In this document: positions 1 through 64,000 of the stretch, piece after piece
How the letters are laid out: each line of letters begins with the position of its first letter
How positions within the stretch are numbered: position 1 is the stretch's first letter
DNA from: Minisyncoccota bacterium
GTDB lineage: Bacteria; Patescibacteriota; Minisyncoccia; Phycocordibacterales; JACRKE01
Assembly (NCBI GenBank): GCA_041660505.1
Contig: JBAZWG010000001.1
Span: 541,776 to 605,775 of the forward strand
Length of the DNA stretch: 64,000 nt
Direction of reading: 5' to 3'
Notes under the pieces: model-generated
Databases searched by the model: none
The model's input: the letters and a program-made list of their open reading frames with translations, nothing else
What the model was told of the DNA's origin: nothing
Made by a program: the position numbers and the translations under genes

Positions 1-533
1 CTCGGGCTCTGTTCCAACCCGGCAAAGAGTGCGAACGAGACTATGGCATTCTCGGCCGAAAGGATGCCAATCATCTGCGACAAAGCTCCTCTACGATTGA
101 CGATAAGCAAGAACGAACAGAATATTGCCGAGACTGCGATAATAAGCAAGGTGGTATCGACAGACGTGAACAAAGTAAGCGGCTGGCGCAAGAACGATTC
201 GGTGAAGGCAACAAGCGCGGCAATACAAAAGAGAGTGAGGGGAGTATTGAGGTATGTTGTCGCAGAGAATACCAATTGATGGCGTTTAATTAGATTAAAG
301 AAGAATGTCGGCGCAATGAAAAGTTTAATAACAATTGTTGATATCAAGGCAAGTGCCAAAAGAAGAGACAGCTCCGTGATAGATGACATTATAAGGAGGA
401 ACACCACTACTGCCGACTGCAAGACATAGAGCCAGACTACGGTCGAGTTCTTCTTCACCAAATGCATGAGGACTATAGAGACAAAGACTATCGCAATGGC
501 GGTAAACACAAATTGGGGAGAGAGTAGATCCAT
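1..533 (-). CDS. Partial (3' end off-window) small polytopic membrane subunit of a hydrogenase-4/Ehr-like complex, HyfE/NuoK-like
   Basis: Minus-strand ORF with ATG at 533..531 that runs off the window start. Translation MDLLSPQFVFTAIAIVFVSIVLMHLVKK... is all hydrophobic helices. It sits immediately downstream of the HycD-like gene. It is absent from the ORF track because the window edge truncates it. Confidence 0.45.
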   Translation of the reverse strand, partial: MDLLSPQFVFTAIAIVFVSIVLMHLVKKNSTVVWLYVLQSAVVVFLLIMSSITELSLLLALALISTIVIKLFIAPTFFFNLIKRHQLVFSATTYLNTPLTLFCIAALVAFTESFLRQPLTLFTSVDTTLLIIAVSAIFCSFLLIVNRRGALSQMIGILSAENAIVSFALFAGLEQSP

Positions 534-535
534 GT

Positions 536-1483
536 TTAGATTATAAGCGCAATCGCGATGATGTTGATAATGAATGAGGTGAACAAGAGGTCAGGCAGGC
601 GGAAGATACGGTACTTCGCCATTGTCGATTCGATAAAGGCGATACCGAAGCAGAAGGCGAGAACCTTAAGGATAAAGATTACTAGGGCCGGTATTACAGA
701 AAAGAGCGAGAGCGATGCGCTGATGCCCATCGGGAAGAAGAGGTTGGCACCAAGCGCGATGAAGATCAGATATTTGCCCCAGGCCGCCCACTCGATCAAG
801 GCCAGGCGCTTGCCGGAGTATTCCAGTATCATCGCCTCGTGGATCATAGTGAGTTCCAGGTGAGTCGCAGGATTGTCGAAGGGGAAGCGCTTGGTCTCGG
901 CCAAGAGCGAAATAATAAAGCTCATGAAGGCGAGAAGGAGCGGGGTCGAATGTAAGAACGGCAGTGCCGCTATGCGCGCCGAGATGCCGAAAAGGTTGGA
1001 GGTGCCGGCGATGAGAGCGAGCGAAAGTAACGAGAGGATGAGCCCGCCCTCCGTGAGTGATGCCACCATCATCTCGCGAGAAGAGCCGAAGCCGCCGAAG
1101 CCGGCGCCCGTGTCGATACCGGCCAAGGCCAAGAAGAACGTTGCCAAGGCAAGCAGATAAATAATAAGCAAGAAGTCGCTCGTCAGTATATTGGGGAAGG
1201 CGCTTGAGACGAGCGGGATGCCGGCGCCGATAACTATCATTACCGCAAATATAATATAAGGCGCCACTAGGAATATCCACGAGGCATCGTGGCTCACAAC
1301 TTCGTCTTTATGAAAGAGTTTCCACAGATCACGATAGGGCTGGAAGATAGAAGCACCTTCACGATTCTGGAAGAGGGCCTTAAATTTGCGAGTCATGCCG
1401 ATGACGAACGGTGCCATGACCGGTATGAGCAGGAGTTGCAGTATCCAAAAAATCAAGATATTTATATTGAAAGATAAAGTCAT
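536..1483 (-). CDS. HycD/NuoH-like membrane subunit of a group-4 hydrogenase-like (Ehr/Hyf-type) complex
   Basis: 315 aa polytopic membrane protein. Resembles respiratory complex I subunit 1 / formate hydrogenlyase subunit 4 in hydrophobic helix pattern and conserved charged residues. Lies in an operon with NuoL-like and NuoB-like genes. Confidence 0.7.
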   Translation of the reverse strand: MTLSFNINILIFWILQLLLIPVMAPFVIGMTRKFKALFQNREGASIFQPYRDLWKLFHKDEVVSHDASWIFLVAPYIIFAVMIVIGAGIPLVSSAFPNILTSDFLLIIYLLALATFFLALAGIDTGAGFGGFGSSREMMVASLTEGGLILSLLSLALIAGTSNLFGISARIAALPFLHSTPLLLAFMSFIISLLAETKRFPFDNPATHLELTMIHEAMILEYSGKRLALIEWAAWGKYLIFIALGANLFFPMGISASLSLFSVIPALVIFILKVLAFCFGIAFIESTMAKYRIFRLPDLLFTSFIINIIAIALII

Positions 1484-1489
1484 GATATT

Positions 1490-3538
1490 TTAATGCGCAA
1501 GAATTACGAGCAGTGCTATTAGTGTTATCAGCATGTAAACAATATAGAGGTTGGTGTTGCCGGACTGAATGCGCTTGAACTGGTTGGAAAGTCTCGTGAT
1601 AAAAGATTGAACTGGCGCGTAGAAGTTGTCGAGATAAATATCTTTGAGCTCGAGATGAACGACGCTTTTCTTCGGGAAGTAGCGGAGCTCCGCATCGTGA
1701 TACTCGATGTGTGTCTGGCGTGTCGGGCGGAGCAGACCTTTAAAGATAACGATGAGCGAGCGTGAGAATCCGGTCGCGGTTATCTCCATGCGAGGCAAGA
1801 GTTCCGTCCCGCAGTCCCAAGTGCGATCGCGTCTTAACTTTCGATTTTTTGTTACTAACCCGACAATGATTCCGATGAGTGCGAGCGCAATTACCAGCCC
1901 GACGAAGAGAAGCCCTAGCGACATATTGGCAAAGTTATTGGAAAGATGAACGGCGCTCACGCTAGGCAGAACATTTAGTGTTTCTGCCGACATACCCATG
2001 TTCTGGAGCGCTTGTGCCAAGACAGTAAGGATACCGGTTACCTTGCCGGCAAATACACCGAAGATGAGCGTAAGGGTGGCGAGGAAATACATTCCGACAA
2101 GAAGCGGAGCGGAAGATTCATGAGCATGCTTGGCCTCATCACTGCGAGGGCGAGCGAGGAAGGTGATGCCGAAGGCTTTGACGAAGCAAGCGGCGGCGAG
2201 ACCGGAGGTGAAGGCCAAAGCGCCGATAGCGAGCACGAATATCATTCCCATTGTCGAGCCGAGCGAAGACACTGCGCTGAACATCGCTTGGAAGGTGAGC
2301 CATTCGGAGGCGAAGCCGTTAAGAGGAGGCAAGGCGCTAATGGCCATTGCGCCAATGAGGAAGAGGAAGGCCGTCTGGGGCATATATCGGATGAGCCCGC
2401 CGTACTTCTCGATATTGCGCGTATGTGTTGCGTGGATGACTGAGCCGGCGCCGAGGAAGAGCAGGCCCTTGAACACCGCATGGTTCATAGTGTGGAAGAG
2501 GGCGGCGATGAGGCCGATAAGAGCCAGCGCCTTCATTCCGAAAGAGAGGAATACAAGCGAACTGCCGAGGCCGAGCATGATGATGCCGATGTTCTCGATA
2601 GAGTGATAGGCGAGCAAGCGCTTAAGATCATGTTCGGACAATGCATACAAAACGCCAAGCAAGGCCGAGATCGCACCGAGTATAAGAATCGTGACACCCC
2701 ACCAGACTTGCGCCGGGCCGAGCAAGTCGAAGAAGATGCGGATGAACATATAGATACCGGTCTTAATCATGACGCCGGACATGAGGGCCGAGACGTGCGA
2801 GGGTGCGGCCGGGTGCGCTGAAGGGAGCCAGATATGGAAGGGGATGATACCGGCTTTGGTGCCGAAGCCGATGAGGGCGAGGACGAATATCATATTCTGG
2901 ATCCAGAGCGGTGCCGTCATGAGCGAGAGTTTGATAGTTCCGAAATCCAACGAACCGGTTACCTTGAACATAAGGAGAAAGGCGAGCGTGATGAACGCGG
3001 TGCCCACGTGCGTCATGACGAAGTAGAGCGTACCGGCCTTGATGTTAGCCTGCTCATGGCGCTCGTAAATTACGAGGAAGTATGAGGCGACCGACATTAC
3101 TTCCCAAGCGATAAGGAAGAAAAGAATGTTAGATGATGTAACAACTAAGAGCATTCCGAGTATAAAGCTATTGTAGAAAAAACCGAGCGTCCCCAGATTA
3201 TATTTGCCGATATATTGCTTGGCATACCCATAGCCGTAGACAGATGCGGCGAGCGCAATGAGCGAAATGACGAAGACGAAAAACACCGATAAATGGTCGA
3301 GCGTAAAGGAGAATGTAAGTGCGGGAAAGGTTGAATATCCGGCGAACGAGAAGCCAATGCCTTGCATAAGTAATGAGAGCGAGAAGACAAGAGTCGATAG
3401 TGAGCCGACGATAGAAAATATCGATGACCAAGCATGTGCCGCCTCGTCGTCGTAGCGGAAGATAAGAGAGCCGATAGCGCCGATAGTAAAAAGGCCGAGA
3501 ATAGTGGGGAAGAGTTGTTGGAGGTAAACGGCGGACAT
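1490..3538 (-). CDS. HyfB/HycC/NuoL-like antiporter-type membrane subunit (Mrp/complex I family)
   Basis: 682 aa, about 16 TM helices. Central region ...WLPSAHPAAPSHVSALMSGVMIKTGIY... is typical of the NuoL/MnhA/HyfB proton-pumping family. Start is 3 bp from the stop of the NuoB-like gene. Confidence 0.8.
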   Translation of the reverse strand: MSAVYLQQLFPTILGLFTIGAIGSLIFRYDDEAAHAWSSIFSIVGSLSTLVFSLSLLMQGIGFSFAGYSTFPALTFSFTLDHLSVFFVFVISLIALAASVYGYGYAKQYIGKYNLGTLGFFYNSFILGMLLVVTSSNILFFLIAWEVMSVASYFLVIYERHEQANIKAGTLYFVMTHVGTAFITLAFLLMFKVTGSLDFGTIKLSLMTAPLWIQNMIFVLALIGFGTKAGIIPFHIWLPSAHPAAPSHVSALMSGVMIKTGIYMFIRIFFDLLGPAQVWWGVTILILGAISALLGVLYALSEHDLKRLLAYHSIENIGIIMLGLGSSLVFLSFGMKALALIGLIAALFHTMNHAVFKGLLFLGAGSVIHATHTRNIEKYGGLIRYMPQTAFLFLIGAMAISALPPLNGFASEWLTFQAMFSAVSSLGSTMGMIFVLAIGALAFTSGLAAACFVKAFGITFLARPRSDEAKHAHESSAPLLVGMYFLATLTLIFGVFAGKVTGILTVLAQALQNMGMSAETLNVLPSVSAVHLSNNFANMSLGLLFVGLVIALALIGIIVGLVTKNRKLRRDRTWDCGTELLPRMEITATGFSRSLIVIFKGLLRPTRQTHIEYHDAELRYFPKKSVVHLELKDIYLDNFYAPVQSFITRLSNQFKRIQSGNTNLYIVYMLITLIALLVILAH

Positions 3539-3540
3539 AA

Positions 3541-4101
3541 TTATTTTGACTTAGAAGGTTCAACTTTAGGCACCTTAAAGGTTGAACCTTCTAAGTCGCC
3601 CAAAATTTGAAGCAGTGCCGTCATGATAGTCATGGGTGATGGCGGGTCGCCCGGGATTTCATAATCTACCGGTATGGCACCGCGCGCACCGTCGAGTACG
3701 GCGTAGGAGCCTTTGAATATTCCGCCATTAATAGCGTCATCGCCGACCGCGACAACAATCTTCGGAGTCGGTGTTGCTTCATAAGAATGCATAAGCCCGT
3801 CATACATATTGCGAGAGACCGGGCCTGTCACCATCAGCATATCGGCATGGCGCGGGGAGGCGACGAAGTGAATGCCGAAACGTTCAACGTCATAATAAGG
3901 ATTGCCCAGAGCCACGAGCTCCTGCTCCTCTGCGTTGGTCCCGCCGGCGGTCACGACGCGGATGGCCAAGGAGCCATTAAAGATTTTTTTGACCTTAGCG
4001 CTTAGTTCCGCGCCGGCAGTGTGATATTCAGGAGGTAAGCCCATATCAACCGATTCTATCAGTCTGGGGGTTTTTATGATTTTGGAAATTAAATTAAGCA
4101 T
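3541..4101 (-). CDS. NuoB-like hydrogenase small-subunit homologue lacking all Fe-S ligating cysteines (Ehr-type)
   Basis: 186 aa with NuoB/Oxidored_q6-like spacing (..RHADMLMVTGPVS.., ..AVGDDAINGG.., ..IPGDPPSP..). The protein contains zero Cys. The canonical CCxxE, GxCxxxGG and GCPP positions read GG, D and D. The last ~18 codons overlap a palindromic repeat (copy A1). Confidence 0.7.
   Translation of the reverse strand: MLNLISKIIKTPRLIESVDMGLPPEYHTAGAELSAKVKKIFNGSLAIRVVTAGGTNAEEQELVALGNPYYDVERFGIHFVASPRHADMLMVTGPVSRNMYDGLMHSYEATPTPKIVVAVGDDAINGGIFKGSYAVLDGARGAIPVDYEIPGDPPSPMTIMTALLQILGDLEGSTFKVPKVEPSKSK
3548..3597. repeat. REPIN-like palindromic doublet, family A copy A1 (inside 3' coding end of NuoB-like gene)
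   Basis: gacttagaaggttcaac / 16-nt loop / gttgaaccttctaagtc forms a perfect 17-bp inverted repeat built on the AAGGTTCAACCTT / AAGGTTGAACCTT motif. Confidence 0.75.
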
Positions 4102-4290
4102 GACTACAACAAAGCGTTATCCTACCCCAAACCTATATTTTTTTCAATAGTCTGGTATAATCGTAAACGTGAAATATGCATGGTTAATTCTGGTTATAAT
4201 TGTGGCGCTATTCGCTTTCGGCTTCTGGGTCGCGAGTAAAAGCGGCAGCCGCTTGGCGCCAGACCCGATAAATAACATTGCTGTTATCGG

Positions 4291-4319
4291 TTGACATTCT
4301 GGCCACATCGCGGTACTAT
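4291..4319 (+). promoter_or_regulatory. Sigma-70-like promoter candidate upstream of secE (TTGACA-17nt-TACTAT)
   Basis: TTGACA at 4291..4296, then a 17-nt spacer, then TACTAT at 4314..4319. Confidence 0.4.
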
Positions 4320-4333
4320 ACGGGTACTAAATG

Positions 4334-4352
4334 CCCCGCGGGGCTTTTTTAA
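4334..4352 (+). terminator. GC hairpin CCCCGCGGGG followed by T-run, between the promoter candidate and secE (terminator or leader attenuator)
   Basis: Perfect 10-nt palindrome ccccgcgggg at 4334..4343 followed by cttttttaaaa. It lies about 25 nt upstream of the secE ATG. Confidence 0.35.
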
Positions 4353-4378
4353 AATAAACTATAATTTAGACTATATTT

Positions 4379-4567
4379 ATGAGTAAAGCAGGAGATTATC
4401 TTAAGGACACAGCCGCCGAGATGAAGCATGTGAGCTGGCCGACCCAGTCGCAGTCGATTAACTACACGCTTCTCGTTATTGGCATTTCTGTTTTCGTCGC
4501 ACTCTTCCTCTACGCTTTCGACGAGGTCTTCGTTGTGCTCTTACAGAAATTTATTTTGAAGATCTAA
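4379..4567 (+). CDS. secE: Preprotein translocase subunit SecE
   Basis: 62 aa with a single C-terminal TM helix. Conserved position directly upstream of nusG. Confidence 0.85.
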   Translation: MSKAGDYLKDTAAEMKHVSWPTQSQSINYTLLVIGISVFVALFLYAFDEVFVVLLQKFILKI

Positions 4568-4571
4568 AACC

Positions 4572-5117
4572 ATGGCCAAACAAGAATTACAAGTTGGTCG
4601 CAATTGGTACGCTATCCATACCTACTCCGGGTATGAGAATGCCGTCGTGCGCAACTTGAAACAACGCATTGAGTCGCTCGGAATGGAGAATTTGATTTTC
4701 AACGTATTGGTTCCTAAAGAAAAGAAAGTAAAAGTTCGTGGCGGCAAGCGCGTGGAGTATGAAGACAAGATTTATCCCGGATACGTTTTAGTAGACATGA
4801 TCGTGACGGATGCGTCATGGTATGTAGTCCGCAATACGCCCCGCGTGACCGGCTTCGTCGGCTCGGGCGTCAATCCTATACCTTTGGACAAGAAAGAGGT
4901 TGATGAGCTCTTCCGCCGAATGGGCGAGACGTCTGTCAAACACTCCATCGAGCTCGATGTTGGTGAGACCGTGCGTATTAACGACGGACCGTTCAAAGAC
5001 TTCGAAGGCAAGGTGAGCGAGAAGGATGAGGCCAGGGGCAAGGTCAAGGTGCTCGTCTCGATGTTTGGTCGCGAGACACCCGTGGAGTTAGATTTTCTCC
5101 AAGTAGCGAAGATTTAA
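4572..5117 (+). CDS. nusG: Transcription termination/antitermination factor NusG
   Basis: 181 aa. N-terminal NGN domain (WYAIHTYSGYEN) and C-terminal KOW motif (GETVRINDGPFKDFEGKV). Confidence 0.9.
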   Translation: MAKQELQVGRNWYAIHTYSGYENAVVRNLKQRIESLGMENLIFNVLVPKEKKVKVRGGKRVEYEDKIYPGYVLVDMIVTDASWYVVRNTPRVTGFVGSGVNPIPLDKKEVDELFRRMGETSVKHSIELDVGETVRINDGPFKDFEGKVSEKDEARGKVKVLVSMFGRETPVELDFLQVAKI

Positions 5118-5213
5118 TTATTAACAGAATTTAAGAATTACAGAATTACAGAATAATAAAGCTTCTTTCTATAATTCCCAAATTCCTAAATTCTAAAATT
5201 CTGTTCAAATAAC

Positions 5214-5633
5214 ATGACAAAAGTAGTAAAAACAATTAAATTGCAAATCCCGGCCGGTAAGGCCACCCCGACGCCTCCGGTCGGTCCAGCGCTCGGCCAA
5301 GCCGGTGTTAACATCGGCGAGTTCATCACCAAGTTCAACGCCGCCACGGCCAAAATGGCGGGGGATATCATCCCTGTTATTATCTCGGTCAAGGATGACC
5401 GTTCCTTTAGTTTCGAGCTCAAGACTCCGCCGGCATCAAACCTCCTCCTCAAGGCCGCCGGTGCCGAGAAAGGCTCCGGTACGCCGAACACAAAGAAAGT
5501 CGGCAAGATAACGAAAGCCCAGCTCAAAGAAATTGCTGAGAAGAAGATGCCAGACTTGAATGCAAAAGACTTGGAAGGCGCCATGAACATCATTGCCGGC
5601 ACCGCCCGCAACATGGGAATTGATATCGTATAA
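5214..5633 (+). CDS. rplK: 50S ribosomal protein L11
   Basis: 139 aa. Motif [27 protein letters not shown] is diagnostic of L11. Confidence 0.95.
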
Positions 5634-5677
5634 GGTTTCAAAGGTTCAACCTTATGCATCCAAAAGGTTGAACCTTA
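5632..5677. repeat. REPIN-like palindromic doublet, family A copy A2
   Basis: aaggttcaacctt (5641..5653), 10-nt loop, aaggttgaacctt (5664..5676). The two halves are reverse complements of each other. Confidence 0.75.
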
Positions 5678-5689
5678 AAAAACAAAATT

Positions 5690-6292
5690 ATGTTTCTTTC
5701 AGATCGAGATATTAAAGCCGCAGTGAAGTCTGGCGCTATTCGTATCGATGATTTCGATCCAGAGCGGCTCCAGCCGGTCTCCTACGATATTCTCCTTGGC
5801 AACAAGTTCATCACCACCGAGTCGCAGGACACACCTTTTATCGACCCGGTAAAAAAGATTTTCCCCAGTACGCGCGAGATTACGATTGAGGACAACGAGA
5901 GTTATGTGCTCCATCCTGGCGTGAGTATCCTCGGTACTTCATTCGATTACTTCGGCTCGAAGGAATATCTCATTCAGCTCTCGGGCAAGAGTTCGCTCGC
6001 GCGCATTGGGCTCATTGTCCACAACACCGCGGGCATCATCAACCCGGGCCATTTCTTGCATATTACGCTCGAGTTATGCAATTTGAATGTCGTGCCAATC
6101 GTTCTCCGCCCCAAGATGCATATCGCGCAGTTACTATTCTCGAAAATTTCCAATCCTGTCATTCATGACTACAGCAAGACCGGCCGATACTTCGAGAAGA
6201 ATTGGCAAGGCATCACCCACGCCAAGAACCGGCGCGTGACCGATAAAAAAGTTAATAAAAAGAAGCATGTCAAATTTTCAGATGAAGGTTAA
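5690..6292 (+). CDS. dcd: dCTP deaminase
   Basis: 200 aa. MFLSDRDIK... N-terminus and the SSLARIGLIVHNTAGIINPGH region match the Dcd/dUTPase-like trimeric fold. Overlaps dut by 26 bp. Confidence 0.75.
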   Translation: MFLSDRDIKAAVKSGAIRIDDFDPERLQPVSYDILLGNKFITTESQDTPFIDPVKKIFPSTREITIEDNESYVLHPGVSILGTSFDYFGSKEYLIQLSGKSSLARIGLIVHNTAGIINPGHFLHITLELCNLNVVPIVLRPKMHIAQLLFSKISNPVIHDYSKTGRYFEKNWQGITHAKNRRVTDKKVNKKKHVKFSDEG

Positions 6293-6698
6293 GAGGCTCA
6301 ATCCTAAGGCGATACTGCCGGATTATAAGCACGATGGGGATGCCGGTCTCAATCTATATTCGATCGTTCGGGCCAAACTCGAGCCCGGTGCGCGCGCAAC
6401 AGTCCCGACAGGTATCGCAACAGAAATACCGGCAGGACATGTGGGCCTGATTTGGGACAGAAGCGGTCTGTCGCACAAATCGGGGCTTAAGGTTATGGGC
6501 GGGGTGATTGATGCGGGATACCGCGGTGAAATCGGCGTAGGGCTGGTAAACACTTCTCATGAAGCTTATACAATCGAAGCGGGAGACAAGATAGCTCAGA
6601 TGCTTATTCAAGAAGTCGAGCACGTTCTTATTTCAGAAGTCGCAGAACTTTCCGACACGTCTCGCGGTTCAGCCGGCTTCGGCAGTACGGGGCGCTGA
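6267..6698 (+). CDS. dut: dUTP diphosphatase (dUTPase)
   Basis: 143 aa. dUTPase motifs GLIWDRSGL, GVIDAGYRGE, and the C-terminal SRGSAGFGSTG. Confidence 0.9.
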   Translation: MSNFQMKVKRLNPKAILPDYKHDGDAGLNLYSIVRAKLEPGARATVPTGIATEIPAGHVGLIWDRSGLSHKSGLKVMGGVIDAGYRGEIGVGLVNTSHEAYTIEAGDKIAQMLIQEVEHVLISEVAELSDTSRGSAGFGSTGR

Positions 6699-6722
6699 AG
6701 AAATAGTCCAGTGCAATTCAAT

Positions 6723-6760
6723 TATTCCAAAACTCTGCTATCGCGTGATTCTGGAATAGA
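6723..6760. repeat. 36-nt repeat copy a flanking the PaaX-like regulator gene
   Basis: ttattccaaaactctgctatcgcgtgattctggaata. A second copy lies at 7342..7380. Confidence 0.6.
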
Positions 6761-6778
6761 AAAGATAATTCAAGTTTT

Positions 6779-7339
6779 TTATTTCAAACCGAATTTTTCT
6801 TTGAGCTTATTGTCTGGTTGAATGCGGGATTCGAGCAGATAGACATATTCAGAAATTTCGTGGTAGTTCAGAACGAAGTTCACCTCTTCTTCGCAGGGGT
6901 AGGGGAATACAAAAACGCTTTTCTGGAATTCTTTGAAACCGAGTTTTTTGAGTTTGGTACGCAAGGCATCTCGTGCCGGTTTGAGCGGCTCGGGAATGTC
7001 GAAGAGAACCATGCGCCATTTTTTGTCCCACTTCTTTTCTTGATTCAAGGTTAGCGCGTTGTACATTCGTTTCAGGCGATAACTGGCACCATCGCGCGTC
7101 ATCGCCATTTTATATGAATCCTTACCCTTCACAACTTCGACGTAGCCGCGTAGTTTCAGTTTGTCTAATGTCGCAAACAGCACCTTGCGGTTCATTTCGA
7201 ACCAAACTTTGTCACAATGCTCATGAATTGCGCGTCGCCGAGTTTTCCCGCGTGTGAAAATAAGAACAGTCTGCGAGGCCAGAAGATCAAGAATCTGCGT
7301 CGCGAGGATTTCTCGTTTTGTCATATCGTAATAATACAC
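6779..7339 (-). CDS. PaaX-family-like transcriptional regulator (N-terminal wHTH, C-terminal PaaX_C/Cas2-like domain)
   Basis: 186 aa. C-terminal block WDKKWRMVLFDIPEPLKPARDALRTKLKKLGFKEFQKSVFVFPYP matches the PaaX C-terminal signature. Sits inside the thyA-tmk cluster. Confidence 0.5.
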   Translation of the reverse strand: MYYYDMTKREILATQILDLLASQTVLIFTRGKTRRRAIHEHCDKVWFEMNRKVLFATLDKLKLRGYVEVVKGKDSYKMAMTRDGASYRLKRMYNALTLNQEKKWDKKWRMVLFDIPEPLKPARDALRTKLKKLGFKEFQKSVFVFPYPCEEEVNFVLNYHEISEYVYLLESRIQPDNKLKEKFGLK

Positions 7340-7341
7340 TA

Positions 7342-7380
7342 TTCCAAAACTCCGCGATAGCGTGATTTTGGGATAATCGC
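7342..7380. repeat. 36-nt repeat copy b flanking the PaaX-like regulator gene
   Basis: ctattccaaaactccgcgatagcgtgattttgggata. Flanks are direct relative to copy a. The central 9-mer (cgcgatagc) is the reverse complement of the 9-mer in copy a (gctatcgcg). Confidence 0.6.
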
Positions 7381-7393
7381 GAAAAAGAAATTC

Positions 7394-8323
7394 TTATACT
7401 GCAATCGGGGCTTTGATCGGTGGGTGGGGGTCGTAGCCTATGACTTCGACATCTTCGAATTTGAAATCGAAGATGTCTTTGACGGCGGGATTAATTTTCA
7501 TCGTCGGGAGCTTGCGCGGTTCGCGGGAGAGTTGTTCTTCTACTTGGGCAAAATGATTTTTATAAATATGGACATCGCCAAAGGTGTGGATGAACTCGCC
7601 CGGCTGCAGTCCGGCCACTTGCGCCATCATCATGGTAAAGAGGGAATAGGACGCGACATTAAAGGGTACACCCAGAAAGACGTCGGCCGAGCGCTGGTAG
7701 AGCTGGCAAGAGAGTTTGCCGTTAATGACCATAAAATGAAAGAGCGTGTGACAAGGTGGTGGGGCAGAGTGGTGCGCCTTGACTAAGCTCTCGATCTCGC
7801 CGATGTTCCAGCCGGAGACAATGAGTCGGCGCGAAGTCGGGTCGTTCTTTATCAAATCCAAAACAAGTTTGACTTGATTGATGCTCCTGCCGTCCTTCGT
7901 CTCCCAGTTGACCCACTGCTTACCGTAGATTGGGCCAAGCTCGCCGTATTTCTTGGCAAACTCGTCATCATTCACTATTTTCTCAACGAACTCCGCCATA
8001 TGATTGGTCCAACTCTCTGAATAGCGCGGATATTTTTCTTCCAGATTATTTTTCTTCAAATAGTCGGCATAGGCCCATTCGTTCCAAATCTTCACGCCAT
8101 TCTTTGCGAGATACTGAATATTAGTGTCTCCCCGCAAGAACCAGAGAAGTTCGTAAATTATCGATTTTAAATAAACTTTCTTGGTCGTGAGCAGAGGGAA
8201 GCCGTCGGCCAAATTCACTCTATATTGATAACCGAAGAGGCTGCGTGTGCCGACGCCGGTGCGATCCGCCTTATCGGTACCATCATCGCGAATCTTCTTG
8301 AGCAAGTCTAAATATTGCCGCAT
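7394..8323 (-). CDS. thyA: Thymidylate synthase ThyA
   Basis: 309 aa. Active-site region [41 protein letters not shown]. Confidence 0.9.
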
Positions 8324-8331
8324 AAGATTTA

Positions 8332-8931
8332 TTATTTTGATAAGTTAATAACTTCTTTATGTATCTCTTCGACGCTTCGCTCGCCATCTATGAGATATAC
8401 ATTTGGGTACCACTCCGGCATCTTGGCGTATATCTCGCCGGCTTTGCGTAATTTCTCGGTTTTCTCGAAGAGTTCCAGCTCGCGCCCATTTTTTGTAATA
8501 CGTTGCAAACAGACTTCTGGTCGTGCGATAAAGATAAAAGTCAGATCAGGGATGGGGAATGGCTCGTTGATTTGTTTAAGCCATTCAACATCCAGATTAA
8601 GCGAACCGAAGGCGACGGTCGAAAATAAATAACGGTCAGAAACTACCGTTTTGCCGGCATCAAGCGCCGGAATAATAACTTGCTCTACGTGCCACTTGCG
8701 ATCTTTAACAAAGAGTTCTTGTAATTCTTTCGGCGTTAGAGATTTCTTGTGTTTCAACACATCGTCAATCTCATCAGAAAAAGGACTTTCGCCACGCGAT
8801 GTTGGCTCCTCTGTCTGCAGGACGTCGTGTCTGTGTTCGGTAAGATATTTAATAAAAAGTTCGATTTGGGCGCTCTTGCCGGAGCCGTCGAGACCCTCGA
8901 AGACGATAAATTTCCCTTTTCTTGCACTCAT
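8332..8931 (-). CDS. tmk: Thymidylate kinase
   Basis: 199 aa. P-loop [16 protein letters not shown] region present. Confidence 0.9.
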
Positions 8932-8954
8932 AATTTTGATTGTAACAGAAAGAT

Positions 8955-9479
8955 GTGATATCGTCTAAGCATATGATAGTCTCGCTCATCGTTGCAATGG
9001 ACAAGAACCGTGTTATCGGGCAGTCGGGGACTTTGCCCTGGAATATCCAGGCCGATATGAACTTCTTCAAGACTATCACGATGCATCACCCGGTCATCAT
9101 GGGGAGGAAGACCCACGAGTCCATCGGCCGAGCCTTGCCTCATCGCTTGAATATTATCGTAACGCGCCAAGCGGGCTATCAGCCTAAAGGGAAAGCGGGG
9201 GATTCTGTGATTGTGCCGAATTTGGAAGCCGCCTTCGATTGGGCGCTCAAGGTAGAGAAGCAGGAGATATTCGTCATCGGCGGGGCAGAAATTTTCGAAC
9301 AAGCAATGCCAGTCGCCGACAAAATTTATATCACAGAAATAGATTCAGAATTCAAAGGTGACACATTTTTTCCTGAGATTAGCTCGAAAGAATGGGAGCT
9401 AAAATCGTCATCAGCTCTAAATAACGAATCCACCGGCGGGCATACGCTCCACTTCAAGACTTACGAACGAAGAAAGTAA
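8955..9479 (+). CDS. folA: Dihydrofolate reductase
   Basis: 174 aa. Motifs IVAMDKNRVIGQSGTLPW and VIMGRKTHESIG, plus the GG motif VIGGAEIF. Confidence 0.85.
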   Translation: MISSKHMIVSLIVAMDKNRVIGQSGTLPWNIQADMNFFKTITMHHPVIMGRKTHESIGRALPHRLNIIVTRQAGYQPKGKAGDSVIVPNLEAAFDWALKVEKQEIFVIGGAEIFEQAMPVADKIYITEIDSEFKGDTFFPEISSKEWELKSSSALNNESTGGHTLHFKTYERRK

Positions 9480-9487
9480 GTTAAAAC

Positions 9488-9520
9488 AATCACAGACTGC
9501 CGGATGACAGTCTGTGATGA
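9488..9520. terminator. Bidirectional hairpin between folA (+) and the GC-rich minus-strand gene pair
   Basis: atcacagactg / ccggatga / cagtctgtgat gives a perfect 11-bp stem. On the minus strand it is followed by a T-rich run (ttgttttaa). Confidence 0.45.
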
Positions 9521-9545
9521 TGCTGGGGGGGGCGAATCAGCTACA

Positions 9546-9884
9546 TTACAGCCTGCGAAGGGCGCGGTTGAGGCTTTTCATTGCCTCGACGAGCTCTTTC
9601 GAGAGGCGGTACTCTTTTGCCGCCTGGTACTGCTTGATCGGGACATCCAGCGCCGTTGCGATGTCCTCGACCGTAGTCAAACCTTTCGCCTTGTGGGCGT
9701 ACCGAGTTGCTTCGAAGGCGATGTCCTCGCCGGCGACGCGGAGTTTGACGAGCTCGTCCCGGGCTGCGAGCATCTGCTTGAAGGTGCCGAGGTCGTTGTT
9801 CTTTGTCCCCGGCCCAGCAGCGCCGCTTTCGCAGGAGTACACGAAGTCCTTGACGGACTCCTTGAGAATCTTTGTGTCGAACAA
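9546..9884 (-). CDS. Hypothetical protein, paralogue 2 of a tandem pair in a high-GC island
   Basis: 112 aa. Shares the block ..LRVAGEDIAFEATRYAHKAKGL..EDIATAL..QYQAA..ELVEAMKSLNRAL with the upstream ORF. GC content is clearly higher than in surrounding genes. Confidence 0.5.
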   Translation of the reverse strand: MFDTKILKESVKDFVYSCESGAAGPGTKNNDLGTFKQMLAARDELVKLRVAGEDIAFEATRYAHKAKGLTTVEDIATALDVPIKQYQAAKEYRLSKELVEAMKSLNRALRRL

Positions 9885-9894
9885 TCCGGCCTCC

Positions 9895-10242
9895 TTAGAC
9901 TAGAGCCCTGTCGAGGCACTTGATGGCCTCGACAAGCGCGTTCGTGACAGAGAAATTGCCCTTCTTCGAATATTGGACCATCACGACACCGACGGCCTCG
10001 GCGATCTCGTCGAGATTCTTCAAGGGCATCTTGATGCCCTTGGCCGTCTCGAACGGGATGTTCTCGCCGACGAATCGGATCTTGATGATCTCGATCCGGA
10101 TCTCGGCGATCCTGCCATAGGTCAGTATGTTGCGACTCCTGTCGCCGGGGATGATGGCCCCATCGGCCACCGCCTCGGTGACCCATGCCGTCAGCTCCTT
10201 GAGTTTCCTCGTGTCCACTCCTCCTCCTTCAGGCAGAGACAA
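9895..10242 (-). CDS. Hypothetical protein, paralogue 1 of a tandem pair in a high-GC island
   Basis: 115 aa. Block ..IRFVGENIPFETAKGIKMPLKNLDEIAEAVGVVMVQY..ALVEAIKCLDRAL is homologous to the 9546..9884 product. Confidence 0.5.
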   Translation of the reverse strand: MSLPEGGGVDTRKLKELTAWVTEAVADGAIIPGDRSRNILTYGRIAEIRIEIIKIRFVGENIPFETAKGIKMPLKNLDEIAEAVGVVMVQYSKKGNFSVTNALVEAIKCLDRALV

Positions 10243-10336
10243 TCCGCCCGCATCTGCTTAATCAAGATCAGCCTATAGGATTATAAGCTCCATGTCCATG
10301 GCCAACAGAACCCTTTTCGTGCTATAAATATGTTCT

Positions 10337-13300
10337 ATGGAATCAACTAAATCTGACGTCGCCAAGCGCGAGGAAGAGATACTGCAGTTTTGGCAAGAGG
10401 ATAAAACCTTTGAAAAGTCTTTAAAGAAGAAGTCGCCTAAGGGTAACTACGTTTTTTACGATGGCCCGCCTTTTGCCACCGGCACACCGCACTATGGGCA
10501 TATTTTAGGAAGCACAGCTAAAGATGTTATCGGGCGGTATAAGACTATGCAAGGCTACCATGTGCCGAGGCGTTGGGGCTGGGATTGCCATGGTCTGCCT
10601 ATTGAGAATATCGTCGAGAAAGATTTGAAGATTTCCGGCCGTAAGGCTATTGAAGAATACGGTATTGAGAAATTTACGGAGTATGCTCGCAGTAAAGTAT
10701 TGACCTACGTGCACGAATGGAAGAAGACAATCGATCGTATCGGACGCTGGGTGGACTTCGACAATTCCTACAAGACGATGGATAACAGCTTTATCGAGTC
10801 TGTCTGGTGGGCCTTGGGCGAACTGAATAAAAAAGGTTTGATCTATGAAGGTGTTCGCGTCTTGGCGTACTGCCCGCGCTGTGAGACGCCGATTGCCAAC
10901 TCCGAGATCGCAATGGACAATAGTTATAAAGACATCACTGATATCTCTGTCTACGCAAAGTTTGAACTAAAGGATGAGCCAAAAACATATTTCTTAGCGT
11001 GGACAACAACACCGTGGACGTTGCCGGGCAACATCGCACTCGCGGTCAATCCGGAGGTGGCTTATGTAAAAATTAAGCACGAGGGACAGTATTTGATACT
11101 CGCGAAGGAACGTCTGGTGAATACGATGAAAGATAAGCCCTATGAATTAATCGAAGAGTTTGAGGGCAAAACTTTTATAGGGAAAAAATATACGCCACTG
11201 TTCGATTATTATACACACACAAAAGGCATTGCCGATAATGAGAAGTCGTGGACGGTGCGCGGGGCGGAATTTGTGACCACGACCGATGGCACAGGAATAG
11301 TACATATCGCGCCAGCCTTCGGCGAGGACGATATGAATATGGCGAAGGCAGAAGGTTTGCCCTGGATCATCCATGTGACGCCGACCGGTAAATTTACCGA
11401 CGAGGTCACTCATTTTGCGGGCCAGCAAGTAAAACCCAAAGAGAATCATCAAGCCGCCGATGTCGAGATAATTAAGTATCTTGCGCATAATCATCTGCTG
11501 TTTGAAAAAGAAAAAATCATTCACTCTTACCCGCATTGCTATCGCTGTGAGACGCCTCTTTACTATTACGCGTTGCCGTCGTGGTTCGTTAATATCCAGA
11601 AAGAAAAATCTCACATTCTGAGTCGTGCTGAAGAGATGGCCTGGATACCTGCGCACCTGAAAGAGGGGAGGTTCAAGGGTGGCGTCGAGAGTGCGCCAGA
11701 TTGGACGATATCACGCAACCGTTACTGGGCATCGCCTTTGCCGATCTGGAAATCGAAGTCGGGAAAGGTTATGTTCGTAAACTCTCTCGAAGATTTAAAA
11801 AATAAGACAAAAAAGTCCGGGAATACGTACCACGTGATGCGCCACGGCGAGGCGGAAAATAATGTAAAAAAAATAGTCAGTTACGCTGACCAGAAAAATT
11901 CGCACCTCACGCCTAAGGGTAAAGAAGAGACTATGAGTACAGCAAAGACTGTTGCCGTAAATAAAATTACAAAAATCTTTTGTTCACCATTCACACGTAC
12001 GCTCGAGACTGCTTACATCGTGGCAGACGAGCTAGGAATTTCGCGAGACAACATCGTCACCGATGTTCGTCTCTGGGAACTAAACGCAGGGACATTCGAC
12101 GGTAAAAAATGGGCAGAGTGGGAAGTGTGGGCAAAATCACAGGAAAATTATTATAACGCAAGACCCGAAGGTGGCGAGAGCCATTTCGACGCTAAGAAAC
12201 GTTTCGGAGATTTTATCTACGATATCGATAGCCAGTTTCATAATGAAAGTATTCTTGTTGTAACGCACGGCATTGGGCTCGAGGTACTACCGGCAGTCGT
12301 CGAATGCGCCGACGGTGTGCGGTCTAAGCAGATTTACGAAAACACAAGTGAAAAAACAGGGGCAATGATTGAATTAGAATTCACTCCGCTTCCGCACACT
12401 GCCAACTATGAGCTTGATTTTCACCGGCCTTATATTGATGCGATAAAATTGGTTGATGAAGCAGGGGAAGAGTACACAAGAATTACAGAAGTCATTGACT
12501 GTTGGTTCGAGTCCGGCTCGATGCCATTCGCGCAAGACCATTATCCATTCGAACGCAAGAATTGGCAGAAAGAGAATTTTCCCGCAGGGTTCGTGGCAGA
12601 ATATATCGCCCAGACACGCACATGGTTCTATTATACGCACGCGCTTTCTACTATCTTCTTCGACCACGCACCATTCCAGAATGTCATCACGACCGGTAAT
12701 ATTTTGGCCGAGGATGGCCAGAAGATGAGTAAGTCGAAAGGGAACTTTCCTGATCCGGCTCTGCTCTTCGACAAATACAGTGTCGACGCATTGCGCCTCT
12801 ACTTGATGTCCAGCACGCTCATGAAGGGCGAGGATATGAACTTCTTCGAAAAAGGCGTAGATGAAGTAAATAAAAAGGTGATAATGCGCCTCGGTAATGT
12901 GTTGTCTTTTTATAAACTGTATTCTGACTTTAGCTCTAACTCCCAACTCCTAACTCCCAACTCCTCCCATGTGTTAGATCAATGGATGTTTTCTAGACTT
13001 GGTCAGCTTGTGACAGAAGTTACCACGTATATGGAATTATACGAGCTTGATAAGGCGACGCGACCACTCTTCGACTTCGTTGATGATTTATCGACATGGT
13101 ATCTGCGCCGTTCGCGCGACAGGTTTAAATCCGATGATGTTGAAGATAGGGAGGCCGCATTGCAAACTACTCGCTACGTATTAGAAACTACGGCAAAACT
13201 TGTCGCGCCACTTATGCCGTTCATCGCAGAATATATATATAAAGAGTTAGGGAACAGTGAGAGTGTGCACCTCGCCGATTGGCCAGGAATGGGAGATGGG

Positions 13301-13768
13301 AGTTTGGAGATAGGAGATAGGGTAATTCAAGATATGGTTCTGGTGCGGAAAGTAGCTTCACTTGGTCTCGAAGCGCGAGCAAAAGAAAAGATTGCGGTCC
13401 GTCAGCCATTAGCGAAGCTCGAGTTGAAAGATGCGACACTTGAGGGGAAGACGGAATTACTCGAACTGATTAAAGATGAAGTCAATGTAAAACAGATCTT
13501 GTTCAATAAAGAGCTGGAATCGGAAGTGAAGCTCGACACCGTGCTTACCGATGAGCTCAAACAGGAAGGCGAACTCCGCGAGCTGATGCGCGCTGTCCAA
13601 GATTTGCGAAAAACTAAAGGGCTTGAGCCGGGGCAAGTAATACGCCTGACTTTGTCAAAATCATATGAAACTCTCGCAAAAAAGTTCGAGACCGAACTCA
13701 AGAAAGGCGTTCGGGCAGAAAAGATAGTTGTGGCTGAAACGGCAGAAATGTCGCTCGAAGTAGTCTAG
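10337..13768 (+). CDS. ileS: Isoleucyl-tRNA synthetase with an inserted histidine-phosphatase (PGAM-like) domain
   Basis: 1143 aa. HIGH motif PHYGHIL, KMSKS motif QKMSKSKGN, editing-domain motifs and CYRCETPL all present. An inserted ~195 aa region (nt ~11819..12407) carries RHGEAENN, LTPKG, SPFTRTLETA, ELNAGTFDG and VVTHG, the hallmarks of histidine phosphatases. Confidence 0.9.
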   Translation: MESTKSDVAKREEEILQFWQEDKTFEKSLKKKSPKGNYVFYDGPPFATGTPHYGHILGSTAKDVIGRYKTMQGYHVPRRWGWDCHGLPIENIVEKDLKISGRKAIEEYGIEKFTEYARSKVLTYVHEWKKTIDRIGRWVDFDNSYKTMDNSFIESVWWALGELNKKGLIYEGVRVLAYCPRCETPIANSEIAMDNSYKDITDISVYAKFELKDEPKTYFLAWTTTPWTLPGNIALAVNPEVAYVKIKHEGQYLILAKERLVNTMKDKPYELIEEFEGKTFIGKKYTPLFDYYTHTKGIADNEKSWTVRGAEFVTTTDGTGIVHIAPAFGEDDMNMAKAEGLPWIIHVTPTGKFTDEVTHFAGQQVKPKENHQAADVEIIKYLAHNHLLFEKEKIIHSYPHCYRCETPLYYYALPSWFVNIQKEKSHILSRAEEMAWIPAHLKEGRFKGGVESAPDWTISRNRYWASPLPIWKSKSGKVMFVNSLEDLKNKTKKSGNTYHVMRHGEAENNVKKIVSYADQKNSHLTPKGKEETMSTAKTVAVNKITKIFCSPFTRTLETAYIVADELGISRDNIVTDVRLWELNAGTFDGKKWAEWEVWAKSQENYYNARPEGGESHFDAKKRFGDFIYDIDSQFHNESILVVTHGIGLEVLPAVVECADGVRSKQIYENTSEKTGAMIELEFTPLPHTANYELDFHRPYIDAIKLVDEAGEEYTRITEVIDCWFESGSMPFAQDHYPFERKNWQKENFPAGFVAEYIAQTRTWFYYTHALSTIFFDHAPFQNVITTGNILAEDGQKMSKSKGNFPDPALLFDKYSVDALRLYLMSSTLMKGEDMNFFEKGVDEVNKKVIMRLGNVLSFYKLYSDFSSNSQLLTPNSSHVLDQWMFSRLGQLVTEVTTYMELYELDKATRPLFDFVDDLSTWYLRRSRDRFKSDDVEDREAALQTTRYVLETTAKLVAPLMPFIAEYIYKELGNSESVHLADWPGMGDGSLEIGDRVIQDMVLVRKVASLGLEARAKEKIAVRQPLAKLELKDATLEGKTELLELIKDEVNVKQILFNKELESEVKLDTVLTDELKQEGELRELMRAVQDLRKTKGLEPGQVIRLTLSKSYETLAKKFETELKKGVRAEKIVVAETAEMSLEVV

Positions 13769-13771
13769 CCT

Positions 13772-14350
13772 ATGTACCGCGTCTACACGACGAAGGCAAT
13801 TGTGCTTGGCAGCAAGAACGCGGGGGAGGCGAATAAATATTACTTTCTGCTCACCCGCGAGCTCGGGCTCATCACTGCATTTGCGCAGGGAGTGCGAGAA
13901 TTAAAGTCGAAATTGCGGCATGGGCTCGAGCAGTATTCTTACGTACAAGTCTCGCTTATTCGCGGTAAAGAAAAGTGGCGGCTTACCAATGTTGCGCACA
14001 TGGTCGGCATAGAAGGTATAAAAAATTCTAAAGAAAAGGCTAAACTTGAGGCGAAGTTGTGCGCTCTGGTGCAACGCTTGGTGCACGGTGAGGAGGCAGA
14101 CATTGAATTGTTCGACGAGCTTGTTGACTCACTCAAATTTTTAGCGCGATGCGATTCCGATTTGCACGATTATGAACTGCTCGCGGTGCTTCGTGTGCTC
14201 GACCGGCTTGGCTATATCGCACCGCGCGAGGCTTGGCTCGCGTATCTCGATAATGAATTGTGGAAAGGTGAGGCGCTACCCGATATCGCCAAAGAGCGTA
14301 AGTCCTTGCTTCAGACTATCAATGAGTCTTTGTACCATAGTCAACTTTAG
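13772..14350 (+). CDS. recO: DNA repair protein RecO (short form)
   Basis: 192 aa. N-terminal OB-fold region pattern (AIVLGSKNAGEANKYYFLLTRELGLITAFAQGVRELKSKL) and C-terminal helical region fit RecO. Confidence 0.65.
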   Translation: MYRVYTTKAIVLGSKNAGEANKYYFLLTRELGLITAFAQGVRELKSKLRHGLEQYSYVQVSLIRGKEKWRLTNVAHMVGIEGIKNSKEKAKLEAKLCALVQRLVHGEEADIELFDELVDSLKFLARCDSDLHDYELLAVLRVLDRLGYIAPREAWLAYLDNELWKGEALPDIAKERKSLLQTINESLYHSQL

Positions 14351-14374
14351 TCCGGCGCGGTATAATGTATCTAT

Positions 14375-16288
14375 ATGACTCCGGATGAAGAAAAGAGCAA
14401 ACTTGAGCAAGTCGAGCAGACGCTTAATAAAAAAGACGACCGTTACTTCTTTCGCCGGCGCAAAGGTTTGGCCGCAGTGAAGCCCGTGGCGCATGAAGAC
14501 TGGCATGATGCATTACCCGAACAGGACATTCCTATGAAAAAACACACATTCGCAACACGCTTTTTTCTCGTTTCCCTTATCTTTTTTGCGAGTGCTATCG
14601 CGTTCGCATTTTATAAGATGCAAGGCGGTGGCAATCTGGTTTCTAATCAAAATATCGATATTACCGTAACCGGGCCTTTGAGTATAAAGGGCGGAGATGA
14701 AGTTCAGCTCCAGCTTCAAATCGTTAATAATAATAACGTACCGCTCGAAGTTTCTGAGCTCGTTATCGAATATCCTGCGGGTACGCGACTCTCTGATAAC
14801 CAGACGAAGGAGACAACAAGAGTGACGAAAAACCTCGGCGACATCGCGCCGCACCAGGTCATTAACGACACTTTCCGCGCGATACTCTTCGGAGAAGAGA
14901 AAAGCGATAAAGAAATAAAGATACAGCTAGAGTATCATCTGCCTGGATCCGGAGCTGTTTATACAAGGGATGTGTCTTATCATATTGTCATCGATTCCGC
15001 GCCGGTCACTCTTCGCATCTCGAGTCCAGATGCGGTGAACTCTGGCGACGAAACGACACTTAACGTCACAATAGATTCCAATACCGGCAAGCTAATACCT
15101 AATCTCAAACTCAAGATGAATTATCCACCCGGCTTTATTTTTACCAAAGCAACACCCGCGCCAATTTCCGGAACGACGAACGTTTGGACGCTCGGTGATG
15201 TCTCGGCAAGCTCTTCGCGCGATATCGTCATAACTGGCACGATGACCGGGCAAGAGAACGACACCAAGGCATTCCAAGCTATTGCCGGCATCTCCACAGG
15301 AGCGAACATAAAGAACGTTGATCTCGTTTATAATTCTTTGTTCCAAAAGATCGCTATCAAGAAGCCATTCCTTGGGCTCGCTATCGCGCTCAATGATTCT
15401 GTCGAAGATCCTTCCGTCGTAGAGGGCGAGACGCCAATGCAAGCGACTTTTTCTTGGGCCAACAACACGGATATTACCTTGACAGATTGCGCGCTCACGG
15501 TGCAGACCGGCGGCGCCATCGATAGGCGCAGTGTCAGAGTAGATACTGCCGGCTCATACTTTTCTTCCAAAAATACTTTAGTCTGGACCGCGAACGGTTT
15601 GGATAAATTCCAAGTGGTCAACCCGGGAGATTCCGGCACGCAAAATGTTACATTCGCTTCGTCGCCACTTCTCACGGATGGAGTGCCACTTAGACTGCCG
15701 ATGATAACCTTGCAAGGGACGTTCGTCTGTACGAAAGTCGGCGACAGCACAACGAAGGATTATCAACTTACAACGCAGGTCTTCCGAACAATAAAGATAA
15801 ATTCGAACGCACAATTCAGTGCCTCGGCGCGTTATTACACCGGCCCGTTTACCAACACCGGCCCATTCCCGCCTAAAGGTGACAGTGATACCACCTTCAC
15901 GATAATCTGGTCTCTTACCAATACGTCGAACGATATAGATAATGCGACGGTGACCGCCACGTTGCCTGCATACGCGAGCTGGGTTGATAAAACAGCGGGA
16001 GACGGAACGATGGCATACGATCAAGGCAGTAAGCAAGTGACATGGACGATCGGCACGCTTAAAGCGGGTGTCGGATACGAGAGCCCGGTAAAACAAACAT
16101 CGTTCCAGGTGAGTGTAAAACCGTCCGTAAATGCCGCCGGCTCGTTCGTTGATATTATCGGGCCGTCGACATTCGCCGGCATCGATGATTTTACAAAAGC
16201 GGAAAGGAAGAGTATAAAGGAGACTATGACCTCGGAACTTAAGTTCGATCCGGGCTTACCCAGAGACATGAGTGGCAAGGTGCAATAG
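14375..16288 (+). CDS. Hypothetical membrane-anchored protein with repeated beta-rich extracellular domains (DUF11-like)
   Basis: 637 aa. Charged N-terminal segment, one TM helix (FFLVSLIFFASAIAFAF), then Thr/Ser/Asn-rich repeated domains. Confidence 0.55.
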   Translation: MTPDEEKSKLEQVEQTLNKKDDRYFFRRRKGLAAVKPVAHEDWHDALPEQDIPMKKHTFATRFFLVSLIFFASAIAFAFYKMQGGGNLVSNQNIDITVTGPLSIKGGDEVQLQLQIVNNNNVPLEVSELVIEYPAGTRLSDNQTKETTRVTKNLGDIAPHQVINDTFRAILFGEEKSDKEIKIQLEYHLPGSGAVYTRDVSYHIVIDSAPVTLRISSPDAVNSGDETTLNVTIDSNTGKLIPNLKLKMNYPPGFIFTKATPAPISGTTNVWTLGDVSASSSRDIVITGTMTGQENDTKAFQAIAGISTGANIKNVDLVYNSLFQKIAIKKPFLGLAIALNDSVEDPSVVEGETPMQATFSWANNTDITLTDCALTVQTGGAIDRRSVRVDTAGSYFSSKNTLVWTANGLDKFQVVNPGDSGTQNVTFASSPLLTDGVPLRLPMITLQGTFVCTKVGDSTTKDYQLTTQVFRTIKINSNAQFSASARYYTGPFTNTGPFPPKGDSDTTFTIIWSLTNTSNDIDNATVTATLPAYASWVDKTAGDGTMAYDQGSKQVTWTIGTLKAGVGYESPVKQTSFQVSVKPSVNAAGSFVDIIGPSTFAGIDDFTKAERKSIKETMTSELKFDPGLPRDMSGKVQ

Positions 16289-16314
16289 TCTAACAGAATT
16301 AAAGAATTTAGGAA

Positions 16315-17724
16315 TTGACGATTATGACTGATACAAATATGGATGATATTATTTCGTTCGCGAAGCGCAAAGGTTTTGTCTATCCCGGCTCGGAAATTTA
16401 CGGCGGAGCAGCCGGCTTGTATGACTTCGGGCCGTACGGCGTCGAACTTTTAAATAATCTAAAGGCGTCATGGTGGAAGGAGAATGTGCAAAAGAAAGAG
16501 AACTACTTCGGCCTCGACTCGGCGATGTTCAAAGACCCTCGTGTCTGGGAGGCGTCTGGCCACGTCGGCGGGTTTTCCGACCCTTTGACCGAATGCAAGA
16601 AGTGCAACACGCGTCTGCGCGTAGACAAAGAGCTTGCCAAAATCGGTGTGTCTGCCGATGAGAAAATGTCCGAGGCCGAATTGAACGCGCTTTTTGACGA
16701 ACATAAGAAAAAAATCAAGTGTCCCAAGTGTGGCGGACAAGACTTCTCGCCAGTGCGCGCCTTCAATCTGCTCGTGAAGTCGAACTTGGGGGATTTTACC
16801 AATACCGGCGAGCATCCGGTGTATCTTCCAGGCGAAGCCTGCCAGGGTATTTATTTGAATTACAAAAATATTCTAGATACAGTGCGCGCCAAAGTACCCT
16901 TTGGCATCGCGCAAATCGGCAAAGCATTCCGCAACGAGATATCGCCGCGCAACTTCCTCTTCCGCACGCGCGAGTTCGAGCAGGCCGACACGCAGTATTT
17001 CATCCGACCAAACGAGAATAAGGCAGATTATGAAAGAATCAAACAAGAACGCTGGAGTTGGTACTTGAGTTTAGGTATTCCGGCAGAACAGCTGCGCTGG
17101 AAGCAGCACGAACGCCTGGTCTTCTATGCCAAAGATGCTTGGGATATTGAATACAACTTCCCATCATACGGCTTCGACGAAGTCGAGGGTATTCATGACC
17201 GTACCGATTATGACTTGACCCAGCATATGAAGTTCTCCGGCGTTGACCTCTCGTATCTCGATCCAGAAACGAACGAGAAATATATTCCGTGGATACTGGA
17301 GACGTCGATGGGGATGGGCCGGCTCTTTCTCGCTGTCCTTTCAGAAGCTTATACAGAAGATGAACTTGGGGGCGAGAAGCGCACATTGCTTAAACTCAAG
17401 CCGAGTTTGGCGCCTATTAAAGTTGCAGTCTTTCCTTTGCTTCGCAACAAGCCGGAACTGGTCGCCAAAGCGCGCGAAGTCTTTATGATGCTTAAGCAAG
17501 AATTCCGCACCGAGTGGGACGACAACGGCAATATCGGCAAGCGTTATCGCCGGCAAGATGAGATCGGCACGCCGTGGTGCGTCACAGTAGACTTCGATAC
17601 GCTCGGCGAAACCCCCGAGAATAAAGACACCGTAACAGTTAGAGACCGCGACACGGGCAAACAAGAAAGAATGAAAATCAGCGAACTTGCGTCGCATATA
17701 CAAAAGAGTATACTTTCGACATGA
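16315..17724 (+). CDS. glyQS: Glycyl-tRNA synthetase (alpha2 dimeric class II type)
   Basis: 469 aa. N-terminus FAKRKGFVYPGSEIYGGAAGLYDFGPYG, class II motifs, C-terminal anticodon-binding domain. Confidence 0.9.
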   Translation: MTIMTDTNMDDIISFAKRKGFVYPGSEIYGGAAGLYDFGPYGVELLNNLKASWWKENVQKKENYFGLDSAMFKDPRVWEASGHVGGFSDPLTECKKCNTRLRVDKELAKIGVSADEKMSEAELNALFDEHKKKIKCPKCGGQDFSPVRAFNLLVKSNLGDFTNTGEHPVYLPGEACQGIYLNYKNILDTVRAKVPFGIAQIGKAFRNEISPRNFLFRTREFEQADTQYFIRPNENKADYERIKQERWSWYLSLGIPAEQLRWKQHERLVFYAKDAWDIEYNFPSYGFDEVEGIHDRTDYDLTQHMKFSGVDLSYLDPETNEKYIPWILETSMGMGRLFLAVLSEAYTEDELGGEKRTLLKLKPSLAPIKVAVFPLLRNKPELVAKAREVFMMLKQEFRTEWDDNGNIGKRYRRQDEIGTPWCVTVDFDTLGETPENKDTVTVRDRDTGKQERMKISELASHIQKSILST

Positions 17725-17999
17725 AAAAAACTTCAAAAAATAAACAGCCGGTTACGATCGACATATTCGAGAAAAGCATGGCGAGCATTGCTAAGTCGTT
17801 TGTGCGTGTGGACGAACGATTTGAAAAGCACGATCAGATGTTCGAGTCCATTCTCGGAGAAATCAAGAATTTGCATGAAGACAATAAATACATCAGAAAC
17901 ACTTTGAATGATCTTGTGCGACAGGGTGCAAAAGATGATCGCAAAATGGACGATATGCTTGTTCGAATCGAACGACTCGAGGCGAAAGTCTTGGTCTAA
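17721..17999 (+). CDS. Hypothetical small coiled-coil protein
   Basis: 92 aa, charged and helical. Overlaps the glyQS stop by 4 bp (ATGA). Confidence 0.4.
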   Translation: MKKTSKNKQPVTIDIFEKSMASIAKSFVRVDERFEKHDQMFESILGEIKNLHEDNKYIRNTLNDLVRQGAKDDRKMDDMLVRIERLEAKVLV

Positions 18000-18004
18000 A
18001 CGGA

Positions 18005-19717
18005 ATGGAAACTAAGTCCTGCCAGAATTGCAAAGAAAATTTCGTCATCGAACCGGAAGATTTCGTTTTTTACGAAAAAATCAAAGTCCCCCCGCCGACT
18101 TTCTGTCCGGAGTGCCGTATGATCAGGCGATTCCTCTGGAGGAACGAGAGAACACTATATAAGCGTAAGTGTGATTTGTGTAGTAAAGACATAATTGCTA
18201 TGTATTCGGCAGATTCCGATTTTACAGTGTATTGTTCCGACTGCTGGTACTCCGACCAATGGGACCCAATGGAATACGGCAGCGATTATGATTTTTCCGT
18301 GCCATTTTTTTCTCAATTCGGGCTGTTGGTAAAGAAAGTTCCTCGGATAGCACTTGAGGGATATCAAAATTTAAATTCTCCATTCACTAATTACACATGG
18401 TTTTCGAAAGATGTTTATTTGTCTGCTTCCACGTTGTATTCGGAGAATGTTTTTAACTCCCAGGCAACATCTAACGGAGCAGATATATTCGATTGTGATA
18501 ATACTTCGAGATCTAATACTTGTCTTGATGTTGTGACGGCCGATAAATGTTCTCGCTGTTATTCTTGCATACAAGTTCAAGAAAGTCTGGATTCTCGTTT
18601 CCTTTACGATTGCAAAAATTGTACGAGTTGTATGTTAAGTCACAACCTGAGACACAAATCATACGTCCTAAGAAATAAACAGCTTACGAAAGAAGAGTAT
18701 GAAAAAGAAAAGCCTGATATAGGGAGTTTTAAAATTCAGTGCGAATGCGAGGCAGAATTTGCCCACCTGCGAAGCGGAGCGGTAACCAGATTCGCCTCTG
18801 TGACAAAGTCAGAAAATACCACCGGCGACTACATTACTAATTCCAAGAATATTTATCGTTCATTCGGTGTTGATAACGCCGAGAATATACGCTATGGATC
18901 CCGTGCCACATATATTAAAGATAGTATGGATGTCCACGGCGTCGGAAGCAGCGATGGGGCAGTTGAGTTATTGTATGAATTCATTAACGGCGGATACAAA
19001 GATTCACGAATGTTTTTTTCAGCAAATTCGTATGAAGGAATGCTGAACGCGTACTACTGTGATTATTGCAGAGGGTCAGAAAACGTATTCGGTTGTGTCG
19101 GTTTAAAAAAGAAGCAATATTGCATTCTTAATAAACAGTATTTAAAAGAGGAATATTTAGAGTTGGTGTCGAAAATAATCGAACACATGAACAAGATGCC
19201 ATACGTAGATGCTAGCGGCATCGAATATAAATACGGAGAATTTTTTCCATCGGAAATTGCACCATTTACCTATAACGAAAGTTTAGCACAAGAATATTTT
19301 CCGATAAGGCAAGATGTTGCCGAGACGGCTGGATATCGCTGGCGCAAACAAGAAGAAAAAAGTTATAGGATTACCATTTTGTCCAGTGCTCTGCCAGACC
19401 ACATCAACGACACCCCTGATTCTATCTTAAAAGAGGTTATAGGATGTGAACATCGTGCAGAATGTTCTGAACAGTGTACTGGTGCGTATAAAATAACACC
19501 GGCAGAATTGAATTTTCATCGCGCCAACGGAGTTGCCCTGTCTCGTTTATGTATGAACTGTCGGCATTCCGCTCAATTTAAAAAGAGAACACCAATGCAG
19601 TTATGGCATAGACATTGTATGAAAAAGGGTTGCCCAAACGAATTCGAAACCTCCTACGCCCCAGATCGCCCCGAGATCATCTATTGCGAGTCTTGCTATC
19701 AGCAGGAAGTCGTGTAG
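18005..19717 (+). CDS. Cysteine-rich multi-zinc-ribbon protein, paralogue A
   Basis: 570 aa, about 40 Cys mostly as CxxC pairs. N-terminus CQNCKENFVIEPEDFVFYEKIKVPPPTFCPECR. C-terminal tail YAPDRPEIIYCESCYQQEVV is shared with the 20365..22062 product. Confidence 0.7.
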   Translation: METKSCQNCKENFVIEPEDFVFYEKIKVPPPTFCPECRMIRRFLWRNERTLYKRKCDLCSKDIIAMYSADSDFTVYCSDCWYSDQWDPMEYGSDYDFSVPFFSQFGLLVKKVPRIALEGYQNLNSPFTNYTWFSKDVYLSASTLYSENVFNSQATSNGADIFDCDNTSRSNTCLDVVTADKCSRCYSCIQVQESLDSRFLYDCKNCTSCMLSHNLRHKSYVLRNKQLTKEEYEKEKPDIGSFKIQCECEAEFAHLRSGAVTRFASVTKSENTTGDYITNSKNIYRSFGVDNAENIRYGSRATYIKDSMDVHGVGSSDGAVELLYEFINGGYKDSRMFFSANSYEGMLNAYYCDYCRGSENVFGCVGLKKKQYCILNKQYLKEEYLELVSKIIEHMNKMPYVDASGIEYKYGEFFPSEIAPFTYNESLAQEYFPIRQDVAETAGYRWRKQEEKSYRITILSSALPDHINDTPDSILKEVIGCEHRAECSEQCTGAYKITPAELNFHRANGVALSRLCMNCRHSAQFKKRTPMQLWHRHCMKKGCPNEFETSYAPDRPEIIYCESCYQQEVV

Positions 19718-19758
19718 TCTACGTTGTTGGTTGACGCCTTTCGTGATATGCTACGCAC

Positions 19759-20052
19759 ATGAGCGATATCGCATTATTACAGCAGAATAAAGATATTTTC
19801 GAGAAATACGGCACGGCCTATGCCGGGCTTTTTGGGTCGCGTGCGCGAGGGAATGCTCATGAAGACAGTGATTACGATATTGTCGTCAAACTAAAAAAAC
19901 CGATCGGGCTTTTTACATTTACCGGCTTTCAGCTCGAATTGGAAGATCGTCTACAAAAGAAAGTTGATCTCATGACTGAGGCTTCGATAACTCCTAGGAT
20001 TAAGTTACAAGCATTAAATGACCTCAAGATTTTCTATGGACAGCGAGAATAA
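19759..20052 (+). CDS. mntA: MntA-type nucleotidyltransferase antitoxin
   Basis: 97 aa. Minimal nucleotidyltransferase signature GLFGSRARGNAHEDSDYDIVV. Confidence 0.8.
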   Translation: MSDIALLQQNKDIFEKYGTAYAGLFGSRARGNAHEDSDYDIVVKLKKPIGLFTFTGFQLELEDRLQKKVDLMTEASITPRIKLQALNDLKIFYGQRE

Positions 20053-20368
20053 GTTGTATCTCGGGCACATTCTTGATGCGATTACCAAGCTCGAGAAATA
20101 TGCGGGATTGACTTCGCGGACTGATTTGGAGACAAACGATCTTGTGTATGACGCCATAGTTCGCGAAATAGAAATTTTAGGTGAGGCAACGAAACACCTG
20201 ACGGACGACTTCCGTTGTCTGGAACAGGGAATTCCCTGGAATCTGATTATTGCAACCAGAAACAAGCTTATACACGAGTATTCCGAAGTTGATCTTGATT
20301 CTATCTGGAAAACTATCCAAGAAGATTTACCTAAGCTCAAAGCGGTGGTCAATAAGTATTTGAATTGA
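20018..20368 (+). CDS. hepT: HepT-type HEPN toxin (DUF86)
   Basis: 116 aa. HEPN Rx4-6H motif RNKLIHEY. Overlaps mntA as usual for this toxin-antitoxin pair. The alternative in-frame ATG at 20036 may be the true start. Confidence 0.8.
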   Translation: MTSRFSMDSENKLYLGHILDAITKLEKYAGLTSRTDLETNDLVYDAIVREIEILGEATKHLTDDFRCLEQGIPWNLIIATRNKLIHEYSEVDLDSIWKTIQEDLPKLKAVVNKYLN

Positions 20369-22062
20369 TGGAAACCAGAACTTGCCAAAACTGTAAGCAA
20401 AATTTCGTCATCGAACCGGAAGATTTTGAGTTTTACGAAAAAATAAAAGTCCCTCCGCCGACCTTCTGTCCGGAATGCAGAAATATCCAGCGTCTTGCGA
20501 CACGCAATATGAAGTCTTTGTATCGGCGCGCCTGCGACAAATGCGGAGAGAATGTTGTTTCTCGATTTTCTTCGTCCAACCGCGCAAGAATGTTTTGTCA
20601 TAAATGCTGGTGGGCAGAAGACTGGGACGGCATTTCATTCGGTAAGGATTACGACTTTTCGCGCCCATTTTTCGAACAGTTCAATGAATTACTTTTTAAC
20701 GTTCCTCATGTTTCTATTCTTAATTCAAACATGGTTGAGAGCGATTATTCCAACATGGAAACAGATTGCAAAAAATGCTATCTGACTTTCGGCGGCCACT
20801 ATAACGAAAATTGCGCCTTTACTGTCTACAGTTTGTATGGGAAGGAAGTTTACGATTCGTACTGGTCCCTTCACTGTGAACAATGTTTAGGCAACACGAG
20901 TGTTAATCATTGTTACCGTACGTTTTTTTCGGAACAATGCGGAAATTGTATCGACACCTTTGTCTCACGCGACTGCCGCGGGTGCACAAATATCATAGGC
21001 TGTGCAGGTTTGCGCAATAAGCAATATTGCATTTACAACAGACAATTCAGCAAAGACGACTATCTGAAAGAAAAGTCCAGGCTCAATTTCGGATCCCATG
21101 CAGAGCTCGAGAGTATCATCAGTAAGTCGCATGAAGTTTGGCTGAAGACGCCTCATCAATATGCAGCAATGATTAAGACAGTAAACTGCTCCGGCAACGA
21201 TATTTTTAACTCTAAAAATGTCATTAACGGATGGAACGTAGAAGAGAGCGAGAATTGCAAGAACGCATATATAGCAGCCTCGATAAAAGATTGCTATGAC
21301 GAAACCTCCGTAGGCAATGACGAGCTTGGCTACATGAATGCGAACGGCGGGGGATTATATAACTGTAAAGCAACGCTATACTCCTTTTCCAGCGACCCGA
21401 TGAATCGAAAAAGCGGATTTAATTGCGAATACTCCTATTCGCTTGTTAATTGCAATGACTGCTTCGGTTGTGCCGGTTTGCGCGGCAAGCGATACTGTAT
21501 TCTTAATAAACAGTACACAGAGGCCGAATACAAAAATTTATTGCCGAAAGTAATCGAACATATGAGGAAGGCACCTTTTGTATCTTCTGCCAACCGATAC
21601 ATTTATTCGTATGGCGATTTTTTCCCGGCAGAGCACTCGCTTTTTGCATATAACGAATCAGCCGCCCAAGATTTTTACCCGACACAAGGCGATAAGGCGC
21701 TAATGGCCGGATTTAATTGGCGAGAAGAACCGCCGACAGAATACAAGTTTACCGACTATATAATTCCGGATGATATTAGGGATGTTAAAGACGATATTTT
21801 AAATGCCGTGTTAAAGTGCGAGAAAAGTGGCAAGGCATATCGAATCATAAAGCAAGAACTCGAATTTTACAGAAGCATTGGACTGCCAATACCACGAATC
21901 GCCCCGCTCGAAAGAATAAATCAAAGAATTAATAATTTACTGCCGTTCAAACTTTGGGAGAGAACCTGCGGTAAATGCTCCAAACCCATTCAGACACCGT
22001 ACGCTCCCGACCGGCCGGAGATCGTCTATTGCGAGTCTTGCTACCAGCAGGAAGTAGTGTAA
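20365..22062 (+). CDS. Cysteine-rich multi-zinc-ribbon protein, paralogue B
   Basis: 565 aa, homologous over its full length to the 18005..19717 product. The first ~110 nt and last ~40 nt are ~85-90% identical at the DNA level. The interior is conserved only at the level of Cys spacing. Confidence 0.7.
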   Translation: MMETRTCQNCKQNFVIEPEDFEFYEKIKVPPPTFCPECRNIQRLATRNMKSLYRRACDKCGENVVSRFSSSNRARMFCHKCWWAEDWDGISFGKDYDFSRPFFEQFNELLFNVPHVSILNSNMVESDYSNMETDCKKCYLTFGGHYNENCAFTVYSLYGKEVYDSYWSLHCEQCLGNTSVNHCYRTFFSEQCGNCIDTFVSRDCRGCTNIIGCAGLRNKQYCIYNRQFSKDDYLKEKSRLNFGSHAELESIISKSHEVWLKTPHQYAAMIKTVNCSGNDIFNSKNVINGWNVEESENCKNAYIAASIKDCYDETSVGNDELGYMNANGGGLYNCKATLYSFSSDPMNRKSGFNCEYSYSLVNCNDCFGCAGLRGKRYCILNKQYTEAEYKNLLPKVIEHMRKAPFVSSANRYIYSYGDFFPAEHSLFAYNESAAQDFYPTQGDKALMAGFNWREEPPTEYKFTDYIIPDDIRDVKDDILNAVLKCEKSGKAYRIIKQELEFYRSIGLPIPRIAPLERINQRINNLLPFKLWERTCGKCSKPIQTPYAPDRPEIVYCESCYQQEVV

Positions 22063-22073
22063 TATAGGGGGTA

Positions 22074-23129
22074 ATGCATGATACCAAATTCAGCATCACC
22101 AATGACAGCATTGTCAGAGTAATTTTCTGGGTAGTTTTGGCTGTTCTGATATTCCTTCTGCGCGACCTTATTATCGCCATTGTCGCTTCTGTTGTTATCG
22201 CTTCGGCTATCGAGCCGGCCATCCGCTGGCTGGGTAATTATCGCATGCCGCGGATACCTTCTGTCATTAGTATTTATCTCGGTACGGCAATATTATTGCT
22301 TTCTATTTTCTATTTCTTCGTTCCGCCACTATTCAACGACATGATGGTCGTAAGCCGTCAACTGCCACAGATGATCGCCAAGGCGGAGATATTCGCACCT
22401 ATTACAGACAACTTCCCGCAGATTGTGGACGGGTTAAGACAGCAGTTCTCGCTGGTTGACGCATTCGTTCCTGGCGGAGCGGTCTCGACTGTCGGTGGCA
22501 ACGTAGTGCACACGGCCGGTGTGCTCGTCGGCAGTCTCTTTATGCTTATCTTGATACTCGTACTCTCATTCTACCTGGCAGTGCAGGAGCATGGCATCGA
22601 CAATTTCATCAGACTTGTCGCCTCCGATCAATACGAAGAATATTTGATAGATCTCTGGAAGCGTTCACGTAAGAAAATTGGCTACTGGATGCAGGGGCAA
22701 GTTCTCCTCGGTTTACTTATCGGAGTTTTCGTCTACCTCGGCCTCGCGGTCTTCGGTATTAAGTACGCTCTGCTCCTCGCGGTCTTGGCGGCAATATTCG
22801 AGATCATTCCGGTCTTCGGGCCGATACTCTCGGCCGTGCCGGGTGTGCTCCTGGGCTTCTCGCAAGGGTACGGCATGGGACTTTTTATCCTCGGCTTTTA
22901 TATAATCATCCAACAGTTTGAGAATCATCTTATTTACCCATTAGTTGTACGAAAAATTGTCGGCATTCCGCCCATTCTGGTAATCTTGTCGTTAATCGTC
23001 GGCGGGCAACTCTTCGGCTTTCTCGGCATTCTTATCGCCGTGCCCATTGCGACGATACTCATGGAGGTGCTGGGCGATCACGAACGCCGCAAGCTCGCCG
23101 GTAGGCAAATAGCACAAAATAAACAGTAA
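22074..23129 (+). CDS. AI-2E family transporter (UPF0118/PerM-like)
   Basis: 351 aa, 7-8 TM helices, conserved C-terminal region typical of the AI-2E family. Confidence 0.75.
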   Translation: MHDTKFSITNDSIVRVIFWVVLAVLIFLLRDLIIAIVASVVIASAIEPAIRWLGNYRMPRIPSVISIYLGTAILLLSIFYFFVPPLFNDMMVVSRQLPQMIAKAEIFAPITDNFPQIVDGLRQQFSLVDAFVPGGAVSTVGGNVVHTAGVLVGSLFMLILILVLSFYLAVQEHGIDNFIRLVASDQYEEYLIDLWKRSRKKIGYWMQGQVLLGLLIGVFVYLGLAVFGIKYALLLAVLAAIFEIIPVFGPILSAVPGVLLGFSQGYGMGLFILGFYIIIQQFENHLIYPLVVRKIVGIPPILVILSLIVGGQLFGFLGILIAVPIATILMEVLGDHERRKLAGRQIAQNKQ

Positions 23130-23135
23130 ACTAGC

Positions 23136-24557
23136 ATGCAAAAAATATACATAACAACAACTCTACCGTATGTAAATGCATCGCCGCATATCGGCTTCGC
23201 GATGGAAATTATCCGTGCCGATATTCTTGCTCGTCATTATCGCAAGGCCGGATACGAAGTTTTTTTTAATTTCGGTACAGATGAACACGGAAAGAAAATA
23301 TACGAGAAGGCCGTAGAGGCAGGGAAAGATCCGAAAGCATATTGTGATGAATTCGCCGCGAAATTCGACGCCCTTAAATCGGTCCTGAATGTGACTTATA
23401 ATAATTTCATCCGGACGACCGATGAACACCACATAATGGCCGCCGGGGAATTTTGGAAGATTTGTCATGCCAAAGGCGATATCTACAAGAAAAAGTATCA
23501 AGTCAAATATTGCGTAGGGTGCGAGCTGGAGAAGCAAGATTCGGACTTGGTTAATGGGCAATGTCCGGAGCACCCGAACCGCAAACTGGAACTCTTGGAC
23601 GAAGAAAACTACTTCTTTAGATTTTCCAAATACGAAAAGCAGCTGCTCGATTTATACGAGAAGAATCCAGAACTCGTCTCTCCTCCATGGAGGATGAACG
23701 AGATAAAGGCATTCGTCGAGAGAGGATTGCAAGACTTCTCAATTTCACGATTAAAGGCAAAGATGCCATGGGGGATAGATGTACCGGGCGACAATGACCA
23801 TGTTATGTATGTCTGGTTCGACGCTCTGGTGAACTATATTTCAGCTATCGGCTGGCCTGATGATATGAATAGATTCGGTGCTTGGTGGCCGGCCGTTCAG
23901 GTCTGCGGGAAGGATAACTTGCGCCAGCAGACGGCGATGTGGCAGGCGATGCTTATGTCGGCCGGACTGCCTCACTCGAAGAAGATCTACGTTAACGGCT
24001 TTATAATCTCCGGCGGACAGAAGATGAGCAAGTCGCTTGGAAACGGTATCAACCCTATTGAAATAGTAGCCGAATATGGTACAGACGCCCTCCGCTTCTT
24101 TCTGGCCAGGGAAGTTACACCCTTCGAAGATTCCGATGTTACATCCGAGAGAATCAAAGAATCGTATAACGCATATCTTGCCAACGGTATTGGCAATCTG
24201 GCTTCCCGCATCCTAAAAATGAGTGAGAGCTATCTTGCCGGCGAAAAGATCGAGGTTATTATCTCAGATAATCCCGAGTTTGATAGTTTTATAGAAAACT
24301 ATCAGTTCGATTCTGCTATGAAATTTGTTATGGACGAAGTAACCAAACTTAACGAAAAGATTCAGACGACACAACCTTTCTCTCTCTATAAGACCGATCC
24401 GGAAAAGGCGAAAGTCATTATTCGGGAACTTATGAAAGGACTCGCCGGAGTGGCCAGGCTCCTTGAGTCGGTGATGCCAGCAACTGCCGAGAAAATTTCA
24501 GAGTGCATCAAAGCCAACAAAAAACCGGAGACACCGTTATTCCTAAGAAAAGAGTAA
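23136..24557 (+). CDS. metG: Methionyl-tRNA synthetase (short form, no C-terminal tRNA-binding domain)
   Basis: 473 aa. PYVNASPHIGFA sits at the HIGH position. Zn knuckle CVGCELEK...CPEHPN. KMSKS motif GQKMSKSLGN. Confidence 0.9.
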   Translation: MQKIYITTTLPYVNASPHIGFAMEIIRADILARHYRKAGYEVFFNFGTDEHGKKIYEKAVEAGKDPKAYCDEFAAKFDALKSVLNVTYNNFIRTTDEHHIMAAGEFWKICHAKGDIYKKKYQVKYCVGCELEKQDSDLVNGQCPEHPNRKLELLDEENYFFRFSKYEKQLLDLYEKNPELVSPPWRMNEIKAFVERGLQDFSISRLKAKMPWGIDVPGDNDHVMYVWFDALVNYISAIGWPDDMNRFGAWWPAVQVCGKDNLRQQTAMWQAMLMSAGLPHSKKIYVNGFIISGGQKMSKSLGNGINPIEIVAEYGTDALRFFLAREVTPFEDSDVTSERIKESYNAYLANGIGNLASRILKMSESYLAGEKIEVIISDNPEFDSFIENYQFDSAMKFVMDEVTKLNEKIQTTQPFSLYKTDPEKAKVIIRELMKGLAGVARLLESVMPATAEKISECIKANKKPETPLFLRKE

Positions 24558-25492
24558 TGTCGCTCAAGCTCGTAGATATTCATACCCACCCGCAATTCGC
24601 GGCTTATACGGAAGACCGTGACGCTATTATGCAACGTGCCGAAGAGGCAGCGGTGGGGCAGATCGTTGTGGGGACGCAAAAGGACACTTCACAGGCCGCC
24701 ATAGATCTTGCGCATAAATATCCGCATACTTGGGCAACGGTCGGTCTGCACCCGATACACACCACCAAGTCTTATCATGACGCATATGAACTAGAAAATT
24801 CCAACCTCACCCCTGCACCCCTCTCCGACGGAGAGGGGAAACTCTCGGAAAATTCCCCCTCCCTTTCGGGGAGGGGGTTAGGGGGTGAGGTGGTGAAGCC
24901 CTTCACTTCTCGCGGAGAGGTTTTCGATTATGACTATTACAGAAAATTGGCTACAGACGAGAAGGTGGTCGCTATTGGTGAATGCGGCTTGGATTATTTC
25001 AGACTCGATGAAGACACCAAACAGATACAGATGAATGTCTTCGATGCACAGATTGCGCTGGCGAACGAAGTGGAGAAGCCTATTATGCTTCATATTCGTG
25101 CGGGCAAGCATGCCGGCAGTGGCACGGCCTATCAAGACGCTTTCCATATGCTGCACTCAAAATCAAAAGTTTCGGCCAACGTGCATTTCTTTGCCGGCGA
25201 TATCGAAACTGCTAAAAGATTTTTGTCTATAGGCTGCACGCTATCATTCACCGGCGTCATTACTTTTACCCACGACTATGACGAAGTGGTAAAGTATGTG
25301 CCGATAGAGTCTATGATGGTCGAAACCGACGCGCCTTACATTACGCCAGCGCCATATCGGGGCAAACGCAACGAATCTTCTTATGCCAGGCTTATCGCTG
25401 CCAGGGTTGCCCTCATAAAAGGTATAAGCATAGAACAGGCAGAAGCCAAGCTCCTAGATAACGCCATACGACAGTTCAGGTTGAAATTTTAG
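24558..25492 (+). CDS. tatD: TatD-family metal-dependent hydrolase with an in-frame palindromic-element insertion
   Basis: Start chosen as ATG 24558 (MSLKLVDIHTHPQF), directly after the metG stop. TatD motifs present. The ~28-aa insert LTPAPLSDGEGKLSENSPSLSGRGLGGEVVKP is encoded by GC-rich repeat copy G1. Confidence 0.8.
24806..24890. repeat. GC-rich palindromic element, family G copy G1 (in-frame inside tatD)
   Basis: tcacccctgcacccctctccgacggagagggg ... ccccctccctttcggggagggggttagggggtgagg. Nested inverted repeats. Shares the cacccctg.cccctc.ccgaaggagaggg core with copies at 37731, 44076 and 63570. Confidence 0.7.
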
Positions 25493-25518
25493 GGATACTC
25501 TGGTATTATAGCCGGATT

Positions 25519-26031
25519 ATGGATAGCGACACTAATAAGAAAGTCAAATACGACCTCCTGTTCGTTTTAAGCCCCGTTTTGGCCGAAGACAAGGCCAACG
25601 AGGAAACAACGCGCATATCGAAGATAATCGAGAGCCATGGCGGTACTATTTTCGGCTCAGACGCGCCCAAGCTCCGACCGCTATCATACCCAGTCGCAAA
25701 GACATGGGAAGGCAAGAAGACGGTTTATGAGCAAGGTCTCTTCGGCTGGACAAAGTTCGAAATCGACTCGATAGAGATTCCGGCAATTCAAAAAGAATTC
25801 CAAGCAATTCAACACCTGTTGAGGTCGGCAATTACTTATGCTTATCTCGATGTTCGTCCTGTGCGTCGCATTCCGACCGAGGATAAGCCAGAAGAAGTTG
25901 TTGTTTCGAGTCTTCCGCCAGAACTCGTTTCGGTACCCACGGCAACACCCGTTGCTCGCGTTGAAGCCGAACCAATCAAAAAGCTTTCCGAGGCCGAAAT
26001 AGATAAGCAAATAGAGAGTTTGCTCTCGTAA
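25519..26031 (+). CDS. rpsF: 30S ribosomal protein S6 with C-terminal extension
   Basis: 170 aa. N-terminal S6 fold pattern (YDLLFVLSP...RPLSYPVAK). First gene of the conserved rpsF-ssb-rpsR arrangement. Confidence 0.8.
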   Translation: MDSDTNKKVKYDLLFVLSPVLAEDKANEETTRISKIIESHGGTIFGSDAPKLRPLSYPVAKTWEGKKTVYEQGLFGWTKFEIDSIEIPAIQKEFQAIQHLLRSAITYAYLDVRPVRRIPTEDKPEEVVVSSLPPELVSVPTATPVARVEAEPIKKLSEAEIDKQIESLLS

Positions 26032-26036
26032 AAAAA

Positions 26037-26501
26037 ATGTACCTAAACAAAGTATTACTTATCGGTAATCTGACACGCGACCCGGAGAAGCGAGCTTTGC
26101 CGAATGGTACGAACGTTACGTCATTCAGCCTCGCGACTAATCGTATTTATAAAGACAAGAACGGTGCCAAGCAAGAATCGGTAGAATACCACAATGTCGT
26201 TACCTTCAGTAAACTCGCGGAATTGTGCGCACAATACTTAAAGAGAGGCCAGTCGGCATATGTGGAAGGCAGACTGCAGACGAGAAGTTGGGACGATAAA
26301 GCAACCAATCAGAAGAAGTACCGAACGGAGATAGTTGCAGACACGGTCCAGTTCGGGCAAAAGGCCGGTGGGAGTCCATCTACTCCGATGCCCGGAGGGG
26401 CCGGAGTTCCGACTTCGCCACAGGCGAACGTCGGAAAAGAAGCACTCGACACGATAGAGTACCCCGAAGAAGAAAGTAACGTCGAAGATATCCCATTTTA
26501 A
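26037..26501 (+). CDS. ssb: Single-stranded DNA-binding protein
   Basis: 154 aa. OB-fold N-terminus, Gly/Pro-rich linker, acidic tail EDIPF. Confidence 0.9.
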   Translation: MYLNKVLLIGNLTRDPEKRALPNGTNVTSFSLATNRIYKDKNGAKQESVEYHNVVTFSKLAELCAQYLKRGQSAYVEGRLQTRSWDDKATNQKKYRTEIVADTVQFGQKAGGSPSTPMPGGAGVPTSPQANVGKEALDTIEYPEEESNVEDIPF

Positions 26502-26531
26502 CAGAATTAAAGAATTATAGAATTAAAGAAT

Positions 26532-26744
26532 ATGATCTCATCCGCCAAACAATGTTATTTCTGCAATAATAACTTCAAGACGATAGACTACAAAGAGACC
26601 GAGCTCTTGAAGCGCTTCTTGTCACCGCACGCCCGCATTATGTCTCGCCGCAAGACCAGTACCTGCGCCAAGCATCAGCGCAAGTTAGACTCGGCTATCA
26701 AGCGCGCCAGACACTTGTCGCTCTTGCCATTCATCTCGCGTTAG
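26532..26744 (+). CDS. rpsR: 30S ribosomal protein S18
   Basis: 70 aa. Motif CYFCNNNFKTIDYKETELLKRFLSPHARI. Confidence 0.9.
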   Translation: MISSAKQCYFCNNNFKTIDYKETELLKRFLSPHARIMSRRKTSTCAKHQRKLDSAIKRARHLSLLPFISR

Positions 26745-26867
26745 AGCCATATTTTCACTGGAGTTGATAACTCGGTGGATAAACAGTGTACAAACTGTGG
26801 ATTAAGTATAGACTTTATAGCTGATAGTGTCTCCTGGCACTAGTTCATGGCTGGAAGGAGGTCCAGT

Positions 26868-27011
26868 ATGAACGTCGAACAGAGGGTCGAGGCTCGAAGG
26901 AAACTGCTGGATGTTATCCACGAACGGGAGAAGCATCCCGAAGACTCCTCTCTCGAGGAGGCCCAGAATAAAGCGGAACGCGAATTCAAGATCGCGTACG
27001 CAAATCGCTAG
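26868..27011 (+). CDS. Small hypothetical charged protein (47 aa) in a GC-elevated patch
   Basis: ATG preceded by a strong SD (ggaaggagg, 7-nt spacing). Followed by a GC hairpin plus T-run. Too short (<60 aa) to appear in the ORF track. Confidence 0.35.
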   Translation: MNVEQRVEARRKLLDVIHEREKHPEDSSLEEAQNKAEREFKIAYANR

Positions 27012-27021
27012 CCAGGCAACG

Positions 27022-27060
27022 GCGCCCCGAGGAATTTTTCCCGGGGCGCAGGACTTTTTA
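27022..27060 (+). terminator. Rho-independent terminator-like hairpin between the small ORF and efp
   Basis: gcgccccgag-gaatttttc-ccggggcgc stem, then aggacttttta. Confidence 0.4.
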
Positions 27061-27073
27061 CTTGAAAAAGCTA

Positions 27074-27652
27074 TTATTTACTCACTCGTTCGACGTATTC
27101 GCCGGTCTCGGTGTTGATGACAAGCGTATCGCCTTCGTTCACGAAGAGCGGGGCGTCGATGGAAGCGCCGGTCTCGATCTTCACTATTTTCATCCCGCCT
27201 TTAGCGGTGTCGCCCTTAATACCCGGGGCGGCCTCTGTCACTTTAACTTCAAGTTTGATGGGTAACTTCACGCCGATTATCTTTTCATCAAAGACAAGCG
27301 CATCAACCAGCATGTTGGTCTTGAGGAACTTGGCTGGCGTACCGAGGACATCGGCAGGGAGCTCAAAGCGCTTGCTGGGATCATTCGCCTCGCAGAACCA
27401 GAACTCGCCTTTGTTGGTAAAAAGATATTTGACCTGCTTGCGCGAGAGCTCGGCTTCTTCGGCTTTCTCGCTTACATGGAATGAATATTCAACAATGCGC
27501 CCGGAGATAAGGTTGCGGAGCTTGGTAGCATTGACCGGCTTGCGCTGTTGCTTACGGAAGACGTGAGATGTAAGCACCTCATAAGGTTCGCCTTCGTATA
27601 TGATGACCTTCTTCTCCTTGATATCGCTGTATTCGAGCATTGACATAGGCAA
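27074..27652 (-). CDS. efp: Elongation factor P
   Basis: 192 aa with three OB/KOW-like domains. Motifs VIIYEGEPYEV and KPVNATKLRNL. Confidence 0.9.
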   Translation of the reverse strand: MPMSMLEYSDIKEKKVIIYEGEPYEVLTSHVFRKQQRKPVNATKLRNLISGRIVEYSFHVSEKAEEAELSRKQVKYLFTNKGEFWFCEANDPSKRFELPADVLGTPAKFLKTNMLVDALVFDEKIIGVKLPIKLEVKVTEAAPGIKGDTAKGGMKIVKIETGASIDAPLFVNEGDTLVINTETGEYVERVSK

Positions 27653-27698
27653 GCATCATAGCATATATATAACTACTTGAGCAACCTTAAAATATGCT

Positions 27699-28259
27699 AT
27701 GCTGTTATATATGGAGATGAAACCAGATGAAGAGATATTAGCCCTTTCGGTCGCCAACCCGCGGCTTTTTTCTATTATCTTCGACCGTCACGAAGAGAAG
27801 TTCCGCCGCAAGGTCAAGCGCATTTTGGGCGATAGGCCGGAGGTGGAAGATGTCTTACAAGAGACTTTTGTGAAGATTTACCTTAATGCCGGTAAGTTCA
27901 AGAAGATTCCCGGCGCCTCGTTTACGTCATGGGCATATAAAATCCTGATTAATGTCACCTTTACCCAGTACAAGAAGTTAGATAAGAGGAAGGGGGACGT
28001 AGATATTTTAAAAGATGAATTACGTGAGGTGCTTCCGGACAAGTCGATGCCGGACCTGGCCTCGAAGGAGCTCAAGGACTACGTCGAATCAATCGTGGCG
28101 ACCCTGCCGGACAACCTTGGTCATGCGCTGACCGAGCACTTCATCAACGATAAACCGCAGGAGCAGATCGCGCGGGAGGAAGGTGTATCTGTCGGAGCGA
28201 TCAAGACTCGCATTCACAGAGCCAAAGAAGCCTTCCGCGAACAAGCATCAAAAGTCTAA
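27699..28259 (+). CDS. ECF-type RNA polymerase sigma factor
   Basis: 186 aa. Region 2 (DVLQETFVKIYLNAGKF..SWAYKILIN) and region 4 HTH (QIAREEGVSVGAIKTRIHRAKEAFRE). Confidence 0.8.
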   Translation: MLLYMEMKPDEEILALSVANPRLFSIIFDRHEEKFRRKVKRILGDRPEVEDVLQETFVKIYLNAGKFKKIPGASFTSWAYKILINVTFTQYKKLDKRKGDVDILKDELREVLPDKSMPDLASKELKDYVESIVATLPDNLGHALTEHFINDKPQEQIAREEGVSVGAIKTRIHRAKEAFREQASKV

Positions 28260-28305
28260 CGACTTTTGAAAATTTAAAGATTTAAATAGTAAAAATTTAA
28301 AAATT

Positions 28306-28644
28306 ATGAATAACGTACAACAATTAAAGAGGCGAGTCATGCGACGGGTGTATGCATTTTGGGTTTTGCGTACCGCATATCACTCCCTGTTGCTTAAAGG
28401 CGTTGCAATTTCGCTATTGTTTATTGAGTTAAGAGAATTGGTATCACTTAGAAACGTGATCACAAACACTCTACAGTCCGGAGGCATAGATCGCATGGTG
28501 TCTTATCTCGAATACTCTTTCGCTCACACTCAAGCGTCAGTACAAGTAACTCTAGCGCTTGTCGGTGTTCTGGCTGTTTGGTTCGTGGTTGACGCGATAC
28601 GAAAAGATTTTGTCGTGCCGGTTCAGCAATTCGCGCTCCGCTAG
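28306..28644 (+). CDS. Hypothetical small membrane protein (possible anti-sigma factor partner)
   Basis: 112 aa, two hydrophobic segments, immediately downstream of the ECF sigma gene. Confidence 0.35.
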   Translation: MNNVQQLKRRVMRRVYAFWVLRTAYHSLLLKGVAISLLFIELRELVSLRNVITNTLQSGGIDRMVSYLEYSFAHTQASVQVTLALVGVLAVWFVVDAIRKDFVVPVQQFALR

Positions 28645-28652
28645 ACGCCCAG

Positions 28653-28688
28653 AGGTTCGACCTTAAGCACCAAAAAGGTCGAACCTCA
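28653..28688. repeat. REPIN-like palindromic doublet, family A copy A3 (variant GGTTCGACC)
   Basis: gaggttcgacctt / 10 nt / aaggtcgaacctc. Located between the membrane-protein gene and the recA 3' end. Confidence 0.7.
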
Positions 28689-28695
28689 AAGGTGA

Positions 28696-29763
28696 TTATT
28701 CTTCGTCAGTCGGTTCCTTATCGTCATCAGCCGATTCTGACGCGGGGGATTTCATATCTAGGGCGCCTTTTTCTACGTTCTCTATAATCTTTTTCTTTAA
28801 TTCGTCACGGACTTTGTGATTTTCTTTAAGGAATGTTCTGGTGGCGTCATAACCGCGGCCTAGCTTGAGATCGCCGTACGCATATGAGGAACCACTCTTC
28901 TGGATTAAGCCTTGCTTCTCGGCAAGGGCGATGATCTCGCCTTCGGGGGAAATACCTTCGTTGTAGATAATGTCGAACTCGGCGAATTTGAAGGGGGCGG
29001 CCACTTTGTTCTTGACCACCTTGGCGCGGGTGCGCGAGCCCACAACCTCTTCGCCTTTCTTGATCTGGGCAATGCGGCGAATGTCGATACGAACCGATGA
29101 ATAGAACTTGAGCGCCTTACCGCCCGGGGTCGTCTCGGGGTTACCGAACATGACACCGATCTGCATTCTGATCTGATTTATAAATATGACGACAGTCTTG
29201 CTCTTGGCGACGATGGCAGTCATTTTGCGCAAAGCTTGCGACATTAGACGCGCCTGCTTGCCGACGTGGAAGGCGCCCATATCGCCCTCAATCTCGTCTT
29301 TTGGCGTAAGCGCCGCGACGGAGTCTATAACGAGCACATCAATCTGTCCGGAGCGAATGAGGCTGTCGGCAATCTCGAGCGCTTGCTCGCCGTTGTCCGG
29401 CTGGGAAATGAGGAGGTCGTTAATTTTCACACCAAGCTTCTTGGAGTATTCCGGGTCCATGGCGTGTTCGGCGTCGATGAAGGCACAGACCCCGCCTTTC
29501 TTCTGCGCTTCGGCAATCACGTGCAGAGACAGAGTAGTCTTGCCTGATGATTCTGGACCGTATATCTCGATGATACGACCACGGGGGAGTCCGCCGACTC
29601 CGAGTGCCAGGTCGAGGCCTAGTGAACCGGTCGGAACGGCGTCAACGTCCACATGTGGCTTCTCACCTAGACGCATAATAGAGCCCTCGCCGAACTTGGT
29701 CTGAATAGCTTTGATCGCATTCTCAACTCCCGCCGAAGGTCGTTCGGTTACTTTTTTTGCCAT
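28696..29763 (-). CDS. recA: Recombinase RecA
   Basis: 355 aa. Walker [11 protein letters not shown]1/L2 loops, acidic C-terminus. Confidence 0.95.
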
Positions 29764-29782
29764 AGTGACATATTATTATAGT

Positions 29783-30184
29783 CTAATAACTGCGTATTGA
29801 TGTCGGGAGTCCGGCAACCGGAGCATGCGGTGAATTCGCTTCTGCTACGAGTTCGAGCTTGCGCTCGATTTGTCGGCCAAATTTGTCCCGTGCTCGTACT
29901 TCTATCACATTATAGCCGGGAGACAAGAGGATATCTTTTTTAAAATGTCCGAGCGTATCAGTAAAGAGGTCTCCGCCATTAACTTGGATTGACGATACGT
30001 GGTCGGCCGTTCCTTTGATCGATATAAGACCAGCGTTTACGGTCGCTCCATTGGCCGGGTAATCTATTACAATTTGCGGACCTCGCGCAAAATCTTTCAT
30101 CTCGAATGCAGTATAAGACAAAATCACAAACGCAAGCATTATGCCTATGTATCTCCCTATCTTTTTCTTTGTCTGATAATGCAT
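29783..30184 (-). CDS. Hypothetical membrane-anchored protein
   Basis: 133 aa. N-terminal TM (IGRYIGIMLAFVILSYTAF), then a beta-rich soluble domain. Upstream of recA. Confidence 0.4.
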   Translation of the reverse strand: MHYQTKKKIGRYIGIMLAFVILSYTAFEMKDFARGPQIVIDYPANGATVNAGLISIKGTADHVSSIQVNGGDLFTDTLGHFKKDILLSPGYNVIEVRARDKFGRQIERKLELVAEANSPHAPVAGLPTSIRSY

Positions 30185-30221
30185 GTCTTTAATAATCAGT
30201 ATAACACAAGACCGATGTCTT

Positions 30222-32528
30222 TTAGCTACTCAAATTGTCCCCACCTGTGGATTGCCCGGGGCTGCTAATGAGCGCATCGGCAGAAGCAGTGTCTTTATCT
30301 AGACCGAAGCTTGAACCGCTTGCTCCATACACTTCGCGCGGCTTTGCGCCCTCGCCAGGGCCAACAACTCCTCTTTCTTCCAGCAGATCGATAAGACGAG
30401 CCGCTCTGGCATAGCCGACCTTAAGCTTGCGCTGGAGATAAGAAGTAGAAGCCTTGCCGGCTTGCATTACCGCCTCTCTTGCTGATTCATAAAGCTCATC
30501 GTCATCACCGGAGCTCTCGCTGTCGAAGCCGGCAACAGACTTCTCTGTGAACATGTCGCCTGAAGAGGTCGGTTCGCTCATGTGAATTTCGTTCGGGGCC
30601 ATATCCTCATACTGATCTATCAAATACTTCACCACCTTCTTTGTCTCAGGCTCTGACACGAATGAACATTGGAGGCGGACCGGCTTGGACATGTCACCAC
30701 CGAGATAGAGCATGTCACCGGCGCCGAGCAGTTTCTCTGCTCCAGGCATATCAATAATAGTGCGCGAGTCGATTTGTGAGGGTACCTGGAGGGCGACACG
30801 CGATGGTATGTTGGCTTTAATCAGACCAGTGATTACCTCTGTAGATGGTCGCTGGGTTGATAAGATCAAGTGGATGCCGACTGCACGTGACATCTGGGCC
30901 AGGCGGACGATGGCGGCCTCAAGCTCTCGAGGATAGGCGGTCATAATATCAGCAAGTTCATCTAGCACTATAACTATGTATGGCATCGGGTCGGGCAATT
31001 CAGCGTCTACTTTTTTGTTTTTCTCGAGTGCGGGTTCAAAAATATTCTTGTGGTACGACTGAATGTCGCGCGAACCGGTGCTCTCTAATATTTCATATCG
31101 GCGTTCCATTTCCTTCGCGGCCCAACGAAGAGACAAGATGCTTTTCTTCGCATCGGTGATAACCGGCGTCAAAAGATGCGGGATTTTGTTGTAAAGTGTG
31201 AGCTCGACGCGCTTTGGGTCTATCATGATAAAGCGCATCGCCTCGGGCGAATTGCGGTATAAGAGTGACAAGATGAGTGCGTGGATAGTCACAGACTTGC
31301 CGGAACCGGTCGCACCGGCAATAAGCATATGTGGAGACTTGGCAAGGTCGGTAAATAATGCAGCGCCCGACACGGTACGACCCATTGCCATAAGGAGCGG
31401 CTTGCTTGAGCCAGCGAATTGATCAGAGGCCAGCATTGATCCCAAGCGCACTGTTGTCTTGGTTGTGTTCGGTATCTCAATGCCAACGAGTGACTTGCCA
31501 GGTATCGGTGCTTCTATGCGAAGAGGGTGCGCCGCAAGCGCAAGCGACAAGTCATTCTGCAGGGCTACAATCTTCGAGAGTTTAACGCCTTCGGCCGGCT
31601 TAAGTGCATAGCGAGTAACCGATGGGCCGATTGATATCTCGTCCATCTCTACATTAATACCGAAGTTAAGCAAGGTGCGTTTGATAATATTGGAGTTCGC
31701 TTTGATGTCGCCTACGCCCGGTTTGCCGGTATCTTCTTCTAAAAGAGAGAGCGGGGGGGGCACGAATGCGCCACGGCTTCTGAAGGCCGTTGAGAATTCT
31801 TCCTCTGAAATTTCAGCTGTTTTAGCCGATGCTATAATTCTAGATTTCTTATTGGAATTATCTATTGGTGTCTCTGGTCTGGCTTCAGGCTTTGTCCCCT
31901 CGGGTTGTGCGGCGAGTTTGAGTTGTTCTGGCTTCTCGATATCCACGTCTTCGTCTTCAGACTCTGGTTCCTCACCCCATAAACGTCTCCCGAATAATTT
32001 ACCATCAAGCGATATTTGCGTATCAAGAAGTATCAGGATTCCCACGACCGCCACAGCAGTCAATATAATCATACTGACGGTCGGGTCGAAAAGTTTATCC
32101 AGAACAACAGCCAAGCCCTGTCCTATTAAACCGCCGGAAAGATAGCCGTGCGTCGGCTGGCGAAAGCGCAAGTCCATGAGTCCGAGAGCCGCCAAGAAAA
32201 GTATTGCACTGCCGAACACAGAGGTCGTCACCATTTGCGGCCGCATCGCTTTACTGAAGAGATAGCCGAGCACAGCGAGCGCAAGCGGGAATAGCAGATA
32301 CCCTGAACCAAATAGGAGATACAGATAATAGTACGCGCCCTTGAATACGATACCGCCGAAGCCGAACTTGGCAAGGAATAGGAGGAGTGCCAAAAGGATG
32401 CAAGCGACAGCAAGCACCCCGTGCTTGGTCTCGTGTTTCAAGCCCTCATTAACTTTAGAAAAGAAACCCGATGAGGTCTTCTCGTCAACGTTATCGCGCT
32501 CACTCTTCTTGATTTTTTTTCTTGCCAT
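30222..32528 (-). CDS. ftsK: DNA translocase FtsK/SpoIIIE
   Basis: 768 aa. N-terminal TM region, linker, motor domain with Walker A AGATGSGKS, C-terminal gamma wHTH domain. Confidence 0.9.
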   Translation of the reverse strand: MARKKIKKSERDNVDEKTSSGFFSKVNEGLKHETKHGVLAVACILLALLLFLAKFGFGGIVFKGAYYYLYLLFGSGYLLFPLALAVLGYLFSKAMRPQMVTTSVFGSAILFLAALGLMDLRFRQPTHGYLSGGLIGQGLAVVLDKLFDPTVSMIILTAVAVVGILILLDTQISLDGKLFGRRLWGEEPESEDEDVDIEKPEQLKLAAQPEGTKPEARPETPIDNSNKKSRIIASAKTAEISEEEFSTAFRSRGAFVPPPLSLLEEDTGKPGVGDIKANSNIIKRTLLNFGINVEMDEISIGPSVTRYALKPAEGVKLSKIVALQNDLSLALAAHPLRIEAPIPGKSLVGIEIPNTTKTTVRLGSMLASDQFAGSSKPLLMAMGRTVSGAALFTDLAKSPHMLIAGATGSGKSVTIHALILSLLYRNSPEAMRFIMIDPKRVELTLYNKIPHLLTPVITDAKKSILSLRWAAKEMERRYEILESTGSRDIQSYHKNIFEPALEKNKKVDAELPDPMPYIVIVLDELADIMTAYPRELEAAIVRLAQMSRAVGIHLILSTQRPSTEVITGLIKANIPSRVALQVPSQIDSRTIIDMPGAEKLLGAGDMLYLGGDMSKPVRLQCSFVSEPETKKVVKYLIDQYEDMAPNEIHMSEPTSSGDMFTEKSVAGFDSESSGDDDELYESAREAVMQAGKASTSYLQRKLKVGYARAARLIDLLEERGVVGPGEGAKPREVYGASGSSFGLDKDTASADALISSPGQSTGGDNLSS

Positions 32529-32610
32529 ACAATATCTAGAAATATAGCTAAGTATAGCAGAAAAGCATTGTTACAGAAGGGGAATACCTGCCGGGTAACG
32601 TCAAGCTTGT

Positions 32611-33390
32611 ATGTCGGACATGTCTTATATATACTGGCGTCACAACAGAAGAAGAATGTCCGACAAGAACTGTATAAAACACAATAAGACAAACAGAAAC
32701 AGAAGAGATAAAAGACAGCAAAACATGACAGAAAACTCTATAAGACAGTATGGTGAAACACCAGAAAATAGTAAGTTTTTGTTATTAAAGACAGAGAAGC
32801 TATCGGTCGCCATTCACATAGTGACCGGGCATTTGTCGGGGCGAGAGCCTCTGCGAGAAGAACTTCGTCGCATGTCGCTTAGACTTGTAGAGGACGTACG
32901 TGAGTTGATATACGGAGAGCAAGAAAGTTTGCTGTCCGACACTTCGCATCTGGAGAAAGTTGCCGGCTCCATAGTCTCTAGTTTGTATGTCGCAAAAAGT
33001 GCAAAAATAATAGGCCAGGGTAATGTATCTGTGCTCGAGCGTGAATATTTGGAGCTCGGAAATTATTTTACAAAAAGCATGCCGGAACAAGAGATCCTGC
33101 CGACAAGGGAATTACCAGCCAAAAAGATTTCTATCGGACATGAAATAAGTAAAGGACATAAGTCGTCTGAACGCGTAAAAAGTTCACACAATCCTCCGGA
33201 AGGCCTTTCTCGTAAAGAATCAATACTCAATATAATAGAAGGTCGTAACTCCTATTCGCTTGGTGACATCGTCTCAAAAATTAAAGGGATAAGCGAGAAA
33301 ACTATCCAACGCGACCTCCTTGGGCTGGTTAGTCGCAAGGTACTCAAAAAGATAGGGGAGCGGCGCTGGAGCCGATACATGCGAGCATAA
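32611..33390 (+). CDS. Hypothetical DNA-binding protein (C-terminal wHTH-like)
   Basis: 259 aa as given. The first ~40 codons are Arg/Asn-rich and overlap an inverted repeat (atgtcggacat / atgtccgacaa), so the true start may be ATG 32728 (MTENSIRQYG..). C-terminus SLGDIVSKIKGISEKTIQRDLLGLVSRKVL looks HTH-like. Confidence 0.45.
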   Translation: MSDMSYIYWRHNRRRMSDKNCIKHNKTNRNRRDKRQQNMTENSIRQYGETPENSKFLLLKTEKLSVAIHIVTGHLSGREPLREELRRMSLRLVEDVRELIYGEQESLLSDTSHLEKVAGSIVSSLYVAKSAKIIGQGNVSVLEREYLELGNYFTKSMPEQEILPTRELPAKKISIGHEISKGHKSSERVKSSHNPPEGLSRKESILNIIEGRNSYSLGDIVSKIKGISEKTIQRDLLGLVSRKVLKKIGERRWSRYMRA

Positions 33391-33396
33391 TAGACG

Positions 33397-33444
33397 AAAC
33401 ACAAGGCAGTCTTCTGTGAGCCCCAGAAGACTGCCTTGTGTTTG
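33397..33444 (+). terminator. Long perfect hairpin downstream of 32611..33390
   Basis: aaacacaaggcagtcttctg / tgagcccc / agaagactgccttgtgtttg, a 20-bp perfect stem. No canonical U-run follows. Confidence 0.45.
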
Positions 33445-33853
33445 AGGCGAAGTTGACTTTTGAGCCCCAAAAAGCTATTATTGACGGACGCTCTTATAGG
33501 GGTAAAAAAGGCTTAAAACACCTTACTTATCCACATAATGGCTTTGCAGATTGATGAACGAACGGCTATACTTTCCGCTAGGCGGGTACTGTCCTGAGTC
33601 GTCTCTGTATTCAGGTATTCATTTCCTGAACTTTGAAAACAGAATAAATCAGTAACGATAGAAATGTTTTTGTGTTTTAAGTTTGTCTTAAACTCATTCC
33701 GACAATTACTAAAATCGGAATGTTTAAGAATTAAGTTTGGTATCAAAATGCGATGGATTACTTGGTGACTTGTCGAAGCCAGGTCCCTCGCATGCGGTTC
33801 TTCTCTAAGGTCTCGTAGCCCGAAAGAAGGATCATTTATTAGAAACAATATAT

Positions 33854-36800
33854 ATGAGTAGAAAGTTCAAAAACTCGAAAGTGACGAAAGTCATTTCAGG
33901 TTTGACGGGCTTGATGACTGCAGTGGTCATGGTTGGTGGGGCACTCGTAGTGCCTGCATCTGCCGCAACCGCAGCAGAACTTCAATCTCAAATCGACGCT
34001 CTTCTCTCGCAGGTTCAGACCCTACAAGGTCAGGCCGAAGGAGGAGGATCAGCATCGTCAGGTTACACCTTCAGCAAGAATCTCTTGCTCGGTAGCACAG
34101 GTGCTGACGTTAAGGCGCTTCAAGAGCTCTTGAACCAGGATTCAGATACACAAGTATCTGTAACTGGCGCAGGTTCTCCGGGTGCAGAGACTTCATACTT
34201 TGGTCCTGCAACGAAACGCGCAGTTATTAAATTCCAAGAGAAGTACGCAGATGAGATTCTTGCCCCGATCGGCTTGGCCCACGGGACAGGAACAGTCGGC
34301 CCAGCCACTCGCGCAAAATTGAATGAGTGGTCAGGTACGGTCTCTAGTACAGACACTACTACCAGTACATTCCCTGCCGGCTGTACATCAGCTAGTGGCT
34401 TCAGTCCGACAACCGGACAGTCATGTGCTTCTGGTACAACGACAACCACAACCACGACACTTCCGGCCGGCTGTACATCAGCTAGTGGCTTCAGTCCGAC
34501 AACCGGACAGTCCTGTGCCGGCGGTACAACCACCACAACGACTACGACTGGTGCAGGAACCCTCACGGTTTCTTCTGCCACTCAGCCGATGAACTCGCTC
34601 GCACCGAAAGGTACGTCGCGTGTTCCGTTCACAACCTTCACACTCACCGCAGGTGCGTCTGATGTCTCTGTGACAGGTGTCACCGTCCAGCGCGCAGGTC
34701 TCGCACAAGATGCGGCCTTCGCCGGTGTCGTTCTCTTGAGCAGTGATGGTACACAGCTCGGTATTGCCAAGACTTTGAACTCGGACCACACCGCAACAGT
34801 GGGTGATCCGTTCACTGTCAAGGCCGGTACTTCAGCCACCTACACCATCGCCGGTAACATGGCAGCGGATGAGACTTCATACGCAGGCCAAGTTGCCCAG
34901 CTCAATGTTATGGGTATCCAGACTGCCGCCACGGTATCAGGAACCTTCCCGATCCTCGGCGCCCAGCAGACGATTAACAACACTTTGAGTGTTGGTACGG
35001 CAACTTTCGCCGCTTCTTCTTTTGACCCTAACACGGCTCAAAGCAAGCAGATCGGTGAGACGGCTTACAAGTTCTCTGGTCTACGCGTTACCGCGGGTTC
35101 AGCAGAACGCGTAATCCTCAAGTCTGTTCGCTGGTACCAGTCAGGCTCGGCCGCATCAGGCGACCTTGCTAATGTCATCACTAAAGTTGATGGCGACAGC
35201 ACCCTATATCCGACGACTGTGTCGGCAGACGGTAAGTACTACACGACAATCTTCGGTACAAGCGGCCTCTTGATTGACAAGGGTCTCTCAAAGGATCTCT
35301 ATGTAACTGGTGACCTCGTAGGTGCTGGTTCTTCAGGCCGAACTGTAGAATTCGATGTTTACAAGAACACCGATATCTACATGACGGGTGAGACCTACGG
35401 CTACGGTATCATCGGTACAGCTACGGCCAACTGTAACGCAGTTGCTTCAACAGCAACGACAGCTTCTGAATTCATCAACTCAAGCACTTCTTGTGCGTCA
35501 TCCGGTACGATTGGTACGCCGTTCTATAGCGCTTCGGTCTTAACGATCAGCGCCGGTTCGGTAACCAGTCTCCAGAAGGCCACATCGGTTCCTTCGCAGA
35601 ACATTGCAGTCAATGTTCCGAATCAGATCTTGGGTGGCTATATTGTAGACCTCAAGGGTGAGCCGGTAGCGGTTCAGTCACATGTCTTCACAATCGCTTC
35701 CTCAACAGCGGTTGCAGGAAATGGTGTGCTTACAAGTGTAACTCTCGTTGATGAGAACGGTGCAGTTGTCGCCGGTCCTGTCGATGGAGTTTCTGCTACA
35801 GGTAACACGCCGACCCAGACAGTGACCTTCACCGATACGGTAACGTACAAGATCGGAGCACACACTTATACCCTTAAGGGTAAGGTGCCTTCGACCGCAA
35901 GTACGGGTAACACCTATCAGGTTTCCTCGTTCACGCTCTCGAGTGCAACAGGCCAGACAACGGGTAACACAATTACCTTCCCGGCCGGTACTGCGCTCAA
36001 TACGATGACGGTTAAGTCCGGTGCGCTCGCAGTTTCTGTCTCGTCACAGCCGGTAGCACAGAGCATTGTGTCCGGCGGTACGAACGTACTTCTCGCGAAC
36101 TACCAGCTTGACGCATCGCAGTCCGGTGAAGATGTACGCTTCTCTTCGCTCACCGGTACGCTCACGAGCACCGGTACCGAATTCGCAACCACTTCGCTTA
36201 CGAACTGTCAGATCTACAATGATGCTGGTGTTTCGATAACGACAGGTTCGAATGTTGTCAATCCAACTGCTACGACGATTGCCTGGACATTCGACAACTC
36301 TTACACCGTAACCAAGGGGACCACCAAGACTCTCTCGGCCAAGTGTAACTTGTCAACAGCAGCAGTTGCGGGCAACATCGTCAGTCTCGGCCTTGCGGCA
36401 AGTGCATTGGGAACGGCCACTGGCCAAACTTCCGGCAATACAGTCGGAACGACCTATAGCGCTTCTGTGGGTCCTGCGATGACGATTGCCGCAGGTTCGT
36501 TTGCAGTGTCTCAAGATTCTTCCGCTCCTTCATACACTGTTGTTGGGTCAAGTGCGAACGTGCCGGCAACCGGCATTGTTGCTAACGTGCTTCGCTTCCG
36601 CGCAACTAATGAAGGCGTCAACTTGACCAAGCTCGGTATTCAGTTGACAAATGCCACAGTGGCATCGTCTTCGTCATCCGACTTGTTGCAGTACACAGTA
36701 TGGGATGGCAGTACTCTCTTAGGTACCCAGACCATTACTGGTTCTGCCTCATTCGCGACAACCACACTCACACTCATGAATCCCGCTGGAGTTCCGCTCC

Positions 36801-37606
36801 CGAAGGATATCGACAAGCTCATTACGATCAAGGCTGACCTCGCCCAGGTTGGTACCAACCAATCCGGTACACAAGGTCACTTAGTCAAGCTTGACTTCTT
36901 GAATGCGGAAGGTACTGGAGTTCAATCAGGCTCGACTCTCGAAGCTACAGGTTCGACCGCTGTAGGCGGTCTCCGTGTCTTCAAGTCATATCCGACAGTT
37001 GCTATTGACACTCTCTCTGTAACAGGAGGAGGAGTCGCTTCTGACGGTAACCTGATCCGCTTCAAGGTAACAGCATCACCTTCAGGCGATGTGGCTCTCA
37101 CGAGCTTCAATGTCAAGTTTGCAACGACATCGGCAACGATCAGCAACTTGAATGCCTTTGCTTACACAGATGCAGCCTACTCACAAGGTGTGTCTGGAGT
37201 ATCAAACGGCGGCCAGTTGAAGAGCACGAACGTCTCATTGGCTGCATGGGCTGATAGTACAACAGTCATTGGTATGACTGTCACCGACAGCGCTGGAGTA
37301 GCAAGTTCTGTATCAATCCCAGCAGGTCAGACGCGCTACTTCCAGGTACATGGTACGGTTACCCCGTCGACGACAACCTATTCGGTTGGTACGACGCTCT
37401 TGGGTGACAATGCCTATCCCGGATTAGCGACCACATTCATGGCGAATGCCGCGGTTGTTGAGGCTGGTGTAAGCGGTACTAATAACGACTTCGTATGGTC
37501 ACCGAATGCGACCACGACTTCGATACGTACTGCAAATGACTGGACGAACGGTTACCAGATCCCTGGTTTGCCTACCTCCGGATTGTCCCAGAACCGCACG
37601 AACTAG
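33854..37606 (+). CDS. Giant cell-surface (S-layer-like) protein with N-terminal coiled coil and peptidoglycan-binding domain
   Basis: 1250 aa. Signal/anchor MSRKF..GLTGLMTAVVMVGGALVVPASA, coiled coil, then a PG_binding_1-like segment (GADVKALQELLNQ...YFGPATKRAVIKFQEKY). Thr-rich linkers with a duplicated PAGCTSASGFSPTTGQSCA unit precede about 900 aa of beta-rich repeats. Confidence 0.75.
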   Translation: MSRKFKNSKVTKVISGLTGLMTAVVMVGGALVVPASAATAAELQSQIDALLSQVQTLQGQAEGGGSASSGYTFSKNLLLGSTGADVKALQELLNQDSDTQVSVTGAGSPGAETSYFGPATKRAVIKFQEKYADEILAPIGLAHGTGTVGPATRAKLNEWSGTVSSTDTTTSTFPAGCTSASGFSPTTGQSCASGTTTTTTTTLPAGCTSASGFSPTTGQSCAGGTTTTTTTTGAGTLTVSSATQPMNSLAPKGTSRVPFTTFTLTAGASDVSVTGVTVQRAGLAQDAAFAGVVLLSSDGTQLGIAKTLNSDHTATVGDPFTVKAGTSATYTIAGNMAADETSYAGQVAQLNVMGIQTAATVSGTFPILGAQQTINNTLSVGTATFAASSFDPNTAQSKQIGETAYKFSGLRVTAGSAERVILKSVRWYQSGSAASGDLANVITKVDGDSTLYPTTVSADGKYYTTIFGTSGLLIDKGLSKDLYVTGDLVGAGSSGRTVEFDVYKNTDIYMTGETYGYGIIGTATANCNAVASTATTASEFINSSTSCASSGTIGTPFYSASVLTISAGSVTSLQKATSVPSQNIAVNVPNQILGGYIVDLKGEPVAVQSHVFTIASSTAVAGNGVLTSVTLVDENGAVVAGPVDGVSATGNTPTQTVTFTDTVTYKIGAHTYTLKGKVPSTASTGNTYQVSSFTLSSATGQTTGNTITFPAGTALNTMTVKSGALAVSVSSQPVAQSIVSGGTNVLLANYQLDASQSGEDVRFSSLTGTLTSTGTEFATTSLTNCQIYNDAGVSITTGSNVVNPTATTIAWTFDNSYTVTKGTTKTLSAKCNLSTAAVAGNIVSLGLAASALGTATGQTSGNTVGTTYSASVGPAMTIAAGSFAVSQDSSAPSYTVVGSSANVPATGIVANVLRFRATNEGVNLTKLGIQLTNATVASSSSSDLLQYTVWDGSTLLGTQTITGSASFATTTLTLMNPAGVPLPKDIDKLITIKADLAQVGTNQSGTQGHLVKLDFLNAEGTGVQSGSTLEATGSTAVGGLRVFKSYPTVAIDTLSVTGGGVASDGNLIRFKVTASPSGDVALTSFNVKFATTSATISNLNAFAYTDAAYSQGVSGVSNGGQLKSTNVSLAAWADSTTVIGMTVTDSAGVASSVSIPAGQTRYFQVHGTVTPSTTTYSVGTTLLGDNAYPGLATTFMANAAVVEAGVSGTNNDFVWSPNATTTSIRTANDWTNGYQIPGLPTSGLSQNRTN
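34371..34550 (+). repeat. Near-perfect 90-bp tandem duplication inside the giant surface-protein gene
   Basis: ccggctgtacatcagctagtggcttcagtccgacaaccggacagtc occurs at 34377..34422 and again at 34467..34512. Each copy encodes PAGCTSASGFSPTTGQSC followed by a poly-Thr stretch. Confidence 0.85.
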
Positions 37607-37689
37607 TCTTAAATTCTTACCCCTTGCTTGTGACTTGGGATAAGACTTCAAATATCGATTCACAGGTCTAGAACCTAGTGATAGATACC

Positions 37690-37727
37690 AAAACCCCCTC
37701 CGACGGAATGTCGGAGGGGGTTTTGTG
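37690..37727 (+). terminator. Rho-independent terminator after the giant surface-protein gene
   Basis: aaaaccccctccgac-ggaat-gtcggagggggtttt gives a 15-bp stem, then ttttgtgttt. Confidence 0.6.
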
Positions 37728-37730
37728 TTT

Positions 37731-37822
37731 GGCCCCACCCCTGCCCCTCCCCGAAGGAGAGGGGGAAACCGAAATCTGAATTTTCTTCCCTCTCCTTCGG
37801 GGAGGGAATGAGGGAGGGGCTA
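37731..37822. repeat. GC-rich palindromic element, family G copy G2
   Basis: ggccccacccctgcccctccccgaaggagaggggg ... ccctctccttcggggagggaatgagggagggg. Confidence 0.7.
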
Positions 37823-37960
37823 ATCCCAAGAGTTAACAACACACTTATCCACACATTACAATTAGATATCTTGGCAAAACAAGAGTACAATGGAACTGCA
37901 TTCGCGAATAAAAAGTTTCGCGGGCGTTATATTAGCAATTTAGTAATTAATTAGAAAATT

Positions 37961-39037
37961 ATGTCTAGAATTTTCAAGAGAGGCGATGTGCTCAAGACCT
38001 CCCTTACGGTTCTTGGGTCCCTCTTGCTCACAGCAGGAGTTGTGGGTGCGGCAACGACTATCAGTACCAATATTAGTACTGGCGGTACGCTCACTGTTAT
38101 AGGTGCGACGGCAGGTTACGGTGCGGCGACTTTTGGCGGTACTGGTACTACTACGATTAGTACAGCTGGCGCGCTAACAGCACCTTCAGCTATTATTATT
38201 GGTACCACTTCTGGCTATGGTGTCGCAGCATTCGGTGCTACGGGCACCACCACAATCGCCACAAATGGTAATGCATCAACGACTGCTACTGTTCTGGCAA
38301 AGGTATTACAAATTACCCCTGGCCAGAGTATTGATACGACCGCGGCCGGCTCTCTCTCGTTTGGCCCGACAAACATGACATCACTCTTGATTACACCAGC
38401 CACCACACACATTGGTGCTGTTAGCGGTTACGGAGCAGCCGCTTTCGGTGCAACTGGTACAACGACATTGGGTACTGATGGTACGGCGTCGACAACAGGC
38501 ACAGTCAGTGTTCCTTCATTGGCTGTCACTGCAGGTGGCAGTATCGATGCCAAGGCCGCAGGCACATTGTTAATCGGTGGTACGAATGCAACTACAATTA
38601 CAATTGGACAATCAGGACAGCGAGTCTCGTTGGCCGGTAATGCTACCACCACAGGAACTTTCGGTGTTACGGGCAATACGATTCTTTCTACTGCCTCAAC
38701 GACAGGATTAGTACAAGTTGGCAGCTTGCAGGTTAACGGCGGTAGCCCGGGTACAACAATCAATGGCATCGTCTTTGGTACATGTGACATGGCTGCCGCA
38801 GCCGCCCCCGCAGCTACGTCATCAGCATCATTTACTTGTACTCAAACCGGAGCAACGACTGTCACTACCAGTCACCGTATATTTATCATGGCCACAAGTT
38901 CCATCCCGGTCAACTTCCGTATTGCCGCCGCCTCTTCGACTGGCGCTGGGACTATTGGTGTTGACGTGGTGAACAGCGGTATTATCGCAGGTACTACTTT
39001 CGGTCCGTACTCCTTTAACTTCATAGGTATTCGATAA
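37961..39037 (+). CDS. Secreted Gly/Thr/Ala-rich repeat protein (fibrous surface protein candidate)
   Basis: 358 aa. N-terminal signal/anchor. Four copies of the SGYGAAAFGATGTTT-type motif. Confidence 0.55.
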   Translation: MSRIFKRGDVLKTSLTVLGSLLLTAGVVGAATTISTNISTGGTLTVIGATAGYGAATFGGTGTTTISTAGALTAPSAIIIGTTSGYGVAAFGATGTTTIATNGNASTTATVLAKVLQITPGQSIDTTAAGSLSFGPTNMTSLLITPATTHIGAVSGYGAAAFGATGTTTLGTDGTASTTGTVSVPSLAVTAGGSIDAKAAGTLLIGGTNATTITIGQSGQRVSLAGNATTTGTFGVTGNTILSTASTTGLVQVGSLQVNGGSPGTTINGIVFGTCDMAAAAAPAATSSASFTCTQTGATTVTTSHRIFIMATSSIPVNFRIAAASSTGAGTIGVDVVNSGIIAGTTFGPYSFNFIGIR

Positions 39038-39073
39038 TCATTGGTACTCTATTAATTACTAACTAGTACCATA

Positions 39074-39997
39074 ATGATTAAAAAATACATAGCAGCTACA
39101 GTCGGGTTGCTCTTGGCCATGCCGTTTACGGCCTTGGCAGCAGCAGATGACGTAACGCTCACGACTGACGTATCAATCGTCACTGGCGGAGTCACGTTCA
39201 ACGTCAGTGGATCAAGCGCTACAATCTCAACGCTTTCGGTCAATGCCTCCAACTTCGCAGTAACTCTTGGTAACGGTTCATCAGTTACGGTAAAAACGGC
39301 AGATAGTTCTCAAATCGGTGACGATGCGCCAAGCGCCAATCTTTCGTCAAGCACTTGTGTCCCGGGCAATTCTACAAAGACATATACTGCGACAGGTGTT
39401 GTGACCGTCACCGTCTTTCCAACAAGTATCATTTGTAGTAGCGGTAGTGGCGGAAGCTCTACGCCAACCCCCACGCCAGTCGTTTCTTCCGGCGGCGGCT
39501 CGGTGTCTACAACCCCAGTAATTACGATACCCGCAGTTGTTCCGCCAGTGGTGGTTCCTCCGGTCGTTGTTCCGCCGGTAACACAGACTCCGAATGTTCC
39601 GGCAATCGTGAATGCTAATCCGTCAAAAGTGGCAGTAGCAGTATCGCCGGTATTCACCAGAGCTCTTGCTAAGAATCAGACACATGCTGATGCCAAACGC
39701 TTGCAACAGCTTCTCTCGCTTGACCTAGGTGTTGCGGTAAAGACTACAGGCAAGTTCGATACTGCGACACAGAACGCGCTTAAGAAGTTCCAGGTCAAGT
39801 ATAAGATTGCGAAGTCTGGTCAAGTTGGCTATGGCACATTCGGGCCAGCCACTCGAGCCAAGATGGCAGAGCTCTTCGAGCTTCAGAAGTCTGTTGTTGC
39901 GGCCACATCTTCTACTTCAGCAAGCAGACTTGCGCTTATCAAGACCCTGCTTGATAAGATCAAAGAGCTCCAAGCACAGCTCAAGCTAATGCAGTAA
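39074..39997 (+). CDS. Secreted protein with Pro-rich linker, C-terminal peptidoglycan-binding domain and coiled coil
   Basis: 307 aa. Signal peptide MIKKYIAATVGLLLAMPFTALAAA, a PPVVVPPVVVPPV linker, then a PG_binding_1-like segment (KRLQQLLSLDLGV...YGTFGPATRAKMAELF). Confidence 0.6.
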   Translation: MIKKYIAATVGLLLAMPFTALAAADDVTLTTDVSIVTGGVTFNVSGSSATISTLSVNASNFAVTLGNGSSVTVKTADSSQIGDDAPSANLSSSTCVPGNSTKTYTATGVVTVTVFPTSIICSSGSGGSSTPTPTPVVSSGGGSVSTTPVITIPAVVPPVVVPPVVVPPVTQTPNVPAIVNANPSKVAVAVSPVFTRALAKNQTHADAKRLQQLLSLDLGVAVKTTGKFDTATQNALKKFQVKYKIAKSGQVGYGTFGPATRAKMAELFELQKSVVAATSSTSASRLALIKTLLDKIKELQAQLKLMQ

Positions 39998-40017
39998 ACT
40001 AAGAAGAAATAACACAA

Positions 40018-40060
40018 AAACTCCCTTGCCATGTCAAATCTGGCGGGGAGTTTTTGTTTG
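40018..40060 (+). terminator. Terminator-like hairpin after 39074..39997
   Basis: aaaaactccc...ggggagttttt imperfect stem followed by a T-run. Confidence 0.4.
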
Positions 40061-40075
40061 TGCTAATATATTGCC

Positions 40076-40909
40076 ATGACACAGAAAATAACATTTAGCA
40101 TTGTCGCCGGTATTATAGTCGGACTCGCCAGTTCTTATATGATGTATGGTGGCAAGAAGCCCGCACAAACAAACACTGCGAGCACTGAACAAACGGCTAC
40201 AACATCGACAGCGAAGAAAAAGAAAACAGTGACAGTCGGCGGAATAACCTTCGAGACCGACGCAGATAACCCAAGCACGATTACGCTCGAACAAGTGCCT
40301 GCTGGCCAATTGCCGAAACCTGTGCCCACGCTTAGCGATGCTGTTACTTTTTCGGCGACAGCGAATGTAAGCCCTGATGCGCAGAAGATAATCCGCACAC
40401 AAATTACAGATCTCGTAAAAAAGTTGACCGCAAATCCAGGCGATTTTAACAGCTGGCTGTCAATTGGCCTCTACCGCAAGATGGCGGGGGATTACACCAA
40501 GGCACGCGATATGTGGGAGTATGCGAAGAAATTACAGCCAACGGATAAGCAGGCCTATAACAATTTAGGCGATCTCTATCAATATTATTTGAAAGATTCC
40601 GCGCAGGCGGAACTGAATTGGAAGAAGACTGTCGAGCTTGACCCGAAGTTCATTGCCGGATACCGCAGTCTTTATGACTTGTATACCCAGAATAAGCAGA
40701 ACGACAAAGCCAAGGCGATCTTGGATGTCGGCTTGCAAAAAAATCCGCGCAGTATCGACTTGCTGGTGTTGACCGCCCAGTTTTATAAAAACATCGGACA
40801 GAAAGATGTCGCAAAGACATTTTATGAGAAAGCACTAGTAGAAGCAAAAGCCATTCCCGAGGATGCAAGCATGATACCGTCCATTCAGGCAGAGATAGAC
40901 GCGCTATAA
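40076..40909 (+). CDS. Membrane-anchored TPR-repeat protein
   Basis: 277 aa. N-terminal TM, then TPR-like repeats (WLSIGLYRKMAGDYTKARDMWEYAKKLQP..AYNNLGDLYQYY..). Confidence 0.65.
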   Translation: MTQKITFSIVAGIIVGLASSYMMYGGKKPAQTNTASTEQTATTSTAKKKKTVTVGGITFETDADNPSTITLEQVPAGQLPKPVPTLSDAVTFSATANVSPDAQKIIRTQITDLVKKLTANPGDFNSWLSIGLYRKMAGDYTKARDMWEYAKKLQPTDKQAYNNLGDLYQYYLKDSAQAELNWKKTVELDPKFIAGYRSLYDLYTQNKQNDKAKAILDVGLQKNPRSIDLLVLTAQFYKNIGQKDVAKTFYEKALVEAKAIPEDASMIPSIQAEIDAL

Positions 40910-40913
40910 ATTT

Positions 40914-42254
40914 ATGCCGAAACACCTCACTCTGATCGGACTTCTCGGGGTGGTGCTCATGGGGAATATTGCGCAAGCTTCTGTAACTAATATCTCATTC
41001 AGTAATGAACAGCAGAATGTTGCTGTCGGTGTATCTTCGGATAAAATCACTATTCAAGCTAACGACAAACTCCCTGAAACCGGGGATCTGTATCTGACCA
41101 CATCTTCATTTACCGGGCAATTTTCTTCTAATAGTACCGATTGGCAACTCATTGAGAAAGTAACGATGAGTAAGAATACTGCCAACAGAACAGTGTATTA
41201 CAAAGATAGTACAGCCGGTAATTATACACTCACGGCGCGGTTAGTACTGCGTACAAGTGGCACTTCTTGGACAGCGACACAACCGATAACTGTGGGTAGT
41301 GTAGTCGAAACAGCGACGACGACCCAGGTCTCGGCTACGACTACTGAACAGACAGCTTCCACCACCACAGAAATAATAGAGTCACAGACAGCACTCTCCG
41401 CGATCTCCGCACACGACAGCGCTTTGCCGACGAGCGACGATATTAAAATAAAATTACAGCTTGTCGCTGATGCCGGGCGCGAGCGCATTGCTGTAACTCA
41501 TGCGCCAATTACTTTTTCATCTTCAGCGGTTGATCAGGCTGGAAAGAAAGTTACTTCGCTTGATACCGTGTGGTCATTCGGTGATGGTACTACGGCGCAT
41601 GGAGAAAATATTGAGCATGCTTACGGCTACCCCGGCGATTATGTGGTCATCATGAACACGCAGAAGTCGGACTTGGCGGCGGTTGATAGGACGTTGGTAC
41701 ACGTGGCGCCAGCGCAAATAATGATAACTCACGCACAAGCCGGTATTCAGAATGCCAACGTTGAGATCTTTAATCAAGGCAAGACAGAAGTTAATCTCGC
41801 GCGCTGGTCACTCGCGTCCGGTATGAATTCGTACGTTTTCCCTCGTGATACGATAATTCTGGCCGGCAAACATATCACACTGCCATATTCGGTTACGAAA
41901 TTGACGATTGAAGATCACACGTCTGTTGTTTTGCTTACTCCGGGCCAAGAAACAATGCACACATTCATTAAAAAACCAGAACAATACTTGGCGGTGAATA
42001 GTAAGGTACCGGCCATAGCCACTTCTTCTGTAAACATAATTAATAAGCCGACTCTTGCTGACGTACGGCGAGCGCTCGTGGCACTAGAGAAGAAAATTGC
42101 ACCAATGGATATTCGCCCCGTTGCAATTACGGTGCCGGTTAAGCGAGAAATTGTGACAGTAAAAGCGGTAGCCACCTCGTCTGTCCCCAAAATTATCACC
42201 GTGAAGAAACCCACAGGATTTTTTGCCAATATTATGTCATTATTTAACAAATAA
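40914..42254 (+). CDS. Secreted protein with PKD-like and lamin-tail-like (LTD) domains
   Basis: 446 aa. Signal peptide. PKD motif VWSFGDGTTAHGENIEHAYGYPGDYVV. LTD-like segment VEIFNQGKTEVNLARWSL. Confidence 0.55.
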   Translation: MPKHLTLIGLLGVVLMGNIAQASVTNISFSNEQQNVAVGVSSDKITIQANDKLPETGDLYLTTSSFTGQFSSNSTDWQLIEKVTMSKNTANRTVYYKDSTAGNYTLTARLVLRTSGTSWTATQPITVGSVVETATTTQVSATTTEQTASTTTEIIESQTALSAISAHDSALPTSDDIKIKLQLVADAGRERIAVTHAPITFSSSAVDQAGKKVTSLDTVWSFGDGTTAHGENIEHAYGYPGDYVVIMNTQKSDLAAVDRTLVHVAPAQIMITHAQAGIQNANVEIFNQGKTEVNLARWSLASGMNSYVFPRDTIILAGKHITLPYSVTKLTIEDHTSVVLLTPGQETMHTFIKKPEQYLAVNSKVPAIATSSVNIINKPTLADVRRALVALEKKIAPMDIRPVAITVPVKREIVTVKAVATSSVPKIITVKKPTGFFANIMSLFNK

Positions 42255-42433
42255 ACATGAAATTTTTAGACCACACCTTTTGGAAGTTCACTATTGCATT
42301 TATCGTTATCATTGTGGTAGTTTTGGGTATTACCAAGTACGTGACAGATTATGAGGACACTACTCAAACAGCGCCTTCCTACACCGCCAAGTGATTACTA
42401 AAAACTAATAACTACAAACTAAAAACTAAATAT

Positions 42434-42934
42434 ATGAGCGATTCGAATAAACTCGTTCTCACCGCTATCATAGGCATTTTCATCGGCTTGATATTCGGTC
42501 GTTTGCTCTGGTACAGCAAGACAGCGGAAATAAACAACGAGCCATCAAGTGAGGCAACAAGTACAAGCGAGGTCACAAAACAAGAAGCGTCTGTCAGCGA
42601 GTCAAACCCCGTCTCCACTCAAGGTCTGAATAGCGTCAGTGTAGAGAATCAGCCAGCGGGTAAAAGCGTACAGGTTACAATAACCGCCGACCAGACTGTT
42701 TGGGTAGAGGTACGTGATAACAACAACGGCGCCACGGGCAAGGTATTGGGCGCTAAACATTTCGCCGCCGGAAGCAGTTTGGCGGTTGTGCCGCTGCAAC
42801 GCGCCACTGAGTCCGGCTCATCATATTTCGTTGCGTTAGTGCCGTACAGTTCAGATACCCTCGACTACTCTGCCTCCGCTATCATGAAAGATTCTTCGGA
42901 TCAACCCATTTCTGCAAGCTTTACCGCGGAGTAG
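42434..42934 (+). CDS. Hypothetical membrane-anchored Ser/Thr-rich protein
   Basis: 166 aa. N-terminal TM LVLTAIIGIFIGLIFGRLLW, then a low-complexity linker and a small beta domain. Confidence 0.45.
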   Translation: MSDSNKLVLTAIIGIFIGLIFGRLLWYSKTAEINNEPSSEATSTSEVTKQEASVSESNPVSTQGLNSVSVENQPAGKSVQVTITADQTVWVEVRDNNNGATGKVLGAKHFAAGSSLAVVPLQRATESGSSYFVALVPYSSDTLDYSASAIMKDSSDQPISASFTAE

Positions 42935-42954
42935 ACTTCATAAAAAGTTCGTGC

Positions 42955-43080
42955 TATAGTAGCCGATGTAAGCCGTAGAAAGAAGGCATCCATAAGTCCT
43001 TCCGAGGCCCGCCTGCCAACGACTGGCACTGTCGGGCAGGTCGATTACAGCGGCTATTATTTTTTGGCCGTTTTTTATTA
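42955..43080 (+). promoter_or_regulatory. Ribosomal protein L10 (rplJ) leader, autoregulatory mimic of the 23S L10-binding site
   Basis: ccgatgtaagccgtagaaagaaggcatcc resembles the 23S GTPase-associated-centre sequence gatgttggcttagaagcagccatc. It is followed by the hairpin gcccgcctgcc...ggcaggtc and sits directly upstream of rplJ. Confidence 0.45.
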
Positions 43081-43085
43081 CAAAT

Positions 43086-43607
43086 ATGGCAATCAACAAA
43101 GAAAAGAAGACAGAGATATTGGCGACCTTGGCAGAGATGCTTAAAGACGCCCAATCGCTCGTCTTCGTCAAATTCAAAGGCGTTAAGGTGAACGACCAGA
43201 ACGCGATGCGCAAGTCGCTTCGCGAACAGGGCGTTGGCTATTACGTCGCGAAGAAGACTTTGGTCAAGCGCGCACTGCTTGATGCAAAGATAGAGGGCAC
43301 CTTGCCTGAGCTCGAAGGCGAGATGGCAGTGGCCTATAGTACGGACGCAGTTGCTCCTGCAAAAGGCATCGCGGAGTTCGTCAAGAAGTTCAAGGATGTG
43401 CTTGGTGTGGCTGGCGGTATGTTGGAGGGCAGATATCTTGCCATCGCCGAAGTTGAGGCGCTCGCCAAGATTCCTTCGCGCGAACAGCTCCTCGGCAAAT
43501 TGGTGAACGTCATGAACGCGCCGATTCAAGGCTTTGTCAGAACACTCAACGAAGTACCCGGATCATTTGTGCGTGTTCTTGATGGCGTGTCGAAAACTAA
43601 AAATTAA
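43086..43607 (+). CDS. rplJ: 50S ribosomal protein L10
   Basis: 173 aa. KKTEILATLAEMLKDAQSLVFVKFKGVKVND is typical of the L10 N-terminus. Confidence 0.9.
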   Translation: MAINKEKKTEILATLAEMLKDAQSLVFVKFKGVKVNDQNAMRKSLREQGVGYYVAKKTLVKRALLDAKIEGTLPELEGEMAVAYSTDAVAPAKGIAEFVKKFKDVLGVAGGMLEGRYLAIAEVEALAKIPSREQLLGKLVNVMNAPIQGFVRTLNEVPGSFVRVLDGVSKTKN

Positions 43608-43655
43608 GCCGACGCTTCGGTCGGCTCTCCGTACCTCGCCAGAGGCGAGCGTCGG
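43607..43655 (+). promoter_or_regulatory. Nested GC hairpins in the rplJ-rplL intergenic region
   Basis: gccgacgcttcggtcggc hairpin plus cctcgccagaggcgagcg, enclosed by a ccgacgc...gcgtcgg outer stem. Confidence 0.3.
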
Positions 43656-43678
43656 AGGAAATTAATCAATAAAATATT

Positions 43679-44059
43679 ATGGAAGTTCCAGCAAAATTCG
43701 CTGACATCGTCAGCAAGATCGAAACGATGAGTGTGCTCGACCTCTCAGAGCTCGTGCACATCTTGGAAGAGAAGTTCGGTGTGACTGCCCAAGCCGCAAT
43801 GATGGCCGCTCCGGCCGCAGCCGCAGCAGGTGCTCCGGCAGAAGAGAAGACTTCGTTCGACGTTGAGCTCACCTCGGCCGGCGAACAGAAAGTTGCCGTC
43901 ATTAAGGCAGTTAAAGACATCCTCGGTCTTGGTTTAAAGGAAGCCAAGGACATGGTAGACGGTGCCCCGGTCATGCTCAAAGCGGGCATGAAGAAGGAGG
44001 AAGCCGAAGCCGCCAAGAAGGCGATCGAGACAGCGGGAGGTAAAGTTACTCTAAAGTAA
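43679..44059 (+). CDS. rplL: 50S ribosomal protein L7/L12
   Basis: 126 aa. Ala-rich hinge [16 protein letters not shown]-terminal domain [27 protein letters not shown]. Confidence 0.95.
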
Positions 44060-44075
44060 CACTCAAGTAAATTCA

Positions 44076-44110
44076 GCCCCACCCCTGACCCCTCCCCCAA
44101 GGAGAGGGGA
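44076..44110. repeat. GC-rich palindromic element, family G half-copy G3
   Basis: gccccacccctgacccctcccccaaggagagggga, immediately after the rplL stop. Confidence 0.6.
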
Positions 44111-44119
44111 AAGATAAAA

Positions 44120-44153
44120 GAGAAAATCCGCCTTCGGGCGGATTTTCTCTTTG
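44120..44153 (+). terminator. Rho-independent terminator after rplL
   Basis: gagaaaatccgcc-ttcg-ggcggattttctc gives a perfect 13-bp stem, then tttgag. Confidence 0.7.
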
Positions 44154-44257
44154 AGCCAATAAGGTTTCTCCTCAGGCCAACCCAAGTCGCGCATAGAGCG
44201 ACAGGACAGAGGTGAGACCTTGGTGGCTCGGTTAGGAATTTGCTACAATAACCCGTA

Positions 44258-44725
44258 ATGATTACTTCAGATTTTGAGTTGGTAAAAGAAAAAGGTGAAG
44301 CTTTCTATAAGTCAGTTGGCGAAGTCTATTGTCCGTATCTCAAAGCAAAAGTTTCTTTCACAGCAGCAGGTCTTGAACATCTTAAATTTAAGCGTCACGA
44401 AAAGCCGCGTAATATCGAAGACCAATACATGAGATTTAAATTGCTCTCGCTTGCGCCAGAAATTCTCAAAGCATCGCATACACTACAGGGCATTCAGGAA
44501 ACAAAAAAGTTTGAACGCGTTCGTATGCACGGGAGAACCGAAAGCATTTTAAAACTCGTAACTTACTATGAATTTATTGCAGTGGTCAAAAGAAATCGCG
44601 TTAGGGTTATTTTAAAACAAATAGAAAGCGGGCAGTATTTCTTTTGGAGCTTGATACCATTCTGGGGCATGAACGAAATCACAAAATCGAGGATTTTACA
44701 TGATGGCGTTCCCGAAGAAGACTAA
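44258..44725 (+). CDS. Hypothetical protein
   Basis: 155 aa with no recognisable motif. Followed by a weak hairpin/T-run. Confidence 0.45.
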   Translation: MITSDFELVKEKGEAFYKSVGEVYCPYLKAKVSFTAAGLEHLKFKRHEKPRNIEDQYMRFKLLSLAPEILKASHTLQGIQETKKFERVRMHGRTESILKLVTYYEFIAVVKRNRVRVILKQIESGQYFFWSLIPFWGMNEITKSRILHDGVPEED

Positions 44726-44925
44726 AAACAAAAAACACCACGTTTTAAGTGATGTGTTTTGTCGGCGCTTGGCTACAGCTTGAGAGCCGTGAGAGGGCGA
44801 ACCCTCCAAACGCCGTACATACTATAACGCAGAGAGGCTGATTTTGATACTTGACTTAGTACAATTTATATTATATAGTTTTAGTGATCCTGTAATTATG
44901 ATGGAAAGAGCGAAAGGAGTCAGGA

Positions 44926-45210
44926 ATGAGCAGTCGAAAACTGAATTCCATTCTTCTCGTCCTGGAACGAGAGTCTGTGGCGGGAAACACCCGCAACGCC
45001 TTTACCGAAAGGTTGGAGGCGAGCGAGTTTTTGCCCCACGGGTTGCTGATGTTCATCAGCCCTGTTGTCGAAGAGGCGTGCAACAACCTCTCGGCAGAAC
45101 TCGGTCGTCCGGATATCATCTCTCGCCTGAAGGCACTGCCCTCTGGCGAGGTGTCTATCGCGAAGGCCGCCGAGATGCTCGACGAGGATCTCGGCTCCGC
45201 GCGGGAATAG
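44926..45210 (+). CDS. Small hypothetical protein (94 aa) in a high-GC patch with its own promoter-like, SD and terminator signals
   Basis: SD aaggag 6 nt before the ATG. Upstream TTGACT-17nt-TATAGT (44863..44891). Strong terminator at 45246..45280. GC content is well above the local background. Confidence 0.45.
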   Translation: MSSRKLNSILLVLERESVAGNTRNAFTERLEASEFLPHGLLMFISPVVEEACNNLSAELGRPDIISRLKALPSGEVSIAKAAEMLDEDLGSARE

Positions 45211-45245
45211 ACCCCGATTTCATGCCGGGCCAATAGCATGAAGGA

Positions 45246-45280
45246 AGCCCCCGATGCGACACGTGTCGGGGGCTTTTGAA
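45246..45280 (+). terminator. Rho-independent terminator
   Basis: agcccccgac-atgcgacacgt-gtcgggggct followed by tttgaatttt. Confidence 0.7.
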
Positions 45281-45312
45281 TTTTCCCTGAAATCGTGTAG
45301 TATAACCAGCCT

Positions 45313-45909
45313 ATGATAGAACTTTTGGGGACGCTATTGGGAGGCATAGACAAAGTCAAACTGATGCGGCTTTTCTTGGCTAATCCTGATTATATATTTA
45401 CAGAAGGAGAAGTGGTGGCGCGTAGCCAGATCAAGATCAAGAACGCCAAGCGCGAGCTTAAGAATTTGCTCAAGATCGGCTTTATTAAAGATCGCAAGTT
45501 CTGGACAGGGGAGAAGGCAAACCGCAAGCGCGCGAATGGTCTCCAGCTCAACCCCGACTTCCAACTGTTACAGTCAGTCAAACACTTGTTATTCAATACC
45601 GAACCGTTCACGAAGAAACAGATAGTCGAACGATTCAAAGGCACTGGTCAACTCAAGCTTATTATCGTGTCAGGCGTCTTTATGAAGCTCGAAGAACGCC
45701 GAGCAGATTTACTTATTGTAGGCGATGCTCTGCGCAAAAAGGTAATCGAGAATGTTATCAGAACAATGGAGGCGGAGATAGGCCACGAGCTCACATATTC
45801 TATTTTTGAGACAGAAGAATATAAATATAGATTGGGAATGTACGATAAGCTCATCCGCGATATCCTCGACTATCCACATGATGTCGTGGTTGACAAGCTT
45901 GTAGTGTAG
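45313..45909 (+). CDS. Hypothetical protein with N-terminal wHTH-like region
   Basis: 198 aa. The N-terminus GGIDKVKLMRLFLANPDYIFTEGEVVARSQIK resembles winged-helix DNA-binding domains. Confidence 0.45.
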   Translation: MIELLGTLLGGIDKVKLMRLFLANPDYIFTEGEVVARSQIKIKNAKRELKNLLKIGFIKDRKFWTGEKANRKRANGLQLNPDFQLLQSVKHLLFNTEPFTKKQIVERFKGTGQLKLIIVSGVFMKLEERRADLLIVGDALRKKVIENVIRTMEAEIGHELTYSIFETEEYKYRLGMYDKLIRDILDYPHDVVVDKLVV

Positions 45910-45945
45910 TATACTAGTGTCACTAGTAATTAACTATAATTATAT

Positions 45946-46623
45946 ATGTGGCAAGAATGGAGTGACACTTTGTATATGACGTTTACCGACATCGGTAACG
46001 GCGTCATACGTTTCGTTCCACGCGTGTTCGTTTCGATAATCGTGTTCATCGCCGGTTGGATAATCGGCAGCGTTTTGGGTAATTTGATTGAGCGCTTCTT
46101 TAAGTCAATCGATTTCGATAAGTTCTTGGAAGGGCTCGGTCTTAAGGATTTACTTGCCCATGCCGACATGAAGCTGAATAGCGGACGCTTCCTCGGTGAA
46201 TGTGTGAAGTGGTTTGTTATCATCGTCTTCCTCGTTGCCGGCCTGAATATTTTGAGCCTTACACAGGTCAATGATTTCCTGGGTCAGGTGCTTGTTTATC
46301 TCCCTAATCTCATTGCCGCGGCGCTCATGTTGCTCTTCGGCGCAGTCATTGCGAACTTCCTCAAGAAGACCGTTGTGGCTTCAGCAAGGACGATGGGCCT
46401 CCCCTCATCCCACCTTGTCGGTGGCCTCACCAAATGGGCGGTATGGATCTTTACGATACTTGTGGCACTCTACCAGATCGGCGTCGCGTCAGCTTTGATC
46501 CACACCCTCTTCACGGGCATCATTGCAGCCTTCTCGCTCGCTATCGGCCTTGCCTTCGGTTTGGGAGGCAAAGACACAGCCGCGGACTATCTTAAAAAGC
46601 TCCGCCACGAGATCAACGAATAA
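45946..46623 (+). CDS. Membrane protein with conserved-TM-helix repeats (MscS-associated TM_helix-like)
   Basis: 225 aa, 4-5 TM helices, repeated ..LGxxLxxLxxxxxxxL.. helix pattern. Confidence 0.5.
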   Translation: MWQEWSDTLYMTFTDIGNGVIRFVPRVFVSIIVFIAGWIIGSVLGNLIERFFKSIDFDKFLEGLGLKDLLAHADMKLNSGRFLGECVKWFVIIVFLVAGLNILSLTQVNDFLGQVLVYLPNLIAAALMLLFGAVIANFLKKTVVASARTMGLPSSHLVGGLTKWAVWIFTILVALYQIGVASALIHTLFTGIIAAFSLAIGLAFGLGGKDTAADYLKKLRHEINE

Positions 46624-46640
46624 TAGAAACTATCTTCCAA

Positions 46641-46670
46641 AAAAGCCCTTAGAAATAAGGGCTTTTTTGT
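46641..46670 (+). terminator. Rho-independent terminator
   Basis: aaaaagccctt-agaaat-aagggctttttt. Confidence 0.75.
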
Positions 46671-46684
46671 TGGGTATAAAATCC

Positions 46685-46713
46685 TTGACTTCGATAGCAC
46701 TTTCCTGTAAGAT
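46685..46713 (+). promoter_or_regulatory. Promoter candidate for the 23S-5S rRNA transcription unit (TTGACT-17nt-TAAGAT)
   Basis: TTGACT at 46685..46690, a 17-nt spacer, then TAAGAT at 46708..46713. Lies ~300 nt upstream of the 23S 5' end and downstream of a terminator. Confidence 0.4.
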
Positions 46714-47555
46714 GTACTCCATCCAGATATGCAAAAAATCCTCAACAAAAAACGCAGCGGTTAAGGAGATTCGCATCTGTGCGTACTCTTAAATCGCCAC
46801 AAGCGATTTTTTTTGTCCCAGAGGGACAATCCGCCGGTGAGGCGGGTGAGAGATTCATCAGAACGACCCGTAACTTGAAAATTTAATTCCATCGCATCAC
46901 TGGTGTTAACCAATTTTATTGGGGTCTACCATGATGAAGATGGGCAGGAAAAAGAAAGAAAAAAACAATTAAGCAAAGACGGTTTTCATATTTCCTAATA
47001 GGAAATATAAGAGCATATGGTGGATGCCTAGACTTTGAAAGGCGATGAAGGACGTAGCATGGCTGCGATAAGCTTCGGGGAGGTGCCTAGCAACCTTTGA
47101 TCCGGAGATGTCCGAATGGGGAAACCTTCATGACGATGAGTCATGAGACTCGTACTAATTCTACGAGATCGCACACCCTGGGAAGTGAAACATCTCAGTA
47201 CCAGGAGGAAAATAAACAAAATGTATTCGAATGTGGGATGTGGTGCGGTATAGTCCGCAGTACATCCTACATTCGTTGTATTCCCTAAGTAGCGGCGAGC
47301 GAAAAGGGAGAAGCCCAAACCGAATTTTTTCGCAAGAAAAACTTCGGTGTTATAAGGCAGTGATATAGAATTTATTCTAGTAGAGTTACAAAACAGCATA
47401 ATAATCGAATCGACTGGAAAGTCGAGCCACAGAAGGTAATGGCCCTGTAGATGAAATTATGTTGTCTCTAATTACTGTTCTTGAGTACCCCGGGACATGA
47501 TAAGCTTGGGGGAAGTCAGCGGCACTAACCGCTAAGGCTAAATACTTTCAAAGAT

Positions 47556-47594
<39 letters not shown>

Positions 47595-48309
47595 GCCCGG
47601 TGAGGGCGTTGAAATAAACCTGAAACCATATGTTTACAAGGAGTCGGAGCGGATGGCGCAAGCCATGCCGCGACGGCGTGCCTATTGAAGAATGAGCCAA
47701 CGAGTTTATATGTACTGCTAGGCTAATCGCGTTAACCCGCGAGGAGTCATAGGGAAACCAAGTGTTAATAGCGCGTCACCCTGTTTACAGGGGTGTAGTA
47801 CATGTAAGACCCGAAGCCAGAGCGAGCTTACCATGAGCAGGGTGAACCATCGAGAAATCGATGGGGAGGCCCGAACCCGTATGTCGTACAATGCATTGGG
47901 ATGACTTGTGGTAAGAAGTGAAAAGCTAATCGAGCCTGGTAATAGCTGGTTCTCTCCGAAATAGCTTTTGGGTTAGCGTCACGTGTTCCATGTGGGGGTA
48001 GAGCACTGGAAGGTCTCGACAGGTCGAAAGATCGCGAGACCTATCAAACTCCGAATACCACATGCTAAAAGCGTGGCAGTTAGACTGCGGGGGCTAAGCT
48101 CCGTTGGTCAAAAGGGGAACAGCCCAGATCTCAATCTAAGGTCCCTAAATCTACGTTAAGTGCATCACAAGGAGGTGAAGTTTCGTTGACAATGAGGAGG
48201 TTGGCTTAGAAGCAGCCACCCTTGAAAGAAAGCGTAATAGCTCACTCATCGAGAGACTTCGCGCCGAAGATAATCGGGGCTCAAACGTAGTACCGAAGGT
48301 GAGGACTTG

Positions 48310-48388
48310 AGGACTTCATTTTTGCAAATTCAGAAGGTTCAACCTTTTGAATGCCTAAGGTTGAACCTTGGGGCAAAAATGAAGTCCT
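48310..48388. repeat. REPIN-like palindromic doublet, family A copy A4, at the tip of an extended 23S helix (H45 region)
   Basis: aggacttcatttttgc ... gaaggttcaacctt / ttgaatgcct / aaggttgaacctt ... gcaaaaatgaagtcct. The repeat doublet is enclosed by a further 16-bp inverted repeat. Confidence 0.65.
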
Positions 48389-49190
48389 TGAGTGGTAGGA
48401 GAGTTTTCGTGTCCGCAGTGAAGCCTAAGGGGTGACCCGTGGTGGAGCGACACGAAGTACGAATGTTGGCACAAGTAACCGCAATAGCGTTTAGAACACG
48501 CTACGCCGAAAGACTAAGGTTTCCTTCGCGATGTCAATCAGCGAAGGGTTAGTCGGTCCTAAGGGAATGACGAATGTCGGACCCGATGGAATACAGGTTA
48601 ATATTCCTGTACTTTTTTGTAGTCTGATGAAATGACGAAGTGTAGTATGCATGGCGCATTATGGATTTGTGTTTGCGCATCCGCCTTGATTCCCAGGAAA
48701 ATCCGGGAGTCTGTCTTTAATGACGACGGTGAAGGTGTGTGAAGATTCCGCGATTCGTCAAAGGAGATCATGCAAAGCGCGCTTCCAAGAAAAGTTTCTA
48801 AAGATAACTACAGAAAAACCGTACCGTAAACCGACACAGGTAGTCAGGTCGAGCAGACCAAGGCGAACGAGTGAGTGCATCCCAAGGAACTCGGCAAAAA
48901 AGCGGCCGTAACTTCGGAATAAGGCCTGCCCACGCAAGTGGGCTACAACAAAAGTTTCTCTGGCGACTGTTTATCAAAAACACAGCTCCCTGCGAACTCG
49001 TAAGAGGATGTATAGGGGGTGACGCCTGACCAATGCCAGAAGGTCAACCGGTGACCGTGTGCGCATCACACTGCGTGTGATGCAGTTTAAATATTTAAAT
49101 ATTTAAATTTGCATCGCGCTTGGCGCGATGCGTATGCTGTTCGTCGTAAGCCCTGGTGAATGTCGGCAATAACTATAATTGTCCTAAGGT

Positions 49191-49510
49191 TTTCGGATGG
49201 TCGCAAGACAATTCGAAAAGAATTGGGACAATTAGAGTACTGTGTAGATAAATTAGTCATAATAAGTCATTAATGCAAGTCAAAGACGATAGCGCTACCT
49301 TATCTAGCTATATGCTGTAGAGTCTGTACATTCATTTATACAGATGAGCAGCAGGGAAGTCGCCTCTACGGCGACCCCTCAGAGACTGAACGCTGGACAT
49401 GAAATTCTCCTCACGGAGAAGATTATGAAGATATAGTCCGTACTCGTAAGCGATTACGAGAGTTTTGTAGAAATACAAAACCCATGTCGCAAGGCATTGG
49501 TAACATATAG
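49191..49510 (+). mobile_element. Group I intron in 23S rRNA (E. coli ~1917-1931 region), no homing-endonuclease ORF
   Basis: Inserted between exon gtcctaaggT and agcgcaattccttgtcggg. The 5' exon ends in U and the intron ends in G. Contains the P7-region elements cagagactgaacgctgg (R-like) and aagatatagtcc (S element, identical to the Tetrahymena consensus). Confidence 0.6.
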
Positions 49511-50113
49511 AGCGCAATTCCTTGTCGGGTAAGTTCCGACGTGCACGAATGGCGTAACGACTGGAGAACTGTCTCGGGATGTTGCTCGGTGAAAATACAG
49601 TGCCGGTGAAGATGCCGGCTACCTGCAGATAGACGAAAAGACCCCAGGAGCTTTACTGTAGCTTGATATTGATTATACGTTTTGTCTGCGTAGCATAGAT
49701 GGGAGGATTTGAGAGTATGATTTCGGTTGTGCTTGATCCGTCAGTGAAATACCATTCTTATGAAGTGTATAATCTAACCTGCAAGGATAAACCTTGCGGA
49801 GACAGTATCTGGTAGGCAGTTTTAGTGGGGCGCTATCCTCCTAAAGAGTAACGGAGGAGTTTATTAAGGTTGGCTAGCCGCGAATGGAAACCGTGGCGAT
49901 AGTGTAATGGCACAAGCCAGCTTAACTGCAAGACGTACATGTCGAGCAGATGCGAAAGCAGAACATAGTGAACCGACCATGCGCATTAGAGGCGGTGGAA
50001 GATTATCGGACAAAAGCTACCCTGGGGATAACAGGCTGGTACTGCCCAAGCGTCCATAGCGACGGCAGTGTTCGGCACCTCGATGTCGGCTCATCTTATC
50101 CTGGGGCTGGAGA

Positions 50114-50146
<33 letters not shown>

Positions 50147-50173
50147 AAGATACGCGAGCTGGGTTCAGACCGT

Positions 50174-50503
50174 ATAGCACCTAAATTTAAATATTTAAAT
50201 TTTGAAATATTTAAACAGTGGGTTTTATACCGTCTGAACCCTCGAGAATATGATATACAACAAACCACATCATACTGTTTACTTGAATCACGGCGGTCGT
50301 AGATAGAGATATCTATGATAGAGCTGACTTATATCGGTGGAGTCCCATGCGGATCACACCTAGGGAATTTCTAATATTTAAATATTTAAACATTTAAATT
50401 TTGGACGACCCGTAGAGACTAAACGTCAGCCATCTTCATTCATAATTTATTGTGAGAAAGATGAAGCTATAGTCCATGCCCGTAGCAATACGGTGAATAC
50501 ATG
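50174..50503 (+). mobile_element. Group I intron in 23S rRNA (E. coli ~2593-2600 region), no homing-endonuclease ORF
   Basis: Inserted between exon gggttcagaccgT and cgtgagacagg. Ends in G. Contains agactaaacgtc (R element) and aagctatagtcc (S element). Confidence 0.6.
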
Positions 50504-50865
50504 CGTGAGACAGGTTGGTCTCCTATCTACTGCAGGCGTTGAACATTGAGAAGATTTACTCCTAGTACGAGAGGACCGGAGTGAACTGACCGCTGGTCTA
50601 CCTGTTGTCCTGCCAAGGGCACCGCAGGGTAGCTAAGTCGGGAAAGGATAATCTCTGAAAGCATCTAAGAGAGAAGCCAACTTCAAGATTAATGTTCGTT
50701 ATGAGACTCGTGAGAGATGATCACGTTGATAGGTGTTCGGTGTAAGCATCGCAAGATGTTGAGCCAAGACATACTAATAAGTCCATTCCTATTAGGAAAT
50801 ATGGAAGTCGTCGAAACTTAAATTATTTTTTCTTTTAAAACCTGCAAATATAAAGTTGAATGTTT

Positions 50866-50978
50866 AGTTTTGGTGGTTTGTCGGAGGGGTCACACCTGTT
50901 CTCATTCCGAACACAGAAGTTAAGCCCTCTTGAAGCGATGGTACTCCTAACGGGGGAGAGTAGCTAGCCGCCAGAACT
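50866..50978 (+). rRNA. rrf: 5S ribosomal RNA
   Basis: ggtggtttgtcggaggggtcacacctgttctcattccgaacacagaagttaagccc...gggggagagtagctagccgccagaac matches the 5S consensus helices and loops. Confidence 0.85.
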
Positions 50979-51019
50979 AATTATTTAACTTAAAATTTTC
51001 CTGACTTTATGTCGGGCTT

Positions 51020-51841
51020 TTGTGTTTTTATGATTTAGAGTTATACTACCTGCATATGTCTTGGTCGCTTAAACGACAACTAATCGTATTATTAATACTC
51101 TTTGTGTTCCTGGGAATGTTCGCCGGTTTGGCTTTGTTGCTTAACAAGCCAGCATTGTCGTGTTTCGACAACAAGCAGAATCAGGGCGAGGAGGGAGTAG
51201 ACTGCGGCGGGCCGTGCAATAACTTTTGCCCTAATGCTGTAAACGATCCGATTGTCCGCTGGAGCCGCGTATTGCCGGTAAGAGCCCAGCAATTCGACGC
51301 AGTCGCGTATATAGAGAATCCTAACCCGACAGCGGGATTGTCTAAAGTAGACTACACCTTCCGGCTTTATGATGCCAAGAATAGCCCGATTGTCGAGCGT
51401 AAAGGGAGTACCTTTATAAACCCGGGTGAGAAATTTGCGCTCTACGAGCCAAACGTCGATGTTGGCAATGCTGTGCCCGTAAGAGCATTCCTTGAACTCA
51501 AGAAACCGAGCGAAGGTTACCCGTGGCGCAAGATTAGGGTCGCCTCGGATGCTCGTCCTAATCTTACTATCCGTTCGAAACAGTTCGACGATTCTACCGG
51601 CAATAGTGTTACTGCGTCTATGGCGAACGAGTCGCTTGCCGATGGCCATGCTATCAGGATAGTGGCAGTATTATACGACTCGAATGGTAATGTTACTGGC
51701 GCAAGTTCCACATTCGTCGATGTTATCAAGGGCGGGGCAGAGGTGCCAATCGTTTTCACTTGGCCGAATCGATTCACAGAGAATCCGGCTAACTTAGAGC
51801 TATACTTACATTACAATCAGGGGATTGTCTCGGGGAATTAA
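51020..51841 (+). CDS. Hypothetical membrane-anchored protein (likely start at Met 51056)
   Basis: 273 aa. TM LIVLLILFVFLGMFAGLALLL, a Cys-rich stretch CFDNKQNQGEEGVDCGGPCNNFC, then a beta-rich domain. Directly upstream of ftsW. Confidence 0.5.
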   Translation: MCFYDLELYYLHMSWSLKRQLIVLLILFVFLGMFAGLALLLNKPALSCFDNKQNQGEEGVDCGGPCNNFCPNAVNDPIVRWSRVLPVRAQQFDAVAYIENPNPTAGLSKVDYTFRLYDAKNSPIVERKGSTFINPGEKFALYEPNVDVGNAVPVRAFLELKKPSEGYPWRKIRVASDARPNLTIRSKQFDDSTGNSVTASMANESLADGHAIRIVAVLYDSNGNVTGASSTFVDVIKGGAEVPIVFTWPNRFTENPANLELYLHYNQGIVSGN

Positions 51842-51843
51842 AC

Positions 51844-52965
51844 ATGCAAATAAAGGCTTTTTTGCGCGGAATTGACTGGGTATTATTCTTTGCAACATTG
51901 CCAATCGTCGGTGCGGGTATCCTGACAATGAACGCATTCACCGGCCAGAATTACTTTGCTATCCGGCAGATTATTTGGCTTCTCGCCTCCATTTTTGTTT
52001 TTTTTATTGCAACTAGGATAGACTGGCGTTTCGCCAAGCGGCCGCGAATACTTGTTGCTAGTTATCTTTTTCTAAATCTATTATTGTTGGGGCTCTTCGC
52101 CGCAGCAAAAATCAAAGGAGCCTCAAGTTGGTTTCATTTCGGTATTTTTGCCATAGAGCCGAGTGAATTCGTAAAGATCCTCCTTATCATAATTCTGGCG
52201 AAATACTTTCACCGCCGTCACATAGAAATAGCGAACTTTAAGCACATATTCATCTCCGGGCTCTATGCGGCTGTGCCACTCGTTCTCGTGCTCCTTCAGC
52301 CGGATTTCGGTTCCGCTATCATTATTCTGATAATCTGGTTCGGTATGACCATGGTCTCTGGTATATCGAAGAAGCATTTTTTTACTCTTATCGGCTCCGG
52401 AATCCTCGCTTTTTTACTTCTCTGGCTTTTCATTTTTAAACCATATCAGAAGAACAGAATTCTAAACTTCATCGACCCCCTTCGCGACGTGCGCGGATCC
52501 GGGTACAATGCATTCCAATCTCAAATTGCTGTTGGCTCGGGGCAAATACTGGGTAAAGGCGTTGGTTTCGGCACACAGTCCCGACTTAAATTCTTACCAG
52601 AATATCAGACAGATTTCATTTTTGCGGCTTTCGCAGAAGAATGGGGATTCATGGGCGTATCACTTCTTCTTATCTGCTACGGGATTATCGCCTGGCGTAT
52701 TATTGCGAACGCTTTCGTTAGCGGAACCAATTTTGAGACGTTGTTCTGCGCCGGTTATGGTATTTTTATTATGGCTCATTTCGCAATAAATGCAGGAATG
52801 AACGTCGGCCTCTTGCCTGTCACCGGTATCACCTTGCCCTTTATGAGCTACGGCGGTACTCACCTGATAGTGGAGTATTTAGGTCTTGGTATGATAATGA
52901 GCATGCGTCGGTACGCCCGCGCCACTCACCGGGATAACATGAAGAATGAATTTTTGGGGATTTAA
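51844..52965 (+). CDS. ftsW: SEDS-family peptidoglycan glycosyltransferase FtsW/RodA
   Basis: 373 aa, 10 TM helices, conserved loop GSGYNAFQSQIAVGSGQILGKGVGFGTQS. Confidence 0.85.
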   Translation: MQIKAFLRGIDWVLFFATLPIVGAGILTMNAFTGQNYFAIRQIIWLLASIFVFFIATRIDWRFAKRPRILVASYLFLNLLLLGLFAAAKIKGASSWFHFGIFAIEPSEFVKILLIIILAKYFHRRHIEIANFKHIFISGLYAAVPLVLVLLQPDFGSAIIILIIWFGMTMVSGISKKHFFTLIGSGILAFLLLWLFIFKPYQKNRILNFIDPLRDVRGSGYNAFQSQIAVGSGQILGKGVGFGTQSRLKFLPEYQTDFIFAAFAEEWGFMGVSLLLICYGIIAWRIIANAFVSGTNFETLFCAGYGIFIMAHFAINAGMNVGLLPVTGITLPFMSYGGTHLIVEYLGLGMIMSMRRYARATHRDNMKNEFLGI

Positions 52966-52974
52966 CCCGCATTT

Positions 52975-53013
52975 GAGGTTCGACCTTTCAGATGTCCTAT
53001 AAGGTCGAACCTC
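52975..53013. repeat. REPIN-like palindromic doublet, family A copy A5
   Basis: gaggttcgacctt / tcagatgtcctat / aaggtcgaacctc. Lies immediately after the ftsW stop. Confidence 0.7.
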
Positions 53014-53058
53014 TGGCATGTGTTGCTATAAATTTTCAGTAGGTATAGAATTAAAGTA

Positions 53059-53256
53059 ATGGAACGGCCCATAGTAAAAAGTCTATATAAAACAGAGGCT
53101 CTGTACGACATATCAAAGGATCTAGGCCAGGTCTTTTTCGCCTCAGCATTTCTTGGACCATTACTATCAAGCGAGGAAGGCGGGCTTACGGCGATTATGG
53201 GTCTTGTGTTTGCCATTTTGTCTTGGATATGTGCGGTGGTATTAGCAAAAAATTAG
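53059..53256 (+). CDS. Hypothetical small membrane protein
   Basis: 65 aa with a C-terminal hydrophobic helix. Confidence 0.3.
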   Translation: MERPIVKSLYKTEALYDISKDLGQVFFASAFLGPLLSSEEGGLTAIMGLVFAILSWICAVVLAKN

Positions 53257-53409
53257 TATATGAACAACTAAATACAAATTATGACAGAATTCTACATCTT
53301 AGGAGGCATTGTGCTCATCGTTATTATTCTGTTGGGCATCCTCGCGAAGAAGAGTAATTAAATTTGCAATTTTCGTGGGGAGGGGTAGAATTAATTCATT
53401 GTAAAATAA

Positions 53410-54024
53410 TTGCCTCTCTGGGCGCAAATTACTATGAAAAAGTATATCGCAGGTCTATTACTCACGGCTCTCGTTTTTGTGTCAGGAGCCATGCTCGCGC
53501 ATGCAGCAACGTTGCTTGAGATGAAAACAAGCGTCGCTTCGATATTGGAGCAAGTTAACCTACTTCCCAGTACTACAATTGCACAACTGCAACTCAAGGT
53601 AAATTTGCTTCAAGGTGCCTTAAGTTTGCAAAAACAAATCAATGCTTTGATTACAAAAACCGCCAATTCTACTACGCCTTTCGTTCAGTTCATTTTGCCA
53701 TCAAGCGGTCTATCGGGAACACATGTTACTTTCATAGGCACAGGTTTTAGTCTAAACGATCAGATACAAATACAGTCTCCTTCTTCTGGCCGCTGGATGG
53801 ATTATGTAAGACCCGCTATCGAGTCTGGTATTACTATTCCGCTTGCTGACTATCCATATTTTCAGGTGTGTGATAGAACCGTTCCAACGTGCAACAGAAT
53901 AATAGGTCCTGCGACACCCGGAAAGACTTTCCTTTTCCGCATTAAACGATCTTCGGACGGCGCAGTCAGTAATTCCGTTCTATTTGAAGTTACTTCAGCT
54001 ATCAAAAACAGTACTTCGTATTAA
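53410..54024 (+). CDS. Hypothetical secreted protein with IPT/TIG-like segment
   Basis: 204 aa. Signal peptide from Met 53434 (MKKYIAGLLLTALVFVSGAMLAHA). Contains ILPSSGLSGTHVTFIGTGFS. Confidence 0.5.
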   Translation: MPLWAQITMKKYIAGLLLTALVFVSGAMLAHAATLLEMKTSVASILEQVNLLPSTTIAQLQLKVNLLQGALSLQKQINALITKTANSTTPFVQFILPSSGLSGTHVTFIGTGFSLNDQIQIQSPSSGRWMDYVRPAIESGITIPLADYPYFQVCDRTVPTCNRIIGPATPGKTFLFRIKRSSDGAVSNSVLFEVTSAIKNSTSY

Positions 54025-54043
54025 GATTTGGAAATATTGCGAA

Positions 54044-55045
54044 TCAATTTTCGTACACCGAGCGGGTTTTGGCTACCATTTTTTCTAGTGTAAATTCCTG
54101 CAGGTTGGGCGCGTCTAAGATTTCTGCGACTGCACCAACTCTGTTTGCTATAATCGGGAGGCCGGCCATTTTTGCTTCTAATAATACATACGGCAGACCC
54201 TCTTTTAATGAGGGAAGGGTAAATGTGTCGAAACCGGGCAATGCCTCGCTTGCCGGTACGAAGCCGAATAACTTCACGCGATCTTGCAGCATATATTCTG
54301 CAATCTTTTGTTCAAGATTATTGCGTTCTTCGCCTTCGCCGACTATCGCCACATACATATCTGGATTATTTCCGGCTTCTTTGACAAGAGAAATCTGATT
54401 TTTGTTTTTTGTCAGCTCGCCAATCGTGCCAGTAATTTTTACCCCCGCAGGGAAGGCTTTGCGTATTATTGCGCCCGTGCCGAATTTAATTGGTCCGATG
54501 CCGTTATAGACAAGTGAGACTTTATTTTTTGTAAATGGCCAGCGCCAGCAACTTCTCTCGTCTGCTTTGCCCACAACAATCGTATTGGTCGAGAAAAATA
54601 CCGTCAGCCAACTGAAGAATTTAATAATGTGTTGCTGTGGCCACGGACGCGCTTCATTAAACGGCCAGCCGTGCGCGGTAAAAACTATTTTTGGCACTCC
54701 GGCAACTCGCGCGGCGAATGCTCCTAATCCGCCAATCTTTGAGCTATTAACATGCACGATATCCGGACGTTCTTGCCAGAATAATTTTATAAGTTGCCAT
54801 AATACCGTAGCTTCTTCGGTAAAATGAATATCTCGTCCAAGCCGTTCGATTTTGTGTACCGTAACCCCTGCCTCACTTAACTTCTTAGACAGCTCGCCAT
54901 CACCGCCGAGCGCCACGCTTACCTCATATTCGTTTCGTAAATTGCTGGTAGCCAGGTCATAAACGTACCTCTGGGCACCGCCCCAATTGGATTTGGTTAT
55001 TAGGAATAGGAGTTTCTTTTTTCTGCTCATTGGAGTAGTATACAC
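54044..55045 (-). CDS. Glycosyltransferase family 4 (GT1-fold)
   Basis: 333 aa. C-terminal motif EGLPYVLLEAKMAGLPIIANRVGAVAEIL. Confidence 0.8.
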   Translation of the reverse strand: MYTTPMSRKKKLLFLITKSNWGGAQRYVYDLATSNLRNEYEVSVALGGDGELSKKLSEAGVTVHKIERLGRDIHFTEEATVLWQLIKLFWQERPDIVHVNSSKIGGLGAFAARVAGVPKIVFTAHGWPFNEARPWPQQHIIKFFSWLTVFFSTNTIVVGKADERSCWRWPFTKNKVSLVYNGIGPIKFGTGAIIRKAFPAGVKITGTIGELTKNKNQISLVKEAGNNPDMYVAIVGEGEERNNLEQKIAEYMLQDRVKLFGFVPASEALPGFDTFTLPSLKEGLPYVLLEAKMAGLPIIANRVGAVAEILDAPNLQEFTLEKMVAKTRSVYEN

Positions 55046-55048
55046 TAT

Positions 55049-56392
55049 ATGCAGGTATTCAACATTGGCAAGAAAATGGCCATCAAGCTGATGGCGGGGG
55101 ACATCGTTTTGTTTTTCGTAGCCCTCGTTTTATCCCTCACTATCCGCAACGGCGAAGTGCCGATACTTTACACGCTTTTGCTCAATATCTACTTCTTTGT
55201 CCCCGTATTCGCCTTATGGATAGTCGGCTTCTTTATCTATAACCTCTACGGGAGGTCAACGGTTTCCGCCAAAAAGAACTTGCCCACGACCCTCTTTCAG
55301 GCGACGGCACTTAACACTCTTACCGCTGTTATCTTCTTTTACATCATTTCTGTTCAAGGTGTAACACCCAAGACGACTCTTATATTAATCTCAATCATTT
55401 CTTATCTCCTGGTGTATGCATGGAGAGTAATAATTTGGCCTCGCGTTTCTCATCGTCAGAATGAGGCAGTGCTTGTTGTGGGCAAGACGCCGGAACACGA
55501 AGAGATTTTTGATGAGTTGAATAATAATCCATCAATGCACGTTGTTGCCGCGCTCTATGAAGGAAAAAATTCTGAGGAGCTCAAAGCCGAGCTTAAGCGG
55601 GTCCACGCGAAGGTGGTGATAGTAGACATGCGAGGTTCGCACGCCGAGGCATTGTTCTCGTCATTTACTCCCGAAGAAATTCTTAAATTAAGATTCGTGA
55701 ATCCTTCGTGGCTTTATGAAGAACTCTTCGGCCGGATACCTCTTTCGCACGTGACCAACACTTGGCTCTTTACCCACGTACGCTACGAGCAGAAGGTGTA
55801 TGATGCGTTCAAGAGAATCATTGACGTTTTAATCTCTTTTGTTGTCGGGATCATGTCGCTCGTTTTTTACCCATTTATTATTCTGGCAATCAAACTCGAA
55901 GATGGCGGAAAGATTTTTATCAAACAAGTGCGTGTCGGACAGAGCGGCCGGTCTATTCAGATAATCAAATTTCGCAGTATGACAGGAAATGATCAGGGCA
56001 AATATGAAGGCGGGAAGAGCCAGCTGCACATAACGCGTGTCGGTTCATTTTTGCGCGCTTCGCGTCTCGACGAACTGCCCCAACTCTGGAATATTTTGAT
56101 GGGCGATCTCTCTGTAATCGGTCCACGGCCGGAGCTGGTGCCTCTCGTCGAACAATACACCAAAGAGATACCGTTCTATCCAGTCCGCCACGTGATTGCC
56201 CCCGGTCTTGCTGGCTGGGCGCAGTTGCATCAGATCAACGCGGCGACAGATCCTCACCATGGTACTGCCGTTGAGGCAACCCGCGAGAAACTATCTTACG
56301 ATCTATATTATCTAAAACATCGTTCACTCACGCTCGACCTTATGGTTATGCTGCGCACGGTGCAGATTCTCCTGTCTCGGCCGGGTTCATAA
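55049..56392 (+). CDS. Polyprenyl-phosphate sugar phosphotransferase (WbaP/bacterial sugar transferase family)
   Basis: 447 aa. N-terminal TM helices. C-terminal catalytic domain KRIIDVLISFVVGIMSLV...KFRSM...RLDELPQLWNILMGDLSVIGPRP. Confidence 0.8.
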   Translation: MQVFNIGKKMAIKLMAGDIVLFFVALVLSLTIRNGEVPILYTLLLNIYFFVPVFALWIVGFFIYNLYGRSTVSAKKNLPTTLFQATALNTLTAVIFFYIISVQGVTPKTTLILISIISYLLVYAWRVIIWPRVSHRQNEAVLVVGKTPEHEEIFDELNNNPSMHVVAALYEGKNSEELKAELKRVHAKVVIVDMRGSHAEALFSSFTPEEILKLRFVNPSWLYEELFGRIPLSHVTNTWLFTHVRYEQKVYDAFKRIIDVLISFVVGIMSLVFYPFIILAIKLEDGGKIFIKQVRVGQSGRSIQIIKFRSMTGNDQGKYEGGKSQLHITRVGSFLRASRLDELPQLWNILMGDLSVIGPRPELVPLVEQYTKEIPFYPVRHVIAPGLAGWAQLHQINAATDPHHGTAVEATREKLSYDLYYLKHRSLTLDLMVMLRTVQILLSRPGS

Positions 56393-56404
56393 TCGGAAAA
56401 TAAA

Positions 56405-57310
56405 ATGAGAATTCTAATTACCGGAGCGGCAGGATATATCGGAGGAATGTTGACGGATCAGTTCAAGGAAGGTCCTGATGTGCAGATTCTTGCACTGGAT
56501 ATAAAAGATCAACCAAAAGAAATAGATCATCCACGCATAACTTGGTGCATAGGTGACCTTAGGAAATCAGATTGGTTCAGTATTCTCGGGAGTGTGAAGC
56601 CGGATGTTATTGTGCATTGTGCGTGGGCGGCTTCGGGTAATGAAGAGATGGCGAATAATGTTTTTGACTACTGCGTTCGCCAAAAAATTCCGAAATTTAT
56701 CTACCTAAGTGCTATCGACGGCTACGGCAATATCTCCGATAGATATTTTATCGAGAACGATCCGTTGCGTGCCACAGACGATAGATATGGGTTGGATGTT
56801 GTGGCGTCTGAACATGCGGTAAAGAAGCTCTATGGTGGGTCGGGTAAGCACACGCAGACTTTTATACTCCGCTTGCCGATAATATTCGGACCTCGTGGAT
56901 GGCAACAAGAGCACTTTTTCGGCACACTCGGTTTATTCAAAAGCGGCGGCTTGCCTCTTGTGATGAGCGATCCGGACAGTATAATATTCCAAGCCGTGCA
57001 TGAAGACGATCTTGTTGATATAATCGGACTTCTTGCTTTTAATAAGTTGAACGACAGGTACGAAGTCTTTAATATCACGCCGGAAGATACGGTGCCGGCA
57101 AGCGGTATCGCCGCCACGTTTGGCAAGAAAGTGGTTGCGGTCTCGAAGGCAGTCAGGAAACTCGTCCCCTTCAATAATTCATCGCGGCTCACTAGTTCGA
57201 TACTTGCAGACGGCAGTAAATTCACAAAAAAGTTTAAATATAAATTTAATTACACATCATATGAGGCAATCACAACAGAGGAGGGGAAATATGGCACAGA
57301 ACAGAATTAA
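56405..57310 (+). CDS. NAD-dependent epimerase/dehydratase (SDR family)
   Basis: 301 aa. Rossmann motif ILITGAAGYIGG. Confidence 0.75.
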   Translation: MRILITGAAGYIGGMLTDQFKEGPDVQILALDIKDQPKEIDHPRITWCIGDLRKSDWFSILGSVKPDVIVHCAWAASGNEEMANNVFDYCVRQKIPKFIYLSAIDGYGNISDRYFIENDPLRATDDRYGLDVVASEHAVKKLYGGSGKHTQTFILRLPIIFGPRGWQQEHFFGTLGLFKSGGLPLVMSDPDSIIFQAVHEDDLVDIIGLLAFNKLNDRYEVFNITPEDTVPASGIAATFGKKVVAVSKAVRKLVPFNNSSRLTSSILADGSKFTKKFKYKFNYTSYEAITTEEGKYGTEQN

Positions 57311-57335
57311 TGAATTTTAGAATTAACGAATAATC

Positions 57336-58508
57336 ATGAAAGACAAAGAAATCAAAGACTTGATAAAAGCGGAAACAAAGAGGCAGAAGTCGGTAGTGAA
57401 TCTAATCGCGTCAGAAAATTACGTTTCTAAAGATGTACTCGAAGCACTAGGCTCGGTGCTGACAAATAAATATGCCGAAGGATATTCTGGCGCGCGTTAT
57501 TATGGCGGGAATATTATTTCGGATAAAGTCGAAGACTTGTGTAAAGCGCGAGCGCTCAAGACATTCGGACTTAAAGATACTGAATGGGCGGTCAATGTAC
57601 AGGCGCTCTCCGGTTCGCCGGCGAACCTTGCAGTCTATCTGGCGCTAGTAGAGCCGGGCGCGAAAGTGATGGGTATGTCGCTCGCACACGGCGGACACTT
57701 AACTCACGGGCATAAGGTCTCAATGACGGGTAAGATTTGGCATCAGGTGCCCTACGGCGTGTCTAAAGAAACGGAACAGCTTGACTATGACGAGCTGATG
57801 GAGCTGGCTAAACGCGAACAGCCCAAGCTTATCATTGCCGGCTTCACGGCCTACCCGCGGGTCATAAACTTCAAGAAATTCCGCGAGATTGCCGACGCCT
57901 GTGGGGCGTATCTCATGGTAGACATGTCGCACTTCGCCGGTCTTGTGGCCGGCGGTGCTTATTCGTCACCGTTCGACTATGCAGACATTGTAACGACAAC
58001 AACGCACAAGACATTGCGCGGTCCACGCTCGGCGCTTATCTTCAGTAAAATGGATGAGCGAGAATTATATAAAAAAATAGACAAAGCCGTTTTCCCCGGA
58101 CTCCAAGGCGGGCCACATCTGAATCAGATTGCTGCGGTAGCAGTAACCCTTAAAGAGGCGCAGAGCAAAGAATTCAAAAAGTATGCCGCGCAGGTAATTA
58201 ATAATACAAAAGTTCTTGCCAATGAACTCACCAAACTCGGCTGGCGAATAGTCTCTGGCGGTACAGACACGCACCTTGCGCTCGTTGATACGTGGCTCGG
58301 TGGTAAAGGTATTGGTGGCAAAGAGGCGAGCGAGAGATTAGAAAAAGCGGGGATTATCGTTAATAAAAATACCATCCCCTTTGACCCGCGTTCGCCGGTA
58401 GACCCATCGGGTATCCGAATAGGTATGGCGGCTGAGACGACCAGAGGAGCAAAAGAAAAAGATGCGAAGAAGATCGCGCAGAAGATTGATAAAGTCTTGC
58501 GCTCGTAA
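57336..58508 (+). CDS. glyA: Serine hydroxymethyltransferase
   Basis: 390 aa. Motifs NLIASENYVSKDVLEALGSVLTNKYAEGYSGARYYGG and PLP-lysine region TTTTHKTLRGPR. Confidence 0.9.
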   Translation: MKDKEIKDLIKAETKRQKSVVNLIASENYVSKDVLEALGSVLTNKYAEGYSGARYYGGNIISDKVEDLCKARALKTFGLKDTEWAVNVQALSGSPANLAVYLALVEPGAKVMGMSLAHGGHLTHGHKVSMTGKIWHQVPYGVSKETEQLDYDELMELAKREQPKLIIAGFTAYPRVINFKKFREIADACGAYLMVDMSHFAGLVAGGAYSSPFDYADIVTTTTHKTLRGPRSALIFSKMDERELYKKIDKAVFPGLQGGPHLNQIAAVAVTLKEAQSKEFKKYAAQVINNTKVLANELTKLGWRIVSGGTDTHLALVDTWLGGKGIGGKEASERLEKAGIIVNKNTIPFDPRSPVDPSGIRIGMAAETTRGAKEKDAKKIAQKIDKVLRS

Positions 58509-58562
58509 AAAGCGCAGATGTGTGGTATAATTTATAACCGATGCTAGAAGGGAGGTGATATG

Positions 58563-58700
58563 TGACCAAAGAGGTGGCCTACATCTTGACCCTCGAAATC
58601 GAGGGCGAGATTCAGACGGGTCGGGTAGAGATTGTGACGGCCGCACAAGCCTACCCCGAGCTCGCGCAGTCCGAAAAAGATTTTGCCGAGCTCTCCTAAT
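58563..58700 (+). CDS. Small hypothetical acidic protein (45 aa) in a high-GC patch
   Basis: GTG start preceded by SD gggagg (5-nt spacing). Extended -10 element tggtataat at 58524..58532. Not in the ORF track (<60 aa). Confidence 0.3.
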
Positions 58701-58779
58701 CCCTCGCCTTGCGGTTCTCGTCTCGCCAGGTGGCAGACGGGACCGCTTTGTTTTTAGCCTAATTTTGTTACACTACCAA

Positions 58780-58815
58780 TGTTGAACCTTGGGCATATAG
58801 AAGGTTAAACCTTCT
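58780..58815. repeat. REPIN-like palindromic doublet, family A copy A6 (degenerate)
   Basis: gttgaacctt / gggcatatag / aaggttaaaccttc, just upstream of folD. Confidence 0.55.
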
Positions 58816-58822
58816 AAAATAT

Positions 58823-59722
58823 ATGATTATATCCGGAGACCAAATAGCTGAAGAGATTAGATATGAGCTTACACAAGAGGTGAGCCGTATGAATGCGCCG
58901 CTTACGCTTGTAATTGTCCAAGTGGGTGAGCACCCGGCTTCTTCGCAATATGTTCGCAAGAAAATGGCCTTTGCCAATTCGCTCGGCATTAATGCGGAAC
59001 CCAAGAAATTTGATGTAGGCATTACGGAAGAAGCGCTGAAAAAAGAACTTGCGCACATCGTGGCCGACATGAATCACGACCCGTATGCTTTTACCGGTAT
59101 CATTGTGCAGTTGCCGTTACCGAAAGAACTTGATACAGAAAAGATCCTCGCAGAGATTCCAGCCGAGAATGATGTCGACTTGCTCTCGCAAGAAGCGATA
59201 GAAAAGTTTAACACCGGCACGTCACGAATATTGCCGCCAGTTGTTGGTGCTGTTGCCGAGATATTAAGGCGCGCGCATGTGTCAGTTGCCGGCAAGAAGG
59301 CGGTCGTCGTCGGCCGAGGCAAGCTTGTCGGTAAACCTGCGGCGGTTTGGTTGGAACACGAAGGTGCGCAAGTTGTAATTGCCAACAGATCGACAGAAGA
59401 TTTGGCTAAGCTTACGCGAGAAGCCGATATTATTATCACCGGTGTCGGTTCGGCGAAATTGATTACGCCGGCAATGGTCAAGCAAGGCGTCATTCTCATT
59501 GATGCCGGCACAAGTGACTCGTCCCGAGCGCAGTCGAGGGAGTCGGAAGACCGCCCCTCGAGTTCCTCGGGGCAACGAGCGGAGCTCGTTGGCGATGCCG
59601 ACCCGGCTTGTGCGCCCAAATGCTCAATATTTACCCCCGTCCCCGGCGGTGTCGGCCCAATGACTGTAGCTATGCTCTTCAAAAACCTGATAGAACTCGC
59701 CAAAGCCCAGAACTCTTTTTAA
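58823..59722 (+). CDS. folD: Bifunctional methylenetetrahydrofolate dehydrogenase/cyclohydrolase with a GC-rich in-frame insertion
   Basis: 299 aa. FolD motifs throughout (..GKKAVVVGRGKLVGKP..ITPVPGGVGPMTVAML..). An extra ~24-aa Ser/Arg-rich insert (SDSSRAQSRESEDRPSSSSGQRAE) between IDAGT and LVGDAD is encoded by GC-rich hairpin-containing DNA at 59516..59585. Confidence 0.85.
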   Translation: MIISGDQIAEEIRYELTQEVSRMNAPLTLVIVQVGEHPASSQYVRKKMAFANSLGINAEPKKFDVGITEEALKKELAHIVADMNHDPYAFTGIIVQLPLPKELDTEKILAEIPAENDVDLLSQEAIEKFNTGTSRILPPVVGAVAEILRRAHVSVAGKKAVVVGRGKLVGKPAAVWLEHEGAQVVIANRSTEDLAKLTREADIIITGVGSAKLITPAMVKQGVILIDAGTSDSSRAQSRESEDRPSSSSGQRAELVGDADPACAPKCSIFTPVPGGVGPMTVAMLFKNLIELAKAQNSF

Positions 59723-59726
59723 AAAA

Positions 59727-59745
59727 TTGGAAGTTTCACTTCCAA
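59727..59745. repeat. Palindrome TTGGAAGT-N5-ACTTCCAA copy P1 (upstream of transposase gene; loop inverted relative to P2/P3)
   Basis: ttggaagtttcacttccaa. Two more copies sit inside the downstream gene at 59945..59963 and 60236..60254. Confidence 0.7.
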
Positions 59746-59763
59746 AAAGTTATAATATGGAGC

Positions 59764-60450
59764 ATGCACATAAATTTAGAGTTTGCCGAGGAAGAGTACT
59801 ACCATGTTTACAATAGGGGCGTAGAAAAACGCAGTATTGTGGTCGATGAAAAAGATTCCGCCCGATTTATACAAAGTTTGATCCAGTTCAATTCGCTCAA
59901 GCCGATAGGGAGTATTTTCGAAAACACTTACGAATACAAGAAAATTGGAAGTGAAACATCCAAAGAACTAACAAAGAAGAATGAAGCCCTTGTAGAAATT
60001 ATCGCATATTGCTTAAATCCCAATCATTTTCACATGATACTTTCACCAGTTGTTGAAGATGGTATTAGTAAGTTCATGCATCGTCTGGGAACCGGTTATA
60101 CGAAATATTTTAATAAGAGGCACAAACGCTCCGGGTCGCTTTTTCAGGGATTGTTTAAAGCGAAACACCTGGAAGATAACGACTATTTACTCCATGTGAG
60201 CGCCTATGTAAACCTAAACGACCGCGTGCATAAAATTGGAAGTGAAACTTCCAAAGTTTCAAAATTGGTGCGGAAGAGTTACGGGGAGTATGAAGCGGGG
60301 AGTGGCGGATTCTGCCAGAAAGATGTTATACTTGATCAGTTTAAGAATAGAAAAGAGTATACGGATTTCTGTGAAGATTCACTCGAACTTATGCACGAGA
60401 CAAAAGACGAGCAAAATGAACTAAAAGATCTTAATTTATTAGAATACTAA
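59764..60450 (+). CDS. IS200/RAYT-like HUH tyrosine (Y1) transposase homologue carrying two in-frame palindrome insertions
   Basis: 228 aa from ATG 59764. The ORF-track N-terminal extension overlapping folD is rejected. COG1943-like blocks YYHVYNRGVEKRSIV.DE.D, the HUH motif NPNHFHMIL, GSLFQGLFKAKH, and DYLLHVSAYVNLN (candidate catalytic Tyr). A TATAAT lies at 59751..59756. Confidence 0.6.
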   Translation: MHINLEFAEEEYYHVYNRGVEKRSIVVDEKDSARFIQSLIQFNSLKPIGSIFENTYEYKKIGSETSKELTKKNEALVEIIAYCLNPNHFHMILSPVVEDGISKFMHRLGTGYTKYFNKRHKRSGSLFQGLFKAKHLEDNDYLLHVSAYVNLNDRVHKIGSETSKVSKLVRKSYGEYEAGSGGFCQKDVILDQFKNRKEYTDFCEDSLELMHETKDEQNELKDLNLLEY

Positions 60451-60454
60451 TTTC

Positions 60455-61057
60455 TTGGACATGAGATGTCCAAAAGTTATGAGAGTAGTAAAAGAAACAT
60501 CAACGACTATCCTTCTTAAGGATTACGAATTTATCCCGATGCTCATGGCTGTAATTATGTGTGCCTTGGCTATTTTTTTTGTCTGGTTTCTCTCTGTTCC
60601 CGGACAATTCAAGCGGCCAGAAATTTGGGCTTCTCTGTTGTTCGTGTCAGCGTATGCATTTGCATTAATATGGACAATAGAAATGTTAACTTTTGAATTC
60701 GATAAATCGCAGAACAAACTGATTATTATTAAGAAAAAAATTACAAAAAAAACGCAGAAATCGTATACAATCACTGATATAGAAAAAATCTGGACGAGCC
60801 AATACGAAGGACAACGCCGGAAAAAAGGCGACATGTGGAGTGTGTACCTGTTGTTAAAAAGTGGAAATAAAGTTCCTCTAACCCCTGGGTTGAGTACAAA
60901 TAGGGTACATCCGTTGTATAATCCCAAAATTCCTAAATATGTAGGACGTTTAGCAAAGTGGCTGCAAGTTCCCCTTGAAGAGGGTAAGGAACTCGGCGTG
61001 AAAGAGGCGCTTAATAAAAGCTACGATAGCTCTAGTCACTCGGAAGAAGAAGCATAA
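60455..61057 (+). CDS. Hypothetical membrane protein
   Basis: 200 aa. Two TM helices near the N-terminus, then a Lys-rich soluble domain. Confidence 0.45.
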   Translation: MDMRCPKVMRVVKETSTTILLKDYEFIPMLMAVIMCALAIFFVWFLSVPGQFKRPEIWASLLFVSAYAFALIWTIEMLTFEFDKSQNKLIIIKKKITKKTQKSYTITDIEKIWTSQYEGQRRKKGDMWSVYLLLKSGNKVPLTPGLSTNRVHPLYNPKIPKYVGRLAKWLQVPLEEGKELGVKEALNKSYDSSSHSEEEA

Positions 61058-61120
61058 CTTTCCATTGCAAAAAGCGGGAAAATCTATATACTAGTGGCTT
61101 AATCTACTAGTAATAGCTTT

Positions 61121-62539
61121 ATGGTAAAAACACGCATTTCGGCCCTTGTTATACTCATCGTGGCTGTCGCACTCGGTTATTTTGTTTACGATACAGAGCA
61201 GGTTACGATGAAGACGACTCCTACCGGCACCAGCACGCCGGCAGTCGTTACACCCGTCGAATCATCTTTTAAATTCAAGCTCGGGCTCGATCTCAAGGGC
61301 GGGACAGAACTTATTTACAAGGCAGATTTGAGCCGCCTCGTTACCCAGTCGCCGGATGACTCCATGACGGCTTTGCGCGGTGTTATCGAAAATCGCGTGA
61401 ACGCACTCGGCGTATCCGAGCCGATTGTTCAAACAGAGACAAGCATCAGCGGTGATCGCAGGCTGATTGTTGCTTTGCCGGGCGTTACTGATATTAATCA
61501 GGCTATTGCTATTATCGGCCAGACGCCGGTTCTGGAATTTAAAACCGAGCGTCCGGCCGGTCCCGAGAAGGATGCTATCATCGCGGCGTATGTCAAAAAG
61601 GAGCAAGAAAAGGCAGAGGGCAAACCTATTACGCCAAACCCGCTCTTACAGCAAACTCCTAATTATGTAAACACCGCACTTACGGGGCAATATATCAAGA
61701 GCGCGTCACTCGACTTCGGCAATCAGACATCGATATCGCCGGCTGTTGCCGTCGAATTCACTGGCGAAGGATCAAAGATGTTTGCAAAAATGACGCAAGA
61801 CAATGTTGGCAAACAGATCGGTATATTCCTTGATGGTCGGTCAATTACAGAGCCGGTCGTCCGCGAAGCTATCACTGATGGCAAAGCCCAGATTTCTGGC
61901 GGCTTCAGTATTAAAGAAGCGCAGACATTAGTTGGTCGTTTGAACTCCGGTGCTTTGCCGGTACCGATCGAGCTCGTCTCGACCCAGACCGTGGGTGCTT
62001 CGCTTGGGCAGGACGTGCTCAACAAGAATGTGAACGCCGGTATCATTGGCTTCATCGTTATCGCCATCTTCCTCATCCTCTGGTACCGCTTGCCTGGTAT
62101 TCTTGCAGTCATCGCCCTCGCTATCTATGTAGTGCTGATGCTCTCATTATTTAAACTCATCGGTGTTGTCATGAGTGCCGCCGGTATTGCTGGATTTATC
62201 CTATCCATGGGTATGGCAATCGACGCCAACATTCTGATATTCGAACGTACGAAGGAAGAACTTAAAGCGGGCAAGACCATCGAGACCGCCGTGCGTGAAG
62301 GCTTCGCTCGTGCTTGGAACTCAATTCGTGACTCGAACGTCTCGAGTATGATTACCGCTATAATCTTGTTCTGGATGGGCACTTCGCTTGTCAAAGGCTT
62401 CGCTCTTACCTTCGGCGTCGGCGTCTTGGCCAGTATGTTCACCGCCATCACTGTTACTCGCATCTTCTTGATGACCCTCCGCTTCAAAGATTCTAAACTG
62501 TCTCGATTCTTGGTCAGCAATGGTTTTCATATATCTTAA
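61121..62539 (+). CDS. secD: Protein translocase subunit SecD
   Basis: 472 aa. N-terminal TM, large periplasmic domain, C-terminal 5-TM bundle with GIAGFILSMGMAIDANILIFER. Confidence 0.9.
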   Translation: MVKTRISALVILIVAVALGYFVYDTEQVTMKTTPTGTSTPAVVTPVESSFKFKLGLDLKGGTELIYKADLSRLVTQSPDDSMTALRGVIENRVNALGVSEPIVQTETSISGDRRLIVALPGVTDINQAIAIIGQTPVLEFKTERPAGPEKDAIIAAYVKKEQEKAEGKPITPNPLLQQTPNYVNTALTGQYIKSASLDFGNQTSISPAVAVEFTGEGSKMFAKMTQDNVGKQIGIFLDGRSITEPVVREAITDGKAQISGGFSIKEAQTLVGRLNSGALPVPIELVSTQTVGASLGQDVLNKNVNAGIIGFIVIAIFLILWYRLPGILAVIALAIYVVLMLSLFKLIGVVMSAAGIAGFILSMGMAIDANILIFERTKEELKAGKTIETAVREGFARAWNSIRDSNVSSMITAIILFWMGTSLVKGFALTFGVGVLASMFTAITVTRIFLMTLRFKDSKLSRFLVSNGFHIS

Positions 62540-62569
62540 ATTCTTTAATTCTTTAATTCTGTCAAAATT

Positions 62570-63484
62570 ATGTATATCGTAAAATATCGCAAATTCTTCC
62601 TCGGCCTTAGCTTGCTCTTTGTGGTGCTAAGCTTTGGCGCTATTGCCAAGTTTGGGCTCAAGCTTGGTATCGACTTCACGGGTGGCTCGGTGCTCCAAGT
62701 CGCTTATGATCAAGTACGCCCCGACATTGAGACGGTAAAGAAATCAGTTGAGGCGCTTAACCTTGGCGCAGCGACAGTTCAGGAAGCGGGAGATAAAGAT
62801 GTGATAGTGCGAACAAGGTCTCTTGCCGAGCCGGAGCGACAGTCTCTCATAAAAGCTCTTTCTGATAATGGTACGATACAAATGACAGAGAAGAAGTTCG
62901 ACTCTATCGGCCCAACCATTGGCGCAGAGTTGCGTACCAAGTCTTTATGGTCGGTCTTGCTCGTGATATTGCTAATCGTGCTCTATATCACCTTTGCTTT
63001 TCGCAAAGTTTCGTACCCTGTCTCATCGTGGAAGTACGGCTTGGCGGCGGTTGTCGCTCTCTTGCATGACGTTATTGTACCGACCGGGTTCTTCGTCGTC
63101 TTTAATCACTATGTGAGCGGTGAGATAGATGTGCTCTATGTGACTGCAATACTAACTATCGTCGGCTTCTCTGTGCACGACACCATCGTCGTCTTCGACC
63201 GTATCCGCGAAAACTTGCGCACGGGTAGCCCCAAGACAGAATTTACAGAGACTGTCGGCAAGAGTTTGAATCAAACATTCGGCCGCTCTATAAATACTTC
63301 GCTATCGGTCATATTGGTCTTATTGGTCCTTTTGTTCGCGGGTGGCGAGTCAACCAAGAACTTCGCTCTGCTCCTTACCGTCGGTATTTTCTTCGGCACC
63401 TACTCATCAATATTCCTCGCCTCGCCTTTGCTTATCTTGATCAAAGAAATGCAGGACAAAAAGCTGGCGAAAGGCAAGAAATAA
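62570..63484 (+). CDS. secF: Protein translocase subunit SecF
   Basis: 304 aa. Motifs LGIDFTGGSV and VHDTIVVFDRIREN. Confidence 0.9.
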   Translation: MYIVKYRKFFLGLSLLFVVLSFGAIAKFGLKLGIDFTGGSVLQVAYDQVRPDIETVKKSVEALNLGAATVQEAGDKDVIVRTRSLAEPERQSLIKALSDNGTIQMTEKKFDSIGPTIGAELRTKSLWSVLLVILLIVLYITFAFRKVSYPVSSWKYGLAAVVALLHDVIVPTGFFVVFNHYVSGEIDVLYVTAILTIVGFSVHDTIVVFDRIRENLRTGSPKTEFTETVGKSLNQTFGRSINTSLSVILVLLVLLFAGGESTKNFALLLTVGIFFGTYSSIFLASPLLILIKEMQDKKLAKGKK

Positions 63485-63700
63485 CGACGGCGAGGTGAGT
63501 CCTCCGGCAACCTGCCCGACATGCCAGGTCGTGTGGCAGGCGGGAGGCGGAGGTCTCACCTCAGACGACCAGCCCCTCCCTTTGTCCCTCCCCGAAGGAG
63601 AGGGAATGACTTCAGGCGTCAAGGTCTCTCCTCGAGGAGGAGCAAGGCGACGGGAAGAGGTGAGTCCTTGACGACATTAGACCTGTTAATAACTTATTGG
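63485..63700. repeat. GC-rich composite repeat block after secF containing family G copy G4 (63570..63608)
   Basis: ggcgaggtgagtcctcc ... gaagaggtgagtccttg direct repeats, ctgcccgacatgccaggtcgtgtggcaggcggg inverted repeat, and cagcccctccctttgtccctccccgaaggagagggaatg. Confidence 0.6.
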
Positions 63701-63764
63701 AAAGTTAAGCCACAAGGCGCTATGCTAACCCCATAGCGCTTTTGCGCGTAACTAACATAATTTT

Positions 63765-64000
63765 ATGGCAGGGAATTTAGAACAAGCACAACAAGAAACG
63801 CCGGTTAACGTAGTGGCTAACGGCGAAGTCCTTGCGAAGATGTCGGAAGAGGAAGTACCGGTAGAGAAAACACAGGCCGCGAATCTTAAAGAACAAATGA
63901 AAGCGCTTCGCGCTAAAAAAGAAAGAGAAGAAGCCGCCATGTTGGTTGCGGAGACTGAAAAGCAACAAGTCCCGGTGGAAAACACGCAAGCTGCTCGACT
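63765..64000 (+). CDS. Partial hypothetical protein (5' end; runs off window) with internal VPVE(K/N)TQAA repeat
   Basis: ATG at 63765, open to the window end. Translation MAGNLEQAQQETPVNVVANGEVLAKMSEEEVPVEKTQAANLKEQMKALRAKKEREEAAMLVAETEKQQVPVENTQAA... Confidence 0.3.
   Translation, partial: MAGNLEQAQQETPVNVVANGEVLAKMSEEEVPVEKTQAANLKEQMKALRAKKEREEAAMLVAETEKQQVPVENTQAAR

What the first reader, a model, noticed from the sequence alone, without database searches (positions are those of the whole stretch)
1..4101. Partial operon for a group-4 hydrogenase-like (Ehr-type) membrane complex whose NuoB homologue has no cysteines
Four co-oriented genes are homologous to energy-converting hydrogenase / formate-hydrogenlyase / complex I membrane-arm subunits. 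In order they are NuoB-like, HyfB/NuoL-like, HycD/NuoH-like, and an edge-truncated HyfE-like. The NuoB-like protein (186 aa) contains zero Cys. Every position that ligates the proximal [4Fe-4S] cluster in NuoB and hydrogenase small subunits is substituted (CC to GG, C to D, C to D). It therefore cannot carry the cluster that relays electrons from a NiFe site. This matches the described but poorly understood Ehr (energy-converting hydrogenase-related) complexes, which are thought to be redox-independent ion translocators. The operon is noticeably GC-richer than neighbouring housekeeping genes, so it may be laterally acquired. The large-subunit (NuoD-like) gene would lie beyond the window start.
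Basis: partly seen in the sequence, partly recalled or inferred. Interest (0 to 1): 0.7.

Follow-up and report, generated by a model that had tools for sequence, protein, structure and literature searches.

The report
Cofactor-less hydrogenase-like membrane complex (Ehr)
The window holds the first four genes of a six-gene operon, from a tiny-genome (CPR) bacterium, for a relative of respiratory complex I and membrane hydrogenases that has lost every metal-binding cysteine; it is a known but functionally unsolved kind of complex (Ehr), and in related genomes it often sits beside or inside the ATP synthase operon.

Summary
On the minus strand, window 4101..1 encodes a NuoB/HycG-like small subunit (186 aa, no Cys), then HyfB/NuoL-like, HycD/NuoH-like and an edge-cut HyfE-like protein, with 2-6 nt between genes. 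All four [4Fe-4S] ligand positions are replaced. The correct mapping is T55, E58, D122, D152, not "CC to GG".

In 55 related loci the operon has the same six genes: small subunit, HyfB, HycD, HyfE, HyfF, then a NuoC-NuoD fusion. The genome's own large subunit (NCBI MFA6006647.1, same 719-kb Paceibacterota contig) reads ERISGDTSFSH and NLSYTGNDL, so all four NiFe cysteines are gone. No ferredoxin-like subunit is encoded.

A CPR-specific Ehr clade was already described (Jaffe 2020), so this is a new member of a known kind.

Two points go beyond what I found in print. The former cluster site always keeps at least two carboxylates. ATP synthase genes lie within 10 kb in 22 of 80 related loci, and in two loci the operon sits between atpG and atpD.

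My best mechanism is a redox-independent ion translocator working with the F1Fo ATPase. This is inferred, not shown. The GC argument for lateral transfer is weak.

The parts
3541..4101 (-). First gene of the operon: NuoB/HycG/MbhJ-like small subunit (EhrS-like), 186 aa, no Cys. The former [4Fe-4S] ligand positions are T55, E58, D122, D152. D121, D152, E59 and E61 are conserved in at least 95% of 78 family members.
   Evidence: Oxidored_q6 4e-22; HycG 3e-26, MbhJ 5e-24, residue alignments. Identical protein P0001 and NCBI MFA6006652.1.
1490..3538 (-). HyfB/HycC/NuoL-like antiporter-like subunit, 682 aa. The charged residues of the ion path are retained: E146 (TM5), K228 (TM7), K259 (TM8), H349/H353/K357, E412.
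   Evidence: Proton_antipo_M 4e-61; HyfB equivalog NF005086, 699 bits against cut-off 667; HycC 7z0s_C 1e-79; MbhH 4e-64; MrpA 3e-47.
536..1483 (-). HycD/HyfC/NuoH-like membrane subunit, 315 aa. This is the anchor of the peripheral module. Many conserved acidic residues: E137, E145, E196, D203, E210, E216, E221, E231.
   Evidence: (NADHdh 2e-46).
1..533 (-). HyfE-like small membrane subunit. Only the N-terminal 177 aa of about 218 are present, cut by the window start. The invariant E161 lies in the NuoK-like C-terminal half.
   Evidence: HyfE NF008556, 3e-6; full-length L082 orthologue 1.6e-10 over the whole model; Oxidored_q2, weak, in L008.
4119..4147 (-). Sigma-70-like promoter candidate (TTGAAA-17-TAGGAT), 18 nt before the start codon of the small-subunit gene. 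It lies in the 277-nt divergent intergenic region shared with secE.
   Evidence: This is a consensus match only: 10 sites found against 5.5 expected in the region, so the evidence is weak.

Best explanation
Identity (high confidence). This is the 5' two-thirds of a six-gene operon for an Ehr-type complex in a Paceibacterota (CPR/Patescibacteria) genome. The gene order is small subunit, HyfB-like, HycD-like, HyfE-like, HyfF-like, then a NuoC-NuoD fusion. The complex is built like a Hyf-type group-4 hydrogenase or a stripped complex I. It has two antiporter-like subunits, a NuoH-like and a NuoK-like membrane subunit, and a NuoB plus NuoCD cap.

Every redox cofactor site is gone. There is no NiFe site, no proximal [4Fe-4S] cluster and no ferredoxin-like subunit.

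Mechanism (inferred, moderate confidence). With no route for electrons, the complex can only be driven by ion gradients. I propose a secondary ion translocator, most simply H+/cation exchange as in Mrp. It would use or shape the gradient set up by the F1Fo ATPase in an organism without a respiratory chain. The cap would be retained as a gating, coupling or sensing element. A conserved carboxylate/polar network would replace the metal centres.

Shown: homology, loss of ligands, operon content, retention of ion-path residues, purifying selection, genomic linkage to atp genes in relatives.

Inferred: ion translocation, its direction and ion, and the role of the cap.
For: 1. Loss of cofactor sites.
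- Small subunit: T55/E58/D122/D152 at columns that read CCCC in 97 of 150 nearest representatives.
- Large subunit of the same genome (P0392 = MFA6006647.1): ERISGDTSFSH and NLSYTGNDL.
- In 62 relatives the four NiFe Cys read S (61), S/T (62), S (61), G (60).

2. No electron-input subunit. 55 complete loci carry exactly the same six genes, and none has a HycF/NuoI/HyfA homologue inside the operon.

3. The machine is under strong constraint and is not decaying.
- 59 of 186 small-subunit columns are at least 95% identical.
- 91 large-subunit columns are at least 97% identical across several phyla.
- dN against L082 is 0.15-0.17 with synonymous sites saturated.

4. Ion-path residues are retained in the HyfB-like subunit (E146, K228, K259, K357), in the HyfF-like subunit and in the NuoH-like subunit.

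5. ATP synthase subunits are the only recurrent neighbours. They form the five largest neighbour families, in 10-17 loci each; the next family occurs in 6 loci.
- 22 of 80 loci have atp genes within the flanks, in several different arrangements.
- In L081 and L069 the six genes sit between atpG and atpD, with gaps of 5-25 nt. L081 was verified by Pfam.
- In L031 the operon starts 3 nt after atpC.
- In the closest syntenic relative, L082, atpC lies 1.8 kb beyond the large-subunit gene.

6. Host context. The RecA protein is identical to one from 'Candidatus Paceibacterota bacterium' on a 719-kb contig. The 23S rRNA carries two group I introns. CPR bacteria generally lack electron-transport chains (title and thesis of PMC7507113).
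Against: - No experiment exists for any Ehr complex. The papers read call its role unknown (10.1101/765248; PMC4378227).
- Mrp antiporters need MrpE/F/G-type subunits, which are absent here, and they have no peripheral cap. The extreme conservation of the cap (91 near-invariant columns) therefore fits a catalytic or ligand-binding pocket at least as well as a passive lid.
- The window itself contains no atp gene. The linkage is seen in 22 of 80 relatives, mostly CPR-labelled, not in all. Related species are not independent samples.
- The c-subunits encoded next to Ehr lack the Q...E-S/T sodium signature (my reading). A dedicated Na+ cycle through the ATPase therefore gets no support.
- Published views favour a redox partner (PMC6349859).
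Confidence: 0.6

Rival explanations
1. A gradient-driven or gradient-generating enzyme with non-redox chemistry. The highly conserved pocket that replaced the NiFe site, together with the carboxylate site that replaced the cluster, would bind a substrate or a hard metal ion. Its chemistry or binding would be coupled to ion movement, as quinone chemistry is in complex I.
For: - The replacement motifs are themselves near-invariant: E-[RK]-[IV]-S-G-D-[ST]-S-F-x-H and L-I-N-K-S-F-N-L-S-Y-S-G-N-D.
- The hydrogenase-type E-P-G-H loop is retained.
- The former cluster site always keeps at least two carboxylates, in a compensating pattern. Variants include TCDD, DCDD, SEGD and DADD, and E appears at position 2 when D is lost at position 3.
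Against: - No candidate substrate emerges, and apart from atp genes no conserved neighbouring enzyme gene was found.
- Position 2 tolerates C, E, A, V and P, and position 1 tolerates T, D, S and N. A defined four-ligand metal site is therefore unlikely.
- The conserved residues could equally be a structural salt-bridge network filling the space left by the cluster.
Confidence: 0.2
2. Still a redox-coupled pump. Electrons would arrive from a separately encoded partner, such as a formate dehydrogenase or ferredoxin, as proposed for Ehr complexes of Margulisbacteria and Saganbacteria. Alternatively a non-canonical cofactor would be bound by the Asp/Cys/Glu residues.
For: - Published hypothesis for other Ehr complexes (PMC6349859).
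- Most family members keep one Cys at ligand position 2: 107 of 121 close homologues and 55 of 78 species-level sequences.
- Asp and Glu can ligate Fe-S clusters in some proteins (general knowledge).
Against: - The window protein has no Cys at all, and position 2 is E, A, V or P in 23 of 78 species-level sequences.
- There is no NuoI/HycF-type relay and no Fe-S protein in the operon. The Ehr complexes with a proposed FDH partner have a NuoB-NuoI fusion, which is absent here (supplement of PMC6349859).
- There is no Q-site Tyr. The position of Nqo4 Tyr87 is an invariant Gly.
- The hosts are CPR bacteria without quinones or respiratory chains (PMC7507113).
Confidence: 0.1
3. A non-functional relic of a hydrogenase operon, decaying in a reduced genome.
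For: All catalytic ligands are lost.
Against: - Reading frames are intact and genes are 2-6 nt apart.
- The same six genes occur in at least 55 species-level genomes, with 55-66% identity of the small subunit across phyla and many invariant columns.
- dN is 0.15-0.17 while synonymous sites are saturated.
- A 7.3-kb operon is kept in genomes of roughly 0.7-1 Mb.
- Ehr subunits are detected as proteins in Geobacter (PMC7894505, PMC8691401).
Confidence: 0.03

Closest known systems
Ehr (energy-converting / Ech-hydrogenase-related) complexes, in particular the CPR-specific clade of Jaffe et al. 2020 (PMC7304191)
   Same: - The gene set is homologous to group-4 hydrogenase and complex I subunits.
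- The large subunit lacks the NiFe cysteines.
- Found in Patescibacteria with a patchy distribution.
- Function unknown.
   Different: - The papers I could read describe only the large subunit's loss of cysteines.
- Here the small subunit has also lost the [4Fe-4S] ligands, with a conserved carboxylate pattern in their place.
- No NuoI-like module exists. Margulisbacteria Ehr has a NuoB-NuoI fusion (PMC6349859 supplement).
- The small-subunit gene comes first. From memory, it comes last in Geobacter ehrA-B-C-D-L-S.
- Linkage to atp operons was not mentioned in any paper found.
E. coli hydrogenase 4 / formate hydrogenlyase-2 (Hyf, group 4a [NiFe]-hydrogenase) and FHL-1 (Hyc; PDB 7z0s)
   Same: - Best sequence matches for every subunit: HyfB equivalog above cut-off, HyfE, HyfF, HycE 4e-68, HycG 3e-26, HycC 1e-79.
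- Gene order is colinear with hyfB-C-(D)-E-F-G.
- The large subunit is a NuoC-NuoD fusion.
   Different: No NiFe ligands, no proximal cluster ligands, and no HyfA/HyfH/HycB/HycF Fe-S subunits. HyfD is absent and there is no formate dehydrogenase partner. It cannot make or use H2.
Mrp multisubunit cation/proton antiporter (PDB 6z16, 7qru, 7d3u)
   Same: - Redox-independent.
- Two antiporter-like subunits with the same Glu/Lys/His ion-path residues (MrpA 3e-47, MrpD 6e-32 to the window's HyfB-like protein).
- A NuoK/MrpC-like small subunit.
   Different: Ehr has a NuoH-like subunit and a large cytoplasmic NuoB + NuoCD cap that Mrp lacks. It has no MrpB/E/F/G homologues. Antiport activity has not been tested.
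Respiratory complex I (Nuo) and its minimal relatives MBH and MBS (PDB 6cfw, 6u8y)
   Same: The NuoB-NuoD-NuoH junction joined to antiporter-like subunits, with a conserved charged axis in the membrane arm.
   Different: No cluster N2, no NuoI/E/F/G, and no NuoA/J/M homologues identified. The quinone-site Tyr position is Gly. No electron transfer is possible.

Membership tests
Ehr complex (Coppi 2005; Marreiros 2013, as cited in PMC6349859, PMC4378227 and PMC4758237) | A gene cluster encoding homologues of the group-4 hydrogenase large and small subunits, plus NuoH-like and antiporter-like membrane subunits. | tested here: met
   The window has the small subunit and the HyfB-, HycD- and HyfE-like genes. 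The HyfF-like and NuoCD-like genes complete the operon in the syntenic relative L082 and in 55 other loci. The genome's own large subunit exists, five accession numbers away on the same contig.
Ehr complex | The large subunit lacks the N-terminal RxCGxCxxxH and C-terminal DPCxxCxxH/R NiFe-binding cysteines. | tested here: met
   P0392 (MFA6006647.1, same 719,008-bp contig) reads ERISGDTSFSH and FNLSYTGNDL. L082 reads SGDSSFSH and NLSYSGND. 60-62 of 62 relatives lack each Cys. The gene lies outside the window, so the link to this genome rests on contig length, taxon name and accession spacing.
CPR-specific Ehr clade (Jaffe et al. 2020) | Large-subunit sequences from CPR bacteria form a monophyletic group separate from other Ehr sequences. 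| not tested
   No tree was built with their reference set. The host is a Paceibacterota and the nearest homologues are mostly Patescibacteria. However, sequences about 66% identical carry Thermoleophilia, Lentisphaerae, Syntrophales and other labels.
Group 4 [NiFe]-hydrogenase (Hyf/Hyc/Mbh/Ech) | Four Cys in the small subunit ligating the proximal [4Fe-4S] cluster. | tested here: not met
   T55, E58, D122, D152, with no Cys anywhere in the protein.
Group 4 [NiFe]-hydrogenase | Four Cys in the large subunit binding Ni-Fe. | tested here: not met
Group 4 [NiFe]-hydrogenase | A 2x[4Fe-4S] ferredoxin-like subunit (HycF/HyfH/MbhN/EchF) relaying electrons to the small subunit. | tested here: not met
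   No such gene occurs in any of the 55 complete six-gene operons or in L082. Genes are 2-6 nt apart in the window.
Respiratory complex I (NADH:quinone oxidoreductase) | Cluster N2 in NuoB (the CCxxE motif plus two further Cys). | tested here: not met
   CC aligns with A57-E58 (alignment to NDUFS7, with the upstream residues supplied from my knowledge of the NDUFS7 sequence). All NCBIfam NuoB models score below their cut-offs, the best being 100.9 against 116.
Respiratory complex I | Quinone-binding Tyr (T. thermophilus Nqo4 Tyr87) and His38 in NuoD. | tested here: inconclusive
   The His of the beta1-beta2 loop is retained (E-P-G-H). The column of Tyr87 is an invariant Gly, as in hydrogenases. 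Residue numbering of Nqo4 is from memory.
Mrp-type cation/proton antiporter | Seven-subunit set MrpA-G with no cytoplasmic redox arm. | tested here: not met
   Only MrpA/D-like and MrpC/NuoK-like homologues are present, alongside NuoH, NuoB and NuoCD homologues.
Mrp-type cation/proton antiporter | Conserved TM5 Glu, TM7 Lys, TM8 Lys/His and TM12 Lys/Glu in the antiporter-like subunits. | tested here: met
   E146, K228, K259 and K357 in the window's HyfB-like protein are at least 95% conserved in 67 sequences. E134, K221 and K339 are conserved in HyfF-like proteins. Helix assignment is by motif similarity, not by structure.
Mrp-type cation/proton antiporter | Measured Na+(K+)/H+ antiport activity. 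| not testable with these tools
   Needs transport assays.

The most novel reading that the evidence does not exclude
The cofactor-free Ehr of CPR bacteria is a dedicated partner of the F1Fo ATP synthase. It would be a complex-I-derived machine that runs with no redox chemistry at all. It would either convert the ATPase-made proton gradient into another ion gradient, or gate proton flow in response to cytoplasmic conditions through the conserved carboxylate site that replaced the Fe-S cluster. That would make it the first natural 'electron-free complex I' and a core piece of energy handling in organisms without respiratory chains.
Probability: 0.3. Interest if true: 0.75.

Novelty: new member of a known kind. 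Interest (0 to 1): 0.42.

Why it matters
Ehr complexes have been known from genomes since 2005, and no function has been assigned. This subtype is the cleanest case for asking what a complex-I-type machine does without electrons. It has six genes and no cofactor ligands, it is under strong constraint, and it sits in bacteria with minimal genomes and no respiratory chain.

The link to atp operons gives a concrete hypothesis that can be tested with transport assays, co-purification and cryo-EM.

There is also a practical point. Annotation pipelines name these genes 'formate hydrogenlyase' and 'NADH-quinone oxidoreductase subunit C', or 'Ni,Fe-hydrogenase III'. Metabolic reconstructions can then wrongly credit CPR bacteria with hydrogen metabolism or NADH-driven respiration.

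Tried and rejected
- Fetching the native contig beyond the window start failed. Exact look-ups of the HycD-like, HyfB-like, large-subunit and NCBI-start small-subunit proteins found nothing. The 186-aa protein returned only a 5.5-kb Logan contig that ends inside the HyfB-like gene. I worked around this with the syntenic relative L082 and with the large subunit from the same 719,008-bp contig.
- The two primary Ehr papers (Marreiros 2013; Coppi 2005) are not held. I therefore could not check whether loss of the small-subunit cysteines was already reported there.
- A search for 'EhrS/EhrL' was swamped by electronic-health-record papers.
- A profile of the HyfE-like family against PDB gave only a marginal hit to MbhG (E = 0.2). 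The HyfE assignment rests on NCBIfam and on synteny.
- dN/dS against L082 is undefined because synonymous sites are saturated.
- I looked for a sodium-binding signature in the c-subunits of Ehr-linked atp operons and did not see one. I therefore dropped the idea of a Na+-ATPase partner.
- GC content as evidence for recent lateral transfer was rejected.
- Structure prediction was not run. The tool returns no coordinates, and fold assignment is already unambiguous from sequence.
Full report
**What is in the window.**
The first 4.1 kb carry four tightly packed genes, all on the minus strand. They are 4101..3541 (186 aa), 3538..1490 (682 aa), 1483..536 (315 aa) and 533..1 (177 aa, running off the window edge). 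The spacers are 2, 6 and 2 nt. This indicates one transcription unit that starts at 4101. Upstream is a 277-nt divergent intergenic region shared with secE-nusG-rplK. A sigma-70-like site (TTGAAA-17-TAGGAT) lies 18 nt before the start codon, which is weak evidence.

**Homology.**
- Pfam gives Oxidored_q6 (4e-22), Proton_antipo_M (4e-61) and NADHdh (2e-46).
- NCBIfam puts the 682-aa protein above the curated cut-off of the 'hydrogenase 4 subunit B' equivalog (699 bits against 667). It gives a weak HyfE hit for the truncated fourth protein.
- The full-length HyfE orthologue in the closest relative matches the whole HyfE model at 1.6e-10.
- Among solved structures the small subunit is closest to HycG of E. 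coli formate hydrogenlyase (7z0s_G, 3e-26) and MbhJ (6cfw_J, 5e-24), and only then to complex I PSST/NuoB.
- The 682-aa protein is closest to HycC (1e-79), MbhH and MrpA.

**The cysteine-free small subunit.**
The 186-aa protein has no Cys. In HMMER and MAFFT alignments with HycG and MbhJ, the four [4Fe-4S] ligand columns read T55, E58, D122 and D152. The columns are reliable, because 97 of the 150 nearest 50%-identity representatives from a 1.8-billion-protein library read C-C-C-C there. In the NuoB frame the tandem CC falls on A57-E58.

At the family level the picture is more nuanced than 'no cysteines'.
- Among 120 close homologues, ligand position 2 is still Cys in 107. Position 3 is Asp in 118 and position 4 is Asp in 120.
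- Across 78 species-level sequences the patterns are TCDD (33), DCDD (15), SEGD (10), DADD (5) and rarer ones. The window's TEDD is rare.
- Position 2 can be C, E, A, V or P, so the residual Cys is dispensable.
- At least two carboxylates are always present, and Glu appears at position 2 when Asp is lost at position 3.
- D121, D152, E59 and E61 are at least 95% conserved.

A cubane cluster cannot be bound. The site looks re-purposed rather than degraded.

**The rest of the operon and the refutation test.**
A scan of one genome per GTDB species found 207 relatives, and 80 loci were fetched. Every locus long enough shows the same six genes in the same order: small subunit, HyfB-like (~680 aa), HycD-like (~310), HyfE-like (~218), HyfF-like (~480), and a NuoC-NuoD fusion (~522). 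This was seen in 55 intact loci, and the others are cut by contig ends or split by frameshifts.

The large subunit carries Complex1_30kDa plus Complex1_49kDa domains and is closest to HycE (4e-68). In 62 sequences the four NiFe cysteines read S (61), S/T (62), S (61) and G (60). The replacement motifs are themselves near-invariant: E-[RK]-[IV]-S-G-D-[ST]-S-F-x-H and L-I-N-K-S-F-N-L-S-Y-S-G-N-D. In total 91 columns are at least 97% identical.

The closest relative, L082, is syntenic with the window, with the same secE-nusG-rplK-dcd-dut genes upstream. Its proteins are 77-84% identical, and it has the full operon with SGDSSFSH and NLSYSGND in the large subunit.

The window's own genome was then identified.
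- Its RecA is identical to NCBI MFA6006684.1 from 'Candidatus Paceibacterota bacterium', on a 719,008-bp contig.
- The small subunit is MFA6006652.1.
- A large subunit 80% identical to that of L082 is MFA6006647.1 on a contig of the same length.
- The two accession numbers are five apart, as expected for six consecutive genes.
- That large subunit reads ERISGDTSFSH and FNLSYTGNDL.

No canonical small subunit, intact NiFe subunit or ferredoxin-like subunit belongs to the operon.

**Is the complex functional?**
Conservation is high across phyla. The small subunit is 55-66% identical to the window protein in 77 species. 131 columns of the HyfB-like protein and 78 of the NuoH-like protein are at least 95% identical.

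The residues thought to carry ions in complex I, MBH and Mrp are retained.
- HyfB-like: E146, K228, K259, H349/H353/K357, E412.
- HyfF-like: the equivalent Glu and Lys residues.
- NuoH-like: a string of conserved acidic residues.

Against L082, dN is 0.15-0.17 while synonymous sites are saturated. A 7.3-kb operon kept intact in genomes of under 1 Mb is not a relic.

**A recurrent neighbour: ATP synthase.**
I clustered all flanking ORFs of the 80 loci. The five most recurrent neighbour families are all F-type ATP synthase subunits: alpha/beta in 17 loci, a in 15, gamma in 14, epsilon in 12 and b in 10. The next family occurs in only 6 loci.

In all, 22 of 80 loci have atp genes within the flanks (10 kb upstream, about 3.3 kb downstream), in several arrangements.
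- atpB...atpC followed by the Ehr operon on the same strand. In L031 the gap is 3 nt.
- The Ehr operon followed by atpB, 0.6-1.1 kb downstream.
- Convergent arrangements.
- In L081 and L069, the six Ehr genes inserted between atpG and atpD. In L081, atpG ends at 9995, Ehr runs 10001-17208, atpD starts at 17233 and atpC at 18600.

Pfam confirms the L081 and L031 calls. By my tally of the record titles, 15 of the 40 loci labelled as CPR lineages are linked, spread over Saccharimonadia, Paceibacteria, Magasanikbacteria and Uhrbacteria. In L082, atpC lies 1.8 kb beyond the large-subunit gene, convergently.

For a 1-Mb genome, chance proximity would be about 2-3% (my rough estimate). Related species are not independent samples, but the variety of arrangements argues for selection on proximity. 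I found no mention of this linkage in the papers searched. The window itself shows no atp gene. If this genome resembles L082, the atp genes would lie beyond the window start.

**Mechanism.**
Shown: there is no ligand set for NiFe, for the proximal cluster or for a ferredoxin relay. The quinone-site Tyr column is an invariant Gly. The membrane ion-path residues and the NuoB-NuoD-NuoH junction are conserved.

Inferred: the complex cannot be driven by electron transfer, so it must act on ion gradients. The most economical model is a secondary H+/cation translocator of the Mrp kind. It would work with the F1Fo ATPase, which in a fermentative CPR cell is the likely source of the membrane potential. 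The cap would serve as a coupling, gating or sensing element, with carboxylate and polar networks replacing the metals. I put about 0.9 on the Ehr identity and about 0.4-0.5 on this mechanism.

Rivals are listed separately:
- non-redox chemistry or ligand binding in the conserved pocket (0.2);
- a hidden redox partner or non-canonical cofactor (0.1);
- a relic (0.03).

The c-subunits next to Ehr lack a sodium signature, so a Na+-coupled ATPase is not supported.

**Comparison with what is known.**
Ehr clusters were defined in Geobacter and later surveyed. This is cited in PMC6349859, PMC4378227 and PMC4758237; the primary papers are not held.

Jaffe et al. 2020 (PMC7304191) reported a monophyletic CPR clade of Ehr large subunits lacking the metal-binding cysteines. 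They concluded these proteins probably cannot interact with H2. Other Ehr complexes have a NuoB-NuoI fusion and a proposed formate dehydrogenase partner (PMC6349859 and its supplement), which this subtype lacks. Ehr subunits are detected as proteins in Geobacter (PMC7894505, PMC8691401).

The finding is therefore a new member of a known kind. The additions are the ligand-loss pattern of the small subunit and the atp linkage. I could not establish whether the former is already in Marreiros 2013.

**GC and lateral transfer.**
Region 1-4101 is 0.508 GC against 0.475 for the window. Per-gene GC z-scores run from -0.55 to +1.05 against 44 other genes. Only the GC3 of the HyfB- and HycD-like genes is the highest in the window, with z of 1.7-2.2. 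Several housekeeping genes (nusG, dcd, thyA, recA, efp) have GC3 of 0.61-0.64. With conserved synteny at about 80% protein identity, there is no sign of recent acquisition. Ancient transfer among phyla remains plausible, given roughly 66% identity to sequences labelled Thermoleophilia, Lentisphaerae, Scalindua and others.

**Verdict.**
The feature is real and ordinary in kind, since it belongs to a known family, but the family's function is an open question. Interest is moderate.

Noticed in passing
Related loci L081 (5554-19025), L069, L031, L006, L024, L045, L058, L067, L077, L079, L008, L059, L034, L076; L082 15345-15587: F-type ATP synthase genes are the only recurrent neighbours of the six-gene Ehr operon, in 22 of 80 loci. 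In L081 and L069 the operon is inserted between atpG and atpD. In L031 it starts 3 nt after atpC. I did not find this in the literature searched.
   Followed up: partly
window 46994-50976 (+): A 23S rRNA gene of 3805 nt, against a 2925-nt model. It is interrupted by two group I introns (49184-49460 and 50275-50495) and followed by 5S rRNA (50869-50976). There is no adjacent 16S and no tRNA gene anywhere in the 64 kb. This is typical of CPR/Patescibacteria.
   Followed up: partly
window 18005-22062 (+): Two paralogous Cys-rich ORFs of about 570 aa (18005-19717 and 20365-22062), with lower GC (0.41-0.43). The second has a weak treble-clef zinc-finger hit. They flank a nucleotidyltransferase/HepT-like (MNT-HEPN) toxin-antitoxin pair at 19759-20368. 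A 574-aa ORF with a weak zf_Tbcl hit lies directly after the Ehr operon in the syntenic relative L082; I did not test whether it is related to the window ORFs.
   Followed up: partly
window 5690-9479; L082 618-2264: A thymidylate cluster lies next to the operon: dCTP deaminase, dUTPase, ThyA, thymidylate kinase and DHFR. The syntenic relative L082 carries a flavin-dependent ThyX (Thy1) at the corresponding side. This suggests a ThyA+DHFR versus ThyX swap between close relatives.
   Followed up: no
window 4102-4378: The divergent intergenic region between the small-subunit gene and secE contains three things. There is a near-consensus promoter on the + strand (TTGACA-17-TACTAT, 4291-4319). It is followed by a GC hairpin with a T-run just before secE. 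There is also a possible ORF of about 45 aa for a single-pass membrane peptide on the + strand, around 4170-4300. In L082 this gap instead holds a 302-aa NTP_transferase gene.
   Followed up: no
window 3541-4101 (-): NCBI annotates this gene from Met20 (167 aa, MFA6006652.1, 'formate hydrogenlyase'). It names the large subunit 'NADH-quinone oxidoreductase subunit C', and JGI calls them 'Ni,Fe-hydrogenase III' subunits. All these names imply redox functions that the sequences cannot support. The N-terminal 19 residues are conserved in relatives, which favours the 186-aa start.
   Followed up: partly
L022 (Lentisphaerae, MHBE01000059.1): This locus carries a second, partly different cluster (HyfB-, HycD-, HyfF- and NuoCD-like) directly upstream of the six-gene operon. 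A 254-aa HycG-sized small subunit follows directly downstream. This non-CPR genome therefore appears to hold tandem Ehr/hydrogenase-type clusters.
   Followed up: no

What the first reader, a model, noticed from the sequence alone, without database searches (positions are those of the whole stretch)
3541..3600. Repeat copy A1 forms the C-terminal coding end of the NuoB-like gene
The last ~18 codons of the NuoB-like ORF (..DLEGSTFKVPKVEPSKSK*) are encoded by the palindromic element, with the stop codon at its edge. The element appears to have inserted into, or been recruited as, the gene's 3' end. Palindromic elements that insert into ORFs and add peptide segments are known from Rickettsia RPEs but have rarely been described elsewhere.
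Basis: seen in the sequence. Interest (0 to 1): 0.6.

Follow-up and report, generated by a model that had tools for sequence, protein, structure and literature searches.

The report
Hairpin repeat translated in NuoB-like tail
A 40-50 base hairpin-forming repeat, scattered through this small bacterial genome and through its relatives in the Patescibacteria, lies in frame in the last codons of a complex-I-like gene and lengthens the protein by about a dozen residues, much as the 'Rickettsia palindromic elements' do in Rickettsia.

Summary
Codons 169-185 of the 186-codon NuoB-like ORF (3541-4101, minus strand) lie inside a palindrome with perfect 17-bp arms (3548-3564 / 3581-3597). A covariance model built only from other genomes scores it 39.9 bits (E 2e-10) and finds five more copies in the window: four intergenic and one in 23S rRNA helix 45.

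The three closest orthologues (84-86% identical) have no recognisable copy in their tails. The window's tail is the third longest of 114 homologues. The stop codon and the TAA-NN-ATG junction with the next gene are shared with two of the three relatives, so they are ancestral. The first four palindrome codons (DLEG) also look ancestral. The net gain is about 12-13 codons.

The same arms (AAGGTTCRACCTT / AAGGTYGAACCTT) occur in more than 120 genome contigs, nearly all from Patescibacteria. About 59% of those copies lie in frame inside genes such as LeuRS, IleRS, ValRS, UvrA, UvrC and GatB, where orthologues show clean 11-14 residue gaps. Arm pairing is kept by compensatory changes.

This is an RPE-like protein-coding palindrome, but much shorter, read in all three frames, and found in many lineages of the phylum. 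How it spreads is unknown. I found no description of it in the searchable literature.

The parts
3541..4101 (-). NuoB-like (Oxidored_q6) gene, 186 codons plus stop. All four Fe-S cysteine positions are replaced.
   Evidence: ORF list. Pfam PF01058, E 4e-22. Alignment with homologues and with HycG/MbhJ.
3548..3597 (.). Palindrome A1: perfect 17-bp arms 3548-3564 and 3581-3597, loop 3565-3580. It encodes D169-S185 on the minus strand.
   Evidence: Sequence, pattern search, folds with z -5.5 and -5.8.
3553..3592 (.). Family core as defined by model R1 (2 + 13 nt arms and loop). The 5' arm on the plus strand has one C>T change. On the mRNA strand this is a synonymous AAG>AAA (Lys) change in the other arm.
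   Evidence: cmsearch 39.9 bits, E 2e-10.
3598..3606 (.). Imperfect outer extension: CAAAAT 3601-3606 pairs with ATTTTG 3543-3548 across a CGCC bulge. Weak and copy-specific.
   Evidence: Sequence and the minimum-energy DNA fold. Outer extensions are common in the family.
3536..3543 (-). Ancestral junction: stop TAA (3543-3541), 2 nt, then the ATG (3538-3536) of the next gene. The stem ends 9 nt before that ATG.
   Evidence: Sequence. The same AAA TAA NN ATG TC junction is present in L001 and L005.
1490..3538 (-). Downstream NuoL/HyfB-like antiporter-type subunit, probably translationally coupled.
   Evidence: Pfam PF00361, E 4e-61. The gene order is the same in relatives.
5639..5678 (.). Family copy between rplK (stop at 5633) and dcd (ATG at 5690).
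   Evidence: R1 47.7 bits. Pfam of the neighbours. Absent from the same spacer in L001.
28650..28689 (.). Family copy (G-C variant of the arms) between a hypothetical gene and the 3' end of recA, which converge.
   Evidence: R1 38.2 bits; Pfam.
48332..48371 (.). Family copy inside the 23S rRNA gene, at the tip of helix 45. It is part of a 65-nt insertion (about 48318-48385) with its own outer stem.
   Evidence: R1 48 bits. In the Rfam LSU alignment the insertion falls between model positions 1218 and 1219.
52973..53015 (.). Family copy (G-C variant, 13-nt loop) 8 nt after the ftsW/rodA stop.
   Evidence: R1 33.5 bits; Pfam.
58776..58815 (.). Decayed family copy between glyA and folD, ending 8 nt before the folD ATG.
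   Evidence: R1 17 bits, E 0.006; Pfam.

Best explanation
A1 is one copy of a short palindromic repeat family. The core is two 13-nt arms, AAGGTTCRACCTT and AAGGTYGAACCTT, around a 6-17 nt loop, often with extra copy-specific outer pairs. The family populates Patescibacteria genomes.

In the lineage of this genome a copy came to lie in the short, poorly conserved tail of the NuoB-like gene, between the end of the conserved domain (..ILGDLEG) and the last Lys codon. The added DNA is a multiple of three and has no in-frame stop. The ORF therefore reads through it to the ancestral TAA, 2 nt before the next gene's ATG, and the protein gains about 12-13 residues (..STFKVPKVEPSKS..).

Shown:
- A1 belongs to the family.
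- No recognisable copy is present in the tails of the closest orthologues.
- The stop and junction are ancestral.
- In other genomes the same element is routinely read in frame inside essential genes.
- The arms stay complementary through compensatory changes.

Inferred:
- The copy arrived by insertion, or by templated copying from another copy.
- It is translated.
- It persists because the tail is dispensable and the arms are almost stop-free in every frame.
- The hairpin form (single-stranded DNA or RNA) is what is recognised when copies spread.

The enzyme and the exact unit of insertion are unknown.
For: Family membership: model R1, built without any window sequence, finds exactly six copies in the window, with A1 at 39.9 bits. 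The A1 loop (AGGCACC) is of the same loop type as other window copies and as L005, L018, L036, L048 and L135.

Lineage specificity: there is no copy in the tails of L001/L002, L005 or L247. L005 instead has a copy 8 nt upstream of its nuoB-like ATG, which shows that sites turn over among relatives. By tail length the window ranks 3rd of 114.

Ancestral stop and junction.

In-frame copies elsewhere: 75 of 128 hairpins lie fully inside ORFs, and 65 lie strictly inside ORFs of at least 150 residues. Hosts are LeuRS, IleRS, ValRS, PheT, UvrA, UvrC, GatB, TsaE, a P-type ATPase and a radical SAM protein, with Pfam domains on both sides of the hairpin. Orthologues without the hairpin show clean 11-14 residue gaps. 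Peptides close to A1's recur in unrelated proteins: EGSTFRILKVEPS in UvrC, EGSTFGEPKVEPS in PheT, KGSTFKIPKVEPL in TsaE.

Hairpin maintained: the arm pair at the variable position is G-C 85 times, A-T 40 times and mismatched 3 times out of 128. In 24 copies not selected by the search pattern, 17 pairs changed on both sides and stayed complementary, against 13 broken. L149 and L199 share a site and a loop and differ by a compensatory C>T / G>A change.

Host range: nearly all hits are Patescibacteria MAGs, and there are none in 2.9 million viral contigs.
Against: - No relative closer than 86% was available, so no empty site at the nucleotide level was seen and the boundaries are unresolved.
- One arm (GAC TTA GAA GG = DLEG) looks ancestral. 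Part of the palindrome may therefore be pre-existing sequence or an inverted copy of the flank, not imported DNA.
- In ORF copies, neither the core length nor the core plus outer stem is enriched for multiples of three. The inserted unit is therefore not simply the palindrome.
- No transposase or other mobilising gene was identified.
- P0003 has an even longer tail with no recognisable copy (0.2 bits), so this tail varies in length without the element too.
- Translation of the tail is inferred from the reading frame only. The AlphaFold model was too poor to say anything about the tail (pLDDT 46).
- Hairpins are about 2.6-fold enriched in non-coding DNA relative to random placement, which would also fit a function at gene boundaries.
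Confidence: 0.75

Rival explanations
1. The hairpin is kept at this junction because it works as an RNA element between the two cistrons. It could stabilise the upstream message, act as a processing site, or hide the start region of the NuoL-like gene so that this gene is translated only by coupled ribosomes. On this reading the extra residues are a by-product.
For: The stem is strong (-30 kcal/mol) and ends 9 nt before the next ATG. Four of the five other window copies sit 6-12 nt from a stop or start codon. Family copies are enriched in non-coding DNA: 41% observed against 16% expected. Pairing is maintained by compensatory changes.
Against: L001, L005 and L247 keep the same gene pair without any copy at the junction. 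The same element sits deep inside essential ORFs and in rRNA, in both loop orientations and in all reading phases. There is no U-tract after the stem.
Confidence: 0.15
2. The palindrome arose in place. A template switch or inverted duplication copied the ancestral ..GAC TTA GAA GG.. into the opposite orientation, and the likeness to the dispersed family is secondary.
For: DLEG looks ancestral. The 7 outer pairs (GACTTAG / CTAAGTC) are specific to this copy. 57 of 128 family copies have at least 2 extra outer pairs, against 8 expected, which suggests that flanks are often made complementary.
Against: The 13-nt arms and the loop type match a model built from other genomes at E 2e-10. A local duplication cannot explain the shared inner arm and loop. 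At most it explains the outer 7 pairs.
Confidence: 0.06
3. At the family level the arms are uptake or recognition sequences that accumulate by biased recombination, like DUS/USS, rather than by insertion. Inverted pairs would then be the favoured arrangement.
For: The arm sequence is conserved in many Patescibacteria lineages. Copies occur inside and outside genes, as USS/DUS do (my own knowledge of those systems).
Against: Copies are extra DNA relative to orthologues, not recoded existing codons. Orphan single arms are rare: 36 against 316 arms in pairs. Pairing is kept by compensatory changes, which a linear recognition word would not need. Density is about one per 10-30 kb, far below what I recall for DUS/USS.
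Confidence: 0.03

Closest known systems
Rickettsia palindromic elements (RPE-1 to RPE-10; Ogata et al. 2000 and 2002, as summarised in PMC10969869)
   Same: Both are palindromic repeats in a small genome. Both are inserted in frame in unrelated housekeeping genes and also lie between genes. Both add a peptide that orthologues lack. The mobilising mechanism is unknown for both.
   Different: RPEs are about 100-150 bp, and each family encodes one conserved peptide. This element has a 32-43 nt core, is read in all three phases (45, 34 and 11 copies), has a conserved stem next to a variable loop, and occurs in many Patescibacteria lineages rather than one genus. Sequence similarity to RPEs was not tested.
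REP / REPIN elements mobilised by RAYT transposases
   Same: Similar size (20-40 nt), imperfect hairpin, many copies, frequent placement just after or between genes. Both can be targets or sources of local rearrangement.
   Different: REPs are extragenic by definition and carry a GTAG or CGTC tag (PMC3733652). Here 59% of copies are intragenic and the tags are absent, 1 of 158. No RAYT gene was looked for.
Bacterial MITEs that create in-frame fusions (ERIC, BOX, Correia, cyanobacterial MITEs; review PMC10969869)
   Same: Small non-autonomous repeats that sometimes extend or interrupt ORFs.
   Different: MITEs have conserved terminal inverted repeats, a variable interior and target-site duplications. 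Here the conserved part is central, the outer pairs are copy-specific, and the flanks are complementary to each other rather than direct repeats.
Intervening sequences at helix 45 of 23S rRNA (Salmonella, Campylobacter, Leptospira and others; my own knowledge)
   Same: The window's 23S copy is a 65-nt extended hairpin at the tip of helix 45, the classical IVS position.
   Different: Known IVSs are not reported to share their core with repeats in protein-coding genes. Excision by RNase III was not testable here.

Membership tests
Rickettsia palindromic elements (RPE) | Palindromic repeat predicted to form a stable hairpin | tested here: met
   Perfect 17-bp arms. RNA -30.2 kcal/mol, z -5.5; DNA z -5.8.
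Rickettsia palindromic elements (RPE) | Inserted in frame in protein-coding genes; orthologues lack the segment | tested here: met
   A1. Family.
Rickettsia palindromic elements (RPE) | About 100-150 bp; each family encodes one conserved peptide in one frame | tested here: not met
   Core of 32-43 nt (50 nt palindrome in A1). All three reading phases are used, giving different peptides: xGSTL.., xRFDL.., KVRP...
Rickettsia palindromic elements (RPE) | Sequence similarity to an RPE consensus; Rickettsia host | not tested
The host here is a Patescibacteria genome.
REP / REPIN | Short imperfect palindrome in many copies per genome | tested here: met
   Six copies in 64 kb. Several copies per MAG.
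REP / REPIN | Extragenic location | tested here: not met
   A1 is coding. 75 of 128 copies in other genomes lie fully inside ORFs.
REP / REPIN | GTAG or CGTC tetranucleotide at the foot of the hairpin | tested here: not met
   Found in 1 of 158 copies within 10 nt of the foot. The flank consensus is cc|AAGG...CCTT|gg.
REP / REPIN | RAYT (Y1 transposase) gene in the same genome | not tested
   Only 64 kb of a genome of at least 719 kb is held. The window's genes were not all scanned.
MITE | Conserved terminal inverted repeats, variable interior, target-site duplication | tested here: not met
   The conserved arms abut the loop, outer pairs are copy-specific, and flanks are mutually complementary rather than direct repeats.
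Intrinsic terminator | G+C-rich stem followed by a run of U | tested here: not met
   The stem is 40% G+C. On the mRNA strand it is followed by AAAAUAAUUAUG, and on the other strand by GCCCAAAAU.
23S rRNA intervening sequence (applies to copy 48332-48371 only) | Extended hairpin replacing the tip of helix 45 (or helix 25) | tested here: met
   65-nt insertion between Rfam LSU model positions 1218 and 1219, inside the closing stem.
23S rRNA intervening sequence (applies to copy 48332-48371 only) | Excised from the mature rRNA by RNase III | not testable with these tools
   Needs RNA data.
NuoB / hydrogenase small subunit (host gene) | Oxidored_q6 domain | tested here: met
   PF01058, E 4e-22. 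HycG 7z0s_G, E 3e-26.
NuoB / hydrogenase small subunit (host gene) | Four cysteine ligands of the [4Fe-4S] cluster | tested here: not met
   HycG has CGGCNGCE, GACGNSGG and PGCPP. The window has TAGGTNAEE, GDDAINGG and PGDPP. In the aligned homologues the second and third motifs also lack Cys, while many keep one Cys in the first (..TNACEQE..).

The most novel reading that the evidence does not exclude
The family is an undescribed class of 'frame-agnostic' protein-coding palindromes found in many Patescibacteria lineages. A roughly 40-nt hairpin whose 13-nt arms are nearly stop-free in every frame repeatedly enters surface loops of essential enzymes, intergenic spacers and the tip of 23S helix 45. 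Its arm sequence and pairing are held constant across many candidate phyla, because a conserved but still unidentified enzyme recognises the hairpin. The NuoB-like tail is one such event.
Probability: 0.5. Interest if true: 0.8.

Novelty: new variant of a known kind. Interest (0 to 1): 0.66.

Why it matters
Protein-coding palindromes have been treated as a peculiarity of Rickettsia. Here a second, unrelated system appears in another group of tiny-genome, host-dependent bacteria. It is shorter, is read in any frame, and shares one arm sequence across many Patescibacteria lineages.

If confirmed:
- It would explain many small lineage-specific inserts in Patescibacteria proteins and at least some short rRNA insertions.
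- It would give a marker for recent genome change in organisms that cannot be grown.
- It would point to an unknown hairpin-recognising activity that must be conserved across these lineages.
- For annotation, C-terminal extensions and internal 11-14 residue inserts containing GSTL/RFDL/KVEP/RSNL/GRTL in these genomes should be read as repeat-derived, not as functional motifs.

Tried and rejected
- The first metagenome scan used too loose a pattern (GGTTCRACY..RGTYGAACC). About a third of its hits still carried the full arms, which led to the sharper genome scan.
- Looking up P0001 returned only a 5.5-kb Logan contig, not the 719-kb JGI contig. No whole-genome census was therefore possible.
- P0003's long tail (L001) looked by eye like a decayed copy (AGAAGGGTCTAACC.. 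/ ..AAAGTTACACTCTTCT). The model gives it 0.2 bits and its fold is no better than shuffles (z 0.04). I rejected it as evidence.
- The AlphaFold model of the NuoB-like protein, from a 24-sequence alignment, has mean pLDDT 46. It cannot be used to judge the tail.
- I tested three models for the unit of insertion: core, core plus one outer arm, and core plus both outer arms. Under none of them is the length a multiple of three in ORF copies.
- The viral contig scan found nothing.
- Literature searches for the arm sequences, for MITEs or palindromic elements in Patescibacteria/CPR, and for coding palindromes found no description.
- An intrinsic-terminator reading was rejected because there is no U-tract.
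- A REP reading was rejected because the GTAG/CGTC tag is absent and most copies are intragenic.

Full report
**The observation.** The minus-strand ORF 3541-4101 encodes a 186-residue protein with an Oxidored_q6 (NuoB / hydrogenase small subunit) domain. Plus-strand 3548-3564 (GACTTAGAAGGTTCAAC) and 3581-3597 (GTTGAACCTTCTAAGTC) are perfect reverse complements around a 16-nt loop. Codon by codon, D169 (3597-3595) to S185 (3549-3547) lie in this palindrome. K186 and the stop TAA (3543-3541) follow. The ATG of the NuoL/HyfB-like gene is 2 nt further on (3538-3536). The region folds at -30.2 kcal/mol as RNA and -19.3 kcal/mol as DNA, and none of 200 shuffles does as well. A separately assembled Logan contig is 100% identical over window 2157-7706, so this is not an assembly artefact.

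**It is a member of a repeat family.** The repeat finder grouped 3555-3590 with four other sites, and a sixth was seen by eye. I built covariance model R1 from 100 copies taken only from other genomes. It finds exactly six significant sites in the window:
- 48332-48371 (48 bits)
- 5639-5678 (47.7 bits)
- 3553-3592, which is A1 (39.9 bits, E 2e-10)
- 28650-28689 (38.2 bits)
- 52973-53015 (33.5 bits)
- 58776-58815 (17 bits)

The consensus is AAGGTTCRACCTT, a loop, then AAGGTYGAACCTT. A1 differs by one base; on the mRNA strand this is a synonymous AAG>AAA change. Four copies are intergenic, 6-12 nt from a stop or start codon: rplK|dcd, a hypothetical gene|recA, after ftsW/rodA, and glyA|folD. One is in the 23S rRNA gene. 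A1 is the only copy in a protein-coding frame in this window.

**Is the tail lineage-specific?** Homologues of the protein are abundant. In the 24 aligned, the second and third Fe-S cysteine motifs are replaced; many keep a single Cys in the first motif (..TNACEQE..), which the window and its closest relatives lack too. In 114 homologues with the DPPSP motif, the tail after it is 17-27 residues (median 22). The exceptions are the window (30), P0003 (35) and P0014 (44).

The three closest proteins (84-86% identical) end as follows:
- ..ILSDIEAKKK* (P0002, L247)
- ..ILNTIESKDNLGKK* (P0004, L005)
- ..ILGDIEEKGLTPRQNNNHGKLHSSLK* (P0003, L001)

R1 finds no copy in any of these tails. L001 and L005 share the window's AAA-TAA-NN-ATG-TC junction. 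The stop and the coupling to the next gene are therefore ancestral, and the element did not supply them. HycG aligns up to residue 172 (..LLQILGDLEG against ..FAMALGLLEQ), and more distant homologues read ..DLDGS... The first four codons inside the palindrome are thus probably ancestral, and the net gain is about 12-13 codons.

L005 carries a copy of the same loop type 8 nt upstream of its nuoB-like start codon. L001 has none in 12 kb of syntenic DNA, including the rplK-dcd spacer. Sites therefore differ among close relatives.

**The family beyond the window.** A scan of one genome per GTDB species with the full arms reached its 120-locus limit. The hits are almost all Patescibacteria MAGs: Kaiser-, Taylor-, Moran-, Yanofsky-, Nomura-, Wolfe-, Zambryski- and Wildermuthbacteria, Paceibacterota, Minisyncoccia, two Microgenomates/Levybacteria, and many bins with generic labels. 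Eight loci carry non-CPR labels. At least one such bin is mislabelled, because one of its proteins is 72% identical to a protein from a Moraniibacteriota MAG. No match exists in 2.9 million viral contigs.

Of 128 hairpins, 75 lie entirely inside ORFs and 65 lie strictly inside ORFs of at least 150 residues. A random 38-mer would be inside an ORF 84% of the time (p 2e-15). Copies are therefore depleted from coding DNA but still mostly intragenic.

The hosts are ordinary essential genes: LeuRS, IleRS, ValRS, PheT, UvrA, UvrC, GatB, TsaE, a P-type ATPase, a radical SAM enzyme and an O-antigen-ligase-like protein. Pfam domains continue on both sides of the hairpin. Orthologues from other loci show clean gaps exactly there:
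- UvrA: ISALEKGSTLPMARLNLSEK against FVDTIE-----------LSEM
- GatB: 12-13 residues
- ValRS: 13-15 residues
- a radical SAM protein at 72% identity: 14 residues

All three reading phases are used (45, 34 and 11 copies), giving xGST[LF].., xRF[DN]L.. or KV[RQ]P.. from the first arm and KVEP, RSNL, RLNL or GRTL from the second. The one frame that would read GGT TGA does not appear among the in-ORF copies. Close matches to A1's peptide EGSTFKVPKVEPS recur in UvrC (EGSTFRILKVEPS), PheT (EGSTFGEPKVEPS) and TsaE (KGSTFKIPKVEPL).

**The hairpin is what is conserved.** At the variable arm position the two arms are G-C in 85 copies, A-T in 40 and mismatched in 3. The model also found copies that the search pattern had not selected. 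Among 24 such copies, including the six in the window, 17 pairs changed on both sides and stayed complementary, against 13 broken and 7 G-T. L149 and L199 share a site and a loop and differ by one compensatory C>T / G>A change. The model favours paired copies, so these counts lean towards pairing.

Loops fall into recognisable types that occur in both orientations. 57 of 128 copies have two or more extra, copy-specific outer pairs (8 expected), as A1 does with GACTTAG / CTAAGTC. There is no GTAG/CGTC tag (1 of 158) and no direct-repeat flank.

**What it most likely is.** A1 is a copy of this repeat that entered the dispensable, length-variable tail of the NuoB-like gene in frame. It is read through to the ancestral stop. 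I rate this at 0.75. It works like an RPE (PMC10969869), but it fails the RPE features of size and single reading frame, and it fails the REP features of extragenic location and tag. I therefore class it as a new variant of a known kind rather than a member of either family.

**What is not shown:**
- Translation of the tail.
- The mobilising activity.
- The unit of insertion. Neither the core nor the core plus outer pairs is a multiple of three in ORF copies. One arm of A1 looks ancestral, which leaves room for an inverted copy of the flank or for insertion at a pre-existing partial match.

**Rivals.**
- A selected intercistronic RNA hairpin (0.15). This fits the position 9 nt before the next ATG and the family's enrichment at gene boundaries. 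It does not fit the absence of a copy in relatives or the copies deep inside ORFs.
- Origin in place by template switching (0.06). This can explain at most the outer seven pairs.
- An uptake-sequence-like word (0.03). This does not fit the insertions, the rarity of single arms or the compensatory changes.

**Literature.** Full-text searches for the arm sequences and for palindromic or miniature elements in Patescibacteria/CPR found nothing relevant. The library does not hold most subscription-journal papers, so the claim of novelty is provisional.

Noticed in passing
window 48318-48385 (within 23S rRNA 46994-50798): A copy of the same hairpin family, with its own outer stem (CTTCATTTTTGC / GCAAAAATGAAG), forms a 65-nt insertion at the tip of 23S helix 45, the classical intervening-sequence site. 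Another Patescibacteria contig (L031, about 9740-9830) has a long hairpin insertion at the same place, with a diverged core AAAGGTCTGACTTT..AAAGTAAGACTTT.
   Followed up: partly
window 49184-49460 and 50275-50495: Two group I introns inside the 23S rRNA gene (Rfam RF00028, 58.6 and 56.4 bits). There is also a 56-nt insertion near model position 228. The gene is about 3.8 kb long against a 2.9-kb model.
   Followed up: no
window 3541-4101 and homologues P0002-P0120: In the NuoB-like protein all four cysteine ligands of the [4Fe-4S] cluster are replaced (TAGGTNAEE, GDDAINGG, PGDPP). In the aligned homologues the last two motifs also lack Cys, and many keep a single Cys in the first (..TNACEQE..). 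The gene sits in a group-4-hydrogenase/complex-I-like operon with NuoL-, NuoH- and NuoCD-like genes. This suggests a module that cannot carry this cluster.
   Followed up: partly
window 10337-13768: The isoleucyl-tRNA synthetase (1143 residues) carries a histidine-phosphatase domain (His_Phos_1, residues 500-651) inserted in the catalytic domain. L135 and L230 have the same architecture, and in addition a hairpin-family insert at residue ~292 that the window's gene lacks.
   Followed up: partly
window 5214-6292: rplK is followed directly by dcd, not by rplA. This fits the subgroup of Parcubacteria reported to lack uL1 and often the anti-Shine-Dalgarno motif (PMC9297842).
   Followed up: no
window 24807-24876, 37728-37823, 44078-44112, 63571-63608: A second, G+C-rich palindromic family (..CCCCTCCCCGAAGGAGAGGGG..), unrelated to the one studied. 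At least four sites, some as paired hairpins.
   Followed up: no
window 5113-5163, 16290-16324, 26490-26532, 57298-57332, 62533-62568: An A+T-rich motif with 8-nt periodicity (TTAACAGAATTAAAGAATTAcAGAATt) recurs in spacers, several of them just upstream of genes (rplK, glyA). It could be a promoter or leader motif.
   Followed up: no
window 18005-19717 and 20365-22062: Two tandem paralogous genes of about 570 residues, with stretches 74-85% identical at the DNA level.
   Followed up: no
L005 1469-1508: In the relative that encodes P0004, a family copy of the same loop type lies 8 nt upstream of the nuoB-like start codon, while the tail is free of it.
   Followed up: yes
L111 (4.2-kb metagenome contig): At least six family copies in 4.2 kb (117, 282, 2010, 2352, 2924 and a weak one at 705), far denser than elsewhere.
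   Followed up: no
GatB in L049, L107, L092 and UvrC in L066, L246, L215, L167: Orthologous loops carry the hairpin in different reading phases in different genomes, while other orthologues are empty. This could be repeated entry at the same permissive loop or old copies reshaped by indels. It is unresolved.
   Followed up: partly

Follow-up and report, generated by a model that had tools for sequence, protein, structure and literature searches.

A candidate REPIN-like family of hairpin elements in Patescibacteria, residing in coding sequence and rRNA and probably mobilised by Y1 transposases

We found six inverted doublets of a 13-nt palindromic unit in a 64-kb stretch of a 719-kb Patescibacteria contig (the window, by which we mean the whole stretch that was analysed), and we are confident that these doublets are copies of an insertional repeat element. 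They probably belong to a REPIN-like family of hairpin elements of Patescibacteria that is mobilised by Y1 transposases and is found in coding sequence and in rRNA. On our best reading, this would be a REPIN-like system in a new superphylum, and one that colonises genes in the way that the palindromic elements of Rickettsia do. Specifically, we observe that the unit is repeated and structured, that its stem has undergone compensatory change, that its insertions are polymorphic, that copies reside in frame within protein genes, and that the element is associated in genomes with Y1 genes. A search of the literature, by keyword as well as by sequence string, turned up no such system in Patescibacteria/CPR, and Parcubacteria, Saccharibacteria and Microgenomates are not mentioned by name in a broad Y1 survey (PMC6006769).

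The unit, AAGGT-YSR-ACCTT, occurs in the window as six inverted doublets (A1 to A6; Table 1). All six had been described in an earlier note on this DNA, and all six are present; a paired-unit search returned none in each of 20 shuffles. Searching for AAGGTTSAACCTT with at most two mismatches gave 13 matches in the window against 1.5 expected, and 12 of the 13 are members of the six pairs. The two units of a doublet are separated by 10, 10, 10, 10, 13 and 10 nt in A1 to A6, respectively. The earlier note had proposed that each copy folds into one long hairpin and that folding software be applied to the copies. When folded as single-stranded DNA, A1 to A5 do form hairpins of 13-20 bp, with z-scores of -6.5 to -8.4; A6 is degenerate, with three mismatches, and favours two separate mini-hairpins over one long hairpin, which makes the claim of a single architecture slightly overstated. 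The common variant shared by A3 and A5 differs by two changes, both of which are compensated in the inter-unit helix, and the six loops, once oriented, have a GCA(Y) core in common. Rfam at gathering thresholds reported no family at any of the six copies. In addition, the window contains five further single near-matches to AAGGTNNNACCTT, which by their look are due to chance; the one inspected, at 44209, is no extended palindrome. A resemblance of the unit to the tRNA T-arm (GGTTCGA) was considered and dropped, since the centre measures 3-5 nt and is not a 7-nt T-loop.

The contexts of the copies differ, and those given in the earlier note (gene ends, a coding 3' end and the 23S rRNA) agree with the annotation of all six; its coordinates were off by 1-2 nt for A3 and A6, and its range for A4 took in the outer 21-bp helix. 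A1 is coding: it falls within the last ~17 codons of a NuoB-like ORF (3541-4101, minus strand) and specifies the final ~15 residues of the protein, whose tail ends in GSTFKVPKVEPSKSK followed by the stop, with the next gene of the operon 3 nt beyond A1. A2 lies between the stop of rplK (5633) and the start of dcd (5690). A4 forms the tip of a 67-nt insertion in a helix of the 23S rRNA, at Rfam model positions ~1206-1226, which we take to be the classical helix-45 site of intervening sequences, and both of its units are extended self-palindromes in their own right. Salmonella, Leptospira, Coxiella and other bacteria have intervening sequences in their 23S rRNA at helix 45. A4 likewise adds a stem-loop to the tip of this helix, but differs from them in that a dispersed genomic repeat supplies the tip of its extension. 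In L205, a second assembly of the same organism that is independent of this one, A5 and A6 have the same sequence as here. An exact look-up of the window RecA gave no match.

Table 1. Positions in the window of the six doublets, of the Y1 gene and of the palindromes that accompany the Y1 gene.
Feature	Position	Strand	Unit starts	Sequence and structure	Setting
A1	3548..3597 (core 3555-3590)		3555/3578	AAGGTTCAACTTT-aggcacctta-AAGGTTGAACCTT; stem to 20 bp (GACTTAG...CTAAGTC); z -8.35	
A2	5641..5676		5641/5664	perfect 13-bp arms; 10-nt loop atgcatccaa; z -6.6	
A3	28652..28687		28652/28675	GAGGTTCGACCTT...AAGGTCGAACCTC	between a 112-aa ORF and recA, convergent pair
A4	48305..48393 (core 48334-48369)	+	48334/48357	nested inside a 21-bp outer helix	
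A5	52975..53013		52975/53001	A3-type variant; 13-nt loop	10 nt past the ftsW stop
A6	58778..58813		58778/58801	AATGTTGAACCTT-gggcatatag-AAGGTTAAACCTT	between glyA and folD, 10 nt ahead of folD
Y1/HUH (RAYT-like) gene	59764..60450	+		228 aa	
Own palindrome	59727..59745			TTGGAAGT-ttc-ACTTCCAA; family distinct from AAGGTT	just ahead of the Y1 ATG
Own palindrome, first internal	59945..59963			encodes IGSETSK	inside the Y1 ORF, at the site of the AAGGT doublet in the other Y1 clade
Own palindrome, second internal	60236..60254			also encodes IGSETSK	inside the Y1 ORF
Diverged palindrome	60453..60475			TCTTGGACAT-gag-ATGTCCAAAA	right after the Y1 stop

The element is not restricted to this genome. 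A public scan with the pattern AGGTTCRACCTT-N8-15-AAGGTYGAACCT against one genome per GTDB species placed the doublet in at least 120 stretches from at least 82 genomes, nearly all labelled Patescibacteria/CPR and spread over many classes; by hand calculation, the chance expectation for this pattern is ~0.07 matches in 596 Gb. The labels among the matches listed comprise Saccharibacteria, Kaiser-, Moran-, Taylor-, Wolfe-, Yanofsky-, Nomura-, Levy- and Wildermuthbacteria, Paceibacterota and Minisyncoccia, and the 12-nt arms are identical across these CPR labels (at least 82 genomes). The doublet pattern had no match in viral contigs. Among the matches listed, the two positions that the pattern leaves free form a Watson-Crick pair (G-C or A-T) in 128 of 131 copies, and 129 of 131 have complementary bases at the outermost pair. 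The flank consensus reads Y-C-A ahead of the unit and T-G-R behind it, which extends the stem, and the extra pairing fades within ~7 nt. The loops vary, from 8 to 15 nt, and among the matches listed they resemble each other more within genomes than between them (normalised edit distance 0.39 vs 0.55, p = 1e-13). Compensated stems together with genome-specific loops fit an intragenomic proliferation of lineage-specific master copies in which the stem is constrained. We also examined loci chosen for carrying the element, of which 120 were listed. These element-selected loci contain 136 pairs in the order TCR then YGA, five pairs with the order reversed and 16 singlets, among which are several extended self-palindromes. 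Long extended hairpins in L049, L059, L086 and other loci were suspected of lying in rRNA; Rfam placed none of those copies there.

A large share of the copies resides inside protein genes. Among the matches listed, 68 of the 131 exact copies (52%) lie deep in ORFs of at least 200 codons, where they are read in all three frames (35/23/10) and encode peptides of the types QGSTL...QGRTL, RFDL...RSNL or KVRP...KVEP. This use of all three frames rules out a conserved protein motif. The CG-centred variant, which has no stop codon in any frame, accounts for 57 of the 68 copies in ORFs vs 31 of the 63 elsewhere, again among the matches listed. We examined ten host ORFs (IleRS, two LeuRS, ValRS, ArgRS, PheRS beta, two UvrA, a P-type ATPase and a surface protein); in nine of them, the surface protein being the exception, the element has Pfam domains before and after it. 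The two UvrA orthologues, which are 57% identical, carry the element at different sites and show reciprocal clean gaps of 11 aa; a codon-level comparison of the two resolved no target-site duplication and no exact element end. A copy in IleRS is common to two Saccharibacteria (L011 and L105) and is missing from the IleRS of the window. An adaptor or assembly artefact is out, given the in-frame copies in conserved genes, the many independent studies from which the copies come and the agreement of A5 and A6 between two assemblies.

Comparison with relatives points in the same direction. The closest relative recovered, L121 (L11 protein 91% identical, ~71% nucleotide identity), is syntenic with window positions 1190-6544 and has unrelated sequence at the sites of A1 and A2, with an unrelated hairpin in the spacer equivalent to that of A2. 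Moreover, a control set of 80 loci of relatives (526 kb), picked by L11 and not by the element, contains no doublet. Because L121 has other sequence where A1 and A2 lie and the control loci have no doublet, the copies are not conserved orthologous terminators at the same sites, a possibility that the earlier note had named as one that would count against mobility. Its claim of an element that is actively or recently mobile fits these absences, the reciprocal presence and absence in UvrA and the genome-specific loops. The copies in ORFs, the reciprocal UvrA gaps and the absence at the A1 and A2 sites in L121 are therefore what leads us to regard the doublets as insertional and not as terminators.

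The association with Y1 genes, which the earlier note had claimed for the doublet family, is seen in other genomes. With the Y1 protein of the window as query, tblastn found Y1 homologues at 8 of 120 listed element-selected loci and at none of the 80 controls. The Y1 gene of L009 has a doublet directly at either end, and that of L023 has one just upstream. L040 and L032 carry a perfect doublet of 23-24 bp inside the Y1 ORF at residue ~60, and L040 has in addition a single unit upstream, TTCCGAAGGT-cga-ACCTTCGGAA. Further members of the same Y1 clade (L206, L207/L208 and L209) contain an AAGGT doublet of 16-24 bp inside the ORF, and the internal doublet occupies nt ~175-235 of the Y1 ORF in L040, L032, L206, L207 and L209 alike. 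The Y1 proteins of L040, L032 and L045 are 53-70% identical. Overall, Y1 proteins group by palindrome type, and peptides encoded by the element are found in 23 of 120 Y1 proteins of the AAGGT-bearing clade vs 1 of 120 of the clade of the window protein. The Y1 proteins of L009 and L023 have 33-43% identity to the AAGGT clade, and this divergence means that some of the adjacency may reflect insertion near a gene and not cognate recognition. In three genomes with an AAGGT-bearing Y1 gene, ~60 kb of flanking DNA yielded only one doublet besides the internal ones, so that bearing an internal doublet does not by itself imply dispersal.

The window itself contains one Y1 gene, at the position where the earlier note had reported a RAYT-like gene. 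Its protein scores 35.8 bits against Pfam PF01797 (cut-off 23) and, as judged from its sequence, would adopt the Y1/HUH fold, with a predicted HUH motif (NHFHMIL) and a predicted catalytic Tyr (SAYVNLN). Against the curated RAYT model NCBIfam NF047646 it reaches 29 bits, below the cut-off of 80, and it has no sequence match in the PDB at E <= 1. The gene is bracketed and interrupted by palindromes of another type, TTGGAAGT-nnn-ACTTCCAA, which lie upstream, at two internal sites and downstream (Table 1), and no AAGGTT unit abuts it or lies within it. Its nearest homologues, L201 and L203, are paralogues on one 430-kb contig and repeat this four-site layout with stems CTTGGAAAC and CTTGGAAGC, whose inner base pairs covary; the three proteins are 56-58% identical to each other. 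The 20-kb flanks of L201 and L203 contain neither an AAGGT doublet nor dispersed copies of their own palindromes.

This arrangement does not support the earlier note on one point, namely that the RAYT-like gene of the window is tied to the AAGGTT doublets: the gene carries a different palindrome, as do its closest homologues. We judge that the window Y1 gene is probably not the cognate enzyme of the AAGGT family. Its possession of a palindrome type of its own leads us to think that a different Y1 paralogue serves the family, and this paralogue may lie elsewhere on the 719-kb contig or may have been lost. We think it unlikely that the AAGGTT doublets of this genome nevertheless owe their mobility to the gene at 59764-60450 as their RAYT. 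In its favour, the window has no other Y1 gene, and this one, with its HUH and Tyr motifs, seems intact; it falls in one broad family with the AAGGT-bearing Y1 genes (38-43% identity); its own palindrome is alike in layout, with a short stem, a 3-nt centre and GT/AC closing pairs; and A6 lies ~950 bp upstream of it. Against this, all four palindromes associated with the gene are of the TTGGAAGT type, no AAGGTT unit abuts it, L201 and L203 have the same layout with stems of their own and flanks free of AAGGTT doublets, and only one of 120 proteins of its clade contains element peptides. A further alternative would do without Y1 altogether: the doublets could be a selfish palindromic element in the style of those of Rickettsia, spread by recombination, repair or gene conversion at hairpins, with the proximity to Y1 genes reflecting insertion preference or coincidence. 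We consider this quite improbable, since the excess of Y1 genes at element-selected loci over controls (8/120 listed vs 0/80), the at least eight independent Y1 genes with flanking copies or with one conserved internal site, the single units upstream and the way palindrome type follows Y1 clade all speak against it. The in-frame residence in essential genes and rRNA does mirror the Rickettsia elements, some of the Y1 genes that contain a doublet have flanks with few others, and no target-site duplication or clean end was resolved, which are the points in its favour.

It has also to be considered that the doublets are signals of the host and not mobile DNA, that is, terminators, mRNA-stabilising hairpins, RNase III sites or DNA-uptake sequences in inverted pairs. 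The doublets do not have the combination of GC-rich stem, short loop and subsequent T-run that defines an intrinsic terminator: no T-run follows any of A1 to A6 on either strand, and a terminator scan did not call A1 or A2, whereas ordinary GC-rich terminators with T tails are present elsewhere in the genome. Together with the public copies inside ORFs, this upholds the view of the earlier note that the copies are not ordinary terminators. A host signal would be consistent with the position of four of the six window copies at gene ends, with the location of A4 in an rRNA helix where other bacteria have intervening sequences processed by RNase III, and with a stem sequence that is kept across lineages; natural competence, which occurs in some Patescibacteria, counts for the uptake variant. 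However, half of the public copies are listed in ORFs, in three frames and at non-homologous sites, the element is missing from the closest syntenic relative recovered and from 526 kb of related genomes, and the loops of the window copies have mixed orientation relative to transcription. The density in the window, ~1 doublet per 10 kb, is also far under that of known uptake sequences, which are far denser. We therefore regard a host signal as very improbable and return to an insertional element mobilised by Y1.

In the mechanism that we propose, the element would be a small non-autonomous hairpin of Patescibacteria, ~36-45 nt in length. Its basic unit would be the mini-palindrome AAGGT-YSR-ACCTT, with a stem of 5-6 bp and a centre of 3 nt, and would behave like a REP; two inverted units (TCR, then YGA) around a loop of 8-15 nt would correspond to a REPIN and fold into a hairpin of 13-20 bp. 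We base this equation of the unit with a REP and of the doublet with a REPIN on the occurrence of pairs, singlets and extended self-palindromes and on the link to Y1. The likeliest mobiliser would be a single-strand DNA transposase (Y1/HUH) from the 'RayT-like' family of CPR, and we think it reasonably likely that Y1 does mobilise the element. On single-stranded DNA the putative enzyme would recognise the unit in its folded form, much as REP is recognised by RAYT and end hairpins by TnpA of IS200/IS605. The cognate enzyme would probably be a Y1 paralogue of the clade whose ORFs contain an AAGGT doublet. What we infer here is that Y1 catalyses the movement, that it does so on single strands and which paralogue is at work. 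New copies would land between genes, at the tips of helices that already exist (23S helix 45, for instance) and, in frame, in loops at protein surfaces, and would then be inherited. The hairpin inside the Y1 coding sequence may point to self-recognition or autoregulation, which to our knowledge is undescribed for RAYTs or IS200 transposases. More tentatively, we put forward that Patescibacteria may harbour a superphylum-wide hairpin replicator of REPIN type, with a 13-nt stem that is constant across deep lineages, that routinely adds loops of 11-14 residues to essential proteins (aminoacyl-tRNA synthetases, UvrA) and lengthens helices of rRNA, and whose partner Y1 genes hold their own recognition hairpin in coding sequence, at a fixed position and with covarying stems.

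Several known systems share parts of this picture. REP and REPIN elements with RAYTs (REP-associated tyrosine transposases) have been defined in Pseudomonas and Enterobacteria (PMC3116915, PMC5581495). As in those systems, the CPR element consists of a short, over-represented palindromic unit that occurs mostly as inverted doublets folding into one long hairpin, with singlets present besides the doublets. At some loci its copies flank Y1/HUH genes (L009 on both sides, L023 and L040 upstream), and in the 64-kb window and on one 430-kb contig the Y1 genes look like divergent paralogues and not like multi-copy insertion sequences. Work on REP/REPIN-RAYT systems has centred on Proteobacteria, where they are regarded as strictly confined to extragenic space, passed on vertically and specific to lineages, and known REP-RAYT pairs are co-diverging and species-specific. 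The CPR element, in contrast, is not confined to extragenic space (A1 is coding, A4 lies in the 23S rRNA and 52% of the listed copies are in ORFs), its stem is the same across many CPR lineages, and copies occur inside the Y1 ORF at a conserved site. Its unit is also much shorter than a REP, at 13 nt with a 3-nt centre, and its flank consensus shows neither of the conserved tetranucleotides, GTAG or CGTC, found at the foot of REP hairpins (PMC3733652). On the enzyme side, the CPR Y1 protein differs from characterised RAYTs in its score under the NCBIfam RAYT cut-off (29 vs 80 bits) and in having no sequence match to a solved structure. The name REPIN, as used in the earlier note, accordingly suits the inverted doublet hairpin and does not extend to extragenic confinement, a GTAG or CGTC tag or species specificity.

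The Rickettsia palindromic elements, reportedly described by Ogata and colleagues in 2000, are palindromic repeats of ~100-150 bp. Like them, the CPR element lies in frame in essential protein genes and in RNA genes of a reduced genome, where it adds short, tolerated peptides; unlike them, it is associated with a candidate transposase gene, is superphylum-wide and not limited to one genus, is ~3 times shorter and, going by their description, would have no sequence relationship to them. The IS200/IS605 family offers a likeness in the Y1/HUH gene with hairpins of the same orientation just upstream and downstream, which is clearest for the window Y1 gene, L201 and L203. Different from IS200/IS605, the Y1 gene here does not look multi-copy (the paralogues on the 430-kb contig are only 58% identical, and this statement covers that contig and the 64-kb window), there is no tnpB, the hairpins upstream and downstream have the same sequence, and two more copies lie inside the Y1 ORF.

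CPR genomes are very small and gene-dense. The residence of the element largely inside genes and rRNA suggests that it could be a recurrent source of unexplained insertions in CPR proteins and rRNAs. If the link to Y1 holds true, the element would provide a small hairpin-HUH enzyme pair that is open to testing, from organisms in which genetics is difficult, a natural insertion-polymorphism marker for strain tracking and an instance of a transposase-like gene whose own target is embedded in its reading frame. For annotation, caution is advised with short segments of the types QGSTL...QGRTL, RFDL...RSNL and KVRP...KVEP in CPR proteins, which are derived from the repeat. As for the enzymes, the database entry identical to the window Y1 protein lies on the 719-kb contig and is annotated as 'MAG: transposase [Candidatus Paceibacterota bacterium]', and the JGI label for these CPR proteins is 'REP element-mobilizing transposase RayT'.

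We found that the Y1 (RAYT-like) gene of the window has a palindrome of its own at four sites: two lie within the ORF, in frame, and the others flank the gene, one on the upstream and one on the downstream side. The same four-palindrome arrangement occurs in its nearest homologues, L201 and L203. In these homologues the CTTGG...CCAAG outer stem is kept and the three inner base pairs covary, which implies that a hairpin within the coding sequence is under selection. Two Y1 genes of another clade, each with an internal AAGGT doublet, carry in-frame stops (TGA at nt 288 of the L040 ORF and TAA at nt 561 of the L032 ORF), and both may be pseudogenes. At two CPR loci that are not related to each other, we also observed reverse transcriptase (RVT_1) and bAvd/23S_rRNA_IVP-like protein genes near the Y1 gene, an arrangement similar to that of a diversity-generating retroelement.

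The AAGGT doublet itself occurs in variant forms (e.g. AAGGTCAGACCTT...AAGGTCTGACCTT) and in nested copies, whose outer stems (GAGGTTC...GAACCTC) are similar to the core (loci L054 and L112). These variant and nested forms suggest that the element comprises related sub-families and inserts into itself. At the site of doublet A2, the closest syntenic relative, L121, has a different hairpin; the rplK-dcd spacer therefore bears a hairpin in both genomes, and the two sequences are unrelated. The window contains further strong inverted repeats, a C/G-rich pair and a perfect 20-bp hairpin, neither of which is related to the AAGGTT family.

Besides its helix-45 insertion, the 23S rRNA gene contains two group I introns. 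No 16S rRNA or tRNA gene was found across the whole 64-kb window, and thus the rRNA genes are unlinked. The isoleucyl-tRNA synthetase (IleRS) of the window includes an inserted histidine-phosphatase (His_Phos_1) domain at residues ~500-651, a fusion also seen in the related CPR IleRS genes of L105 (Saccharibacteria) and L203 (the latter from precomputed Pfam).

Coordinates of hairpins, repeats and genes in the window and in other loci
Feature	Position	Detail
Hairpin AGTCCGTAC-ggtatatact-GTACGGACT	L121 5424-5480	orthologous to window 5634-5689
C/G-rich inverted pair (CCCCTGCCCCTCCCCGAAGGAGAGGG...)	window 37689-37823	3' of 1250-aa ORF
Perfect 20-bp hairpin	window 33397-33443	3' of ORF ending at 33390
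Y1 palindrome, upstream	window 59727-59745	
Y1 palindrome, internal	window 59945-59963	in frame, encodes IGSETSK
Y1 palindrome, second internal	window 60236-60254	in frame, encodes IGSETSK
Y1 palindrome, downstream	window 60453-60475	
Variant/nested doublet	L054 ~1510-1550	rel. 977-1013 downstream of Y1 gene
Variant/nested doublets	L112 211 and 3831	
23S rRNA	window 46994-50976	3.8 kb; 5S next
Group I intron	window 49184-49460	in 23S rRNA
Group I intron	window 50275-50495	in 23S rRNA
IleRS gene	window 10337-13768	
RVT_1 and bAvd/23S_rRNA_IVP-like genes	L203 16045-17452	near Y1
RVT_1 and bAvd/23S_rRNA_IVP-like genes	L207 7802-9818	near Y1
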